A model generated the notes under the pieces. That model had not been told where the DNA came from. It did no database searches and saw nothing but the letters and a program-made list of their open reading frames with translations. This document shows, piece after piece, positions 1-64,000 of a stretch of 64,000 nt of DNA. The translations under genes were made by a program, and so were the position numbers. The stretch's first letter is position 1; the number at the start of each line of letters is the position of its first letter. The stretch covers positions 457,796 to 521,795 of the forward strand of contig NW_018408858.1 of assembly GCF_002113885.1 (NCBI RefSeq), read 5' to 3'. The DNA is from Mizuhopecten yessoensis (Eukaryota).

Positions 1-960
1 ATATACGTATATATCGTGACTAGACACTGTGTCATAGTAGATATACGTATATATCGTGACTAGACAATGTATCATAGTAGATATACGTATATATCGTGAC
101 TAGACACTGTGTCATAGTATATATACGTATATATCGTGACTAGACAATGTATCATAGTAGATATACGTATGTATCGTGACTAGACAATGTCTCATAGTAG
201 ATATACGTATTGTATCGTGACTAGACACTGTGTCATAGTAGATATACGTATTGTATCGTGACTAGACAATGTGTCATAGTAGGGAAACGTATTGTATCGT
301 GACTAGACAATGTGTCATAGTAGGCATACGTATTGTATCGTGACTAGACGATGTGTCACAATAGGGATACGTATTGTATCGTGACCAGAAAGTGTGTCAC
401 AGAAAGGATACGTATTGTATAATAATGTAATAATATAAAACATTTGATATAGCGCCCTATCTAGCTTACATAAGCCACTCTCAAGCGCTTTACAGTACAT
501 ATATATACAATTAATATAATTAGGATATACAATTTTGAAGAATTCGCAGGAGCTTTCTTATCAGGCGCTAACTACTAGTCCAATGCCAACTGGCAAGTAT
601 TTCCCTTTGTGTGTATGCCTGCGTGTATGCTGGAGATGTATTGTGTTCTGTTTGTAGTGGGACCGTGCTTCCAACGGCATCTTTTATAGTGCCACCTCAC
701 TTGAATGCTACATCACAGATACCGCAACATCCACCCCAGACCATTTTATTATCCACCTGGGTTGTTGGAGTTGTTTGGGCAGGAGAAAAGCGCTTTCTCT
801 AATATTCCATGCGTGGAAGGCCGAAGTGTTAACCGCTCGACCAATCCGCCCATTCACATTTCGCGACTAGAAGTTTAAGTGGATTTAATGTATCATTACT
901 AGACAATATTACGCGGTAGGGAAAATGCATTGCCCTACGACTAGACAATATGCCATGGTG
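1..960. repeat. 40-41 bp satellite array (ATATACGTATTGTATCGTGACTAGACAATGTGTCATAGTAG), interrupted by a SINE at 421-851; degenerate units resume at about 860-960
   Basis: About 10 clear tandem units at 1-420. GACTAGACAAT cores recur after the SINE. Shares the core TATTGTATCnTGACTAGACAATGT with the 15.1-22.2 kb array. Confidence 0.9.
421..851 (-). mobile_element. tRNA-derived SINE (copy 1) with L2/CR1-like 3' tail
   Basis: Reverse complement starts GGGCGGATTGGTCGAGCGGTTAAC (tRNA A-box-like head) and ends ...AAAGCGCTTGAG...GATAGGGCGCTATATCAAATG plus a TTA-rich tail. Homologous along its length to 9170-9664. Confidence 0.85.
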
Positions 961-1534
961 GACATGTTTTGCTAAATACACTAACTAAATTATACATCCT
1001 AGAGCGAAAACGAAGAAGGTAAAACTTCGGAACCTTGTCCCAATACTATGTTTTCATTATAAGAAGGATTAGGTAACAAGTTCGTTTTTTCGGAAGAATA
1101 CATCAGCATGCAGATGTGTACGCTCACACAATACATATTGTCATCCTAAAAAATGTTTGATGGGGACTCATATTTTTAGGACTTTTTCATTCCTATGGTT
1201 AAGAATAGGGAAATCCATCCCAGTAGTATTCCAATTTTGTAAATCCTAGGCTTGCCGAGAGTTTTGTCTAATTTAAAAAAGCTGTGGTTGGCATTTCCAT
1301 GTCCTGCACTCCTGGGCATGAATGAGTATTTTTCTTTTCTACCAATGATCGGAATAAGCTCAGTAACCATGCGTTTTGACCGGCTACAATTTGGAAAATT
1401 TCCTGTTTTGCTGAGCTTATTGAACCTGCACAAATTGGACAGCGAGATCTAATATACCCTATTCCTCTTTGTAAATAAAAAGAATTTCATCTTTCTGACC
1501 TATATGGTAAATGTGTTTTAAATAAATTTAATTT

Positions 1535-2400
1535 TGTCAACTTTGAAGGTTACACAGGGTAAGATATGTCAAAAATGTCAAATGACTTCTTCTGAAGAAC
1601 CAAAAGGCACAGACCCATGATACCTGGATGATAGCTATGAAGAAAGGGACCTGATAAAGTCTGAGGATAAAACTTATTATGACCTATTTTGAAGTCCGCA
1701 GGGATCAAATGCATACATATCAAAAGCTTCAAAACACTTCTTCACACTCAGTAAAAGTTAAATGGTTAGACTGGTGTAGGGCTTTATATGACATTTCGAA
1801 ATTGTAACCCCCAAAATCATAGAAAAAACTATTCTCATATTCTTCCAATTAGAACAAAATCCCTCCCCCTAAAAGCCGAATGAAGTTCGATGACCAACAA
1901 GCTATCACCTCTAGGGGTTAAGGGCGGGACCCCACTCTGGAAACATAGGTACATATATTAAATCCTTCTTTTTGATTTCAGGTAAAATAATCTGAACCGG
2001 AATCTGGCCTGGAGCATACATTGGTTAAAGGGACACATTGTATCAGAGATGGGTGTGACCATTCTGGGGGCATAGGGGAAGGGTGTAATGGGGGATGAAA
2101 AAGGTAAATTGTTAAATCATACTCATTGAGTACAGGTTAAGACAATTAAGTTCATTTTGGAGAGTCCTTTACCTAAAGGAGATTCATCTTTGTATAAGAG
2201 AATGAGGTCCGGTAGGAGAAATAACAGAAAATCTTAATTTGATCCTGAGGATCCTTAGGTTTTTCTTTTATTGACATTTTGTTGCAGGGAAAAAATAATT
2301 TTGACAAGACGTTTAGAAAATGATCATAGGAAAATCGTTGCTCTACGTACTTGTAACAGGAGAGGGAAAAATGCACAGCCAGAACGGGACCTCCACACTC
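1535..2400 (+). mobile_element. Degenerate HINE/Helentron-like non-autonomous element core repeats
   Basis: Typical bivalve core-repeat motif AAATGACTTCTTCTGAAGAACCAAAAGGCACAGACCCATGATACCTGG. An inverted copy of about 1535-1665 lies at about 4553-4682. Family assignment is from recollection, not a search. Confidence 0.5.
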
Positions 2401-2504
2401 TAGACGGATGCTCATTGGCCTCTTTTTTTATACCTATACATCTAGCCATCTTTGAAGGTTACATACATTTAACAAGAGATTGGGCTTCTTTTTGTGATTT
2501 AAAT

Positions 2505-3977
2505 AAAGCTATTTTCGGAGTCTGCTAGGTGTGCGAAATAAAGCTACATAATGTTTCGTTGGAGTCTGCGTTGTGTGTTAAAGCTTAATACTATTTCATC
2601 GGAGACTGCTTTGTGTGCGAAATAAAGCTACATAATGTTTCGTTGGAGTCTACGTTGTGTGTTAAAGCTTACTACTATTTCATCGGAGACTGCTTTGTGT
2701 GTTAAAGCTTACTACTATTTCATCGGAGACTGCTTTGTGTGTTAAAGCTTACTACTATTTCATCGGAGACTGCTTTGTGTGTTAAAGCTTACTACTATTT
2801 CATCGGAGACTGCTTTGTGTGTTAAAGCTTACTACTATTTCATCGGAGACTGCTTTGTGTGTTAAAGCTTACTACTATTTCATCGGAGACTGCTTTGTGT
2901 GTTAAAGCTTACTACTATTTCATCGGAGACTGCTTTGTGTGTTAAAGCTTACTACTATTTCATCGGAGACTGCTTTGTGTGTTAAAGCTTACTACTATTT
3001 CATCGGAGACTGCTTTGTGTGTTAAAGCTTACTACTATTTCATCGGAGACTGCTTTGTGTGTTAAAGCTTACTACTATTTCATCGGAGACTGCTTTGTGT
3101 GTTAAAGCTTACTACTATTTCATCGGAGACTGCTTTGTGTGTTAAAGCTTACTACTATTTCATCGGAGACTGCTTTGTGTGTTAAAGCTTACTACTATTT
3201 CATCGGAGACTGCTTTGTGTGTTAAAGCTTACTACTATTTCATCGGAGACTGCTTTGTGTGTTAAAGCTTACTACTATTTCATCGGAGACTGCTTTGTGT
3301 GTTAAAGCTTACTACTATTTCATCGGAGACTGCTTTGTGTGTTAAAGCTTACTACTATTTCATCGGAGACTGCTTTGTGTGTTAAAGCTTACTACTATTT
3401 CATCGGAGACTGCTTTGTGTGTTAAAGCTTACTACTATTTCATCGGAGACTGCTTTGTGTGTTAAAGCTTACTACTATTTCATCGGAGACTGCTTTGTGT
3501 GTTAAAGCTTACTACTATTTCATCGGAGACTGCTTTGTGTGTTAAAGCTTACTACTATTTCATCGGAGACTGCTTTGTGTGTTAAAGCTTACTACTATTT
3601 CATCGGAGACTGCTTTGTGTGTTAAAGCTTACTACTATTTCATCGGAGACTGCTTTGTGTGTTAAAGCTTACTACTATTTCATCGGAGACTGCTTTGTGT
3701 GTTAAAGCTTACTACTATTTCATCGGAGACTGCTTTGTGTGTTAAAGCTTACTACTATTTCATCGGAGACTGCTTTGTGTGTTAAAGCTTACTACTATTT
3801 CATCGGAGACTGCTTTGTGTGTTAAAGCTTACTACTATTTCATCGGAGACTGCTTTGTGTGTTAAAGCTTACTACTATTTCATCGGAGACTGCTTTGTGT
3901 GTTAAAGCTTACTACTATTTCATCGGAGACTGCTTTGTGTGTTAAAGCTTAATACTATTTCATCGGAGACTGCTTTG
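2505..3977. repeat. 40-bp minisatellite (GTTAAAGCTTACTACTATTTCATCGGAGACTGCTTTGTGT), about 33 essentially identical copies preceded by alternating diverged units
   Basis: Exact 40-bp periodicity is visible from about 2661 to 3977. Diverged A/B dimer units lie at 2505-2660. Confidence 0.97.
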
Positions 3978-4102
3978 CAGGAATAGTGTCTTTTCCTTCG
4001 TTTTATTATTCTTGGGGGGAAAAATACGCAACAACAGTCAACTGCATTAAGGAAAATTTAGTTAGATTCGGAAATTACAATGTAATGAAGCTTAAGATAA
4101 AA

Positions 4103-7100
4103 TTACAAAATGTTATCCAGTTCCTTCTTGGTTTTTCTTTTCAAATCTTTGAAGAAATCAGAAGTGGCTTCTTCACAGTTTAGTAGCCATTCACACGTGT
4201 CGTCCTCTCCTCTCATGCATGCTGCATGCTCACAAGAAGTTGTTTTGTCATAGTTACAAATGTCACGGGCTGTTGCCTTTGGTGGAATTAATCCCCAAGT
4301 CTCGTTGATCTGAAATGAAATGAGTTACAAATAAATCTACAGAACTATTTAAAGCAGCATCATATTGTATACTTATTAATCCTTTGTGGTAAAATTGCTG
4401 TTTGTTCCACTAGGCAAACTTTGTCATACCACAATAGTGTTCCCTTGCTAATTGAACACTGAACACCTGTTATCTTTTCGCCCAATTATAATGATATTGT
4501 CCACAAGCTCACTGAACAATCCTTTGTAATACGCTGTCCTCGAGTCCACTAGAGGACTTTATCAGGTTCCTTTCTTCAAAGCTATCAACCAAGTATCATG
4601 GGTCTAGGCCTTTTGGTTCTTTGGAAAAAGTCGTTTGACGTTTTTGACATATCTTACCCTGTGTAACCTTCAAAGTTGACGAAAGTCGGACAGATAAACG
4701 TCATTGAGCCAATTAAATAACGTCTTTGGAAAACGCTGTCCTCGAGCCTACTAAACAACTACTTTGTGATACACTGTTCTCGAGCCCACTAAATAACTCC
4801 TTTGTAATACGCTGTTCTCGAGCCTACTAAACAACTCCTTTGTAATACGCTGTTCTCGAGCCTACTAAACAACTCCTTTGTAATACGCAGTCCTCCAGCC
4901 CACTAAACAACTCCTTTGTAGTACGCTGTTCTCGAGCCTACTAACCAACTCCTTTGTGATACGCTGTTCTCGAGCCTACTAAATAACTCCTTTGTGATAC
5001 GCTGTTCTCGAGCCTACTAAACAACTCCTTTGTAAAACGTTGTCCTCGAGTTTACTAAATAATTCCTGTGTAACACACTGTCCGCTAGCCCACTAAACAA
5101 CTCCTTTGTAATACGCTGTACTCGAGCCAACAGCCCACGAAACAACTATTTTGTAACACGTTTACACTCCCCTTGTGCCAACTAAACATCTCCCTTATGA
5201 TACACTGCCCTCGTGCCTACTAAACATCTCCCTTATTATACACTGCCCTCGTGCCTACTAAACATTTCCCTTATGATACACTGCCCTCGTGCCAACTAAA
5301 CATCTCCCTTATGATACCCTGCCCTCGTGCCTACTAAACATCTCCCTTATTATACACTGCCCTCGTGCCTACTAAACATTTCCCTTATGATACACTGCCC
5401 TCGTGCCTACTTAATATCTCCCTTATGATACACTGCCCTCCTGCCTCCTAAAAATCTCCCTTATGCTACACTGCCCTCGTGCCTACTAAACATATGCCTT
5501 ATGTTACACTGCCCTCGGGCCTACTAAATATTTCCCTTAAACTACACTCCCCTCGTGCCACTAAACATTTCCCCTATGATACACTGCCCTCGTGCCTACT
5601 AAATATCTCCCTTATGATACACTGCCCTCCTGCCTCCTAAAAATCTCCCTTATGCTACACTGCCCTCGTGCCTACTAAACATATGCCTTATGTTACACTG
5701 CCCTCGGGCCTACTAAATATTGCCCTTAAACTACACTCTCCGCGTGCCACTAAACATCTCCCTTATGATACACTGCCCTCGTGCCTACTAAATATCTCCC
5801 TTATGATACACTGCCCTCGTGCCTCCTAAAAATCTCCCTTATGTTACACTGCCCTCGTGCCTACTAAACATCTCCCTAATGATACACTGCCCTCGTGCCA
5901 CTAAGCAACTGTTTTTGTGATATACCTTTAGCACTGCTCTCATATCCAATGAGCATCTTCCTTGAGATAGAGTAACTTATGGAAATGTATAATCGAGGCG
6001 CCTCAGTCTGTCATTTGATCGTCCAGTACAACCGGAAGCGAGCATTGTGTCTGCATGTTGATTAGCGTACCAAACTAAACGTTTAACTAGAAACACTATC
6101 CCGCCCTCTTCCATTTCTTTAGTCAACTTGTTTCGCAGAGAAAATAACATTTTAGAGCTGTCATACATACAAAAACAAAAACAAAACCGTTCACTTAAGC
6201 GTATCTTAAGATATAAATATCTTACATAGCAGCTGCAATCGTAGTTTCCAAGAAGGCCGTTATACCTGCTGGACGTCATCGATTCAAAATTTTCTGTCCA
6301 CATACAGGAATTCACTAGGTACTCATTGTCACTGTTCACATATCCTATTTTGAAGAGAAAAAAAAATTGGAATATAACTTGTCTCTTGAATCAGTACAAT
6401 TAAAATGTCATTCCCGCACCTAGCGCCAGCTATTGGCATAAACATTCCAAAGAGAAAATAATTCAGTAATTACAACCCAATTCCTAACGTCAAACGGCTG
6501 TACTTATATCTACTTCACCTATGTCGCCTTGGTTTGATACAATTAACCGTTTCTCTGATAACAGAGTTGTGATATACTGAAGACGAGCGTAATTTGAAAT
6601 GTATACATAATATTTGTACACGTACACGATTACTAAACCATTGACTCTTTATTCATTATCAACAGGTTAAACTAATAATACAGTGGTTAAGTGGTTTTAC
6701 AAACACCAGATGTTATAGAATAGTATCCTTTTGATGCAACTTCCAAAACAATACTCTCTTTCTACTCAAACATTAGGAATGTTCTCAGTACAAATACATC
6801 AATGGGGACGTAATTCTCAGTGAATTGTAAGCATTCTCCTTGCAGTTATTGCATTTGTCATTTGTTAGTTCAAAATTGATTCTAAAATATTGCCTCCGAG
6901 AAAGAAACAGACTTTTCTTTTTTTTGACCTGGCACATATTTGGAACTCATACAGTATCCTACATGGACCCTTTAAACGTATAAAACACTATCGGTGATTA
7001 TGAATGCCATTTCATTTTCTAATTATCCATCCTATTCGAGCATACCATAAGCGTTAGGAGCTTGGCAGCTTGCCAATTATACAAATCAAACAAATAAATG

Positions 7101-10100
7101 GTATGTTGATCTTTGGTAGAATAATTGCGACATGGGTTTTAAAAAAAATAGAACATGTTAGGTATTGATGGCGTGTCAAACGTTGCAATATTCAATAACT
7201 TTATATTAATGTTCGAAATTATATTTTTGTGTTCAATAATTGTAAAGATATATGATTTATATATGTATTTAAAAATTGTAAATATATGTGCAATAATTTA
7301 TATTTGTTTTCAATAATTGTAGATGTGCAAGAAAAAAAGAATATGTTCGATGAAAAAAGTGTATATATGCAATAAAATAATATTCATGCTCAATAAAAAA
7401 TATATTTTGACATGGCATAGGTATTCGAATTGACAAACCTTTCCTTGGCGGAATTCTACGTGCCGCCGAGACCACTACGATTAATGTACTGAAACCTGCA
7501 TTTCAGTCTAGGTATGGATACATCTTTACGTTATCGTAACACAAATTAAAACCAATGTTTTCACATGCGAACCAAAACGAAATTTGGCTGATAGATAAAA
7601 CCGGTTAAATAACATGTTTTAAACCTTGTTTAGTTTTAGTTCATGAATATGGCATAAATCTGATATAAAACGTAAACATTTTCAATTTATCCCGTCTTTG
7701 ACATATCATTATCGATTAAATAATTCATAATTTATTATGGTTACACACATATCTCTTAGTGTATATATTACAACACCAAAAATAATTATCAACGGCTTTG
7801 CCCTGTTGGAAAATTGACCCCCTGTCAAAGAATTACCCGCCTTATACTCCAAACTCCTGAGCAGGAACGAATGATCAAAGCATTATACTTTTAAAGCTCT
7901 CAAACTTTGCAAAGTTGATCAATGTCACAGTATGTAATCTTATTGCATTATTTCACACTGACATACCTGTTATCATGTAGTACTCCCCCGTTACTAAGCT
8001 GAGCTCGCACAAAGTAGGCCCTTTGTGTGATATCAATTCTAGGTGTGTCTTGTCAGTATAGCCTCCGGGGAACTTAAACAAAGATTAATGTCAGATGGAA
8101 AGGTCAATCAGGTAAAAGCAAAAATGCACTGGTTTACTAGGTAACTGACGTATTTAGCTACCAATGTTGTAGTGACCGTCAACGTTAACAATGGCCTGAT
8201 AGGCAAAGCCTAGCTATCATGGCTTATTAGTCACTGTTTTCTTTTCTCAAAAGCATCATTCAAGCCCTTTCATCCCATTGGATAAAAAGGAGGCTCTGAA
8301 GAAGTGAATCAATCGTAACATGTAAAAATTAACTCACTATTAAATACTCTTCCTTCTTTGTTCTTTCATTGATTGCGGAATGTCACAGTTTAATTAATTT
8401 TGACAATAAACAGTTGATTCGTTCTCCAGAGTCTAGCAAAAGAAATTCATAACAGTGGCGTTATGTTGACCTTTTAAGCTACCTAGTCACGGTTTCTGTT
8501 CACTTACAAAACTCTCAGAAGGGTCTCTGGTGACACTGAAGTGTCCCCCCNNNNNNNNNNNNNNNNNNNNNNNNNNNNNNNNNNNNNNNNNNNNNNNNNN
8601 NNNNNNNNNNNNNNNNNNNNNNNNNNNNNNNNNNNNNNNNNNNNNNNNNNNNNNNNNNNNNNNNNNNNNNNNNNNNNNNNNNNNNNNNNNNNNNNNNNNN
8701 NNNNNNNNNNNNNNNNNNNNNNNNNNNNNNNNNNNNNNNNNNNNNNNNNNNNNNNNNNNNNNNNNNNNNNNNNNNNNNNNNNNNNNNNNNNNNNNNNNNN
8801 NNNNNNNNNCCCCTTTAATCCTGCTAAACCCAAAGGTTTCTGTTCAATTATAAACTTGTCAAGCCAAAGAGTTATATTCACTTATAAACTTTGTAAGCCA
8901 GGGGTTTCTGTTCAAATATTAACTTGATAAGTCAGGGGTTTCTGTTCACTTGTACACTTCACAGCCCGGGGTATCTGATCACTAAAAAACTTGCTAAACC
9001 AATTCTTTCTGTTATATTATAAACTTGCCAAGCCCAGGGTTTCTGTTCAATTTTGAAAACTTGTTATTCGAGAGGTTTTTGCTTACTAATGAACTACTAA
9101 ACCCGGGGATACTGCACATTGACATTCATTTATTTTTTAAATTATTTATTAAATCATTCCATCCATAATGGGCGGATTGGTCGAGTGGTTAACACTCAAG
9201 CCTTCCACGCAGGCGGCCGGTAATCGATCCCCGAAGTCGTCGTACGCATGGAATATTAAGAGAAAGTGCTTGTCTCCTGCCCTCGTACAGCAACATCCAA
9301 CCCATGTGGAGTATACAATGGCCTGTGTTGGATGTTGCGTAATCTGTGCCGTTGCATTCTAGTGAGGTGGCACTGTAAATGATACCGTTGGAAGCACGGT
9401 CCCACTACAAACTGGACACAATGCATCTCCAGCACACACGCAGGCCTACACACATAGGGATATATTAGCCAGGTGGCATAGGACAAGTAATTAGCGCCTG
9501 ATAAGTCAGCTCAAGCGAATTCCTCAAAATTGTATTGATTAATGTATAAGCTAATTGTATTGATTATATAACATTATATAGCAATGTACAGTAAAGCGAT
9601 TTAGAGTAGCTTAGTTTAGCTAGATAGGGCGCTATATCAAATGTTGTATATTATTATTATTATTGCTAAGGATCCTTTTTAATAATTATAATAGTTCATA
9701 CATACCCTTAACGTATACTGGATTCCTACGTTGAATCGCCTGTCTTTATTATTCTCAACAATGTCTGTGACGTACCCAACAAGAGCTAAAACGCCAACGA
9801 AAAAATAATTTAAAACAATGAATATATTCATAAAATCTCAAACATATACAATCAATTACATATAAAGTGCCGTTTTGTGTCTAAAGGTGAGAGATATGTG
9901 TTGCCCTTTAAAATGTGGTAGTCCAGATACGTCATTGTTTGAATAAATTATAGTATATGAATATACCAAGATAGGAAATCCTGTTTCACTGTAGGCGAAC
10001 CACTACAAGATTCGACTCTAGTTTTTACAGCGATGATCGGAGGTCCAGGGTTCGAATCCTTGTTTTGCCTCATTGCAATTCAACACTCAGAATACTGTTG

Positions 10101-13100
10101 TTGATTTTGTTTTTTATCATTTCTTTTTGCTTTTTTCATAAACGTTTTTTAAAATTATAAATTACATTCCCTAAATCATTTGTCAAAGCTATCTTCATGT
10201 CGGAAAAATAGCTTCAAATGAAAAAAATGAAAATCAGGAAATTGACAACAAAACAACAAAGAAACCACTGCAAGGTTACAATTTTTGACAATGGTACACG
10301 GATCTTTAAATCTTTTACTGTTACTTTTAGTTTCACAAAATGGGGATAATACCGAAATAAATACGATAGTTGGGACGGTAAAAATGAAATAGCAAGGTAC
10401 TCTAATGAGCGTTATCTAACACATGGAGCTATACATAGCACAAAGATGTACGTCACTACCGAAGATATCTCATTGCTGGACAATAAGGGGTGGTGTAGTT
10501 AAATATCACATAACAATATGACATTTATATACCATTTTTTCTATAATTGAAACTAGTTAATTATTATAACAGTTCACTCATGTAAGACATGTAATCTCTA
10601 TACGGAGGAAATGAAGAATATGTCTGTCTGTCTGTCTGTCTGCACAAATATATAGAATATTTCCCTATAAGACACATGTTCCGACTATAAAACATTTTAT
10701 TTGATTTTAATAATTACCAATGCATCATTGTTGAAAGAGAATGCTCAAAATTAAAATGCACATTAAAATGCACATTTGATTCATTACACTTCTGGAGTAT
10801 ACAGCGTCACGAATACCACTATAATCCTTTTTAAAGGTACATAATAAAAATGACTGGTTTTGGAAAAGATTGCAATAAAGAAAAAAAAATTCAGCGCGCA
10901 GTTCTATATCTAATGTTTAAATGTGAAATAACAAATTTCGTTTCAGCTTGACATGACTCTTGTTTTTAGATCCGCAGACTTCTAAAAATTAAAATGCTTT
11001 TCATCACCGTCTTGCCCCTTTTTGAGTTCCACTCACCTTCTGGAACTTTCACCGCTCTAATGTCACGGTTGGTCGTACCCTCATTTGCTTTTCGACCATA
11101 ATCGGCTACTCGTTTGTCAGTCTGTCGATCATTCAAACGAACCGTAGTCTAAATCGGATGAGGGATTTGCCTTGTATGCCTTAATTCGGGTCGGTTGTTT
11201 CTCTCTTGTCCAAATCGTCCATTGTCAATTTCAATATTATCACGGTATCTATATCCAGTGATTGTCTGTTTCAAGTTCTGAGGCCCTCTATTATTAGGTT
11301 AGAGATTTGTAATTGGTACTAGAATGAAATCACAGTTGCCATAATCACCTCAATGAATCTACTAGTGGTAGATAACAGTTTACCTCGCCCCGGTTTCACA
11401 AAAGTTCGTTAGATGAAGTTATTATTTCCCCTTGCCTATGGCAACTATGTTTTTTTTTGGGGGGGGGGGGATTAAACTGAACGATAAATATCTAAGTTAA
11501 TATGTTTCTTGAAGCCATGGCCTGATTATCTGTCGGTGTCGCAGCTTGATAGGATGCATTCGTTTCCACATCCAGTTCCTGTTCCGGTTTTTCTTTCTTT
11601 CATCATGGTAAGTAACGATGCCTTTGATAAGGGTAAACGGCTTTAAGATATACTTATTGTTCTCCTTCCATACCTGCTGATGCCTTTACTGTCCTGCAGG
11701 GGATCTGAGGGTGACCGTCAAGTAGTTTTGAGCTGAAGATACCAGCAAAAGGTTCATTCAGTGGGAATCTTATTTCTATTTTTGTGACGCATTTCAGTTA
11801 AACCAGTTGCCTACCATTAATTAAACCCCATGTTAAATGACTTAGGTTTAAATCGCACTTTTGAACGGTCAGTTCTGTTCGAAATCACATTCAATATACT
11901 TTAACCTTTCACCGTCTTACGGGTGTAATCTATCGAGTAAAGTAGTAGCAGGTACTGCTGACGGTTTGGGGTAACATTAGACTAGCCGCTCATTATCCTA
12001 GATTTACAGCCCAATGAAACAAGTGTTAATTAACAAGACACCAACAACACAGCATAAGCATCGTTGTGATGCCTCTAGTTTTTTCAAGCATTAACATCGT
12101 ACGAATATTCTTCATATAAGAAATGATCTTTAAACAGTTTCATAATGGTCACAAATATATGCAAGGGGCACCGAGGTTCCCTAACTTTCCACTGCTAAGA
12201 GTGTAAACGTAGAAAAACAACCGCACTGTGCTACCCTCGCTTTCAGCAATGTTTAAATGTTTAGCCAGCAGTATGTGTATTGATGCTATGGTGTAGTTTG
12301 TATGTGTGCGTTTGCGCTATGGTATATGTTCTTTATGCTTGCTAGCGCTATCGTATATTATGTACTTGTGTGTCGATGGAATTGTATCTTTTTCTATTTC
12401 GCATGAAATGTTACAGAATTTCTTTAAGGTTCAGCAAGCCCCCCTGAAAGATGGAATAGTCACCCAAAACTTTGACCACCTGATAAGTAATAAAGATCAA
12501 AATTCAATATCGAAATTCAGATATATAATTTGAATATATTGAACTTGTACTTTAGTTATTAACGTTGTACATATCGACGGTAACATAATCTAAAATAGGG
12601 CATTAAACTCGAAGTGTTCATAAAAACCTTTTAGCCGCATAAAAGCATGTCAATCTTTGCGCCTACATTGAATGCTAGGAAAGGCCGGGTTACGTTTCTT
12701 TGTTATTAGCAGTCGAAATGCATATCGGCTTCAGACCAATATGAAAGATAATCGTAGTTAAATGTCATGACAATTTGTTTTTACCAGAATGAAAATACCA
12801 AACCAACAGCCGTGTTACCATGATGAATAAATGCACTTAACATAAAGTGGGGTTTTTTCTTCTGATAATTTGCGTTGTAATAAAAAAAAGTTACACTTGT
12901 TATAAACTTTTTATAACTTTTCATTTATAATATATTAATCTGTTTAGTTCATTTACAGCAGCACAGAACGTATTTTTTTTTAGATTATTATGTAAAGTGT
13001 GTCTATCACTCTTAGACAAGAATCCTTCGTTTCCTTTTTCGGAGTATGTTAAAATATATTAAGGATTTATGTGGTTTCACATGACCACATCCATATTGAT

Positions 13101-13628
13101 TTCTGGCTGGTATGCTTATCCAAAGCTAATAAAAGAGAAATTATTTTCTGCATGACCTATGTATATAAATGGACTTTAGCTCATTATGTCATTTCGTAAC
13201 ATTCACTTGGGTCGGAAAAATGACGTATTTGTAATAAAATCAATTGAATTGCCTCATTATTGACAAAGTTGGCCTCACTATATACCATTCTATAACTAAT
13301 GCACAAATTGAATATATCCAAATTACATATCTGAATTCTGATGTTTAATGGGTCTTCAAATACCACTTATCAAGGGCTTGACCTTTTGGGTGAACATAAA
13401 TACCAGCATGTTGGGGTTGTTGCTAAAAGTTACAAATTGCTTCACTGCGTTGTCAAGGTGACGATAGTTGGTTAAAGAGTAATTAAACTAAAACTTACCA
13501 AAGCTACTGAGGTGGCAAAAATCTGTTTGTGGGTGAGATTCTGGACAGAAGCACGCGTGAACTTTGTAAAGATCAGGTAAAAATACCCCAAGTACAAACA
13601 CAACTAAGATCTTGTTCATTTCCATCAT
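4103..13628 (-). CDS. TIMP: Tissue inhibitor of metalloproteinases (TIMP-A), 5 coding exons, 213 aa
   Basis: Exons 13628-13499, 9785-9706, 8072-7967, 6344-6226 and 4309-4103 are all GT-AG with compatible phases (642 nt). Translation: MMEMNKILVVFVLGVFLPDLYKVHA|CFCPESHPQTDFCHLSSFALVGYV...GPTLCELSLVTGEYYMITG...NSCMW...YDCSCY...CEHAACMRGEDDTCEW...ELDNIL*. It has a signal peptide, the CxCxxxHPQxxFC signature, 12 Cys and a TIMP-type C-terminal HxAC...CxW motif. AATAAA lies at about 4002-4007 (minus). Confidence 0.93.
4500..5950. repeat. 38-bp minisatellite in TIMP-A intron 4, two sub-arrays (TACGCTGTTCTCGAGCCTACTAAACAACTCCTTTGTAA then TACACTGCCCTCGTGCCTACTAAACATCTCCCTTATGA), with a HINE-like fragment inserted at about 4553-4690
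   Basis: 38-bp periodicity (for example 4808 to 4846). The variant switches at about 5160. Confidence 0.9.
8470..9120. repeat. Degenerate about 32-bp tandem repeat (GGTTTCTGTTCACTTATAAACTTGTCAAGCC) spanning an assembly gap
   Basis: TTTCTGTTCA...AAACTTG units recur on both sides of the N-run at 8551-8809. Confidence 0.7.
8551..8809. other. Assembly gap (N-run) flanked by poly-C
   Basis: 259 Ns. A second small gap at 40602-40617 is also flanked by poly-C. Confidence 0.98.
9170..9664 (+). mobile_element. tRNA-derived SINE (copy 2, full length) in TIMP-A intron 2
   Basis: Head GGGCGGATTGGTCGAGTGGTTAACAC...GGTAATCGATCCCC with A-box and B-box-like motifs. The body is shared with 421-851. The 3' tail is GATAGGGCGCTATATCAAATG followed by (TTA)n. 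Confidence 0.88.
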
Positions 13629-15089
13629 GGCGCTGAAACAAAATAAAGTATCTTTTAAACAATCGGCTTTTGAAGTCTTCAGCTATCTATTACAACACAT
13701 GTCATAAAATAGACTTATGGATAATAATGGAATGTGTTAACGAGAGGCGACACGCTGAATTAGGTATTGGAAAAGTATAATCAAATGTCAGGATATCAGA
13801 AACTATGTACACTATGGCTCCGGTAATGAGTTATTTATTAAAGATGATAAAATGACCGATATACATGAAAATTACACATTAGTTATGTTCGCACCTGCTG
13901 TCCGGGGATAGATTTATTTAGATGTTTAGCAGAGATAAAACTATCGCTTTGGAACGATAGATAATGAAGCAAGCATACGTTTAGTTTGAGTTTAATTTGA
14001 CCAATAAATAGGGAACGACGGTTATTTGTAAGTGACGACAGCTAGAACTCTTTGTACGTGTGTATATTTAATACATAGCTTTTTGCTATACAAAAGAGAC
14101 GAAAGATACGCTAAATCAAAACGACACAGACCGCAGCTAATACCTTGATATCGAGCTAATAAATTTCATCTTGACCAAAGAATTATGTTAACTCTTGATT
14201 TGTCAACTTATACTAGATATGAGAATGTCAATTTAAATTATAAATGAAATTTGATTTCTTTGTTTTTAAATGTGTGTAAAAGAAGCATCCTCACCTTTTT
14301 TTAATAGATGCGATGGCTGTATTTCTGCTAGAAAATTCTTATTTATACAACAATTGTTTTAGAGTATGTAAATCTCATAACAACATCATGTACCTAACTT
14401 GAAATAGGAATAGGGATGAATTGTTTTTCCTTGTCAAATATTTGCCCTCTGGTCTAAAACCGAAATTGCCTGGAGTTTAATTTACCAACGAATATTTACC
14501 AATGCTGCTTAATATATAACTTATCTTTGCTGGATTTTCCCTCCCCTTTAAAGACAAAATTAACGGAAATGAACAAGAGACGATCATTTACCAGAGCAAA
14601 ATGCTATATTTGTAGTATTGGATATTCTTGATGCTTTGTAAGTTATTATTATGACATCATCAAAACTATAAACATACTTACTGAATTCACCTTGCGACAA
14701 GCTGCTCTTTCCGACGAATTAGAATACGAAACACCAACAGATGAGTACAAACAGAATACTATAAAATTCACTGTCGACTAATCTCATGCGTCCGTTGTCA
14801 TATCTGATAAACTTAATTATGCTCAGAAACATCACGACTGTACATTTCATACGGAAAATAGATATCCAATTGTGTAAATGCCATTGTTATCTGTCATTAA
14901 CCCATCTAAATTACGGAAACAATTTGTAGTTAATACGTATTTAATACGTACTTATTTTAATAGCCCCACTTCCGTATAACCAGTGGGGAAGAGATTGCAA
15001 CATGTCAAGCTGCTTATTTCGTCCGACTGACATTATTGTTACTTTATCTGGATAATAAGCTGTGTAGAAACATCCTGTATATGTGTGTC

Positions 15090-18000
15090 ATTACTAGCGC
15101 ATATCTAAATAATGTGTCACGGTAAGGTTAATGTATCAGATTATAATAAAGCAAAAGGTCTTAATATTGGATATGTATCATATCCCGACTTAACATCGTG
15201 TGTAGTAAATTATTACTAGGCAGTGTGTCGTGACGAGGGACATGTATTGTATCATGACTAGACAATGTACGTGTCGTGGTTAGAGACATGTATTGTATCA
15301 TAACTAGACAATGTACGTGTCGTGGTAGGAGACATGTATTATATCATGACTAACCAATGTACGTGTCGTGGTTAGAGACATGTATTGTATCATGACTAGA
15401 CAATGTACGTGTCGTGGCAAGGGACATGCATTGTATCTTGACTAGACAATGTACGTGTCGTGGTTAGAGACATGTATTGTAGCATGACTAGACAATGTAC
15501 GTGTCGTGGTAGGGACATGTATTGTATCATGACTAGACAATGTACGTGTCCTGGTTAGAGAAATGTATTGTATCATGACTAGACAATGTAAGTGTCGTGG
15601 CAAGGGTCATGTATTGTATTTTGACTAGACAATGTACGTGTCGTGGTAGGATACATGTATTGTATCATGACTAGACAATGAACGTGTCATGGTTAGAGAC
15701 ATATATTGTATCTTGACTAGTCATTTTACGTGTCGTGGTAGGGAAATGAATTGTATCATGACTAACCAATTTACGTGTCGTGGTTAGAGTCATATATTGT
15801 ATCATGACTAACCAATGGACGTGGCGTGGTTAGAGACATTTATTCTATCATGACTAACCAATGGACGTGGCGTGGTTAGAGACATTTATTATATCATGAC
15901 TAGAAAATGTACGTGTCGTGGAAAGGGACATGAATTGTATCTTGACTAGTCAATGGACGTGATGTGGCAAGAGACATATATTGTATCATGACTAACCAAT
16001 GTACGTGTCGTGATTAGAGACATTTATTGTATCATGACTAACCAATGTACGTGTCGTGGTTAGAGACATATATTATATCATGACTAGACAATGTACGTGT
16101 CGTGGCAAGGGACATGCATTGTATCTTGACTAGACAATGTACGTGTCGTGGTTAGAGACTCGTATTGTATCATGACAAGACAATGTACGTGTCGTGGTTA
16201 GAGACATGTATTGTATCATGACTAGACAATGTACGTGTCGTGGTTAGAGACATGTATTGCATCATGACTAGACAATGTACGTGTCGTGGTAGGAGACATG
16301 TATTGTACCATGACTAGTCAATGTACATGTCGTGGTTAGAGACATATATTGTATCATGACTAACCAATGTACGTGTCGTGGTTAGAGACATATATTGTAT
16401 CATGACTAGACAATGTACGTGTCGTGGTTAGAGACACGTATTGTATCATGACAAGACAATGTACGTGTCGTGGTTAGAGACATGTATTGTATCATGACTA
16501 GACAATGTAAGTGTCGTGGCAAGGGACATGCATTGTATCATGACTAACCAATGTACGTGTCGTGGTTAGAGACATTTATTCTATCATGACTAACCAATGT
16601 ACGGGTCTTGGTTAGAGACATATATTGTATCATGACTAGACAATGTTCGTGTCGTGGTTAGAGACATGTATTGTATCATGACTAGACAATGTAAGTGTCG
16701 TGGCAAGGGACATGTATTGTATTTTGACTAGACAATGTACGTGTCGTGGTAGGATACATGTATTGTACCATGACTAGTCAATGTACATGTCGTGGTTAGA
16801 GACATGTATTGTATCATGACTAGACAATGGACGGGTCGTGGTTAGAGACATGTATTGTATCATGACTAGACAATGTTCGTGTCGTGGTTAGAGACATGTA
16901 TTGTATCATGACTAGATAATGTACGTGTCGTGGTAGGAGACATGTATTGTACCATGACTAGTCAATGTACATGGCGTGGTTAGAGACATATATTGTATCA
17001 TGACTAGCCAATGTACGTGTCGTGGTTAGAGACATTTATTCTATCATGACTAACCAATGTACGGGTCGTGGTTAGAGACATAAATTGTATCATGACTAAC
17101 CAATGTACGTGTCGTGGTTAGAGACATATATTGTATCATGACTAGCCAATGTACGTGTCGTGGTTAGAGACATTTATTCTATCATGACTAACCAATGTAC
17201 GTGTCGTGGTTAGAGACATTTATTCTATCATGACTAACCAATGTACGGGTCGTGGTTAGAGACATAAATTGTATCATGACTAGACAATGTACGTGTCGTG
17301 GTAGGAGACATGTCTTGTACCATGACTAGTCAATGTACATGTCGTGGTTAGAGACATATATTGTATCATGACTAGCCAATGTACGTGTCGTGGTTAGAGA
17401 CATTTATTCTATCATGACTAACCAATGTACGGGTCGTGGTTAGAGACATATATTGTATCGTGACTAGACAATGTACGTGTCGTGGTTAGAGACATATATT
17501 GTATCTTGACTAGACAATGTACGTGTCATGGTAGGAGACATGTATTGTATCTTGACTAGACAAAGTACGTGTCGTGGTAAGAGAAATGTATTGTACATGT
17601 ATCTTGACTAGACAATGTACGTGTCGTGGTAAGAGAAATGTATTGTACATGTATCTTGACTAGACAATGTACGTGTCGTGGTAGGAGACATGTATTGTAT
17701 CTTGACTAGACAATGTACGTGTCATGGTTAGAGACATAAAATATATCTTGACTAGACAATGTACGCGTCGTGGCAAGGGACATGCATTGTATCTTGACTA
17801 GACAAAGTACGTGTCGTGGTAAGAGAAATGTATTGTACATGTATCTTGACTAGACAATGTACGTGTCGTGGTAGGACAAAATATATATTGTATCTTGACT
17901 AGACAATGTACGTGTCATGGTAGGAGACATGTATTGTATTTTGATTGGACATGTACGTGTCGTGGTAGGACAAAATATATATTGTATCTTGACTAGACAA

Positions 18001-21000
18001 TGTACGTGTCATGGTAGGAGACATGTATTGTATTTTGATTGGACAATGTACGTGTCGTGGTAGGATACATGTATTGTATCATGACTAACCAATGTACGTG
18101 TCGTGGTTAGAGACATATATTGTATCATGACTAACCAATGTACGTGTCGTGGTTAGAGACATATATTATATCATGACTAGACAATGTACGTGTCGTGGCA
18201 AGGGAAATGTATTGTATCATGACTAGTCAATGTACTTGTCATGGTAGGAGCCATGTATTGTATCCTGACTATTCAATGTACGAAGAGACATGTATTGTAT
18301 CTTGACTAGACAATGTACGAGTCGTGGCAAGGGACATGCATTGTATTTTGACTAGACAATATACGTGTCGTGGTAAGAGACATGTATTGTATCTTGACTA
18401 TACAATGTACGTGTCGTGGAAGGAGACATGTATTGTATCTTGACTGGACAATGTACGTGTCGTGGAAGGAGACATGTATTGTATCTTGACTGGACAATGT
18501 ACGTGTCGTGGAAGGAGACATGTATTGCATCTTGACTAGACAATGTACGTGTCGTGGTAAGAGACATGTATTGTATCTTGACTAGACAATGTACGTGTCG
18601 TTGAAGGAGACATGTATTGTATCTTGACTAGACAATGTACGAGTCGTGGCAAGGGACATGCATTGTATTTTGACTAGACAATATACGTGTCGTGGTAAGA
18701 GACATGTATTGTATCTTGACTATACAATGTACGTGTCGTGGAAGGAGACATGTATTGTGTCTTGACTAGACAATGTACGTGTCGTGGAAGGAGACATGTA
18801 TTGTATCTTGACTAGACAATGTACGTGTCGTGGTAGGACAAAATATATATTGTATCTTGACTAGACAATGTACGTGTCATGGTAGGAGACATGTATTGTA
18901 TTTTGATTGGACATGTACGTGTCGTGGTAGGACAAAATATATATTGTATCTTGACTAGACAATGTACGTGTCTTGGCAAGGGACATGCATTGTATCATGA
19001 CTAGACAATGTACGTGTCGTGGCAAGGGACATGCATTGTATCTTGACTAGACAAAGTACGTGTCGTGGTAAGAGAAATGTATTGTACATGTATCTTGATG
19101 ACTAGACAATGTACGTGTCGTGGTTAGAGACATATATTGTATCATGACTAACCAATGTACGTGTCGCGATTAGAGACATTTATTGTATCATGACTAACCA
19201 ATGTACGTGTCGTGGTTAGAGACATATATTGTATTGTATCTTGACTAGACAATGTACGTGTCATGGTAGGAGACATGTATTGTATTTTGATTGGACATGT
19301 ACGTGTCGTGGTAGGACAAAATATATATTGTATCTTGACTAGACAATGTACGTGTCGTGGTTAGAGACATATATTGTATCATGACTAACCAATGTACGTG
19401 TCGTGGTTAGAGACATTTATTGTATCATGACTAGACAATGTACGTGTCGTTGTAGGACACATATATTCTATCTTGACTAGACAATGTACGTGTCCTGGTT
19501 AGAGACATATATTGTATCTTGACTAGACAATGTACGTGTCCTGGTTAGAGACATATATTGTATCTTGACTAGACAATGTACATGTCATGGTAGGAGACAT
19601 ATATTGTATTATGACTAGACAATGTACGTGTCGTTGTGGGAGACATATATTGTATCTTGACTAGACAATGTACGTGTCTTGGCAAGGGACATGCATTGTA
19701 TCATGACTAGACAATGTACGTGTCGTGGCAAGGGAAATGTATTGTATCATGACTAGTCAATGTACTTGTCATGGTAGGAGCCATGTATTGTATCCTGACT
19801 ATTCAATGTACGTGTCGTGGCAAGGGACGTGTATTGTATCATGACTAGTCAATGTACTTGTCATGACTAGTCAATGTACGTGTCGTGGCAAGGGACATGT
19901 ATTGTATCATGACTAGTCAATGTACTTGTCATGGTAGGAGCCATGTATTGTATCCTGACTATTCAATGTACGTGTCGTGGCAAGGGACATGTATTGAATT
20001 TTGACTAGACAATGGACGTGTCGTGGTAGGAGACATGTATTGTATTTTGACTAGACAATAGACGTGTCCTGGTGGGAGACATGTATTGTATCATGACTAG
20101 ACAATGTACTTGTCGTGGCAAGGGACATGTATTGTATCATGACTAGTCAATGTACTTGTCATGGTAGGAGACATGTATTGTATCATGACCAGACAATGTA
20201 CGTGTCGTTGTTAGAGACATATATTGTATCATGACTAGACAATGTACGTGTCGTGGACAATGTACGTGTCATGGTAGGAGACATGGATTGTATCATGACT
20301 AGACAATGGACGTGTCGTGGTAGGGACATGTATTGTATTATGACTAGACAATGTACTTGTCATGGTAGAAGACATGTATTGTATTTTTACTAGACAATGG
20401 ACGTATCGTGGGAGGAGACCTGTATTGTATTTTGACTAGACAATAGACGTGTCCTGGTAGGAGACATGCATTGTATCATGACTAGACAATGTACGTGTCG
20501 TGGCAAGGGAAATGTATTGTATCATGACTAGTCAATGTACTTGTCATGGTAGGAGACATGTATTGTATCATGACTAGTCAATGTACGTGTCGTGGCAAGG
20601 GACATGTATTGTATTTTGACTAGACAATGTACGTGTCATGGTAGGAGACATGTATTGTATCATGACTAGTCAATGTACGTGTCGTGGCAAGGGACATGTA
20701 TTGTATCTTGACTAGACAATGTACTTGTCATGGTAGGAGACATGTATTGTATCATGACTAGTCAATGTACGTGTCGTGGCAAGGGACATGTATTGTATTT
20801 TGACTAGACAATGTACGTGTCATGGTAGGAGACATGTATTGTATCATGACTAGTCAATGTACGTGTCGTGGCAAGGGACATGTATTGTATTTTGACTAGA
20901 CAATGGACGTGTCGTGGTAGGAGACATGTATTGTATTTTGACTAGACAATAGACGTGTCCTGGTAGGAGACATGTATTGTATTTTGACTAGTCAATGTAC

Positions 21001-22220
21001 GTGTCTTGGTAGGAGACATGTATTGTATCATGACTAGACAATGTACGTGTCGTGGTTAGATACATGTATTGTATCATCACTAGACAATGTACGCGTCGTT
21101 GTTGGAGACATGCATTGTATCTTGACTGGTCAATGTACGTGTCTTTGTAGGAGACATGTATTGTATCATGACTAGTCAATGTACGTGTCATGGCAACGGA
21201 CATGTATTGTATCATGACTAGACAATGTACGTGTCATGGTAGGAGACATGTATTGTATTTTGATTGGACAATGTACGTGTCGTGGTAGGATACATGTATT
21301 GTATCATGACTAGTCAATGTACGTGTCGTGGTAGGAAACATGTATTGTATTATGACTAGACAATGTACGTGTCGTGGTTAGAGACATATATTATATCATG
21401 ACTAGACAATGTACGTGTCGTGGTAGGAGACATGTATAGTATCTTGACTAGACAATGTACGTGTCGTGCTAGGAGACATGTATTTTATCTTGACTAGACA
21501 ATGTACGTGTCGTGGTTAGAGACATATATTGTATCTTGACTAGTCAATGTACGTGTCATGGTTAGAGACATATATTGTATCTTGACTAGACAATGTACGT
21601 GTCATGGTTAGAGACATATATTGTATCTTGACTAGACAATGTACGTGTCGTGGTTAGAGACATATATTGTATCTTGACTAGACAATGTACGTGTCGTGGT
21701 TAGAGACATTTATTGTATCTTGACTAGACAATGTACGTGTCGTGGTAGGATACTTGTATTGTATCATGACTAGTCAATGTTCGTGTCGTGGTAGGAGACA
21801 TGTATTGTATTATGACTAGACAATGTACGTGTCGTGGTTAGAGACATTTATTGTATCTTATCTTGACTAGACAATGTACGCGTCGTGGTTAGAGACATTT
21901 ATTGTATCATGACTAGACAATGTACTTGTACGTGTCTTGGCAAGGGACATGCATTGTATCTTGACTAGACAATGGACGTGTCGTGGTAGGAGACATGTAT
22001 TTTATCTTTACTTGACAATGTACGTGTCGTGGTTAGAGACATTTATTGTATCTTAGCTTGACTAGACAATGTACGTGACGTGGTAGGAGACATGTATTGA
22101 ATCATGACTAGACAATGTACGTGTCGTGGGAGGAGATATGTATTGTATCATGACTAGTCAATGTACGTGTCGTGGTAGGAGACATGTATTGTATTTTGAC
22201 TAGTCAATGTACGTGTCGTG
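15090..22220. repeat. 46-bp satellite array, about 150 copies (GTATTGTATCATGACTAGACAATGTACGTGTCGTGGTTAGAGACAT)
   Basis: 46-bp periodicity (15241 to 15287). Variants GGTTAGAGA, GGTAGGAGA and GGCAAGGGA are interspersed. The left edge is degenerate. Confidence 0.97.
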
Positions 22221-22810
22221 ACAGGGTTTTGCTCATAAAAAATCCAGAGGTTATGATTTTCATGTCCATGAAGATGCCATTTGACTGGCTACTATTTTGA
22301 AAATATTAACTGTTACCCAGAGCTTTTTAGACGACAACGAAAACATTCCCATTTCTCGAAACTTTGACAAAGAAAATCTTATCTTTCTGACATAACCGGT
22401 TTACATATAATTGTTTCATCGCTTGAAAATATCGTTTACAAAATTTCTTTTAGAAAATCTTTCCAACATTTGGCTTATATGAACTCATGTTTGCTGCAAA
22501 CAATGTGTTATAAATCTTAATAAAATTCTGATTTTCATATCTCATTTAAAATTCTCAAATAGTAGCAATTAAATTTAATTTCTATATTTAAATTCAATCA
22601 TTAAAACTAAGTATTAGTAACAGTTGTCTCATTTAGTACTGGCATGGTTTCTTAAAATACACACTTACTCGTAATTAAAACTAAACAAGTACTCCTCTAA
22701 TGTTTGGAAGTGTATATTATTACGGAGTACACCTCCCTTTCTGTTACAACAGTAATTAAAACCAATTTGGATGTCCAGCGTTTTGCCACAAGCACCAACA
22801 GCTGTATGGT

Positions 22811-23398
22811 GCAGTGTAATTCATTTTTGGGATGCTGTATTTATTACAGAATGTTAAAGCCACAGTCCTACGTGTGTGACTTACGTTCACTATTCACTTG
22901 GCTATCTATAACAGTTGTCTCATTTAGTACTGGCAGTGTAAATCATTTTTGGGATGCTGTATTTATTACAGAATGTTAAAGCCACAGTCCTATGTGTGCG
23001 ACTTACGTTCACTATTCACTTGGCTATCGACAACAGTTGTCTCATTTAGTACTGGCAGTGTAAATCATTTTTGGGATGCTGTATTTATTACAGAATTTTA
23101 AAGCCACAATCCTATGTGTGTGAATTACGTTCACTATTCACTTGGCTATCGATAACAGTTGTCTCATTTAGTACTGGCAGTGTAATTTATTTTTGGGATG
23201 CTGTATTTATTACAGAATGTGAAAGCCACAGTCCTATGTGTGTGATTTACGTTCACTATTCACTTGGCTATCGATAACAGTTGTCTCATTAAGTACTGGT
23301 AGTGTAATTCATTTTTGGGATGCTGTATTTATTACAGAATGTTAAAGCCACAGTCCTATGTGTGTGACTTACGTTCACTATTCACTTGGCTATCGATA
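22811..23398. repeat. 122-bp tandem repeat, about 4.8 copies, each holding a minus-strand AG-CCAAGTGAATAGTGAAC-GT(AAGT) micro-exon-like unit
   Basis: Units start at 22811, 22933, 23055, 23177 and 23299. Confidence 0.93.
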
Positions 23399-23677
23399 CA
23401 ATCATAAAAAAAAGAACATAAACGAAATCGGATAAGTTCCTGTTTTTATTATCAATATAATTATGTTGTCCATGCATCATACGACAACGTCAGCAGAGAC
23501 ATCCCAACATCTTTCGATAATACGAAACGAGACGCCCAATCAAAATAAAACAAATTGTGATTCTCAATGACATTGCATGCTATGGCACAACGGCATGATG
23601 TTTAAAGCGACAACGTGGAAGAAATAAGTAGGTTTGCTCTCACGAGCAATGGCGGACATTTAGATGTTTTTCTTGGT

Positions 23678-26600
23678 TTATTGGTCATCGGAGTCTGTAA
23701 CAGAAAAAAATAACCGAATTCAGCCGAAGTATAAATTCAGTTTCTATCATGATGTTTTTTATTTTTGAAGTAAAAAAAATGGTATTAACTTAAAAAAAAA
23801 GAAAACTTGCCTCTAAGTTAATTTTTGCAATATATTAAACTCTTAAATGAAGCTCATATCAGATTTATGTAACTAGTCCAGTTATACTGAATAGTGAATA
23901 TAAACGAATTCATAAATATATTATTTTATCACTTCATAAAGTATTTCTCTAACCATCATCATTGACTTTTCTTGTTTTAATTATGACGTCATCATTAAAA
24001 CACCTCTGACGTCATTATTGATAGTACAATTATATTATATTAATTGCATTTGAAAAATAGCATGGCCCTTTTCAAAGAATATGTGATACAACTGGATTTG
24101 GAAGTTATACTTCATAAAAAAATGAATCGTAAAAGAGCCAAATTTGCAAACAATAAAACGTATATCTTGACAACTACTCTCTGACACCAATTTCTGGCAA
24201 AAATATCATTATGTGTCTGTTGTCTGATCATTTCGTTTACGTACAATGTAATAAACGAGCGTGTATCAATTTATTCTACAACGGTGCTAATTATGTTTAC
24301 TTGATGGAGCCTATTTGTTGACTTAGGAATAGCTGCTTTTAAACTATTGCATACATCATCACAAAAACAACAATACATAAATACCGTCCACTTCGAAACA
24401 TTCAGTGTCTCCCCTCCCTGACATTCCTGCAAATCAAATATATATGTTTTAAACAATATGACAGGAAATTTTCAACCGACCCAACTAATGTGATTAACTA
24501 TTTTCGGGGTTTTTTCTGATAACAATTAATAATCACTACGGTGCTGACATACAACGAACAAAGTCACAAACAAATACCACTCGAAAATACTAACACTGGA
24601 ACTAGCGGGATTACATATAACAAAGTCCATTGCTAACTCAATACAAATGGTAGATAACACGAGGATTTTGTTAGCTCAATAACTTTGGCATAGTTATTGT
24701 AATATCGAGGCATAATGTTGTCGCACCAAATCTTAAACTTACCCATGTTTCTACAGCATTTCATTCCGCCATCTGTTAAGACATTTCAATTATATTACTA
24801 GTGAAATATAGTATAGTAAATTGCATAGTTAATTGTTATATTCCTTTTTTTTGTATAAAATAGCAGGAGAGAGTGAAAAGAATGAAAAATTATCTGGATA
24901 GCACAATTACAACCAGAAAGCAATACATCAGAGAATCAATACGCAGGTGGGCTACTGGAGATTTCCTTCCTGCAACAACCTGATCATATGACAACAGTTT
25001 CAAAATAATACGCAACATTAAACGGCAGGAACTGGAAAGACATCAAAGCACAAAGAAACAACACGAACTCCGTCAAAAATGAAAGGCAGAATCAGGTGGT
25101 GCTACAGAAAGTAAGCGTTTCGTCAACATGAAGAGACGCCGGTCATTACGTCTGCTGCTGATATTGTATACATCATATAAAACAATCATTTTTCAAACAC
25201 AGATATACCGGAACCAGACCCAGAGAAACAAGATTGTTTTATAATGAGTCACGCGTATTTCTTTTGACAGCGATTAAAGATAACATACATGTCATGGTAA
25301 TTTTAAACCTAACAACTGTTTGGGGCCGGAGGGGCGGGGACGAATAGTGAAAACATAGCAAATTCTTTAAACTCCTTCTTATTCAGTAGGAATGAAAGGA
25401 TTTGTTCCATGTTTGGTCTGAAGCATCCTTTGGTGAAGGGGAACCAATTTTGTATAAACCGTGGATCTGGCCCCCATGGGCCTGAGTGCGGGGCCAAAAG
25501 GGGGTAATAGGGCTATACTGATTTAAGCGACTTCTTCTCTGGAACTAAGAGATGGATATCAACCATATTTGACTGGAAGCATCCCTCAGTAGTGGAGATT
25601 CAAATTTGTACAAATGGTTGGGCTGAGCCCCAGGGGGCTGAGGGGCGGGGCCAAAAGGAGGCAATTTGGCTGTATTGCTACAAACGATTCTTGGAGATGG
25701 GGATTCAAAATTGTACAAATGGTTGGGGTGACCCCCCAGGGGGCTTAGGGGAGGGACCAAAAGAGGGCAAATTGTCCATATTGCTATAAACGACTTCTGT
25801 AGAATTATGCCATGGATATCGATCATATTTGGTCAGAAGCATTCATGGGAGGCAGGGATTCAAAATTGTACAAATGGTGGGGTTAATCGTTATTAACAGC
25901 CTATACCGATATATTTCGTCAACGATATCAAGCACGAGGTTGATCTTTGGATATCATTTAAACAATAACTGGTTGTCTGGATGTAATTATTGTTGATATA
26001 ATTACAAGTGGCCTCTGGCAAATCCCATAAAACCCGCTAGGGTTTATGGTAGATTTGCCAGAGGCCACTTGTAATTATAACAACAATAATTACATCCAGA
26101 CAACCAGGTATTTTTTATGTTGACAGATTTTTCTTTTTTAAGACATATTCCTACAAAAACCATTTGCCCTGCCTCAAAATACATTTCAGGCGGCCATTTT
26201 GTTTGTTTACATATTCCTACACCTGAAACAGGCAGCTGTAATTATAGTCGAGCAGTTGTAATTATAGCCTATGTAATTACACTTGCCCTCTAACACTGTT
26301 GTAATGGGACGGCGCGGGGGCAAATGTAAATATATAGAGATAAACAACAGCAAACTTTTCTCTTCATACTGTTTTAAAAAAAAAAATCAACTTCCGGTTT
26401 TCGGTACGGGTCAAAGTTCGAATGTGTAATTTTGTGAAACAAACTTCAAAAACCTTTTTCTCAATAACCAAGTGACCTAAGGTCATAATATTTATCGAAT
26501 ATTCATGCTCAAGCTGTGGACAATCAAGTTTCATAATATGAAAGACCTTGACCCATGTTCAAAGTCACTTGGGTCAATTATGTTAAAATCTTCAAAAGAC

Positions 26601-29600
26601 TCCTTAACGGAAATGCCCAGGGTATTGATATTTGGTCTGTAGCATGCGAGGTTGATGGGCAACAAGGTTTATGGATCAACTTCCGGTATTTGATAGAGGT
26701 CAAATTCGAACATGCAAATTTGTAACAAATTTCAAAGATTCCGGGACTTTTACTACTGGTGGAAGGGAAGTAACTCGTACTATTTACGAGTTACTTCCCT
26801 TCCACCAGTAGTAAAAGCCCTGGTAGAATTGTTCACCAACAAAATTATAACTTAGAGCAGAAGTTAAACACCTTTTTTATTCTACTATTTTGCTAAAATT
26901 CTGAACTTGATCAAGTTTCAACATTTCAAAATATAAAGTCTTTACCTCAATGGTGTGATATAAGTAAGCCCGTTAAATTGTTAGCCAGCAATTTCTAGTT
27001 GTACTTATGTTTATTTAATCTTTTTAGTGGAACTACTTTTCGCACCATTTTATGAGTCTTATGTGTTCAGTGATTGACTTGTTTTTATTTTGTAACAAAT
27101 ACCTAGTTTTCATACTTTCACTTTGTTGATAACAAAATAAATGATACTAAAACCTACCTTCTTTTGGCTTACACTCTACTTCTCCATCTGTAAAATAAAA
27201 TCAATTAAAACCATTATATCCTTATCATTTCAGGATGTCATCTTCGAAATTAAATGGCTTTATTCTCAATATATGCATCTTTTCTAATCTATGATTTTTT
27301 TATGTGTTAAAGGTGGCTAATTCATTTGTACATTCAAAACATGAAAAATAAAATGTATTTGTAATAAAAAAAAACAAAAACGAGTTCACTAGTCTAGAAA
27401 CAATTGCAGATTCATGCATACCTATGATATCAAAGCAATGTTTTGATTAAACATGAAACTGAATTGCATGGCAGCAAAAGGAATAAAAGCCGGCTTAGAT
27501 CTCAAAGTAGTACCGTCATAATTTTCATTGAACCGGTAAAACTATCTTTCTGCCTTGAGATTGGTCAGTTTTTGATATATGGAACCAATTTAATAGATAA
27601 TAATTCAAGGGGGCAAAACAAGGTATGTTAATCGATCAATAGAACGGAAGCCTTCAATAAAAGAAGGACTTATGTTAGCTCAGTCGGTTTCAATCTCACT
27701 TAACTCTCGTCTTGAAATTAGTGTCATATTCTCCATTTATGTTTAGAAATAATAACTAATTTTAGATAATTGACCTATTTAAATTAAAATTGTTGAAACA
27801 ACAAGAGAATACCGAACTGCCAACAAAACAATAATTCGATCTCGAAATCGATAAAACTATGGCGAAAAAATAATAAGAATAATACACGAAATGTCTTGAA
27901 AAAGTAGAAGGAGACTTACATCAGGTGTTTCGGAAGGTTAAGTGTAATCTGCTCAAACTACAACACCCGCCCTGTAAACCTATGTCAAATCTAAATAATG
28001 TCGCGTCCTGGGTAAAAACAAGGAAAACTGGGAAAGTACAACAAATCAACAAGGCTCACTTATGAGTATAATCAAAAGCAATCAATGTCATATCACACAA
28101 AGAAGGAGCCAATTCCCTTTTGAGATCATGATGGTGAGCTTAAAACTTTTCAATAGTCATCAGCTGATATTTAACGAAACCTTGTGCTGTAAGTTTTTCC
28201 GCCAGCAGTCGACAACTTTTACAAAAACATGATGTTCGGAGCAAACTAAAGAATTCCAAATCAACTGCGATATGTAAATACCGTAAGTAAGCGCGCAGGG
28301 GTGTTACTTTTCAGAAAGGGAAAGTTCGCTATCGGAAAGTCGAAACGAATTTGCTCATTGTACAGCTTAAAAGTAAGGCATCCCTGTTGGTCATGATGCA
28401 AGCAAAGATCGAGGAAAGAAGCTGACGACAAAGAGTCTGTCGTGTCATTGATTTCAAGCTAAAAAGGATATATTTTATTGATAAGTCAAGCAATATATTG
28501 TTATTCAAATACAGCACATCGTCGACATATCTATACTTGAAATTGAAGGACGTTGAAACGCTCCGTTTACTTGTCATGAAATGAGATATTTATTATTTCA
28601 TATTTTATATGTTGTTTTAGATATATAGGTGATATTTTCCATTTTTCACTTGCCATATTTTATACACTCACACTCTGTCTCCAACAATTTCTTCTCTATT
28701 TTCATTTTTGAATTATGTTTTGATATTAATAGTTGCAGAATACGTTCTGCCTCACAGCTGCCTCATGATTAATTTTGATCACAACATCTAACATTAAATG
28801 ACCTATCTAATTTAATTCTTAGCCTCTGAAATAATTCAAGAGGTCGTTCTAATTATTAACGCAAAATAGAAGCATACTTTCCCCCAATTTCGCTATATTA
28901 TCTAATTGTTCTGTATTCATAGTAAATATGAAGAAAACACATATTATTTCGAAAGAATTGAAGGATTTGCATGAATGAATTTCTGATAATTTCTTTAAAT
29001 CATGATTTCAAGTTCAACACAAAGGTTTTTTTATAGGCTTTGAAATTTGAAAACACTTAAGACCACTAAGGATTCCTTTTCAGAATCCATCTTTTCTCCA
29101 AAAGTTGAGTATTGAAAACATCTTGATATCTTATTTATTCAAGCCAGAAAACGAACTGGCGGACCTCTTTCGATATTTTGTGATTAATTTTCTATTGTAT
29201 AAAATATAGGCATTCTTTTAATGGAAAACAATGAAAAAACATCCTTTGGCGTATCGGATGGACCGTTTAAGTATTATTTTAGTAAAAAGTAGATAATCAC
29301 TTTCTTTTAACCGGTTATGTTAGCAAAGAAACTAACTTTTAACTGATATGTTTATATAAGCATCCATGCATTGTTTTGCTTCTCATCCTAATACAAACTA
29401 TAAATAATCTTTAAAATAGATAAATGCTATTTGAAATCTAATTTAATGTCTGAAACAAACTAAAAGGAGACTTTCATTTTGATCGAATATACTTGCAATT
29501 TTTAACACATAGTACTAACACACACGAGTTAAACATGGCGCATGTCGGAATCAGACAGGCTTACGTATCCCTTTGTGTACAATATTAAGGTGTGATCAAT

Positions 29601-32310
29601 GTACTATACATACGGATGTTGGCACAATCAAAATCTCCGTCGAGCACTTCAAGTTCACCAGGCAATAAGTCATCATATGGCATCTGATACCCACACAGAT
29701 ACACCATAAAGGATGCTTTCTCACTCCAATACCAGCTGAAGGAATCGACTACAATAGACACATGATTAATCAAGACACGCTTCGATCATTATACCACTTT
29801 CACATCCTCAGTCCCAGGTGCAAATCGCACTAACGCTTATTAAATTGTATGCGATTTCATCTGGGATTGAGGATACCGCTAATTCTAACATCTTAGGCAT
29901 GTAATCAACAATTTTATAAATAGTTCTCGGCTTGAGTTATTAGTTTTTTTTCAAACCTATTCACTATTAAATCAGTCAGTTCCTGCAATATCGGTTGCTA
30001 ATTTAATATAAGAGTATTGCTTAACTTGACAAGGAGATGTCATTGAGTAAAATTCTCAAAAAAAACAAATCTTTAAAATGCATGGAATTTTCTTTCAATA
30101 CACATATTTGCTTTACACCCTTGAAAGATAAACGTAAGACACATAAATGTGAATATGTCATGAAAAAAGTAAGCGAAAACTTGCCGATGTTACAAATACG
30201 TACATCAAAAATTTGACTGACTTTGATGGCGAGTGTCGCTACTCTGTAATCTTTAAATGATAGGTACCAGCCTAGCGATTGGTCTGTTTTTTATAACTGA
30301 AATACATACTGCCTTGGATTTTGTTATTACATGTTCAAGAGGTGTATGGATAGAGGAACCCTTGAAATTCGAGGATAGAATTCAAATAGAGAAAAACACC
30401 TTTTAACAATTCAATAAGACGGTGCAAAAACACAACATTGGTAATATGTACAATAATATCCAAATGGTCGTTTTGTTCGTTTAAGACTCATCAACGGTCT
30501 CAAAAAATCTATTTCTAGTGAGACTTTAACCAGAGGATTGGTTGTTGTTGAGAAGTGTTGACTCAGTTAGTCAATCGCCAACTATCGCTATCAACGCAGA
30601 GGTTAAAGTGAACAGAGATACTAAAGATTTTTCCTAATCAATATTTCGCGGTTTTAAACAAAATTTGTAATTATCAGAGGTTTATTTAGTGATTTTATAA
30701 CATGAAGCGTTAAATAGTTTCGTTTGATCTCGTTTTCATGAAAATAAATAGATCTAGAAAAATAATATTCAAATATATGTTAATGAGTTTATTGACTTAT
30801 TTCAATAGAAATATCATCCGGTTGACTTGTTACTTTTTCCAGTACCAGTATAAACATAACAAACGGTGGTGGGAACTGACATCCTCGAAGGACAGGTATC
30901 AGCCTAGCGATGGACCGGTTTCTTTTTACCTGAACCCCATCAAATAACTAAATGCGTGCCTTCATTTTTGTGATGACATAGTGAGCGTAACTGCTAGAAT
31001 TTCGATGATTGGAAACAGATTACATTTTAATTTGATATTTGCAAGCGAGGGCACAATAAACGATCAATTCAGATATCAAGTAGGTGATGCGTTTACTTAA
31101 TCAGGATGAAACAAAAGTGAGTTATGTTTTGTGTTGATATGGATTTACATGCACGCCAGTGGGGAAACATGTTTGAAATGTAAATCGGTGTTATTAAACA
31201 AAATTAAAGAAAAATTCGTCTGCAATGATTCAGCACCTTATATGCTTTTGTTACAATATAGATGGCAATTTAGTCAGATCTAACCTTAAGACTCACACGT
31301 GATGACGTAGTCTGTGCCGATATCCAACTGTACGCCACACATGGAGTCGAATGCTGCCGTGTGCAGATAAAGCACGTGTTTGCCTCCAATCCTTTCCAGT
31401 GCGGTCTGTAATAAAACGATCGTATTTTAGAGGAGAACACCATCAAAATTATTGTAATCAGTTAAAATGACTTCCTCAGTAATCCGTATTTATTTCACGT
31501 GAAATTGAATATTAATGATATTTTTTTCCTTATTGGTATACATCAGTGAACGTCTCTATCTTGCATATCAACAAACATAGACGTACCTCTGTTGCTTGAA
31601 TGACACTTGTGATCTCAAACGCATACAAAAATTGGTCATCAAATGGATCATCGCGTCGACGAGACAATAATGTCTGATTCAGGACCGTGCCTCTCACAAC
31701 TTGGATAACAAATTCACAGGAATTAAGTAACTGATCAATACCAAACATAACTAATCGAACTATGCATCATAAAAATCTGCAACGTGTTCCTTTTATCTTT
31801 GGAAAGTGACCTTTTTTTTTTTTTAAATACAATTTAATATCAAAGGCGAATACTTTTTAGTATCTTTTTGTGTTCATGAATGAATGATAATTTTTAAACA
31901 TCAAAACACTCAACAAAGATCTATCTGAAATTATGTGTATGCGACAAAAAATATTATCAACATAAAGAATAGAAACATCATCACTTAAATCTTTCCGAAA
32001 GATACTTTTAACAAAAAGACTAAAGCATCATAAAGTATGCTTGATAAATATTTTGTATCTAAAACTGGTAATACTCACATGAAATTTCATTTCTTATGAG
32101 TGATTTTTCCATTTACCAAGATGAAACAATTTGTCTATGGAATATAGAAATAACATGCAATGTTTATAAAGGTATTTTTATCTGTCGAGAATTAAACTTA
32201 TCTTCCTTGCAGTATTGATTGCGTAGGTTGCCGTTCAGACTGGAACATGAACAGGCTATACACTGCTCGATGCCTGTTATTGCCAAACACAGAACTATCA
32301 TCCACGACAT
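23678..32310 (-). CDS. TIMP/NTR-domain secreted protein (TIMP-B) with a micro-exon-encoded Cys-rich tail, about 197 aa; the first coding exon lacks a canonical donor, so possibly damaged
   Basis: Exons 32310-32193, 31699-31587, 31405-31297 and 29748-29614, then micro-exons 27187-27158, 24772-24743 and 24426-24385, and terminal exon 23694-23678. Translation: MSWMIVLCLAITGIEQCIA|CSCSSLNGNLRNQYCKEDKFIVRGTV...HTAAFDSMCGVQLDIGTDYVIT...YLCGYQMPYDDL...FDCANI-HGEVECKPKE-DGGMKCCRNM-GMSGRGDTECFEVD-DSDDQ*. Exons 2 and 3 (113 and 109 nt) are the same size as in TIMP-C. Confidence 0.75.
25300..25890 (+). mobile_element. HINE/Helentron-like core-repeat element (about 120-bp internal repeats) in a TIMP-B intron
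   Basis: Repeated GGGATTCAAAATTGTACAAATGGT...GGGGCCAAAAGG...AAACGACTTCTTCTCT units, GC-richer than the background. Confidence 0.6.
25964..26112. mobile_element. Palindromic (foldback) MITE-like element with about 70-bp arms
   Basis: CTGGTTGTCTGGATGTAATTATTGTTG...TAATTACAAGTGGCCTCTGGCAAATC pairs with GATTTGCCAGAGGCCACTTGTAATTATA...CAACAATAATTACATCCAGACAACCAG. Confidence 0.8.
26385..26740 (+). mobile_element. Second HINE-like core-repeat fragment
   Basis: TCAACTTCCGGT...GGTCAAA..TTCGAA..TG is duplicated at about 26388 and 26677, with a GTGACC/GGTCA-rich core typical of these elements. Confidence 0.5.
26741..26823. mobile_element. Perfect hairpin / internally deleted MITE: 33-bp arms, 5-nt loop
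   Basis: CTTTTACTACTGGTGGAAGGGAAGTAACTCGTA (26747-26779), loop CTATT, then the exact reverse complement (26785-26817). Confidence 0.85.
28100..28575 (-). mobile_element. Degenerate Penelope-like retroelement reverse transcriptase fragment
   Basis: SFNFKYRYVDDVLYLNN (RT catalytic YxDD in a Penelope-type context), followed across frameshifts by KLYN, NFPFLKSN and YGIYISQLI-like segments. Confidence 0.75.
29804..29874. repeat. Short inverted repeat / mini-MITE
   Basis: ATCCTCAGTCCCAGGTGCAAATCGCA ... TGCGATTTCATCTGGGATTGAGGAT, arms of about 25 bp. Confidence 0.7.
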
Positions 32311-32484
32311 GACTGATCTGGGTGTAATATGTTCCTTCCTGAAATAATACAAAAGGAAATAAAACATCAGACATATTTCAATATGGAGTGTTCGTTATGT
32401 TTTCTTCAGATGAATGTATCAACCATTGATATCAATCTTCATACTCTAGTGCATATACCTGATACGTATTACTAATGAACTTAC

Positions 32485-32558
32485 TTCAATAAATAACACT
32501 ATCTCTCCGATGTGAGTGAGTGGAGAATCGGTGATAATAAGAATCGGTATTATATATA
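32485..32558 (-). promoter_or_regulatory. Putative TATA box and 5' non-coding exon of TIMP-B
   Basis: Minus-strand TATATAA at about 32550-32556, a GTAAGT donor at 32484 and an acceptor at 32339 just upstream of the ATG. Confidence 0.45.
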
Positions 32559-33233
32559 CACCCCCTCAACCTACGTTATTGTGATCTGGTATATCCAATC
32601 AAATTATTTCTAAACAAGGAGGCAGGTTTTCAGAAGCAGCAGGTTGGCTCATTTAGTGGATCCTGAAGGTCATATCAGTTCTATGATTATCAAGGGTGTT
32701 ATTTTCGTATCATATTATCGATATAAACATTTTAAATGTAATAAACTACATATTATTATTCCGAATTGTTCATTTAAATTTCATTCATACTACTTTTATT
32801 CGAAATATGAATGTTTGAATAGTGAAAGCGGGAAACTTTATAGTGAAATAACAAGGTGAACGTCAATCATAGGAGTTGACAAACTCTTTACATCTGCTCA
32901 TAGTTTCAACAAATCACCGATATTTATTCTACGGGATCTATCTAGGTCTATTGGAAGTCCCTCTTTATCTCTGAATAGCCATATACATTAGCATGCCTAC
33001 TTAACTGACGAGTTAATCACTTAAATCTATCCGAAACATACATTGCTCGTTGTCGTCTGACCTTTTCAACACAATAGGCTTCAGAAGATTTTTAAAATTT
33101 GCAAATATATTTATTGGTAAGTTTTCATTTGTACTCATATACGCATTTTTTTTCTCCCATGTAGCCTTTAATGAGATGGACGTAACACACACAGGTGATT
33201 CCACCTTTAAAATTTGGTAATAGGCACAGAGAG

Positions 33234-34668
33234 TGTCACGATCGCATGTATTGTCTCGTGGTGTTTATGTTGATCGTATGTAGATATATATATTTGTGAA
33301 TGTCCAGTGTCATTGTTATTACGAATCACGTGGTCAGTTAACGGATGTTACGGTAAATAAATAGGTAGGGAGCGGAAGTGCACGAGCTCAGGACACAGGT
33401 AAACATGTGTGGACGCGCCATAGCCACCTGTCGTGGGTTTTAGTACTCACAGCGGCCTACCTCAGTAGTTACAGGCACAGGTTACAGACTGTGGTAAGTA
33501 ATATTAGTATTAAGCTTTATGTAACTCTATTTTTCCATCGTTATGTCCTAATATTGTCCGGTTAGCGTCTATTGAGCCGTATAGGATAGTGCGGTCCGGT
33601 CATGCGTGACGCTTGGGTAGTGAGCCATTACCACAGTACAGCACGTGCATGTAGGCTAAATTGTATGAATATGTTTTTAGAGATACTTTATGGGTTTATA
33701 AGTATGTATATCTCGATGCATAGTTATGTACGAATGTAATAGTGTTGTAATGTTGATGATATGTATTGGAATAGTGATAAACCGTTATGTATAGGTGAGG
33801 TCTCGATAGAGTGTAAAAAGTATGGAAGCCGCGTGGTGCCATACTCGACTGTGTACTTGGTACTATGTATCGCCGGACCGGAATTAGGTTTAATTGTTAT
33901 AATAGTTATTATAGTATATCACTTAACTGTTTACATTACTAGATATCATAGAGTCTCACGTCAGTGTTAAGATTGTCGAATATGATTGTGTCATTATATA
34001 ATTGTCATGTTGATATTTTGTGAGGAATCAATTGCTTGAATGGTGAAGTATGCAAGATTGTAATGGCTGTTTTGGGTATTGTTTAAGCTTTCCTGAGGAG
34101 GATTACGACCACATCTGGACATTGCAGTGGATACATGCGAACGGGGCATCAGGACCGTCCCATGCAAAGGGTCAAGGTCAGCCACAGGTCATCCACAGCG
34201 GGCAAGTCATGGTCACTGAAGGGGTCAGCCAGAGCTGTACAGATAGGGAACTCTTAGTGGACACTAGGGTTCGAGAGAAGCGCATAGCGCACATCCTATA
34301 TTTCCACCGTCAGTAAAGGCTACGGTTGGTCAGAGACTGTTGTCACCCAGGATAGGACTATTGGTCCATTGTGTCATACAGTAGACAGGAGCAGACAGCA
34401 CAGGAACTGTCATATTATTGAAACAAGGAACATTGACTGGTACCATGCAATTAGCCGGCTTATTTGGAACTGTGAACTTTTGTATGGAAATCAATGTGTG
34501 AAAATATGTAAATGTATGTATGTGAATGAGTGGATGCTGGAGAGATGATAGAAATGTTTAGTGAAATGTGCTTGTGTTAATTGTAAATAAATTGTTTGTA
34601 TTTGTGTAACTTACTAGTTTGTTTTGTTCATTTCTAATTATCTCTACCGACGCTCGTCCCGCGTTACA
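33234..34668 (+). mobile_element. Solo LTR (1435 bp) of a Gypsy- or BEL/Pao-type retrotransposon
   Basis: Starts TGTCAC and ends GTTACA (TG...CA). Flanked by a 5-bp direct repeat GAGAG (33229-33233 and 34669-34673). AATAAA lies at about 34585. No internal gag/pol. Confidence 0.8.
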
Positions 34669-35373
34669 GAGAGCAAAAAAAAATGAATCGCACTGCATAT
34701 TACAGGTAACAAATTCATTTACATTTTTCAAAGAAATTTAACCCTTTTAACGTCAAATGCCATTCAGTTCATTAAGCTGTTGTGGCATATTGTCAGACAG
34801 TATATACTAAGGACTAGACTGGCTACCAGCCCCTAAGTTTTTATGAAGAATTTCCTGGCTACATTTTACTATTAACTTAAATTTAGTTTAGAACTAGAAT
34901 CAGACATTTAAGTGGTCAAAATTATTAGCGTTTGTTTTTTTTCTATATAATTCAATATTCTAGAGACGGGGCCAGTCTAATGAAGGACTTATAAGGCAAA
35001 GTTTAAATAAAGGAGGTCCAATTGTACTATTAGCTTCAACCCTATCTGTACAACAATAAGTATTACCATTCTCTATAAACATATCATCGATATCTTTTCC
35101 AATTTACCAGAATTTGGAACACACGACAGTTCCTTCTGAAACGATATAAGTTATATTGCACAATCGATGTATTGATATTAAACATGTTGTAATTATATTT
35201 TTGTGTCGATTATCTACCTTAAAAATGTAAAAAAAAAAACTGTTCAAAACAATATATTTTTGTACTATTTATACACTTATATTTGTATTGTTTGTATACT
35301 AATTTGAATTCGTTATGCTTGTTTTTGCTATTGACGTACGCTATTAATCTAACATGACTAAAAGCTGAAATAA

Positions 35374-36219
35374 TCTGAGAACTATTCCATTCCTAATTTC
35401 CGCTTACAATCTTCACTCAACTCGTTCATACCTTCTACTTTAAGACTATGGAATGAGCTTGACACTAATATTAAAACTGCACATTCTTTTAAGAGCTTCA
35501 CAAACTGCCTCAAAAAACAAAATGAAACATTTAAAGTGCCTGTTTTTTATTTAGCCGGTGACCGTAAGTTAAATATTTTACTAACCAAACTCCGTCATAA
35601 ATGCAGCCCTTTAAATGATGATCTCTTTAATGTTAACCTAATCAACTCTCCTATTTGTGCATGTGGATATCCTAATGAAAATGCTCATCATTTCTTTTTT
35701 ACATGCAGTATATATACTGATCAAAGAGTTGAAATGTTTAGAAATCTTCATGAATACTTACCTCTAAGCTTAGAGAAATTATTGTATGGCCATGAAGATT
35801 ATTCGAGTGACGAAAATAAAAATGTATTTATATATGTCCAACAGTATGTATCGAGTACTCGCAGGTTTTAAATTTGGTCACGTTCTTCTGTCTCCTCTCC
35901 AACAGTCCTCATTATCTTTCATATTCATTTCTTAGCTTGTGTCCGTATTACATGGCATAACGTACACTTGTGTGTTCCTTATTATTTTAGTAATCCTCTG
36001 TAATGTTTAACTTTCTTTTAAGTGCACGAGAGCGTGAATGCAAGAAGTGTGCGTGTGCTGGAATGTATGTAATATAGGCATGTGATGGGCCATTCAGTTA
36101 CAGCCAGTGCGGTAGAAACGAATTTTCGAGAAAGGATGGAATGAAAAGGAGAAAGACACAAAGCACGGGACGTGACGAACTGTTGAATAGTTGAAAGTAT
36201 GGAATAGTGCCAGGATATN

Positions 36220-36262
<43 letters not shown>

Positions 36263-36412
36263 AATAATAGATAAATGTATTGATTTAAACTATGAAATCC
36301 ATCTTATGATGTGTATATACAATTATTTATCTTATAAGGAAAGGGCGTTAATAATGTTCATGTAACTTGTGCCCAATCCTCTTGCATTTTTTTGGCAATA
36401 AAATATGTTTAA
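35374..36412 (+). mobile_element. 5'-truncated CR1/L2-clade LINE with a 17-bp target-site duplication
   Basis: TSD ACTAAAAGCTGAAATAA at 35357-35373 and 36413-36429. An uninterrupted ORF2 C-terminus runs SFIPSTLRLWNEL...CACGYPNENAHHFFFTC (CCHC knuckle) to a stop at 35871. The 3' UTR has (CT)n and ends AATAAAATATGTTTAAA. Confidence 0.9.
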
Positions 36413-37329
36413 ACTAAAAGCTGAAATAAAACTTGAGTATATTTAATGGCGTTGTTGAAAACAAACTAAAGGTTAACAAAGCACGAGTTATTCACCTTGA
36501 CACCTGTGCTTGTTAGCAATCAAGCCACTAGGGTTGGATAGACTATTCCAGCGATGTATGGTTTACATATGTGATTTGGTGTCCATTGTAAAGCATATCA
36601 TTGTAAATATATGTACGCAATATGCAGAGGTTTTGGATAATTTCATGCGTGACTTTTGACCAATATTGACCATGGGAACATCACGTGTTCAATAAAACAC
36701 GGTAGGCAATTGTTGTTTTATTAGTTTAAAATATTTTATTGCCAAAAATTACAAAGGGTTTGGGTGGAATGCTACAAACCTTACTGATTCCCTTCCCTCT
36801 TTCTCTATGTGGTGTAAATACATGTACATCAATGTTGATGATATATATTTATAATACCATAACATCACGTTTCCAGTGTAATTCGCTGTTTCCTGTTCAC
36901 CAGGGCTTAGTTGTTGGAAGCCTAATACGCTTACGCATAGTTAATGCAAAATTGTTTTAATATAATATTTTCAATAGTTTCCACATGTTTAGAGCAACAA
37001 CTAGTTAACTTCACAAATACATGTACTTATTAACTTGGCTAGAGGCACTGTCGGGTTCTGTATCGAAATATAACCATACACCCACATATTAAACCTAAAC
37101 ACACACGCATTCAGTTACGCACGGTTGCACACTATTGGTTATCAATACGCTGTGTGATACTAAACCTGACTGAACGCAGGTAAACGCACGTGCACACATA
37201 TGCATGTTTGTATGCACGAATACGCACATACATATACGTGCATGCCTGCGTGTATGTGTTTATTTACGAATTATTAAAAGGTTCACAACCTTAATACAGT
37301 AAGGTATAAAAGCAAAACAATGTACGTGT

Positions 37330-37590
37330 GGGGCACACGCAAGCAAGCAAGCACGCAAACACACACTCAAATACACACACGCAAACACACACACGCACAC
37401 ACACCCACGCAAAAACACACACTCAAACACACACTCAAACACAATCGCAAACAATCGCACGCAAACACACACTCGCAAGCAATCACAAGCAAACACACAC
37501 TAAAACACACACTCGCAAACAATCATATGCAAACATACACACTCAAACAAACAAACGCAAAAACACACACGCAAACAATCACATATCCTC
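37330..37590. repeat. CA-rich degenerate microsatellite
   Basis: Low-complexity tract of CAAACACACACT/G-type units. Confidence 0.85.
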
Positions 37591-37776
37591 ATATTACCCC
37601 AAATACCATCACCGCCAACATATTTATCCTATCACTGTCAAATTACCTTTGACGTGATGTATTTTAAATCATATGGCGAAAAAAAAAAGTAATTGATAAA
37701 TTGAAGTAAACTATACAATGCCATTTCCTGTGACATTTTCATCACTTAAATAGACACGTATATAATGAGGAAAGCA

Positions 37777-37846
37777 TATAAATGTTTAAACTGCAAGTCG
37801 ACTGGTGTATTTTACGTAGGCCAACGAAACAGTAACGTCAATATCG
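37777..37846 (+). promoter_or_regulatory. Putative TATA box and 5' non-coding exon of TIMP-C
   Basis: TATAAA at 37777-37782, a GTGAGT donor at 37847 and a TTTCAG acceptor at 38200 before the ATG at 38244. This mirrors the TIMP-B layout. Confidence 0.5.
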
Positions 37847-38243
37847 GTGAGTATGATATATCTTTAGAGATTCTTTAACGGGGAGTTATGGATATGTAGT
37901 GGTTATTGACAGGTACAATATTGTAAAAATCAAAATTGTTTGGCTGTATTGATTTGTTTTACTTTTATTTTCATTTTCATATGATTCAGCAATATGTATT
38001 TCTTACGAGGTGGTAGTTGTAGAATGGTTTATGGTGTTGCATTTCTATTTCTATTCAGTGATTGAAAAAATAATAAACTTGTAGCTAATATGGTAAAAAC
38101 AATATGGAACGATAAACGTAAAAAAATGTATCTAGTAATTACGGTAAAAATATTAATATGAATAAAAACTTTAAAGGAGTTATCGAAATACTGATTTCAG
38201 ATTTTAATCCTACATCGAAAAGGTTTTTGAAGATTTCTTAGAT

Positions 38244-41200
38244 ATGGGATGGATATTGCTCGCCCTGGTATTTGTGGCAGCTGTCAGTTTTGACCACAGT
38301 GAAGGCTGTTCTTGCGCGGGACTCAACGACCTTGCGTTTCAGTACTGTAACGACGAAAAGGAGTTGAGTACGTATCTATAATAACGTTTAGCACTACAGT
38401 CGACTTTAATTTCATTGTGGATTTGCCATAGTATTATTATTCCGGCATTGTAGCTTCGGTTTTAATATTTTTCTATTAGTAGTAAACAATAGTACATGTA
38501 TATATGTAATAAATATAACATCAGTATCGCCTACGTAGATAATTGTTACTTCACGAATACTAGGACCCGAATTCATAAAACTGTTCTCATGCTGACTCTC
38601 ATATACTGTGCTCAAACCCGATTCCTTGTCTCTTCCTTATGGAAGAAATTCGGAGAGAATTAAAGACTTAACTGTTCTAAATATTTATTTTATTGAGTGA
38701 TGTAAAAAGAAAAAAGTATATTTCGTGAATGGGGAGAACGAATAAATATATGATATCAAAGTTTCAGTCGGTCTTGACACGTTGAGACATGTTTAGTACG
38801 TATATTGTTTAGATATAAAGTACAATTTTGATATTACAGATATCCGATTTGAGTGAAGTGATTAGATATATAATTTTCAAATACACTTATATGACTTGCG
38901 AAAGTGTATTACTATAAGGAGGCTACAAAATTCTCATTAATGTAAAGTAAAAAGTATTACATATCGTAACATGATTTTTTTGTGATACCACCAGTAACTA
39001 ACACCAGACAGTATATTTACTTGCCATTCTCCATATCAAACATTTGAAGAACACCAATAGCAACGTTAGGGACGTAGAAATACTTATTCAAAATAATCAG
39101 TTTCAGTTTCATAACATATGACGGTGTGTATTGTACCTTCTTGCAAGCTCTACATCTAAAACTGCTTCATGTCTCTGGTACAATTCTGTGTTATATATTA
39201 CCTACTTCCGAATATTGACGATGCTTGTGTTAACGGATAAATATGCCTACATTTTGTATGTTCAACGTCCTGTTTACCAAAGACGTCTTCAGTGTAGAAA
39301 CAAGTCTATCAAATGTAAACAATGTCAACCTTAACGTAGACAGAATTTTAATTGTTCCCCTTTATTTCCTTTCAAAGCGATTCTTGCCTGGAATTACTCA
39401 GAATACAACAACAGACCTTTTCCTCAGATTCACCTTTTTACTAGACACCTTAATATTGCCGTGCACGAAGATGTGATGATAAGTAAGATGTTTATCCTAA
39501 AGTTTGTACTTTATTATTTGTCACTTTGTTTCCGTTAGTCCTTCGTGGTGTAGCCCTGAACGAAACACTAGATGATGGCGAAACTATCCAGACCTGGGAT
39601 GACGTCAGCAGTTATGCATTTTGGATAACGGAAGTCGTCAAAGCTACAGGGGTAAGTTCATTACCTTACAGGTATAACTCTTCAACTCCCCTCTCAAAAC
39701 TAACTCTCTCGTCTGCTAATATACAGAGTATTTAAGGTCATAGTCAAATGATTTTGTTGTGGTTTCGAGTCGTTTCGTGATTCATGAAAGAAAATGAAAA
39801 GTATTTTTGCAAATTGAATATAAACAGATTGCTGATCAAATAAGACTGCGTTAATTTGAAACACAGATGCTCATTAGTATTGCCCGGAAGTGAATTTTGT
39901 GAAAATAGGGAGGAGGATTCCTATAAAGTTTGCCGTGTGGTAGGAACGCAAGATACCAAAAAGTTATATTTGTGAAAGCATTATCAATGGTAAATTCTTA
40001 TTTTATCTTTTCTTAATGTAAATAATATAAAACTAACTACTCTAAGACATGCACGTTGCATTTTAATATTATTTTGTGATCTGAGTAAGAATGTCGTGGA
40101 TGGTTTCATTTGATTAAATTCAGAATGCCAGTAGATTAATTGAAGGAAAGAACGTCATCAACATTCAAGCGGGTATGGAAGGTTCCATGTGCGGTACCAG
40201 TTTAACAATTGGCGTGGAGTACGTTATTGTATGTGAGTACTCTAAAAAAAAAAAAACATAAGCATTTTAAATATAAGTAGTCTACTAGTTGATGCGAAAA
40301 CAAAAGGTTCTTGTGGCATTATCGCTTAACCGTTTCTATCCGACCTATGCAAGAACATGTTTCCAATAATTTAAGGACGCCGGAGGCTCTCTCATATTTC
40401 TTAATGATCCTCATTTGTAGACCTTCTAGTCTTGAGGTACATCAAGCACGGAGCACAGAGACGGACACAGACTAGCAACTTAAGGGAATATCTCCCAACC
40501 ATTTCTGGTTAAAACTCTCATTACAATCCCTGTCAGTCATCATACTGCTGAATCATTAAAGAGTTTCATTGCGAGTGTTTTGTAATTACAGTTACCCCCC
40601 CNNNNNNNNNNNNNNNNCACCCCCCACCCCTGCGCGTTTAGCACCTGTTTACCACTCTAAATGTGAAAAAGTTCTTTCTTTTAGATATGAAAGTCTGTTG
40701 TTGGTATATCTTAAATAAGTGGCCTCTGTTGCTGGGGGTTTTCCGTGATATTGTTCCACATTATGATGAATGTACTTGCTTCGATGTCGTACATTTCTTG
40801 TGCTATCTTGACTGTTTCGAAATATCCGCGCGGTGTCATCTTTATGCTTTTGTAGGTAGATTCAGGTTTTTAGTCTTTCTTGGTAGGACAGATTTCATAA
40901 TCCAGGAAGCTGTTTGGAGGTTCTTCTTTGTACCCCTTCTATTTTGTATGTACATTGCTTGACATGGAGACCATTATGAACATGAAAAATCTAGATGTGT
41001 TCGTACCAGACTCTTATACAGTGTTTGAAGTTTCTTTTGATGACTGCAGACAATGCGTTTGCCTTTCTGATTTGTTACACATATATGATAACTCATAAAT
41101 AAATAAATTTATGATGTCAATAATGACTTTTTGAGGATGTGCACATGCTTATTATTCACCTTAAATGACTATAAAAACATTTTAAAAGTCTAAGAAAAAC

Positions 41201-44200
41201 TGGTCAGTAGAAGTAGATGGTTATGTCGTACTACAGGTATATAAACAAAGATAATGTCCACTTTTTCTTTTTCTTTTTTACTGTTCCCGGTCAATTGTTA
41301 TCACAAGCACGAAAACAGTATCAATGACATATTCCAGGGGTGTACAGAGCGAAATTGAGCGTAACCCCTGGATATCGAGGATGCCAGTAATGATATTGAT
41401 AATGAAATAGACGTATCAGTAAACTTGCAGCTGAAATGTACTTTATTTCATACTTATTTTTTTTTTTTTATCTCATCCATATGTTTAGTGCACGAGTCCT
41501 TAAGGATTTCCTTGTGCGACTGGGTAGTGCCTTATGATGAACTGCAACCCTGGGATCGAGAAGTGGTTGATGATGAACACTTCAACTGCATTATTAGAAG
41601 TATGTATCAGAAATAGAAAATCAATCTTCCTTTGATCTATTCAGTCTATTGACTTTTATTTAAACTTCAAACAGTCATTCTATTGACGTTTATGATTTTT
41701 TTATCATTAATGTATCTCAAGTTCACGGTTAAATTACTGTGCAAATTAGTTCGGTGAATTTTGACATATTGTTAAAAGCAAGAGTATCGTCTCTAACATA
41801 TCAAAAAAGGCCATGGCATAAACTCTAGGAAATGCATTTTGTAGAAAATTTAACCTAGCTGTATTACATAACAGCTTTTAATTCTCCTCGACAGTTTTCA
41901 TGATTCGAAATTCATTAATTATATTTGCATTTTTTGTTTGCAGACTGCATTCCTATGGGAGGTATGTAAAAAAATATACAGGCTATTTTCAATGGAAGTT
42001 ATGTACAAACTCTGTATCTACTGACTGTGTTTCTATGGGAAGTATGTATTTACAATTTTTTATATACAGACTGTTTTTCTATGGAAAGTTTGTGTACACA
42101 AACCTTTATGTACAGGCTGATTTTCTATGGGAAGTATGCATTTACAAACTTTTATATACAGACTGTTTTTGTTTCCGAAGTATGCTCAATCTTTTTTTAT
42201 CTACCGGGTTTTTTTCTATAAGAAGTATGTACAAACGTTTTTTTACTGTTTTTCTATGGAAAGAATGTATTAGAAATTTTAATATATATACTGTTTTTCT
42301 ATGGAAAGTTTGTATTTACAAATTTTATACACAGACTGTATTTCTATGGGAAGAATGTATTTACAAACTTTTATATACAGACTGTTTTTTAGGAAAGTAT
42401 ATACGAAATTCCATATTCCTGTTTTCTTTTGGAAGTATGTATTTACAATTTTTTATATACAGACTGTTTTTCTATGGAAAGTTTGTGTACACAAACCTTT
42501 ATATACAGACTGTTTTTCTATGGGAAGTATGTATTTACAAACTTTTATAAACAGGCTTTTCTTCTATGGGAAGTATGTACAAACTTTTATTTAATGTTTT
42601 TTTATATAAGAAATATTTACAATTTTTCTATACACAAATGTATTTTTTTATGAAAGGTATGTACACACTTAATGATTTATATAGGTTTTGTGTTCTGTGA
42701 GAAATATGAACAAACTTTTTATACGTAGACTATTACTTTATACGTGTTTCTATGGGTGGTAGTATATACAAGCCTTCGATAGAAATGACGTCGCTCCTTT
42801 TATCAGAGAAGGGAATTAGGCATCTAACAATTATAAATATAAAAGTTGTATCAGATATGCAGATAAACAAATATAGAGTCAAAGTAATTTCCAATTCAAT
42901 TGTCAGTGATCAATTCACGTCGTCATTTTATTTTAAACGTGAATGGTTTTTAATATTCATTCAACCCTTGACCTCAATTTTGTTCATTTATTTTTCAAAG
43001 ACGGTTTGGACATATAAAAATGCCGCCATAATAAAGTTAGTTCTTCTTCCGACATAACTCATCTTTATTTATTTATGAGTTAATAAATAAAGTAAAATTG
43101 TTAACTTATTGCATGAACATTTTTGTAATCCCCAGATATGGAGCTGATGTGCTGTAATGAGGGTAAGTAATAAATATAATTAAAAAGTATATTTAATGTC
43201 AGATTAATATCGTTATGGAAACATTCCTTTTAATATATATTGATGGTGACACTTCATTTTCACTATATTGGAGTCTAGAGAACATAACAGGAGAATTACA
43301 TAATGGAAGCCACTAACTAACTATCATAATGTCTACAGTTAATTAGAAAATTAATAATCCATCCCGCCAACAACTTCCGTTTTAACAATAAAATATGCTT
43401 TTTTACCCTTTACTTACAGATCAAAGTGGAACAGTTACCTGTACCAGCTACGAAGGTATATATCATTTCCGAAGAAAACAACTATCGATACCAGTCCTAA
43501 TTTGTAACAGAATACTGATATTTTTATTTATAACTTTACATATATATATCAACACTTGTGTGACCGCACAACGCACCAAAAATAGCGTACGCACATTGTG
43601 CATACATCGTGCACACATCGTCCGCACACCGCACATCGTGTAACGTTGTGCGATCCCACAACTGCAAATATTGTATGGACAGAGAGATCACTTATAAAAG
43701 GAATGCTAAGAGAATGTTGCATTTGATAATTATGATTGTGGAATGGCTTTCAGATGTAATACTTAGTATGTCTTTTATAAATTTGTCTTTCGAGATGTTA
43801 CGTGGATATTGCTTTTGTCATTGTTCAATATTTTTAAAACCTGGGTCAACTTCAGAAAACAGAAACTGTCTTCAAAAGGTCGTCTCGTCCCAATAGAAAT
43901 GAAATTGATGTCAAAATCAAACAGTCGATCACATACAGTCTTCTTTTACAGGTTATAATTAAAATCATATTCTCAATTGAGTTTTTAAAATGTCTGTTTT
44001 ACAGATTGTGTTACGGACCAAGGTATGTATTCGTACAGAAACATAATATCTATTAAATATAAATTTTACTTATTTTACAACAATTATGAAACAAGTTATT
44101 ATATCTTATGTTAATATCTATTATTAGTTATATAAAAGCGTACGTGTCAACAAATTTAATTGATATGAATATAACCTGTATATTACCACAAAATCTGTAC

Positions 44201-45682
44201 GTCACTGGAAAAAAAATATTTAAGCTATTAATAGTATGATTCGCTTAAAATTCTATATTTCGCTAAAGCAATTCCAAATTCGTATAGATATAGGCCTTTT
44301 TTAGTCAGCCTCCGCAATAATGTCACAGTCGATTCTCGTGTTCTCTACATCAATCCCATGAATGTGCCCACTTTATCAATCAGTCCTAGTTTAACGTAAA
44401 AAGTCATGGCGATCCTGTTTATGTACTTGTTTTCTTTGCCAACTTCTATTTTGAAGGTGGGGTATATAAAATTTCATTTTGGTTAAACGCTGTGGTGTAT
44501 TTCGGCTTAATTCATTGACGCTGTGGTATATAACGTCATTGTGTGTTGACGTGTAGCGCAATCTGCACTTGCGCTTTGTGGTTGTAGATTTTTTCTAATA
44601 TTAAATGTAAACCTATACACGCTCTAGTCATCATGAAAACAGGGTCCTTTTTGTAATGTATTCAATAAATACAATTTTCTGATATTACAATGACCTTCTA
44701 TGACTATGTAAACCTGAAACAAACTTTACGTACAACTACTCAAATGTAACACATTCGATTGTTTCTTTGTAATGACAATCATAGACCGTACCGTTAATTT
44801 GTAATAATTATGAATTACGTTTTACATTATCAGTTGAAGAGACGACCCATTGCTGTACAGCATGTAAGTAACGCCAATTTTAACAAATCAGAACAAAAAT
44901 ATCTTTATTCTTTTCTTTAAGTCCTATTTCTACATTTACTATATATTTCTTTTGTTTCTACACGATGCTGATATAAATTGAGTAGCACTTCATCGTATTG
45001 TCATTGTTTCTGATACAGACATTTCTGCTGGTTTTAGTATAAATGATGACCAACTGTAAAACACGTGTAGCTGCCATGTTGCAAAATTATTCTTTTCTTT
45101 TACAGCAAACGAAGTGCCGAACGCATGTGTGGACTATCCAGGTATTGAATATCTCTATTTTTAATATAAACATATACATACATGATCAAAAAATGATTCT
45201 GTAATAGATATGTCAAAATGAATGCTAAAACTTCTTGCAATTTGTTTCTACAAGTACTCATAAAGTAGCTACTGATGTGAAGCATAGTGTTATTCTCAGT
45301 TTTTAGTCTTTCAAAATAGTTCCGCGAACATAACTCATCAATATAAACAATCGCCATAAAATTAAGATTACTCAGGTAACTTATAGAAAACAGTGAATGA
45401 AACAATGAACTTTGAGTTGTATTTCCAAAAATAGTTGGTTATCAATGGCGTTAGAGATTAATGACGTCACTGACCTAATTTATCTTACCTATATATTCCT
45501 ATAATATCTTCTTAATCATTAATTGCATTGAAGAAGTACTGCACTAGAGATAATGTTATACGTATGGGTAAAGATTGTAAGACATTTCACCGGTAAAGAA
45601 GTTCATACCATCGTACTAGTACACATAGCGCAAATATTTTATCTTTTATGGTTTCTTTACAGGTTATTTAAAGAAAAAGTAA
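38244..45682 (+). CDS. TIMP/NTR-domain secreted protein (TIMP-C) with two micro-exon-encoded Cys modules, 11 coding exons, 213 aa
   Basis: Exons 38244-38367, 39539-39651, 40124-40232 and 41489-41599; micro-exons 41944-41961, 43136-43162, 43420-43455, 44005-44022, 44834-44863 and 45106-45141; terminal exon 45663-45682. All are GT-AG and in frame (642 nt). Translation: MGWILLALVFVAAVSFDHSEG|CSCAGLNDLAFQYCNDEKELILRGVA...GSMCGTSLTIGVEYVIV...SLCDW...FNCIIR-NCIPMG-DMELMCCNE-DQSGTVTCTSYE-DCVTDQ-VEETTHCCTA-SNEVPNACVDYP-GYLKKK*. Confidence 0.85.
41935..42770 (+). repeat. 46-bp degenerate tandem array made of copies of TIMP-C micro-exon 5 plus its splice sites
   Basis: Unit (tatatacag)ACTGTTTTTCTATGGGAA(gtatgtatttacaaactt) versus the original cag-ACTGCATTCCTATGGGAG-gtatgt. 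Period 46 (42070/42116/42162 and 42463/42509/42555). Confidence 0.88.
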
Positions 45683-47950
45683 ACAAAAGAATCAATACGA
45701 CATTTGGTACAAAAGAAGTGCAGCTGTTGTCGATTTTTGTATATTGGTGATGACACCTAATACACTGATGCTATTTGGTTGTACATCGACAATAAAGGTT
45801 ATCAAATATTTTATCTTTTACAGTTACAGTATCAATTGCTCGGTAAATTCTTACGTCAAAGTGTCGATATCTGTATCAGATAGTTTTCTTATAGATTCGG
45901 TTTTAATTAACATTGTTTCATAAATAACATCACTAATGTGAAAAAAGATGGATCAATTCACCGTTTCCTTTTGGGAGAAATTACATTTTTGTTGCAAATG
46001 AAGTGCAATGATACAAAATGAAAAAGAATATTCTGTCACAGTAAATTAACATTCATGATCAGGATGAGGACAATACATATCTTTTCAAATAAGGTTTCGT
46101 GTATATGTTTCACTGTTTCAAATAATAGTTCTGGACTTTTCTTTGAATCAAAGATAAAATTTAATAATTTAAACTTTACATAGGCCATTTCTAAGCAGCT
46201 GACGTAAAGTTGACATTTTCAACCAACACGCCTCAGTTCATTCGTGACCTCGAGTGTTGTTAGCGTGGTGTGAAACACATGTCGCCGTAGTTCGAAAATA
46301 GCGTGGGATACACTTACTAAAGTCTAACAGAGGATGAAAGGGACAATCACGTGTCCCTCACACAGCTTTTAACAAAAAGGTATTAGAATGAATATGAAGC
46401 GTATCAGAACTCAATAATATTACCGCACATATCGTTCTCTGTGGAAACAAAGCTTCAAAATAGCTTCAGTTTACATCAAACTGTTGTATATTTTGTATCA
46501 TTTCAAATGCATACACATAATAATTACTTTAACAAGGACAATCAGGCCGAATTGCTCCGTCATATCATAGGCAAATGTTACATGTATAATAGGACAAATT
46601 TAAAAGTCACGGGAGGGAGTTGAGTTAGGAGTTAAACCACATCTATTCGTGCACTGGTATTTATATTTAGGGAAAAAAAATCTAATTCACGGTGGTTTTC
46701 CTCCGCGTAGTCAGGTAATCTTCTTTAAAGCTAGGGTTTAAAGAATTATTGATAATAGGACGATTATTCAACTGCATATACATAAATGAAATATCGCGCC
46801 ACGGAAGCATCCTTCTCTTCGGATTGATAAAATAGTAGTTGACTTGATATTTCACTCCCGTGCAAGGGTTGGCAGCTAGGTCGACTGATCTACTATAACG
46901 ACGAGCTACTCTTGCTGAAGGAATCTGAATGTATCTGCTGCCAAATTCCAGCACTACAGATTTAATTTCGTCTACTCCTTCCAGTAGGGTCTCCTAGCTG
47001 TAACTAGGAGGTTAGTGTGACACTGTTTCAGTAATGGTCGTTCCATGTCACCATGGTAATAACATAACGATGTTTTATCGTTCAATTGACCGTATTAAAT
47101 TACTTGAAAAAGAACAGCGAACATGGTTCCGTCGTTACTCGCTTTAAATGTCACAAACATTATATAAATAAACGCAGGCTCCTCCATTTGTAAATCATGT
47201 ATATGTGCTGACATTTATTTAAATTACATTATTATCAACCTTAAGGGTGTTATCAATTCCCTTCAACTGAACTAGTAGGCGGTACATAGCGGAGATGTGT
47301 GGTAGTATAACAACAGATGCGTACAAACAAATATGAAATTATAGGGCTTTATCCCACTCTGATAAAGCCTCTGGAAAATGGTCTCTAAAGTTTAGATTGG
47401 AGTTAGATTTTTATGCAAGTGTAACGTTTAATTGCTTGACTGATCAGGGTCGTTTGATTGTACATGGGCTACAAGAGGTATCAAGGAATGAGTGAGTAGG
47501 GTCACAAGTGTTCCTATAGAGGCAGTGGATGAGTTTTGAAGACAACTATTAGAAATCTTGGGTAGGTAATGAGTATCAAGGGAGATAAATCCAACAGGTC
47601 ATAAAAGACATTTTGTACATGTACATTCTATAACTATCAAGCGTGGCTTTTGAAATATATGGAGACATATCATACACATAAGATAGCCAGGGTAGGCAAT
47701 GGCAAACAAGGGATATATATGAAACATGACTACCTAGACAATTTGTGTATGCTATTGGTATCAACTGAGGCTTTTGAAATCAATGGAGACATATCATAAA
47801 AATTGACTAGATACACTAGGTATACTATTGGTGTCAAATCAGAACTACCTTACATTACTAGCTATAGTCTCGTTCAACAAGAAACCTGTCATACATGTAC
47901 ATGTATTGGGCTACATATTATAAATCATAAAAGTTTCGTATTTGTATAAG

Positions 47951-48321
47951 CACAGGTACTAGCCTCGTCTGTCAATACACCTATAATATAATCAAGGTTG
48001 CCAACTCCAGAAAAGTTCCAGAAAACATGCTATTTTGTCATAACCCATCATAGTATGACACCGGGAACAGTCTAGATCGACAGGAAAATATTGTTTTCTT
48101 TAATTTGATGTATGATTTGCCATATAGCATGCTGTGTAACAACATTGTCTACAAATTGAAGACAAATATTTTCCTATCGATCTAGACTGCTCCCGGCGTC
48201 ATACTACGAACGGTTATGACAAAATCACATTTTTCTGGAACTGGGTCATTTTACTAGGGGGTCACAGTTAGCAACCTTTATTATATTATAGGTGTATTGG
48301 CAGACGAGGCTAGTACCTGTG
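47951..48321. mobile_element. Foldback MITE with a 7-bp TSD (P-element-like termini)
   Basis: TIR CACAGGTACTAGCCTCGTCTG...CAGACGAGGCTAGTACCTGTG, with imperfect symmetry over the whole 371 bp. GTATAAG is duplicated at 47944-47950 and 48322-48328. Confidence 0.85.
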
Positions 48322-48488
48322 GTATAAGCATGAGTGGTGTATTCTTACAATGACTAGTATAACAGACTTCACCGACTCATTCAAACAATCTGACCTACCT
48401 ACAAATGTGCATCATTAATCCTACCTACGGATGTATTGATACTGTATGTTTCGTACACTTGGATGTGTTTACCTAAGCTTGCATTGAA

Positions 48489-51129
48489 TCAGGAATCACA
48501 ACTAGCCGAAACACTTTTTTCAAAAAGTAGAATGTGAGCAACTGCAATTATCAGAAAACATATTTTTCCGATGATATAGTGGCACAAGGACCACATGTCT
48601 AATCTCGGAGGCATTTTCTTTATACCGATGAAGCCATTATCTTTCGTTTTCCGGACTGTTTATCCCTCTTCTTTTCCGGTGGTGATATTAGACGTCGGTA
48701 CATTGATAGCCATGATGACGGAGTCTACAGTGATCAAACTGCTACTGGCCATTACCATCATGAAATACATTACTGAAACATATGATACATTATTAACGCC
48801 ATGTTATCATACAAAGAAATGAAGCAACATATGCTGTATTCCATGCATTATACACATACAGTCAAGTCTAGAGTGTAAACATATACAATATATACTAGCG
48901 TCTAAAAATATACACTAGTGTATATACACAGAGTATACACATCAGTGTAAACGAATACAGTAAACGAAACAGTGTAAACACATACAGTTAACATAAAAGT
49001 ATAGACACATACAGTATACATACCAGTGTAAACACATATTACAGTAACACCACACTGTTAACGCATACCGTTTACATGTCAGAGTAGAACATACAGTATA
49101 CAGGTAGATGTTAACACATTCAGTATACATACCAGTGTAAACACACACTATATACACTACAGTGTAAACACATACAATATACACTACAGTGTAAACACAC
49201 ACAGTATACACCACAGTGTTAACAATTAAATTATACACTACAGTGTAAACACACACGGTATACCATACAGTGTAAACACACACGGTATACCATACAGTGT
49301 AAACACACACAGAATATACCATACAGTGTAAACACACACGGTATACCATACAGTGTAAACACACACGGTATACCATACAGTGTAAACACACACAGTATAT
49401 ACCATACAGTGCAAACACACACAGTATATACCATACAGTGCAAACACACACGGTATACCATACAGTGTAAACACACACAGTATATACCATACAGTGCAAA
49501 CACACACAGTATACCATACAGTAAAAATACCGTTTACACTACAATGTTAACACAAACTGTATACACACAAGTATAAACACTTGCATTATAAATGCCATTG
49601 TAAACACATAATGAATATCCGCCAATGTTTACATAAACAGTATACCCGAAAGTGTAAACACATTCAGTATACACCATATAGTGTAAACATAAATAATATA
49701 TTCTACAGTGTCGGCAAACAACACAGGTCACACAACAGGTTTAAAAAGTGACATGGAAAAAGAAAATTAAAAATTAAGATTATACCAAAACTTATCGAAA
49801 AAGAAATGTACAAAGATCCCAAATAAATAGATAAATGAAAATCTATCAATGTATCATGAGGACATCCTGGGGGTTTGTAAGTCACCTTAATATAATGTTT
49901 ATCAAATTCAACTCATTACCTTTATATTAAAGTTTTCATGAACAACAAAGTTTTAAAACAGCATATAAGGAAACAAGAAATATAACTCCATACATGATAG
50001 AAATAAGACCAGTCATGCATGGTTATAAAAACATGCGAAAGTAAAAACAAAAATGTATATTTAATTCAAATTTGAAATAAAATAAATTTAAAATTACCTT
50101 TCATGGCACAAACGAACTTGCAACGTGAATTTCTTTCTTTTAGTAATACAAGATTGGACCTGTTCTTTTTTCACAACAGAGCGCACTACAATATGAAAAC
50201 GTGGAATTCTTCGACACCGTTTGGTATCGGAAAGGTTTGAGGTGCTGAAAACAAACAACCGACTATGACACAACACATACATGTACCTCAAATATATCGA
50301 TAAATGGATTATTTATTGATCTCAAACCACCTTTACTTTCACCAACAGCTGCTACAATCCGTCAGTAAAGTCCTCGGTTTTCAATCTTTTCAACCATAAT
50401 GTATGCCATTGGAGTGAATTATCAACAAAAAGAGTCGGCCTGGAAATCTTCTAAAACAAGGATGATTTTTTCCGTTTTCGGTCCGGATCAGAACGGCTTA
50501 AAATTTGAACTCCACGTTTTCATAAAGCAGTGCACTCTGGCCCAACACCAGACATCTTTCTGTCGAAATGTCTTAGTCTGGTGTCGGGGCCAGAAGATAC
50601 TCGAGCTAGAATCATAAGTATTTTACCTATTATTGGTGTAACGTCTGAGTTTGTTGGAAGATGTTTCTCCATCTGAGTGAGAAATACCATACACGCGAGT
50701 AGTATAGTCATCCGACCGCCTTCCTCCGTCGGTATAGAGTACACACCCACAGTTACAACAGGCAGAATTACTGAAGGAACAACTATAAGGAACACATAGA
50801 CATCGTTTTTCGTCTCAGTACAATTTTGAAATTCAAACCTGGGCCAGCATTCTCATCCGGAGTTTCCAAAGACGTCGACACCAAGCTCTATGATTGACTT
50901 CCATGGACGGGAAATGTGATTCTGATTTCATCAGGGACTTAAAACTTGATGTAATTATTTGATTTGGGACCGAGGTTCATTCTTATATTGCATGTCTGAT
51001 TGTCATAGGGGGAGGTTTGTGGATTCATATCACAGGAAATGGTTATTACTCCGGACGGCGAAAAGGTCACGAGACCATCTGACGTAATTTGATATATATC
51101 ATAAAGGATCAGAAAATGTGATTAATCCC
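48489..51129 (-). pseudogene. Pseudogene of a nicotinic acetylcholine receptor-like (Cys-loop) subunit, paralogue of 62334-63492
   Basis: Exons about 51129-50627 and 48772-48489 align with the intact paralogue (CDMNPQTSPYDNQTC, LPTNSDVTPIIG, EKSVSASCDS*). They carry in-frame stops at 50939-50941, 50888-50890 and 48660-48662, an FPYD>SPYD change and a 12-nt deletion at the M2 entry. Upstream exons were not identified. Confidence 0.88.
48850..49720. repeat. About 27-bp minisatellite (TACAGTGTAAACACACACGGTATACCA) in the intron of the nAChR-like pseudogene
   Basis: Clear units at 49240-49520 with degenerate flanks. Source of the repetitive CVYTV/CLHCMV ORFs. Confidence 0.9.
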
Positions 51130-51634
51130 CTGAATATCAAAACAACAAAATTAGGGTGTACATGTAAGCATACATGATAAAACCTGACAAGACAAGCCAA
51201 GATACCTGACCAACAATTTCAGATTATTATTATCATGTCATGTCATCGGAATACTTAATACAGATAGTAGAAAGGTTATAATCACAACCAGGAAGTGTTT
51301 CTATGTGACGTTTCTATATTACGATACGTATCTTGTCACTTTCATCAGACAAATGAACAGTGATATGTACGTGTTGGCAATATATAATCCAAGGCTATAA
51401 TCGTATCTACACTTAGTTGTTATACAAGTACGAAATGGAGAATAATACCGACAATTCGATTAGGCTACGCTTTGTTTAATACCTAGTCAAAGATGTACGA
51501 TATTCTATGGGCCCCCTCATCTCAGTTAAGAGCTGGTCCACTGTTGCGTATCCAGATGGATTCTTTTATTTGCCGCTTGAACAGAATGCTCGCTCTGTCC
51601 GATACCTTTGAGTTATCACAGTTAATACAATTAA

Positions 51635-51780
51635 ATCATAGTCTGTGGCTGAGGTCGATCCCTAGATTTATCAACCCAAGAAAAGATTATTAACCGATCA
51701 CGCAGTCCGAGGTTAATATATCTTTTCTCGGATCGATAAATCCAAGTATCAACCGAAGTTAAAGGCTAAAATTGTTTTAT
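51635..51780. mobile_element. Degenerate palindromic MITE-like element
   Basis: GATTTATCAACCCAAGAAAAGATTATTAACC pairs with GGTTAATATATCTTTTCTCGGATCGATAAATC around a short central loop. Confidence 0.6.
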
Positions 51781-53480
51781 TATTTTTAAAACAGTAATAT
51801 AAGTAATCTGAAGAAGCAGAACGTTGCGTTCGTTTGGATACACGTCATAATTCTATTTTTAGAACCGCCCGGTCCTTCAAGAAGGACATTGATACTCTTA
51901 TGTACCTTCCATGCCTAAATCTCCTGGTCCCAGCAATCTTCACTATTACAATTATGTTTGCTTGAACAAAAACGATGGAGTCAAACGGACGTCGTATCTA
52001 ATTTCACTTCCTCTTTCGAGCCACAGAACTATCTCTCTCTCTCTCAGAGCAGTATGTAAATAAGCATGCCTGAACTAGGATCTTCACGAAGAAACAACAT
52101 ACCTACAGAGTGAAAGAAATTGGAAAAATGCAAAGTATAAGATAATCACTATTTTTCACTCAAATATCGAATTTGAAACAATAGAAGGAAAGAATTTAAT
52201 ATGTCTTGTATCTGTGTTTAAATATTTTGCCTTTACATGTGAACTACATTTTTTGACCTTTCTAACCAGCTGTGCCATTTTTTTTTTCTTTATTTAACTA
52301 CTCCCTTTGTTGGACTCATCAGACAGTAACCCTATTTAATCATCATGACAATGACTTACTATCGGCCTATCCGGCCTGAAGTGGTGGTTGAGGAAACTTA
52401 CCTTGTTAACGTGAGCGGGAGAAATAAAGAAAAACATCAAGTATGTTATAAACAACGTTGCTCTCGTGCATTGTTCTAAAGAAGCTGCAAATAAGGGAAA
52501 TACGACCGGAGACTCGGGCACAAGAGGGCGAGGTAAAGCCTGTTTACTCGTCAGGCGATCTGTAGATTCCAATCAGACGAGCTATTATATAGATTGGATA
52601 TAGTAGTAATAGTTACAAATATTTAAAGCTGTTTTGTTTCTTATATTTATTTTAAAAGGTGAAGTGTATTTCATTTGACCAGATCTACAAATATGATATC
52701 ATTGATCTCTGCATCATTATATTCTATTGCTAGACTTATTTGTTTACTTTAGACATTGTTCCTCCACAGGAACAGCTAAATGCGGTATTTATCTAGCTGA
52801 TTGGTTTAAAAGACAGAAATGCAACAGCAATGTATCTACTGTGTTTACCTCTCTGATGATGTGTATTGATGTTGTTCATGCGCACTACAAATAAATGACG
52901 TTACAAGCAGCCGTACTTGAACGAGTACTTTGTTGACTGAATCAAGGCAAAAAAATCCATTTAAACCTCCTCGCAAAATAGGTCATAACTACCTGATTTT
53001 GCCTACACAGCTTATAGATGATATCAACATCATGAATATCCCATACCACCTAGCTTCAGATACAGCAGCACCCCAATCATATTTTACAGGAACAACACTG
53101 CTTCTCAGCTTTTTAAAACTACATCAAACGCTTCAACAGTTGAATTGAGATTACCTTAGAATGATTGTTACTTCAGTGTGTTCTGTCCAGCTGGACACGT
53201 GGTAACTAACAAACTAAATACAGCACATAATGCGATGGCACGAGAGCTTTTCATAAGGGTTCCTTAGTGTCGAAAGTGTCAACTACTTAAACATTTTCCC
53301 AATTTTTCGAAAGACTTATTTCTAGCTAATCACAGTGCTGTATTACGATCTTACTGAATACCCGTTTACGATAAAACACGGGCCTGCCTCGTTTGTATTG
53401 GATTTTAGAACGTATAGCTGGTTCTGCTAGCTGTTTAACCAACCCATTATCCAAACTTCTCACTATAATTCTAATAACCG

Positions 53481-53562
53481 TTAAATCTAGGTTAAAGTCG
53501 TAGTCACATACAGTATACACATTAAATCTAGGTTAAAGTCGTAGTCGCATACAGTATACACA
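53481..53562. repeat. 41-bp direct tandem duplication
   Basis: TTAAATCTAGGTTAAAGTCGTAGTC(A/G)CATACAGTATACACA occurs twice. Confidence 0.85.
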
Positions 53563-54194
53563 TGAAGCAATGTTAATGAAATGCTGAATTTGACTTTTGC
53601 AGGAAAGGCGAACGGTGGCATGAACAAATGGTTGTTAACTCTTTTTGAGCGTATTCTGTGAAATATATTCCATGGAACATACTTAAATCGTGAGAATAAT
53701 TGAGTTCCTGATTTACAACATCTCCAGCAGTCCGTAGTTATACTAGAGGAACAAATTGAGATAAGCGTGACGATTTCGACATTCCTATCGAGAATTTCCC
53801 TCTTTTGCTTCCACAATCTACGACGGTCGCCTTCATGGTCTCGTTGTGACTTATATTTATATTTATACTTATAGTATGCTGTATTTTTTTTGCTTGAATT
53901 CTTTTTCTATGTTTACTAATTAGTTTAGTTTAATTGTTTTGTCGTTGTCGCTATCCCTGTTCTCGCTATAAGAACGTGACATTATTTGAATTTGACCACA
54001 ATTTACATGGCGGGTGAAGCAGAAAGCATTGTTTCGGAACAAGTGGTCTTCATGTACCTGTACTTTTTTTCCAATGGTCTCCACGTAAATCTTTTCTTTG
54101 TCTAAGTTTTTGAGCCGAAATACGAAAGTATTGACAATTCGGTATTCTCTTATTTTAAAAGTAATAATAGTGCATTGTTTCATTTTCTCGCACG

Positions 54195-57100
54195 GACAGT
54201 GATAATAGCGCATAGTTTAACTGTCTCGTATGTAGAGTGGTAATAGCGCCTAGTTTAACTGTCTCGTATGTACAGTGATAGTGATAATAGCGCCTAGTTT
54301 AACTGTCTCGTATGTACAGTTATAATAGCGCCTAGTTTGACTGTCTCGTATGGACAGTGATAATAGCGCCTAGTTTAAATGTCTCGTATGTAGAGTGGTA
54401 ATAGCTCCTAGTTTAACTGTCTCGTATGTCCAGTGATAATAGCGCCTAGTTTGACTGTCTCGTGTGTACAGTGATAATAGCGCCTAGTTTGACTGTCTCG
54501 GATGTACAGTGATAATAGCGCCTAGTTTAAATGTCTCGTATGTAGAGTGATAATAACGCCTAGTTTAACTGTCTCATATGTACAGTGATAATAGCGCCTA
54601 GTTTGACTGTCTCGTGTGTACAGTGATAATAGCGCCTAGTTTGACTGTCTCGTGTGTACAGTGATAATAGCGCCTAGTTTGACTGCCTCGCATGTACAGT
54701 GATAATAGCGCCTAGTTTAACTCTCTCGTATGTACAGTGATAGTAGCGCCTAGTTTAACTGTCTCGTATGTACAATGATAATAGCGCCTAGTTTAAATGT
54801 CTCGTATGTAGAGTGGTAATAGCTCCTAGTTTAACTGTCTCGTATGTACAGTGATAATAGCGCCTAATTTGACTGTCTCGAATGTACAGTGATAATAGCG
54901 CCTAGTTTAACTCTCTCGTATGTACAGTGATAACAGCGCCTAGTTTAACTGTCTCGTATGTACAGTTGTAATAGCGCCTAGTTTAAATGTCTCGTATGTA
55001 GAGTGATAATAACGCCTAGTTTAACTGTCTCATATGTACAGTGATAACACCGCCTAGTTTAACTGTCTCGTTTGTACAGTGATAATAGCGCCTAGTTTGA
55101 CTGCCTCGTATGTACAGTGATAATAGAGCCTAGTTTGACTGTCTCGTATGTACAGTGATGATAACGCCTAGTTTAACTGTCTCGTATGTACAGGGATAAT
55201 AGCGCCTAGTTTGACTGTCTCGTATGTCCAGTGATAATAGCGCCTAGTTTGACTGTCTCGTGTGTACAGTGATAATAGCGCCTAGTTTGACTGTCTCGTG
55301 TGTACAGTGATAATAGCGCCTAGTTTGACTGCCTCGCATGTACAGTGATAATAGCGCCTAGTTTAACTCTCTCGTATGTACAGTGATAATAGCGCCTAGG
55401 TTAACTGTCTCGTATGTACAGTGATAATAGCGCCCAGTTTAAATGTCTCGTATGTACAGTGATAATAGCGACTAGTTTGACTGTCTCGCATGTACAGTGA
55501 TAATAGCGCCTAGTTTAACTCTCTCGTATGTACAGTGATAATAGCGCCTAGGTTAACTGTCTCGTATGTACAGTGATAATAGCGCCCAGTTTAAATGTCT
55601 CGTATGTACAGTGATAATAGCTCCTAGTTTAACTGTCTCGTATGTACAGTGATGATAACGCCTAGTTTAACTGTCTCGTATGTACAGTGATGATAACGCC
55701 TAGTTTAACTGTCTCGTATGTACAGTGATAGTGATAATAGCGCCTAGTTTAACTGTCTCGTATGTACAATGATAATAGCGCCTAGTTTAAATGTCTCGTA
55801 TGTAGAGTGGTAATAGCTCCTAGTTTAACTGTCTCGTATGTACAGTGATAGTGATAATAGCGCCTAGTTTAACTGTCTCGTACATTGTATGTACAGTGAT
55901 AATAGCGCCTAGTTAAGTATGTACAGTGATAATAGCGCCTAGTTTAACTCTCTCGTATGTACAGTGATAACAGCGCCTAGTTTAACTGTCTCGTATGTAC
56001 AGTTATAATAGCGCCTAGTTTGACTGTCTCGTATGGACAGTGATAATAGCGCCTAGTTTAAATGTCTCGTAGGTACAGTGATAATAGCGACTAGTTTGAC
56101 TGTCTCGCATGTACAGTGATAATAGCGACTAGTTTGACTGTCTCGCATGTACAGTGATAATAGCGCCTAGTTTAACTCTCTCGTATGTACAGTGATAGTA
56201 GCGCCTAGTTTAACTGTCTCGTATGTACAGTTATAATAGCGCCTAGTTTGACTGTCTCGTATGTCCAGTGATAATAGCGCCTAGTTTGACTGTCTCGTGT
56301 GTACAGTGATAATAGCGCCTAGTTTGACTGTCTCGGATGTACAGTGATAATAGCGCCTAGTTTAACTCTCTCGTATGTACAGTGATAACAGCGCCTAGTT
56401 TAACTGTCTCGTATGTACAGTTATAATAGCGCCTAGTTTGACTGTCTCGTATGTCCAGTGATAATAGCGCCTAGTTTGACTGTCTCGCATGTACAGTGAT
56501 AATAGCGCCTAGTTTGACTGTCTCGTGTGTACAGTGATAATAGCGCCTAGTTTGACTGTATCGTATGTACAGTGATAATAGCGCCTAGTTTAACTCTCTC
56601 GTATGTACAGTGATAGTAGCGCCTAGTTTAACTGTCTCGTATGTACAATGATAATAGCGCCTAGTTTAAATGTCTCGTATGTAGAGTGATAATAGCGACT
56701 AGTTTGACTGTCTCGCATGTACAGTGATAATAGCGACTAGTTTGACTGTCTCGTATGTACAGTGATAACACCGCCTAGTTTAACTGTCTCGTTTGTACAG
56801 TGATAATAGCGCCTAGTTTGGCTGTCTCGTATGTAGAGTGGTAATAGCGCCTAGTTTAAATGTCTCGTATGTACAGTGATGATAACGCCTAGATTGAATG
56901 TCTCGTATGTACAGTGATGATAACGCCTAGTTTAACTGTCTCGTATGTACAGTGATAGTGATAATAGCGCCTAGTTTAACTGTCTCGTATGTACAATGAT
57001 AATAGCGCCTAGTTTAAATGTCTCGTATGTACAGTGATGATAACGCCTAGTTTGAATGTCTCGTATGTACAGTGATGATAACGCCTAGTTTAACTGTCTC

Positions 57101-59270
57101 GTATGTACAGTGATAAGAGCTCCTAGTTTATCGTTTACATGCATTGTATGTACAGTGATAATAGCGCCTAGTTTAACTGTCTTGTATGTACAGTGATAAT
57201 AGCGCCTAGTTTAAATGTCGCGTATGTACAGTGATGATAACGCCTAGTTTGAATGTCTCGTATGTACATTGATGATAACGCCTAGTTTAACTGTCTCGTT
57301 TATACAGTGATAATAGCGCCTAGTTTAACTGTATCGTATGTACAGTGATAATAGCGCCTAGTTTAACTGTATCGTATCTCGTATGTACAGTGATAATAGC
57401 GCCTAATTTAAATGTCTCGTATGTACAGTGATAATAACGCCTAGTTTAACTGTCTCATATGTACAGTGATAACACCGCCTAGTTTAACTGTCTCATACAT
57501 TGTGTGTACAGTGATAATAGCGCCTAGTTTAAATTCTCGTATGTACAGTGATAATAGCGCCTAGGTTAACTGTCTCGTATGTACAGTGATAATAGCTCCT
57601 GGTTTAACTGTCTCGTATGTACAGTGATAAGAGCTCCTAGTTTATCGTTTACATGCATTGTATGTACAGTGATAATAGCGCCTAGTTAAATGTCTCGTAT
57701 GTACAGTGATAACACCGCCTAGTTTAACTGTCTCATACATTGTATGTGCAGTGATAATAGCGCCTAGTTTAAATTCTCGTATGTACAGTGATAATAGCGC
57801 CTAGTTTGACTGTCTCGGATGTACAGTGATAATAGCTCCTAGTTTAACTATCTCGTTTATACAGTGATAATAGCGCCTAGTTTAACTGTATCGTATGTAC
57901 AGTGATAATAGCTTCTAGTTTAACTGTCTCGTATGTACAGTGATTTTAGCGCTTAGTTTAAATGTCTCGTATGTACAGTGATGATAGCGCCTAGTTTAAC
58001 TGTCTCGTATGTACAGTTGTAATAGCGCCTAGTTTAAATGTCTCGTATGGCCTAGTTTAACTGTATCGTATGTACAGTGATAATAGCTTCTAGTTTAACT
58101 GTCTCGTATGTACAGTGATAGTGATAATAGCGCCTAGTTTAACTGTCTCATATGTACAGTGATAACACCGCCTAGTTTAACTGTCTCGTTTGTACAGTGA
58201 TAATAGCGCCTAGTTTAAATGTCGCGTATGTACAGTGATGATAACGCCTAGTTTGAATGTCTCGTATGTACATTGATGATAACGCCTAGTTTAACTGTCT
58301 CGTTTATACAGTGATAATAGCGCCTAGTTTAACTGTATCGTATCTCGTATGTACAGTGATAATAGCGCCTAATTTAAATGTCTCGTATGTACAGTGATAA
58401 TAGCGCCCAGTTTAAATGTCTCGTATGTACAGTGATAATAGCGACTAGTTTGACTGTCTCGTATGTACAGTGATAATAGCTCCTAGTTTAACTATCTCGT
58501 TTATACAGTGATAATAGCGCCTAGTTTAACTGTCTTGTATGTACAGTGATAATAGCGCCTAGTTTAACTGTATCGTATCTCGTATGTACAGTGATAATAG
58601 CGCCTAATTTAACTGTCTCGTATGTACAGTGATAATAGCGCCCAGTTTAAATGTCTCGTATGTACAGTGATAATAGCTCCTAGTTTAACTGTCTCGTTTA
58701 TACAGTGATAATAGCGCCTAGTTTAACTGTATCGTATGTACAGTGATAATAGCTCCTAGTTTAACTGTCTCGTATGTACAGTGATGATAACGCCTAGTTT
58801 AACTGTCTCGTTTATACAGTGATAATAGCGCCTAGTTTAACTGTCTCGTATGTACAGTGATAATAGCGCCTAGTTTTACTGTCTCGCATGTACAGTGATA
58901 ATAGCGCCTAGTTTAAATGTCTCGTATGTACAGTGATAATAGCGCATAGTTTGACTGTCTCGTATGTACAGTGATGATAGCTCCTAGTTTAACTGTCTCG
59001 TTTATACAGTGATAATAGCGCCTAGTTTAACTGTCTCGTACATTGTATGTACAGTGATAATAGCGCCTAGGTTAACTCTCTCGTATGTACAGTGATAATA
59101 GCGCCTACTTTAACTGTGTCTTATGTACAGTGATAATAACGCCTAGTTTAAATGTCTCGTATGTACAGCGATAATAGCGCCTAGTTTAAATGTCTCGTAT
59201 GTACAGTGATAATAGCGCCTACTTTAACTGTCTCGTATGTACAGTGATAATAACGCCTAGTTTGACTGTC
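54195..59270. repeat. 38-bp satellite array, about 130 copies (TACAGTGATAATAGCGCCTAGTTTAACTGTCTCGTATG)
   Basis: Continuous 38-bp periodicity with recurrent variants. Confidence 0.97.
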
Positions 59271-60120
59271 TGTAAAAGTAAAGAACGAGGTTAGCGGCTG
59301 ATGTAGAGAAGTATATACCAACCTTGATTTCATGCTGGCGATCGACGTAGTCAACAAATTTCTTGTTATTGAAAAGCAAAACATCGTTGGTATATATCTG
59401 AATGTGAAATTGACGGATTTGACATGGTACATGCTACCTGTCCCGATAGCCGAGTCGGCACACGGTAAAGGGGTACTGTTTGGCCCCTTTTGTACGCCAA
59501 CAGTCTGCTGGAAAATCTAGCCGCCGAAATCACCAAATGTACAGGAATTAATATATTCCCACGATTTCGTCCTCATGTATTTCGTCTTGCCCTTTGTCGC
59601 ATTGTTCACAAAATATATCCATAAACTAGTTAGAAATCATTGATTACATCATCGTTCGTTTCTCCGCAAGTCCCCATTATAGTATAACAGAACGAATGCG
59701 TGCGTTCAGTTTGATATGAAATATGGAATCAAACAAAGTGGAAATGAAATAGTTCTGAAAAAGAACGATTTTTGGACGGAAAGGATGTTCAAGATTCACA
59801 AAGTTTTCATATGAGTCCTTCAAAATCCACACTTTTTTAAATATACTTCTGTGGTAAACATTTTCTTGATACAACTGTTACCCTGATTTGATTGTACTTA
59901 CTCTCATAGTAAATGTTAGATTATCCAAAAGATTACTAAAACAAGTTTTGAGAATGACTTGGCAGAGAAAATTGCAGAAACAGTTAAAGAATAATGTTAA
60001 TAAGGAAGTTTATGCAATTTGGAATCCAAGGTAAACGAAGCTAGTTCGTATCGCGATCATCAATCGGATAGATTTTAATGCGGAGCATGATGAGTTAGTA
60101 TTTCGTCTATCGAAAAAGAA
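59270..60120 (-). mobile_element. Degenerate Penelope-like RT remnant abutting the 38-bp satellite
   Basis: Minus-strand segments WIPNC/KLHKLPY (about 60000-60030, frameshifted), VWILKDS...ISTLFDSIFH (59700-59850) and VNFTFRYI/NDVLLFNNKKFVDYVDR...SAANLVL (59280-59420) occur in the order expected for a Penelope RT. Confidence 0.7.
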
Positions 60121-60360
60121 AATAAGAAAAATGTGTAAAAAGGACACTATCGAGAAGAAAACTCACTATTTACATTGTGACTTAGCAAAGAAGCTTTATA
60201 CTGTATCCACTCCTACCTCTCCAACATGTCTCAAACTGCTACTCTCGTCCCTCCTCGATACTCTCGTGGAGGGAAGAGATGTTTAATTTCTTTTAAGGTA
60301 TCTAGGACGCCAAAAACATATTGAGACTTTTTAACAAGACATTTTAGAACACTTAGACAG

Positions 60361-60458
60361 ATATAGAGGTTTTACATGAGTGACCATGTCATATTGAATT
60401 TATTGAACGAGTTTAATACATTCAATATGACATGGACACGAATGTAAGATTCTATTTA
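60361..60458. mobile_element. Short palindromic MITE-like element
   Basis: ATAGAGGTTTTACATGAGTGACCATGTCATATTGAAT pairs with ATTCAATATGACATGGACACGAATGTAAGATTCTAT. Confidence 0.7.
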
Positions 60459-61347
60459 TCACATAACATTCATAATTTGAAGAAAACTGCAAACGCAATT
60501 AGAATTCTGTGTTATCAGCTGACTCTATATAGGAACAAACCAAAGTACTCCCATCATAGTATTGTTGTTCCTCACTGTGCAAAGGAGTTACAGATGTTGA
60601 TTTTAATAATGAACAATTTAAAAAGAAATACAAATAATAATGACATTAAAACCATTTCCAATTCATTTAAAATATCAGTAAACATATCATTTGTGGCGTA
60701 GGAATTTTCTCCCATGTGAACAAAAATATCTGGAGCAGAGATAGATTGATCTACTGAGCTTTTATTTCATAATTTATACTCACGTTTACACAATCAAACT
60801 TACCGTTCATTGCCTTATTGTGGTCACCTGGACGACGAAAATGTAGATCAAACATGTAAAAATGTTGATGTAGTGTTTTCTCATTATGGCACCATTAACT
60901 ATTGTATCACAAACGTGTTCTGACCATCTGGCTTCAACCTTTCCACCACTGTAAATCATATTGGACTCATCCAGATCAATGCATGCTAGAGTCTACTAAA
61001 GTTACATAGGGGTGAAAGGGTTAACAGATAACGTTGATTGCCTTATACCTCTTCGTTTACTCAGAACTCATTCCTAGTTGGTGCTTTTAACAGTATTGAC
61101 ATATAACAAAAGTAAGCTCAAGGATTGATGTTGTTTAATGCTTGTAACAATGGCTGCAATTTAGTTGTCATAAGTATTTTGCTCACAGCATTCACTTAGT
61201 TACAATAACGCTTCCTATTCATTCATCAAGCATTGTTAAAACAGGCCGGAAACAGTGTGTAGTTTTGCAAAAAAAAGTCCACTTGTGATTTTGGTCCCCC
61301 ACTTTACCCCCTCATATCTCGGAATAATGTTTGTTAATTCTAACCAT

Positions 61348-61435
61348 AAACATTTCTATCCATTAACATTTCTATCCATTAACATTTCTATCGATAAACA
61401 TTTCTATCCATAAACATTTCTACCCGTAAACATTT
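61348..61435. repeat. 16-17 bp minisatellite (AACATTTCTATCCATT), about 5 copies
   Basis: Direct inspection. Confidence 0.8.
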
Positions 61436-62333
61436 GCAAATATAAAGGAACCTTTGTAAAAAAACGTTTTAGGGATAACGCGGTGTACAAATGTATCTAT
61501 TGGTACATTACAAAATTATATTGCCTTTATGGAAAAGTATTTCTGATATGACAAAATAACTCAGCAGTGAATATATTTGATATTAAATTAAACAGATATC
61601 GTAAATCGCATTCCTCAAACTACTACTACACGTGTATCGAGTTAGACTTCATTTAAACATTTCAGGTAAGCGGATGTCAAGTTTACGATGACGTAAACAT
61701 GGATTCTAGGATATGTCCATTGTATACCATTGGTCTCGAAGGCGACATGTTATACAGTCGTACTAGACATCCTGGGTATACTACTGGAAACATGGTTAAT
61801 CGAGGGGAAACCTCCAATCGTGTTTTCCCGCACGAAGGACAGTAGAAACATGATGATATCATAAAGGCTGACTTGACATCGTAAGTAATCTCTTTGAAAC
61901 AAAGAATCATGTTTCCCTTAAAATAAGGTTAATAAATGTATAATATTAAATAGATTATCCCAAGCAGATCATACATTAAATATTATTTGGCATAACATTT
62001 AAAAATAGTGTACAATGTAGATCATTATAATCGGATAGCTGGGTAAGCTTATACTATCTCCTAAACATAATTAGTAGCATGCTATACATAAACATAACAG
62101 GTTCGTCATGTACATGTATAACCATGTGTAGTATAATCTTACAACGTACAATGTGAGCACTAGATCAAGACTCATCCAAACACACCGATGTACCTCACAA
62201 CACATGTACCTCACAACACATGTACCTCACAACACATGTAAATAATTTGAACATGAAAGTAAGAAGGAACACAACAATGGATATTGTAAGTGGTACACTG
62301 GGAAGTCTGCACCAAGACATAGTTATATTGACA

Positions 62334-63492
62334 TCAGTTATCACAACTAGCCGAAACACTTTTTTCAAGAAGTAGAACGTGAGCCGCTGCAATTATCAGA
62401 AATGATATCGCTCCGAGGGTATAGTGACACAGTGACCATCTGTTTAATCTAGGAGCTCTTTTCTTTATCCCGACGAAGCCAGTATTTTCTGTTTTACGAA
62501 CAGCTTCCCCTTCGTCGTTTCCGGCGGTGATATTATATGTTGGTAAATGGTTAGACATGATTATAGAGTCAATCGTCACCAAACTACAGCTGGCCATTAT
62601 CATCATGAAGTACAGGCCTGGAAATATAAATTTAATAGTATCGTTACGTTAGGTTACCATACAAGGCGCATAAGTGAAAGAAACCACTGTTGGTATCCAT
62701 GATTTTGACCGTTACAAGCTATGACAGGATTGAAAAAGCCAAAAGAAGTAGGAGGTATGGCACTCCTAGTCCACTAACCATGGTCAGAAATAAAATAAAA
62801 TGTTTTGCTTTTCCGATTGACGAGCCTGAATATCGCTTGTGCCAAAAGAAATAATTGTTGTACTGTGAAATTCGAGAATCACTAGATTGAAAATAAAAAG
62901 TTTACAAATCATTTTTTTTAAGCAAATCGGTCCCTGATTTCTATAACAGAAGAAATTAGAGTTATTCGTACCTATAATTGGCGTAACGTCTGAGTTTTCC
63001 GGTAGATGATCCGCCATCTGAGTTTGAAATACCATAAACGTGAGTAAAATAGTCATCCCACAGCCTATCTTCTCGCCTTCCTCCGCCGGTATGAAATACA
63101 CAGCCACAGTCACAACAGACAGAATTACTGAAGGAACAACTATGATGAACACAAAGTACGTCGGTTTTCGTTTCAGTACAATTTCAAAATAGAAATCGAT
63201 GCCAGCATTCGTATCCGGAACTTCCAAAGACGTCGACACCAAGCTCCATACGTGACTTACGTAGGTTGGAAACGTGTTTCTGAAGTAGTCAGGGACTTTA
63301 AACTGGATGTAACCCTTTGCTTTAATTCCGTAGTTCAATTTTACAGAACATGTCTGACAGTCATAGGGAAAATTTTCTGGATTCATAACACAGGAAACCG
63401 ATATAACTCCGGATGTCGAAACAGATACAGCACCACGTGACGTAATATGATATGCATCGTCAAGGATGTTGTCCAGGAAGTTTGATCCGATT
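62334..63492 (-). CDS. Nicotinic acetylcholine receptor-like, non-alpha Cys-loop ligand-gated ion channel subunit (last two exons; 5' exons not identified or beyond the window)
   Basis: Exon 63492-62972 has the Cys loop CVMNPENFPYDCQTC, LKRKPTYF, M1, M2 GEKIGCGMTILLTFMVF and LPENSDVTPIIG. Exon 62617-62334 has M3, a short loop, M4 and TGA. Splice sites are GT-AG, phases are compatible and there are no internal stops. Loop C has no vicinal CC. Confidence 0.9.
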
Positions 63493-64000
63493 CTGTGAAT
63501 TATAAAATGGTTACACCTGACAAGACGACCCGCGATAGAAGACTAAAACATCTGATTAATATCATATATTTACATTTGCATGGCATTGTCACTATATAGC
63601 CTCTTTGAAAGCTGTGTCGTTGATGGGACTTTAATTACCATGCATCACGAGACACAATTCTTAGCGTATTAAAACAACACTGACCGGAACTACAATAGCC
63701 AATATTAATAAACATGACGGCTGCTGAAATATCGCTGGGCATTGTGAGATTTGACAATGTCATTGTAAATTTACGTGCAAAATAAAAAATAAAATAAAAA
63801 AAAACACTTTTATTACAACGAAAACAAGACCAATGTCTGCAATATCGTACAAAATGCACATCGGTTGAAATCACCAATGCCGGCAATGGAAACAATTTTA
63901 ACACTCATGCAATTTATCAGAAATATCGTCTGTCACACTGCACTGATCAACAGGGTTCGTGACAAATGTCTGAAATACACATATTCTATAGACCTACTGA

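What the first reader, a model, noticed from the sequence alone, without database searches (positions are those of the whole stretch)
23678..27187. Paralogue TIMP-B independently shows the same micro-exon triad (one module)
Three minus-strand phase-1 micro-exons (27187-27158, 24772-24743, 24426-24385; 30, 30 and 42 nt) with canonical sites give C-KPKEDGGMK-CC-RNMGMSGRGDTE-C. This has the same C / CC / C distribution and the same 9-residue first spacing as TIMP-C, despite low sequence identity. Finding the pattern in both paralogues argues the micro-exons are real, and that module number varies (1 versus 2) within the family.
Basis: seen in the sequence. Interest (0 to 1): 0.7.

Follow-up and report, generated by a model that had tools for sequence, protein, structure and literature searches.

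The report
Scallop TIMP-like gene micro-exon tail
Three tiny exons (30, 30 and 42 bases) do encode the four-cysteine tail of a second Yesso-scallop TIMP-like gene and are conserved in the king scallop, but the model is already in RefSeq, I found no RNA reads for it, and the gene's first exon has no normal splice donor in this assembly.

Summary
Observation confirmed. The three minus-strand exons sit exactly where stated. All are phase 1-1 with AG/GT sites, and they read C-x9-CC-x12-C followed by a short acidic end.

By sequence alone they are not unique: 179 open phase-1 AG..GT candidates lie in the same 7.6 kb. Two other results settle it:
- The chain is identical to the C-terminus of the public Mizuhopecten yessoensis model OWF39303.1 / XP_021376451.1 (LOC110465155, 174 aa).
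- The Pecten maximus orthologue (LOC117331811) has the same 30/30/42-nt phase-1 exons in the same order. Exon identity is 71-90% against near-random flanking introns. Tail dN/dS is 0.22 at dS about 0.74.

TIMP-C, re-read here, has two such triads, so "one versus two modules" holds.

Caveats:
- Three RNA-seq runs showed zero reads on any exon of the stretch laid (the last 41 nt of exon 4 through the terminal exon), so splicing in this species is not shown directly.
- Exon 1 (signal peptide plus the CSC N-terminus) is conserved, but its donor reads AT instead of GT. Both public models therefore start at an internal Met and lack the inhibitory N-terminus.
- The RGD motif is not conserved (RGP in Pecten).

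The scan has already reported the sister gene TIMP-C on this same window. This is a variant TIMP architecture, already annotated but not described in the literature searched. Interest is modest.

The parts
32193..32310 (-). TIMP-B exon 1 coding part. ATG at 32310, then signal peptide, mature N-terminus CSC and the third N-domain Cys. Absent from both public models.
   Evidence: ORF. 76% identical to P. maximus residues 50-86. pN 0.10, pS 0.71.
32191..32192 (-). Expected exon-1 splice donor. It reads AT where P. maximus TIMP-B and M. yessoensis TIMP-C have GT.
   Evidence: Alignment A2. The only GT nearby (32197-32196) would give phase 2 and a frameshift against the phase-1 acceptor at 31701-31700.
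31587..31699 (-). TIMP-B exon 2 (begins in phase 1, ends in phase 0). The public model extends it upstream to a Met at 31748.
31297..31405 (-). TIMP-B exon 3, containing the MCGV cysteine.
29614..29748 (-). TIMP-B exon 4 (phase 1-1, 135 nt), with the last two N-domain cysteines (LCGY, FDC). Donor C|gtatgt.
   Evidence: 100% match to P0001 residues 92-135. 112/138 identical to P. maximus.
27158..27187 (-). Micro-exon 1, 30 nt, phase 1-1: (H)GEVECKPKE.
   Evidence: P. maximus L001:14597-14626 is 27/30 identical, and all 3 differences are synonymous.
24743..24772 (-). Micro-exon 2, 30 nt, phase 1-1: DGGMKCCRNM.
   Evidence: P. maximus L001:15715-15744 is 24/30 identical, with a GC donor there.
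24385..24426 (-). Micro-exon 3, 42 nt, phase 1-1: GMSGRGDTECFEVD.
   Evidence: P. maximus L001:16266-16307 is 30/42 identical. RGD is RGP there.
23678..23694 (-). Coding part of the terminal exon: DSDDQ plus stop TAA (23680-23678).
   Evidence: P. maximus L001:16489-16505 is 14/17 identical with the same stop position.
25255..26454 (.). Repeats (transposon-like) inside the intron between micro-exons 1 and 2. This is the only part of the stretch with RNA-seq coverage, mostly reads 95-99% alike that run on into unlike sequence, so they come from other copies.
   Evidence: tables 1, 2 and 7.
41944..45682 (+). For comparison, the TIMP-C tail: six phase-1 micro-exons (41944-41961, 43136-43162, 43420-43455, 44005-44022, 44834-44863, 45106-45141) and a terminal exon starting at 45663. 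That is two C/CC/C triads.
Evidence: splice-site enumeration and in-script translation.

Best explanation
The three micro-exons are genuine coding exons of a divergent, scallop-lineage TIMP-like (NTR-domain) gene, LOC110465155 of Mizuhopecten yessoensis.

In this subfamily the canonical six-cysteine C-terminal TIMP domain (about 65 residues) is replaced by a short acidic tail.
- The tail carries four cysteines (C-x9-CC-x12-C) and most likely forms two disulfides, a small hairpin-like knot appended to the N-domain (inferred).
- It is built from a triad of symmetric phase-1 exons: one carrying the first Cys, one the CC pair and one the last Cys.
- Because every exon is phase 1-1 and a multiple of 3 long, the triad can be duplicated in tandem without breaking the frame. 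That is what TIMP-C shows (two triads). TIMP-B and its P. maximus orthologue keep one.

Shown here:
- exon positions, phases and conservation;
- purifying selection on the tail;
- identity with the public models;
- TIMP-type N-domain.

Inferred:
- the disulfide pattern;
- secretion;
- that the tail modulates partner or matrix binding as TIMP C-domains do;
- that the public models rest on transcript evidence.

In this assembly the M. yessoensis copy cannot join its signal-peptide/CSC exon to exon 2 by a canonical splice, so whether it still makes a working secreted inhibitor is open.
For: -: sequence, sites and phases are as stated.
- exon 4, searched by reference, hits P0001 (OWF39303.1 / XP_021376451.1).
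- the only relatives found are P. maximus XP_033746601.1 / XP_033746600.1 (74% identity), with tail NGEVECKPKEDGGMQCCRHTGLSGRGPDECFDVEDSNEQ.
- in locus L001 that tail is encoded by 30/30/42-nt phase-1 exons in the same order, but with quite different intron lengths. Exon identity is 90/80/71%, against 27-40 of 60 in the flanks (random expectation 28.5 +/- 3.6).
- tail dN/dS 0.22 (dS 0.74); N-domain dN/dS 0.13 (dS 1.0).
- Pfam PF00965 scores 24.3 bits (P0001) and 32.7 bits (P0003), both over the 23.1 cut-off.
- the best solved-structure hits are TIMP-2, aligned from Cys1.
- TIMP-C has two triads with introns at the same places relative to the cysteines.
Against: -: zero depth on every exon bin laid (the last 41 nt of exon 4, me1-me3 and the terminal exon) in three RNA-seq runs from three studies, each sampled at 18-24%. 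So there is no direct proof of splicing or expression in this species.
- P0001 is seen on one contig only (the genome scaffold). No transcript-derived copy exists in the 15-billion-protein collection.
- the exon-1 donor is AT, so the annotated product lacks the signal peptide and Cys1-x-Cys3.
- the AlphaFold model is unusable (mean pLDDT 41), so the tail's fold and disulfides are inference only.
- the tail matches no Pfam family and has no other relatives.
Confidence: 0.88

Rival explanations
1. The exons are genuine in the lineage, but the M. yessoensis copy is a silent or decaying gene, or a null allele captured in the assembly. Loss of the exon-1 donor prevents production of a secreted protein with the Cys1 N-terminus that TIMPs need for metalloproteinase inhibition.
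For: -: the donor is AT where the orthologue and the paralogue have GT.
- no other in-frame canonical donor exists.
- both public models start at an internal Met and have no signal peptide.
- no RNA reads in three libraries.
Against: - All downstream exons are intact and open.
- Exon 1 itself is still conserved (pN 0.10), so any loss is very recent.
- A single-base assembly error or polymorphism would give the same picture.
- The tissues of the RNA runs are unknown. Scallop TIMP paralogues are often foot-specific (PMC5975577).
Confidence: 0.3
2. Chance pattern. The gene ends by read-through of the exon-4 donor (stop at 29585), giving an N-domain-only TIMP. On this view the micro-exon chain is an annotation artefact that propagated between pipelines or species.
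For: -: many chance candidates (179) exist.
- the read-through ORF ends 10 codons after the donor (stop at 29585).
- no RNA evidence.
Against: -: the same three exons, lengths, phases and stop codon are conserved at dS about 0.74, while the flanking introns are randomised.
- me1 has only synonymous changes.
- All four tail cysteines are conserved.
- The exon-4 donor GTATGT sits at the same codon position in TIMP-B, its orthologue and TIMP-C.
Confidence: 0.04
3. The symmetric micro-exons form an alternatively spliced, diversity-generating cassette, like the micro-exon genes of schistosomes.
For: All the exons are phase 1-1 and multiples of 3 long, so any could be skipped in frame.
Against: - Skipping me1 or me3 would leave an odd number of cysteines.
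- The two P. maximus RefSeq isoforms differ only at the 5' end.
- Purifying selection acts on all three exons.
- There are no reads to test it.
Confidence: 0.05

Closest known systems
Canonical TIMPs (e.g. TIMP-2; Pfam PF00965; molluscan 'canonical TIMPs' of PMC10755359)
   Same: - A signal peptide followed by Cys-x-Cys.
- An N-domain with six cysteines at the conserved places (CSC, C15, xCGV, LCxY/F, xDC).
- An intron after the third Cys at the same place.
- PF00965 over its cut-off, and TIMP-2 as the best solved-structure hit.
   Different: - There is no six-cysteine C-terminal domain. HMM positions 118-183 are unmatched.
- Instead there is a 39-residue, 4-Cys tail (39 residues in both species, after ...NI) from three micro-exons plus a 17-nt terminal coding piece.
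- That makes 8 coding exons, against 4-6 (mostly 5) reported for molluscan TIMP genes (PMC10755359).
M. yessoensis TIMP-C, the head-to-head neighbour in this window (38244-45682, +). Probably LOC110465153, which PMC10755359 lists as a 'pseudo TIMP'.
   Same: - The same N-domain layout.
- The same phase-1 donor three codons (plus one base) after the last N-domain Cys.
- The same C / CC / C triad of phase-1 micro-exons, with introns at the same places relative to the cysteines.
   Different: - Two triads (18/27/36 and 18/30/36 nt) instead of one (30/30/42 nt).
- CC-x9-C instead of CC-x12-C.
- A basic end (GYLKKK) instead of an acidic one (DSDDQ).
- About 40% identity in the N-domain.
- Equating LOC110465153 with TIMP-C is my inference from the adjacent locus numbers. 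It was not tested.
Sbp8-1, the atypical byssal TIMP of the scallop Chlamys farreri (PMC5975577)
   Same: A scallop TIMP paralogue with an altered cysteine complement in its C-terminal part, from an expanded and often foot-specific family.
   Different: Sbp8-1 keeps the 12 canonical cysteines and adds two free ones that drive polymerisation. TIMP-B has lost the canonical C-domain altogether. No sequence relation was tested here.
Micro-exon genes (MEGs) of Schistosoma (from my own knowledge, not tested)
   Same: Runs of very short symmetric exons, multiples of 3 in length, encoding part of a secreted protein.
   Different: In MEGs most of the coding sequence is micro-exons and alternative splicing creates variants. 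Here only the tail is made that way, and nothing indicates alternative use.

Membership tests
TIMP (PF00965) | Sequence match to the TIMP N-domain profile above the curated cut-off | tested here: met
   - P0001: 24.3 bits, and P0003: 32.7 bits, against a cut-off of 23.1.
- TIMP-2 chains are the top four solved-structure hits, E 0.004-0.009.
TIMP (PF00965) | Mature N-terminus Cys1-x-Cys3 directly after a signal peptide (the free alpha-amino group of Cys1 binds the catalytic zinc) | tested here: inconclusive
   - It is present in the P. maximus protein.
- It is encoded by M. yessoensis exon 1 (32310-32193).
- But the M. yessoensis exon-1 donor reads AT, and both public models lack this exon.
TIMP (PF00965) | Six N-domain cysteines at conserved positions (three disulfides) | tested here: met
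   CSC, C15, MCGV/LCGV, LCGY and FDC/LDC align with TIMP-2 C1, C3, C13, C72 and C101. The sixth is placed by position only.
TIMP (PF00965) | C-terminal domain with six cysteines (three disulfides) | tested here: not met
   - Profile positions 118-183 are unmatched.
- The tail has 4 cysteines in a C-x9-CC-x12-C pattern.
- The tail alone matches no Pfam family.
TIMP (PF00965) | Inhibition of matrix metalloproteinases | not testable with these tools
   This needs recombinant protein and enzyme assays. Sbp8-1, another atypical scallop TIMP, was reported to lack inhibitory activity (PMC5975577 abstract).
Schistosome-type micro-exon genes | Most of the coding sequence made of symmetric micro-exons, with alternative splicing producing protein variants | tested here: not met
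   - Only 102 of about 594 coding nt lie in micro-exons.
- The P. maximus isoforms do not differ in the tail.
- Alternative splicing could not be tested, because no reads mapped.

The most novel reading that the evidence does not exclude
The C / CC / C exon triad is a duplicable cassette that defines a pectinid TIMP-like subfamily. Module number changes by tandem triad duplication, and even whole 3' halves duplicate, as in the 2.9-kb P. maximus repeat. The resulting small disulfide or thiol-bearing tails adapt these proteins to a non-inhibitory role, such as matrix or byssus cross-linking. The M. yessoensis copy would then be in the first stage of loss.
Probability: 0.25. Interest if true: 0.45.

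Novelty: new variant of a known kind. Interest (0 to 1): 0.3.

Why it matters
Bivalves have greatly expanded the TIMP family. Published censuses describe genes of 4-6 exons and set aside 'pseudo TIMPs' without looking at their C-terminal parts.

This gene and its neighbour show a different route of diversification. The canonical C-domain is replaced by a small cysteine module assembled from symmetric micro-exons, and the copy number of that module differs between paralogues. It is a tidy natural example of exon-triad duplication building a repeat protein.

It also shows that 30-nt exons can be recognised by cross-species conservation when RNA is lacking.

The practical weight is limited. The exons are already in RefSeq, the family seems confined to scallops, and no function is known.

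Tried and rejected
- **RNA reads.** X1, X6, X11 and X9 were laid on 23655-29654. No read fell on any exon there. Only the intronic repeats at 25255-26454 were covered. X1, guessed to be RNA, behaves like low-coverage DNA (unique intronic pieces at depth 4-10), so its 0.14 word share was not a transcript.
- **Structure.** AlphaFold2 of the mature P. maximus protein with a 2-row alignment gave mean pLDDT 41. I discarded it and ran no fold search.
- **Homologue collection.** Only the M. yessoensis and P. maximus proteins were found, so no wider table of module numbers could be made.
- **Protein atlas on the tail.** The best hits were TIMP-4 and TIMP-3 clusters at 0.79 and 0.76, below the level that means anything.
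- **Own-genome searches.** There is no second TIMP-B copy or haplotig. The canonical TIMP loci lie on other contigs.
- **P. maximus TIMP-C orthologue.** Its first micro-exon was not found in the roughly 1 kb of L001 downstream of exon 4. This is inconclusive, because the locus ends there.
- **RGD motif.** In me3 it is not conserved (RGP in P. maximus). I rejected it as a functional claim.
- I redid it with coordinates only.
- **Joined model.** Exon 4 was searched by reference, and after that only database proteins were used. The joined-model search was left out.
Full report
**What is there**

The window is from the Yesso scallop, Mizuhopecten yessoensis. It holds two head-to-head TIMP-like genes: TIMP-B on the minus strand (32310 down to 23678) and TIMP-C on the plus strand (38244 to 45682).

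| Exon | Coordinates | Length | Flanks (acceptor / donor) |
|---|---|---|---|
| me1 | 27187-27158 | 30 nt | tttattttacag / gtaggt |
| me2 | 24772-24743 | 30 nt | atgtcttaacag / gtaagt |
| me3 | 24426-24385 | 42 nt | tttgatttgcag / gtattt |

- All three are phase 1-1.
- They follow exon 4 (29748-29614, donor C|gtatgt) and run into a terminal exon at 23694, with the stop at 23680-23678.
- Together they read ...FDCANI HGEVECKPKE DGGMKCCRNM GMSGRGDTECFEVD DSDDQ*, which is C-x9-CC-x12-C.

**Is it more than chance?**

From the sequence alone, not clearly.
- The 7.6 kb after exon 4 contain 179 open phase-1/1 AG..GT segments of 15-63 nt, 68 of them with a cysteine.
- With moderate splice-site filters 21 remain. 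These include me1 and me3, but not me2.

Two independent lines settle it.

1. **Public annotation.** I searched exon 4 alone, by reference, against 1.8 billion representative proteins.
- It hit P0001 at 100% identity.
   - P0001 is OWF39303.1 and XP_021376451.1, 'uncharacterized protein LOC110465155' of M. yessoensis. UniRef calls it an NTR domain-containing protein.
   - So the micro-exon chain is already in both the original and the RefSeq annotation.
2. **Cross-species conservation.** The only relatives found are the two isoforms of Pecten maximus LOC117331811 (P0003 and P0004). They are 74% identical, with tail NGEVECKPKEDGGMQCCRHTGLSGRGPDECFDVEDSNEQ.
   - In the P. maximus locus L001 this tail is encoded by exons of the same 30, 30 and 42 nt. 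They have the same phases and order and the same stop position, but quite different intron lengths.
   - Exon identity is 27/30, 24/30 and 30/42. The 60-nt flanks score 27-40 of 60, against 28.5 +/- 3.6 for unrelated 60-mers.
   - All three differences in me1 are synonymous.
   - Over the tail, dN/dS is 0.22 at dS 0.74. Over exons 1-4 it is 0.13 at dS 1.0.
   - At that divergence unconstrained DNA is randomised, so these 30-42-nt segments have been kept as coding sequence.

**What I could not show**

The one read-laying run covered 23655-29654 with one contig run and three raw RNA-seq runs from three studies.
- It gave zero depth on every exon bin.
- Coverage fell only on the intronic repeats at 25255-26454, mostly as reads that run on into unlike sequence.
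- The run guessed to be RNA (X1) covers unique intronic pieces at depth 4-10 and looks like thin DNA.
- P0001 and P0003 are each seen on a single genomic contig in the 15-billion-protein collection, so no assembled transcript was available either.
- Splicing in M. yessoensis itself is therefore inferred, not observed. The tissues of the runs are unknown, and scallop TIMP paralogues are often foot-specific (PMC5975577).

**What kind of gene it is**

- Pfam TIMP (PF00965) is over its cut-off for both proteins, at 24.3 and 32.7 bits against 23.1. It covers only profile positions 2-118.
- The mature P. maximus protein aligns with TIMP-2 from Cys1 through CSCS, FC..D..VIR, CGV.L and LC.F.VPWD.L.
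- The canonical C-terminal six-cysteine domain is absent.
- The tail matches no Pfam family and no other protein.
- Published censuses give 4-6 exons for molluscan TIMP genes, mostly five (PMC10755359). TIMP-B has eight coding exons.
- That paper's table lists the neighbouring locus LOC110465153 as a 'pseudo TIMP'. It does not list LOC110465155.
- I found no paper that mentions this gene, or micro-exons in TIMPs.

**One module versus two**

Enumerating phase-1 micro-exons with good sites after the TIMP-C exon-4 donor (41599|gtatgt, at the same codon position as in TIMP-B) gives six exons and a terminal exon at 45663.
- They read N-CIPMG / DMELMCCNE / DQSGTVTCTSYE / DCVTDQ / VEETTHCCTA / SNEVPNACVDYP / GYLKKK*.
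- That is C-x9-CC-x9-C-x5-C-x10-CC-x9-C.
- In all three triads the introns fall four residues after the first Cys, two to three residues after the CC pair, and four residues after the last Cys.
- The modules are therefore homologous. The two TIMP-C triads share exon lengths (18/27/36 and 18/30/36), which points to an internal duplication in TIMP-C.

**A defect at the 5' end**

- Exon 1 of TIMP-B (32310-32193) encodes a signal peptide and the CSC N-terminus, and it is conserved (pN 0.10, pS 0.71).
- Its donor reads A|AT. Both the P. maximus orthologue and TIMP-C have A|GT at the aligned position.
- The only nearby GT would shift the frame against the phase-1 acceptor, which is itself conserved.
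- This explains why both public models begin at an internal Met inside intron 1 (31748), with no signal peptide and an odd number of cysteines.
- Three readings fit: a one-base assembly error or polymorphism, a rare non-canonical splice, or a very recent inactivation. Together with the lack of reads, I put about 0.3 on the last.

**Mechanism, as far as it goes**

- Shown: a TIMP-type N-domain followed by a conserved 4-Cys acidic tail made from a triad of symmetric exons.
- Inferred: the four cysteines form two disulfides in a small hairpin-like appendage.
- Inferred: this appendage replaces the partner-binding role of the canonical C-domain.
- Inferred: the symmetric phase lets the triad duplicate.
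- The AlphaFold model was too poor to use (mean pLDDT 41).
- The RGD in me3 is RGP in P. maximus, so I make nothing of it.

**Verdict**

The exons are already annotated, and the architecture is a variant of a known family that the literature I searched does not describe. Interest is modest.

Noticed in passing
window 32191-32192 (minus strand), with exon 1 at 32310-32193: The TIMP-B exon-1 donor reads AT where the P. maximus orthologue and TIMP-C have GT. Exon 1 is otherwise conserved, yet both public protein models omit it and start at an internal Met at 31748.
   Followed up: partly
L001:14040-16888 and L001:17028-19888 (Pecten maximus): The 3' half of the orthologue (exon 4, the three micro-exons and the terminal exon) is tandemly duplicated, 96.3% identical over 2878 nt. 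The micro-exon copies and their splice sites are intact. The exon-4 copy carries a 6-nt insertion. This could be a real recent duplication or an assembly artefact.
   Followed up: partly
L001:2184-4625 (minus strand, inside the P. maximus TIMP-C orthologue): A tandem array of about 30 units, 71-76 nt apart, each resembling part of TIMP exon 3 (residues 149-164 of P0004). It is reminiscent of the spare micro-exon copies reported earlier in the M. yessoensis TIMP-C intron.
   Followed up: no
window 25255-26454: Repeats in the me1-me2 intron attract heavy RNA and DNA read pile-ups, 95-99% alike and with loose ends, so they come from other copies of a transcribed repeat family. There is also a 50-nt perfect palindrome around 26760-26830.
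   Followed up: no
window 62784-63386 (-) and 50520-50795 (-): Two open frames match the transmembrane region of neurotransmitter-gated ion channels (PF02932; 48.7 and 28.8 bits). These are exons of one or two Cys-loop receptor genes next to the TIMP pair.
   Followed up: partly
window 35536-35871 (+): An open frame with a weak zf-RVT match (PF13966, 22 bits, below the cut-off). Probably a retroelement remnant between the two TIMP genes.
   Followed up: partly
window 23680-23685 (minus strand): AATAAA overlaps the TIMP-B stop codon (CAATAAACC). It is not conserved in P. maximus. The 3' end of the transcript is undetermined.
   Followed up: no

What the first reader, a model, noticed from the sequence alone, without database searches (positions are those of the whole stretch)
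41944..45682. TIMP C-terminal domain replaced by duplicated C-x9/10-CC-x9-C modules, each encoded by a triad of symmetric phase-1 micro-exons
Seen in sequence: after the NTR domain, TIMP-C has six canonical GT-AG micro-exons of 18, 27, 36, 18, 30 and 36 nt. All are multiples of 3 and all are phase 1-1. They encode one C, CC, one C, then the same again: CIPMGDMELMCCNEDQSGTVTC and CVTDQVEETTHCCTASNEVPNAC. Established knowledge: classical TIMPs have a C-terminal domain encoded by ordinary exons, as TIMP-A here does with a phase-0 junction. Inference: this is a distinct NTR plus micro-exon Cys-module architecture that I do not recognise. Any exon can be skipped without a frameshift, giving combinatorial disulfide variants. 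Automated gene callers would probably miss these exons.
Basis: partly seen in the sequence, partly recalled or inferred. Interest (0 to 1): 0.85.

Follow-up and report, generated by a model that had tools for sequence, protein, structure and literature searches.

The report
Scallop TIMP with micro-exon cysteine tail
A scallop gene of the TIMP protease-inhibitor family really does build its 61-residue, 8-cysteine C-terminal tail from six conserved 18-36-nt exons, but the gene is already correctly annotated in RefSeq and nothing shows the exons are shuffled by alternative splicing.

Summary
The window is Mizuhopecten yessoensis. Four ordinary exons (38244-41599) encode a signal peptide and a TIMP-type NTR domain. 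Six GT-AG, phase 1-1 micro-exons of 18/27/36/18/30/36 nt plus a 20-nt terminal piece then encode an 8-Cys tail.

The spliced product is letter for letter RefSeq XP_021376532.1 (LOC110465194, "uncharacterized protein"), so automated callers did not miss it. The Ylistrum balloti orthologue keeps identical micro-exon sizes, all splice sites and all 8 Cys, while its introns are unalignable. Tail dN/dS is about 0.36.

The neighbouring paralogue TIMP-B and its Pecten maximus orthologue carry one module on 30/30/42-nt micro-exons with matching intron positions. TIMP-C's tail therefore looks like a tandem duplication of a three-exon cassette.

The tail matches no Pfam family and shows no significant similarity to canonical scallop TIMP C-domains. 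Its preceding intron lies 1 nt from the canonical position. Replacement versus in-situ divergence is therefore unresolved.

There is no evidence for combinatorial exon skipping. The 46-bp array of micro-exon-1 copies is mostly decayed and is absent in Ylistrum.

Verdict: a real, conserved, unusual gene architecture; a new variant of a known family; moderate interest. Scan notes s1-507890 and s1-508004 cover the same window.

The parts
38244..38367 (+). TIMP-C (LOC110465194) exon 1: start codon, hydrophobic signal-like N-terminus, Cys-Ser-Cys start of the NTR domain; ends in phase 1
   Evidence: Exact mapping of P0001 on the window; sequence read
39539..39651 (+). TIMP-C exon 2 (NTR domain); ends in phase 0
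   Evidence: 44% identical to the TIMP-B exon
40124..40232 (+). TIMP-C exon 3 (NTR domain, Cys70-equivalent 'SMCG'); ends in phase 1
41489..41599 (+). TIMP-C exon 4: last two NTR cysteines; 111 nt, phase 1-1; ends 3 residues + 1 nt after the last NTR Cys
   Evidence: (Pfam TIMP profile 99-126)
41944..41961 (+). micro-exon m1, 18 nt, phase 1-1, one Cys (CIPMG)
   Evidence: 83% identical to the Ylistrum exon, blastn E 8.5e-6
42000..42579 (+). 46-bp minisatellite in intron m1-m2 made of copies of m1 plus its splice sites; mostly decayed
   Evidence: TRF: period 46, 13 copies. Only 3 of 11 extra copies keep AG + 18 nt + GT + Cys codon. Absent from the Ylistrum intron
43136..43162 (+). micro-exon m2, 27 nt, phase 1-1, Cys-Cys
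43420..43455 (+). micro-exon m3, 36 nt, phase 1-1, one Cys; end of module 1
44005..44022 (+). micro-exon m4, 18 nt, phase 1-1, one Cys; start of module 2
44834..44863 (+). micro-exon m5, 30 nt, phase 1-1, Cys-Cys
45106..45141 (+). micro-exon m6, 36 nt, phase 1-1, one Cys; end of module 2
45663..45682 (+). coding start of the terminal exon (GYLKKK + TAA stop)
27158..27187 (-). TIMP-B (LOC110465155) micro-exon 1, 30 nt, phase 1-1, one Cys
   Evidence: same size in Pecten maximus
24743..24772 (-). TIMP-B micro-exon 2, 30 nt, phase 1-1, Cys-Cys
24385..24426 (-). TIMP-B micro-exon 3, 42 nt, phase 1-1, one Cys
23678..23694 (-). TIMP-B terminal coding piece (DSDDQ + stop)
29614..29748 (-). TIMP-B exon 4 (last two NTR Cys); ends in phase 1, 3 residues + 1 nt after the Cys, as in TIMP-C

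Best explanation
LOC110465194 of Mizuhopecten yessoensis is a scallop-lineage member of the expanded bivalve TIMP family. Exons 1-4 encode a signal-like N-terminus and an NTR domain. That domain has the N-terminal Cys-Ser-Cys and all six NTR cysteines, so it probably binds metalloproteinases the way TIMPs do (inferred). Where canonical TIMP genes have one ordinary last exon for the C-domain, this gene has a 61-residue tail with 8 Cys. The tail consists of two tandem copies of a 4-Cys module (C-x9-CC-x9-C and C-x10-CC-x9-C). Each module is encoded by three symmetric phase-1 micro-exons carrying 1, 2 and 1 Cys. The neighbouring head-to-head paralogue (LOC110465155, 'TIMP-B') has the same module once, with introns at matching positions. 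The two-module tail therefore most likely arose by tandem duplication of the three-exon cassette before Mizuhopecten and Ylistrum split. TIMP-B has only these four Cys after its NTR domain, which implies that each module is a self-contained two-disulfide mini-domain (inferred). The exons are most likely spliced constitutively. The tail is a small, selectively maintained, disulfide-stabilised C-terminal domain that takes the place, and perhaps the partner-binding or matrix-anchoring role, of the TIMP C-domain. Whether it descends from that domain is not resolved.
For: The spliced product is identical to RefSeq XP_021376532.1. Pfam TIMP PF00965 scores 35.2 bits against a 23.1 cut-off. TIMP-2 N-domains align over residues 22-145 with Cys1, Cys3 and the 'CG' and 'LCD' cysteines in register. 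The Ylistrum balloti orthologue has the same 18/27/36/18/30/36 exon sizes, all AG/GT sites and 8/8 Cys, with introns at about 50% identity, i.e. unalignable. Tail dN/dS is 0.36 over 54 whole codons, computed exon by exon. The TIMP-B module has intron positions matching TIMP-C: Cys + 4 residues + split codon, then 4 residues + CC. It is kept at 30/30/42 nt in Pecten maximus. Module 1 versus module 2 similarity beyond the Cys framework is significant in Ylistrum: 14 of 2000 Cys-preserving shuffles reach the observed score. The locus is demonstrably prone to such duplications: Pecten maximus has a 3.0-kb tandem duplication, 96-99% identical, of the whole micro-exon triad of TIMP-B.
Against: No transcript reads or cDNA were available here, so RefSeq models remain predictions. 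Module 1 versus module 2 similarity is not significant in M. yessoensis itself (1473 of 2000 shuffles), so the duplication rests largely on exon structure. Both structure predictions were of low confidence (pLDDT 42 and 52), so fold and disulfide pairing are unknown. The Ylistrum orthologue does not reach any Pfam TIMP hit, which shows how diverged the family is. No inhibitory or binding function was tested.
Confidence: 0.7

Rival explanations
1. The tail is the ancestral TIMP C-terminal domain, strongly diverged and split by newly gained introns, not a replacement. In this reading TIMP-B kept the first four C-domain cysteines and TIMP-C re-expanded.
For: The intron before the tail lies 3 residues + 1 nt after the last NTR Cys. 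Canonical paralogues of the same genome (L016-L019 and TIMP-A) have their intron exactly 3 residues after it. Canonical scallop TIMPs of contig C5296 also have 8 Cys after the last NTR Cys, and their last exon starts G-acidic-x-x-C-x9-C-x-C, which by eye resembles the start of the TIMP-B module. The Pfam TIMP envelope on P0001 runs to residue 192, profile position 173. Protein-language-model features of residues 150-213 are nearest to TIMP clusters at 0.75-0.80, which is only a lead.
Against: hhalign of the tail alignment against the canonical last-exon alignment finds nothing (probability 0.15). BLASTP finds no alignment at E <= 100. Cys-preserving shuffles give p = 0.06-0.84. The tail alone hits no Pfam family, and the TIMP hits of TIMP-B and its Pecten orthologue stop at profile position 118. 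The intron phase differs (1 versus 0). Three intron gains within about 39 codons would be needed.
Confidence: 0.3
2. The symmetric micro-exons, and possibly the m1 copies in the 46-bp array, are used for regulated exon skipping or mutually exclusive choice. That would give a set of secreted TIMP variants with different cysteine content, as in schistosome micro-exon genes.
For: All six exons and exon 4 are phase 1-1, so any can be dropped in frame. Three array copies (42070, 42463, 42509) still have AG + 18 nt + GT and a Cys codon. Schistosome MEGs show that such architectures can generate variation (PMC10526429).
Against: The three RefSeq accessions for this gene (XP_021376532.1, XP_021376534.1, XP_021376535.1) all carry this one protein sequence. 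The Pecten TIMP-B isoforms differ only upstream. Eight of the 11 array copies have lost AG or GT, lack the Cys codon or carry a stop. The array is absent in Ylistrum. Exon sizes and all Cys are conserved, as expected for constitutive exons. Dropping one 1-Cys exon leaves an unpaired Cys.
Confidence: 0.1
3. The micro-exons are a gene-model artefact or belong to a decaying pseudogene tail.
For: Only predicted models were seen, with no transcript data. The older annotation produced a different, frame-shifted product from the same exons.
Against: Lengths, splice sites, frame and all Cys are conserved across genera against saturated introns, with dN/dS 0.36. The paralogue and its Pecten orthologue conserve the same structure.
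Confidence: 0.03

Closest known systems
Canonical TIMPs (Pfam PF00965; vertebrate TIMP-1 to -4 and the expanded bivalve TIMP repertoire described in PMC10755359 and PMC5975577)
   Same: Secreted protein. N-terminal Cys-x-Cys. Six-Cys NTR domain that aligns to TIMP-2 N-domains. An intron at nearly the same place after the last NTR Cys. Member of a tandem, lineage-expanded cluster in a pteriomorph bivalve.
   Different: There is no detectable canonical C-domain. The Cys pattern is C-x9-CC-x9-C, present twice, instead of the six C-domain Cys. The gene has 11 coding exons, whereas molluscan TIMP genes are reported with 4-6 exons, 132 of 142 having five (PMC10755359). The junction phase is 1 instead of 0.
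Sbp8-1, the atypical 14-Cys TIMP of scallop (Chlamys farreri) byssus (PMC5975577)
   Same: A scallop TIMP-family protein with 14 Cys in total and a divergent C-terminal region. It shows that scallop TIMP paralogues can lose inhibitory activity and serve as disulfide cross-linkers.
   Different: Sbp8-1 is described as 12 canonical Cys plus two extra free Cys. Its C-terminal residues, read from the published mutagenesis primers, do not resemble this tail. It is Lys-rich and basic, whereas this tail is acidic. It is not an orthologue.
Schistosoma micro-exon genes (MEGs; PMC10526429)
   Same: Secreted products encoded by runs of very short symmetric exons separated by much longer introns.
   Different: There is no sequence relationship. 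Here only the C-terminal tail is built from micro-exons, and it is attached to a classical domain. The exons are cysteine modules conserved between genera. No alternative splicing has been shown.
Twin Cx9C (CHCH) proteins such as PET191 (Pfam PF10203)
   Same: Four Cx9C/Cx10C spacings. A weak Pfam hit to Pet191_N (E 0.13, 13 bits).
   Different: The hit is far below the cut-off of 24.4 bits. CHCH proteins are mitochondrial intermembrane-space proteins, and a loop separates their two Cx9C helices. Here the two motifs abut as CC in a secreted protein.

Membership tests
TIMP (PF00965) / NTR-domain metalloproteinase inhibitors | Profile match above the curated cut-off | tested here: met
   P0001 scores 35.2 bits against 23.1, residues 21-192. 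The TIMP-B orthologue P0006 scores 32.5 bits. The Ylistrum orthologue P0005 gives no hit.
TIMP (PF00965) / NTR-domain metalloproteinase inhibitors | N-terminal Cys-x-Cys directly after the signal peptide, plus six NTR cysteines in register | tested here: met
   The alignment to TIMP-2 chains starts at Cys22-Ser-Cys24 = residues 1-3 of the mature inhibitor and covers 22-145. Six Cys lie before the tail. The signal-peptide cleavage site itself is inferred, not computed.
TIMP (PF00965) / NTR-domain metalloproteinase inhibitors | Canonical C-terminal domain with six Cys (three disulfides) | tested here: not met
   PDB TIMP alignments end at residue 145. The tail alone hits no family. There is no profile or BLAST similarity to canonical scallop last exons.
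TIMP (PF00965) / NTR-domain metalloproteinase inhibitors | Inhibition of metalloproteinases | not testable with these tools
   This needs recombinant protein and enzyme assays. Sbp8-1 shows that scallop TIMP paralogues may lack activity (PMC5975577).
Micro-exon genes in the schistosome sense | Most of the coding sequence is in symmetric micro-exons | tested here: not met
   Only 165 of 642 coding nt (six exons) are micro-exons. Exons 1-4 are 109-124 nt.
Micro-exon genes in the schistosome sense | Protein variation by alternative splicing of the micro-exons | tested here: inconclusive
   Database isoforms show no tail variants. No transcript reads were available.
Twin Cx9C / CHCH | Profile match and a helix-loop-helix with two Cx9C pairs | tested here: not met
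   Pet191_N scores 13 bits against a 24.4 cut-off. Low-confidence models show strands rather than a helical hairpin.

The most novel reading that the evidence does not exclude
The three-micro-exon, 4-Cys cassette is a scallop-specific, exon-shuffled mini-domain that replaced the TIMP C-domain. It is still expanding by tandem duplication: one copy in TIMP-B, two in TIMP-C, and a fresh 3-kb duplicate in Pecten maximus. Its symmetric exons, and some surviving m1 array copies, are alternatively used to produce secreted TIMP variants with different disulfide or free-thiol content. That would be a mollusc counterpart of schistosome micro-exon gene variation.
Probability: 0.1. Interest if true: 0.75.

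Novelty: new variant of a known kind. Interest (0 to 1): 0.42.

Why it matters
The TIMP C-domain determines partner specificity, for example pro-MMP binding, and its origin is still debated (PMC4860685). This locus is a conserved natural case in which that position is occupied by a small modular cysteine tail with a very unusual exon structure. The same locus shows a one-module paralogue, a two-module paralogue and a recent 3-kb duplication of the cassette in another species. Together these make a compact example of how symmetric phase-1 exon cassettes multiply. For annotation, it shows that the published range of 4-6 exons for molluscan TIMP genes is not the whole picture. It also shows that older scallop gene models can read such exons in the wrong frame.

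Tried and rejected
1. Own-genome DNA search with 41400-45750 found only a dispersed intronic repeat and no second copy of the tail.

2. Own-genome protein searches with exon 4 and with P0001 found only TIMP-B and the gene itself.

3. A genome-wide pattern for the CC micro-exon gave 15 hits against 11 for the control. Apart from the two known exons, the hits I read through (C170, C5435, C76722) are either not multiples of 3 or carry a stop. The result is at chance level.

4. The three word-based homologue searches found only four relatives, all pectinid. That method needs shared 5-mers and has a length window, so absence outside scallops is not shown.

5. AlphaFold2 on the 4-sequence alignment (pLDDT 42) and on the tail alone (pLDDT 52) was too poor for a fold search, so none was run.

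6. ESM Atlas structure neighbours of the tail all have TM <= 0.5 and are unrelated.

7. Homology of the tail to canonical last exons was tested with hhalign, BLASTP and shuffling, all negative.

8. Sbp8-1 was considered as an orthologue and rejected from its published primer-encoded C-terminus.

9. The RGD in TIMP-B's third micro-exon is not conserved in Pecten (RGP), so it was not pursued.

10. Accession and locus names occur in no searchable paper or in the held supplements of PMC10755359.

The full-length protein used was the database's own record, found with exon 4 alone. TIMP-B exons were entered as separate rows. Codon statistics were computed exon by exon on whole codons.

12. The N runs (8551-8809, 36219, 40602-40617) were left as they are. 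No contig looked human.
Full report
**What is there**

The window is eukaryotic, AT-rich DNA. Its assembly has 987.6 Mb in 82,659 contigs. The proteins it encodes are recorded as Mizuhopecten yessoensis, the Yesso scallop.

- e1 38244-38367
- e2 39539-39651
- e3 40124-40232
- e4 41489-41599

The six micro-exons are:
- m1 41944-41961 (18 nt)
- m2 43136-43162 (27 nt)
- m3 43420-43455 (36 nt)
- m4 44005-44022 (18 nt)
- m5 44834-44863 (30 nt)
- m6 45106-45141 (36 nt)

A terminal coding piece at 45663-45682 follows. Every intron is GT-AG. Exon 4 ends in phase 1 and all micro-exons are multiples of three, so all are phase 1-1. They carry 1, 2, 1, 1, 2 and 1 cysteines.

**Is it real**

I searched with exon 4 alone, by reference. 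It returned a single 213-aa protein, P0001. It is RefSeq XP_021376532.1, XP_021376534.1 and XP_021376535.1, 'uncharacterized protein LOC110465194'. The claim that automated callers would miss the exons is therefore wrong.

The older genome-paper model KP79_PYT11765 (P0002, 162 aa) uses an alternative exon-3 donor. It skips exon 4 and m2 and reads m1 and m3-m6 in the wrong frame. The exons were recognised there too, but mistranslated.

Independent support comes from comparison between species. Searching with it retrieved three further records:
- the Ylistrum balloti orthologue (P0005, XP_060082216.1, 55% identical)
- the M. yessoensis TIMP-B model (P0004, LOC110465155)
- its Pecten maximus orthologue (P0003 and P0006, LOC117331811)

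P0005 maps onto its genomic locus L028 with micro-exons of exactly 18/27/36/18/30/36 nt. All have AG/GT sites and all eight tail cysteines are kept. Sixty-nucleotide intron flanks are only 44-60% identical, which is the level of unrelated AT-rich DNA.

In a sensitive 8 kb x 8 kb blastn, all seven hits with E <= 0.001 are collinear exon-to-exon matches: e1-e4, m1, m4 and m5. No intron aligns. Computed exon by exon on whole codons, the tail has dN 0.39, dS 1.09 and dN/dS 0.36. These are coding exons under purifying selection.

No transcript reads could be examined with these tools. Expression therefore rests on the RefSeq models.

**What the protein is**

Pfam assigns P0001 to TIMP (PF00965) at 35.2 bits against a cut-off of 23.1. 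Solved TIMP-2 N-domains align from Cys22-Ser-Cys24, which corresponds to mature residues 1-3, through residue 145. The 'CG' and 'LCD' cysteines are in register. The protein has six cysteines before the tail and eight in it.

The N-terminus is hydrophobic, with small residues at positions -3 and -1 before Cys22. This suggests a signal peptide that exposes Cys1, as TIMPs require. That is an inference, not a computation.

**The tail**

The tail, residues 153-213, has the pattern C-x9-CC-x9-C-x5-C-x10-CC-x9-C. On its own it matches no Pfam family. The best match is a meaningless 13-bit hit to the twin-Cx9C family Pet191_N.

The neighbouring head-to-head paralogue TIMP-B, on the minus strand, ends in one such module, C-x9-CC-x12-C. 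It is encoded by micro-exons of 30, 30 and 42 nt at 27187-27158, 24772-24743 and 24426-24385, plus a 17-nt terminal piece.

Intron positions match TIMP-C. The first intron lies after Cys + 4 residues, in a split codon. The second exon then carries 4 residues + CC. Pecten maximus keeps 30/30/42, one of them with a GC donor. This confirms scan note s1-508004.

TIMP-B has only these four Cys after its NTR domain. A module is therefore probably a self-contained two-disulfide unit (inference).

Three things indicate that TIMP-C's tail is a tandem duplication of the three-exon cassette:
- The exon sizes repeat: 18/27/36 against 18/30/36.
- The phases are identical, and the Cys content is 1/2/1 in both triads.
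- The Ylistrum modules share an 'EC-x-DY' motif. Their similarity exceeds Cys-preserving shuffles, with only 14 of 2000 reaching the observed score.

In M. yessoensis the residual similarity is not significant (1473 of 2000). The duplication predates the Mizuhopecten-Ylistrum split.

**Replaced or diverged?**

Canonical TIMP genes elsewhere in this genome (loci L016-L019), and TIMP-A in the window (exon 4 near 6375-6220, last exon near 4310-4106, minus strand), share one layout. Exon 4 ends exactly three residues after the last NTR Cys, in phase 0. A single ordinary last exon of 50-64 codons follows.

TIMP-B and TIMP-C end exon 4 three residues plus one nucleotide after that Cys, in phase 1. 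The intron is thus essentially in the ancestral place, but what follows differs.

Three tests found no similarity between the tails and canonical last exons:
- profile-profile comparison
- BLASTP
- Cys-preserving shuffles, p 0.06-0.84

Some weak signals keep the in-situ-divergence reading alive. The starts look alike by eye (G-acidic-x-x-C ... C(x)C). The C5296-cluster TIMPs have the same count of eight post-NTR Cys. The Pfam envelope runs long. The language-model neighbours are TIMPs at 0.75-0.80.

The changed intron phase, and the fact that the cassette is a 1-1 symmetric unit, favour acquisition of a new cassette. I rate replacement somewhat more likely than divergence, but the question is unresolved. 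Both AlphaFold2 runs were of low confidence, so no fold comparison was possible.

**Alternative splicing**

Nothing supports combinatorial skipping:
- One protein is recorded under the three RefSeq accessions for this gene.
- The Pecten TIMP-B isoforms differ only at the 5' end.
- Sizes and cysteines are conserved, as expected for constitutive exons.

The 46-bp minisatellite at 42000-42579 does consist of copies of m1 with its splice sites (scan note s1-507890). However, only 3 of the 11 extra copies keep AG, 18 nt, GT and a Cys codon. The array is also absent from the orthologous Ylistrum intron. It looks like a decaying, lineage-specific array, not a maintained cassette.

A comparable array occurs in Pecten maximus. 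There, about 32 copies of the 3' end of exon 3 plus the intron start sit in intron 3 of the TIMP-C orthologue. A 3.0-kb tandem duplication, 96-99% identical, covers the whole TIMP-B micro-exon triad. The locus is therefore prone to local tandem duplication, which is the mechanism proposed for the two-module tail.

**Comparison with what is known**

Bivalve TIMP families are known to be greatly expanded (PMC10755359, PMC5975577). Molluscan TIMP genes are reported to have 4-6 exons, 132 of 142 having five (PMC10755359). This gene has 11 coding exons.

[quoted passage not shown] It is a functional precedent for non-inhibitory, disulfide-active scallop TIMPs. Its C-terminus differs, so it is not an orthologue.

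Schistosome micro-exon genes share the symmetric micro-exon idea (PMC10526429). They are otherwise unrelated.

I found no paper naming these loci.

**Verdict**

The architecture is real, conserved and unusual. It sits in an already annotated but uncharacterised member of a known family, so it is a new variant of a known kind. The claims about missed annotation and combinatorial variants do not stand on present evidence. Interest is moderate.

Noticed in passing
L029:14230-16522 and L029:17210-19512 (Pecten maximus LR736844.1): A roughly 3.0-kb tandem duplication, 96-99% identical, of the whole 3' part of the TIMP-B orthologue: the end of exon 4, the three micro-exons and the terminal exon. The second copy lies beyond the annotated gene end.
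   Followed up: partly
L029 minus strand, about positions 4530-2150 (rc coordinates 5470-7850): Intron 3 of the Pecten maximus TIMP-C orthologue holds about 32 tandem copies (71-76 nt) of the 3' end of exon 3 plus the intron start. It is a second, independent exon-boundary minisatellite in this gene.
   Followed up: partly
L029:15715-15744: The Cys-Cys micro-exon of Pecten maximus TIMP-B uses a GC donor (GCAAGT) instead of GT.
   Followed up: no
window 32197-32310 (-) and 31587-31748 (-): The RefSeq model of TIMP-B (P0004, 174 aa) starts inside the exon-2 ORF and has no signal peptide or Cys-Ser-Cys. An intact exon-1-like ORF (signal + CSC) lies upstream, but the phase-1 GT donor present in Pecten is missing. 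Only a phase-2 donor paired with an alternative acceptor would stay in frame. The gene may be decaying or mis-modelled.
   Followed up: partly
window 43505-43685: A dispersed repeat of about 80-125 bp lies in intron m3-m4. More than 60 copies at 79-98% identity sit on many contigs of the genome, often as pairs 0.7-0.9 kb apart, which suggests the termini of a mobile element.
   Followed up: no
window 13491-13682 (-), about 6220-6375 (-), about 4106-4310 (-): TIMP-A is a canonical TIMP paralogue. Its exon 1 has CFCPESHPQTDFC. Exon 4 ends DCSCY in phase 0. An ordinary 64-codon last exon carries five Cys.
   Followed up: partly
window 50523-50852 (-) and 62787-63542 (-); L028:19144-20638 (-): Cys-loop receptor (Neur_chan) genes lie downstream of TIMP-C in both M. 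yessoensis and Ylistrum. The head-to-head TIMP-B/TIMP-C pair is also kept in Pecten, so synteny is conserved across three scallop genera.
   Followed up: no
window 16000-22000 and 48900-49750: Long, strongly GC-skewed tandem repeat tracts produce spurious Cys-rich ORFs on both strands.
   Followed up: no
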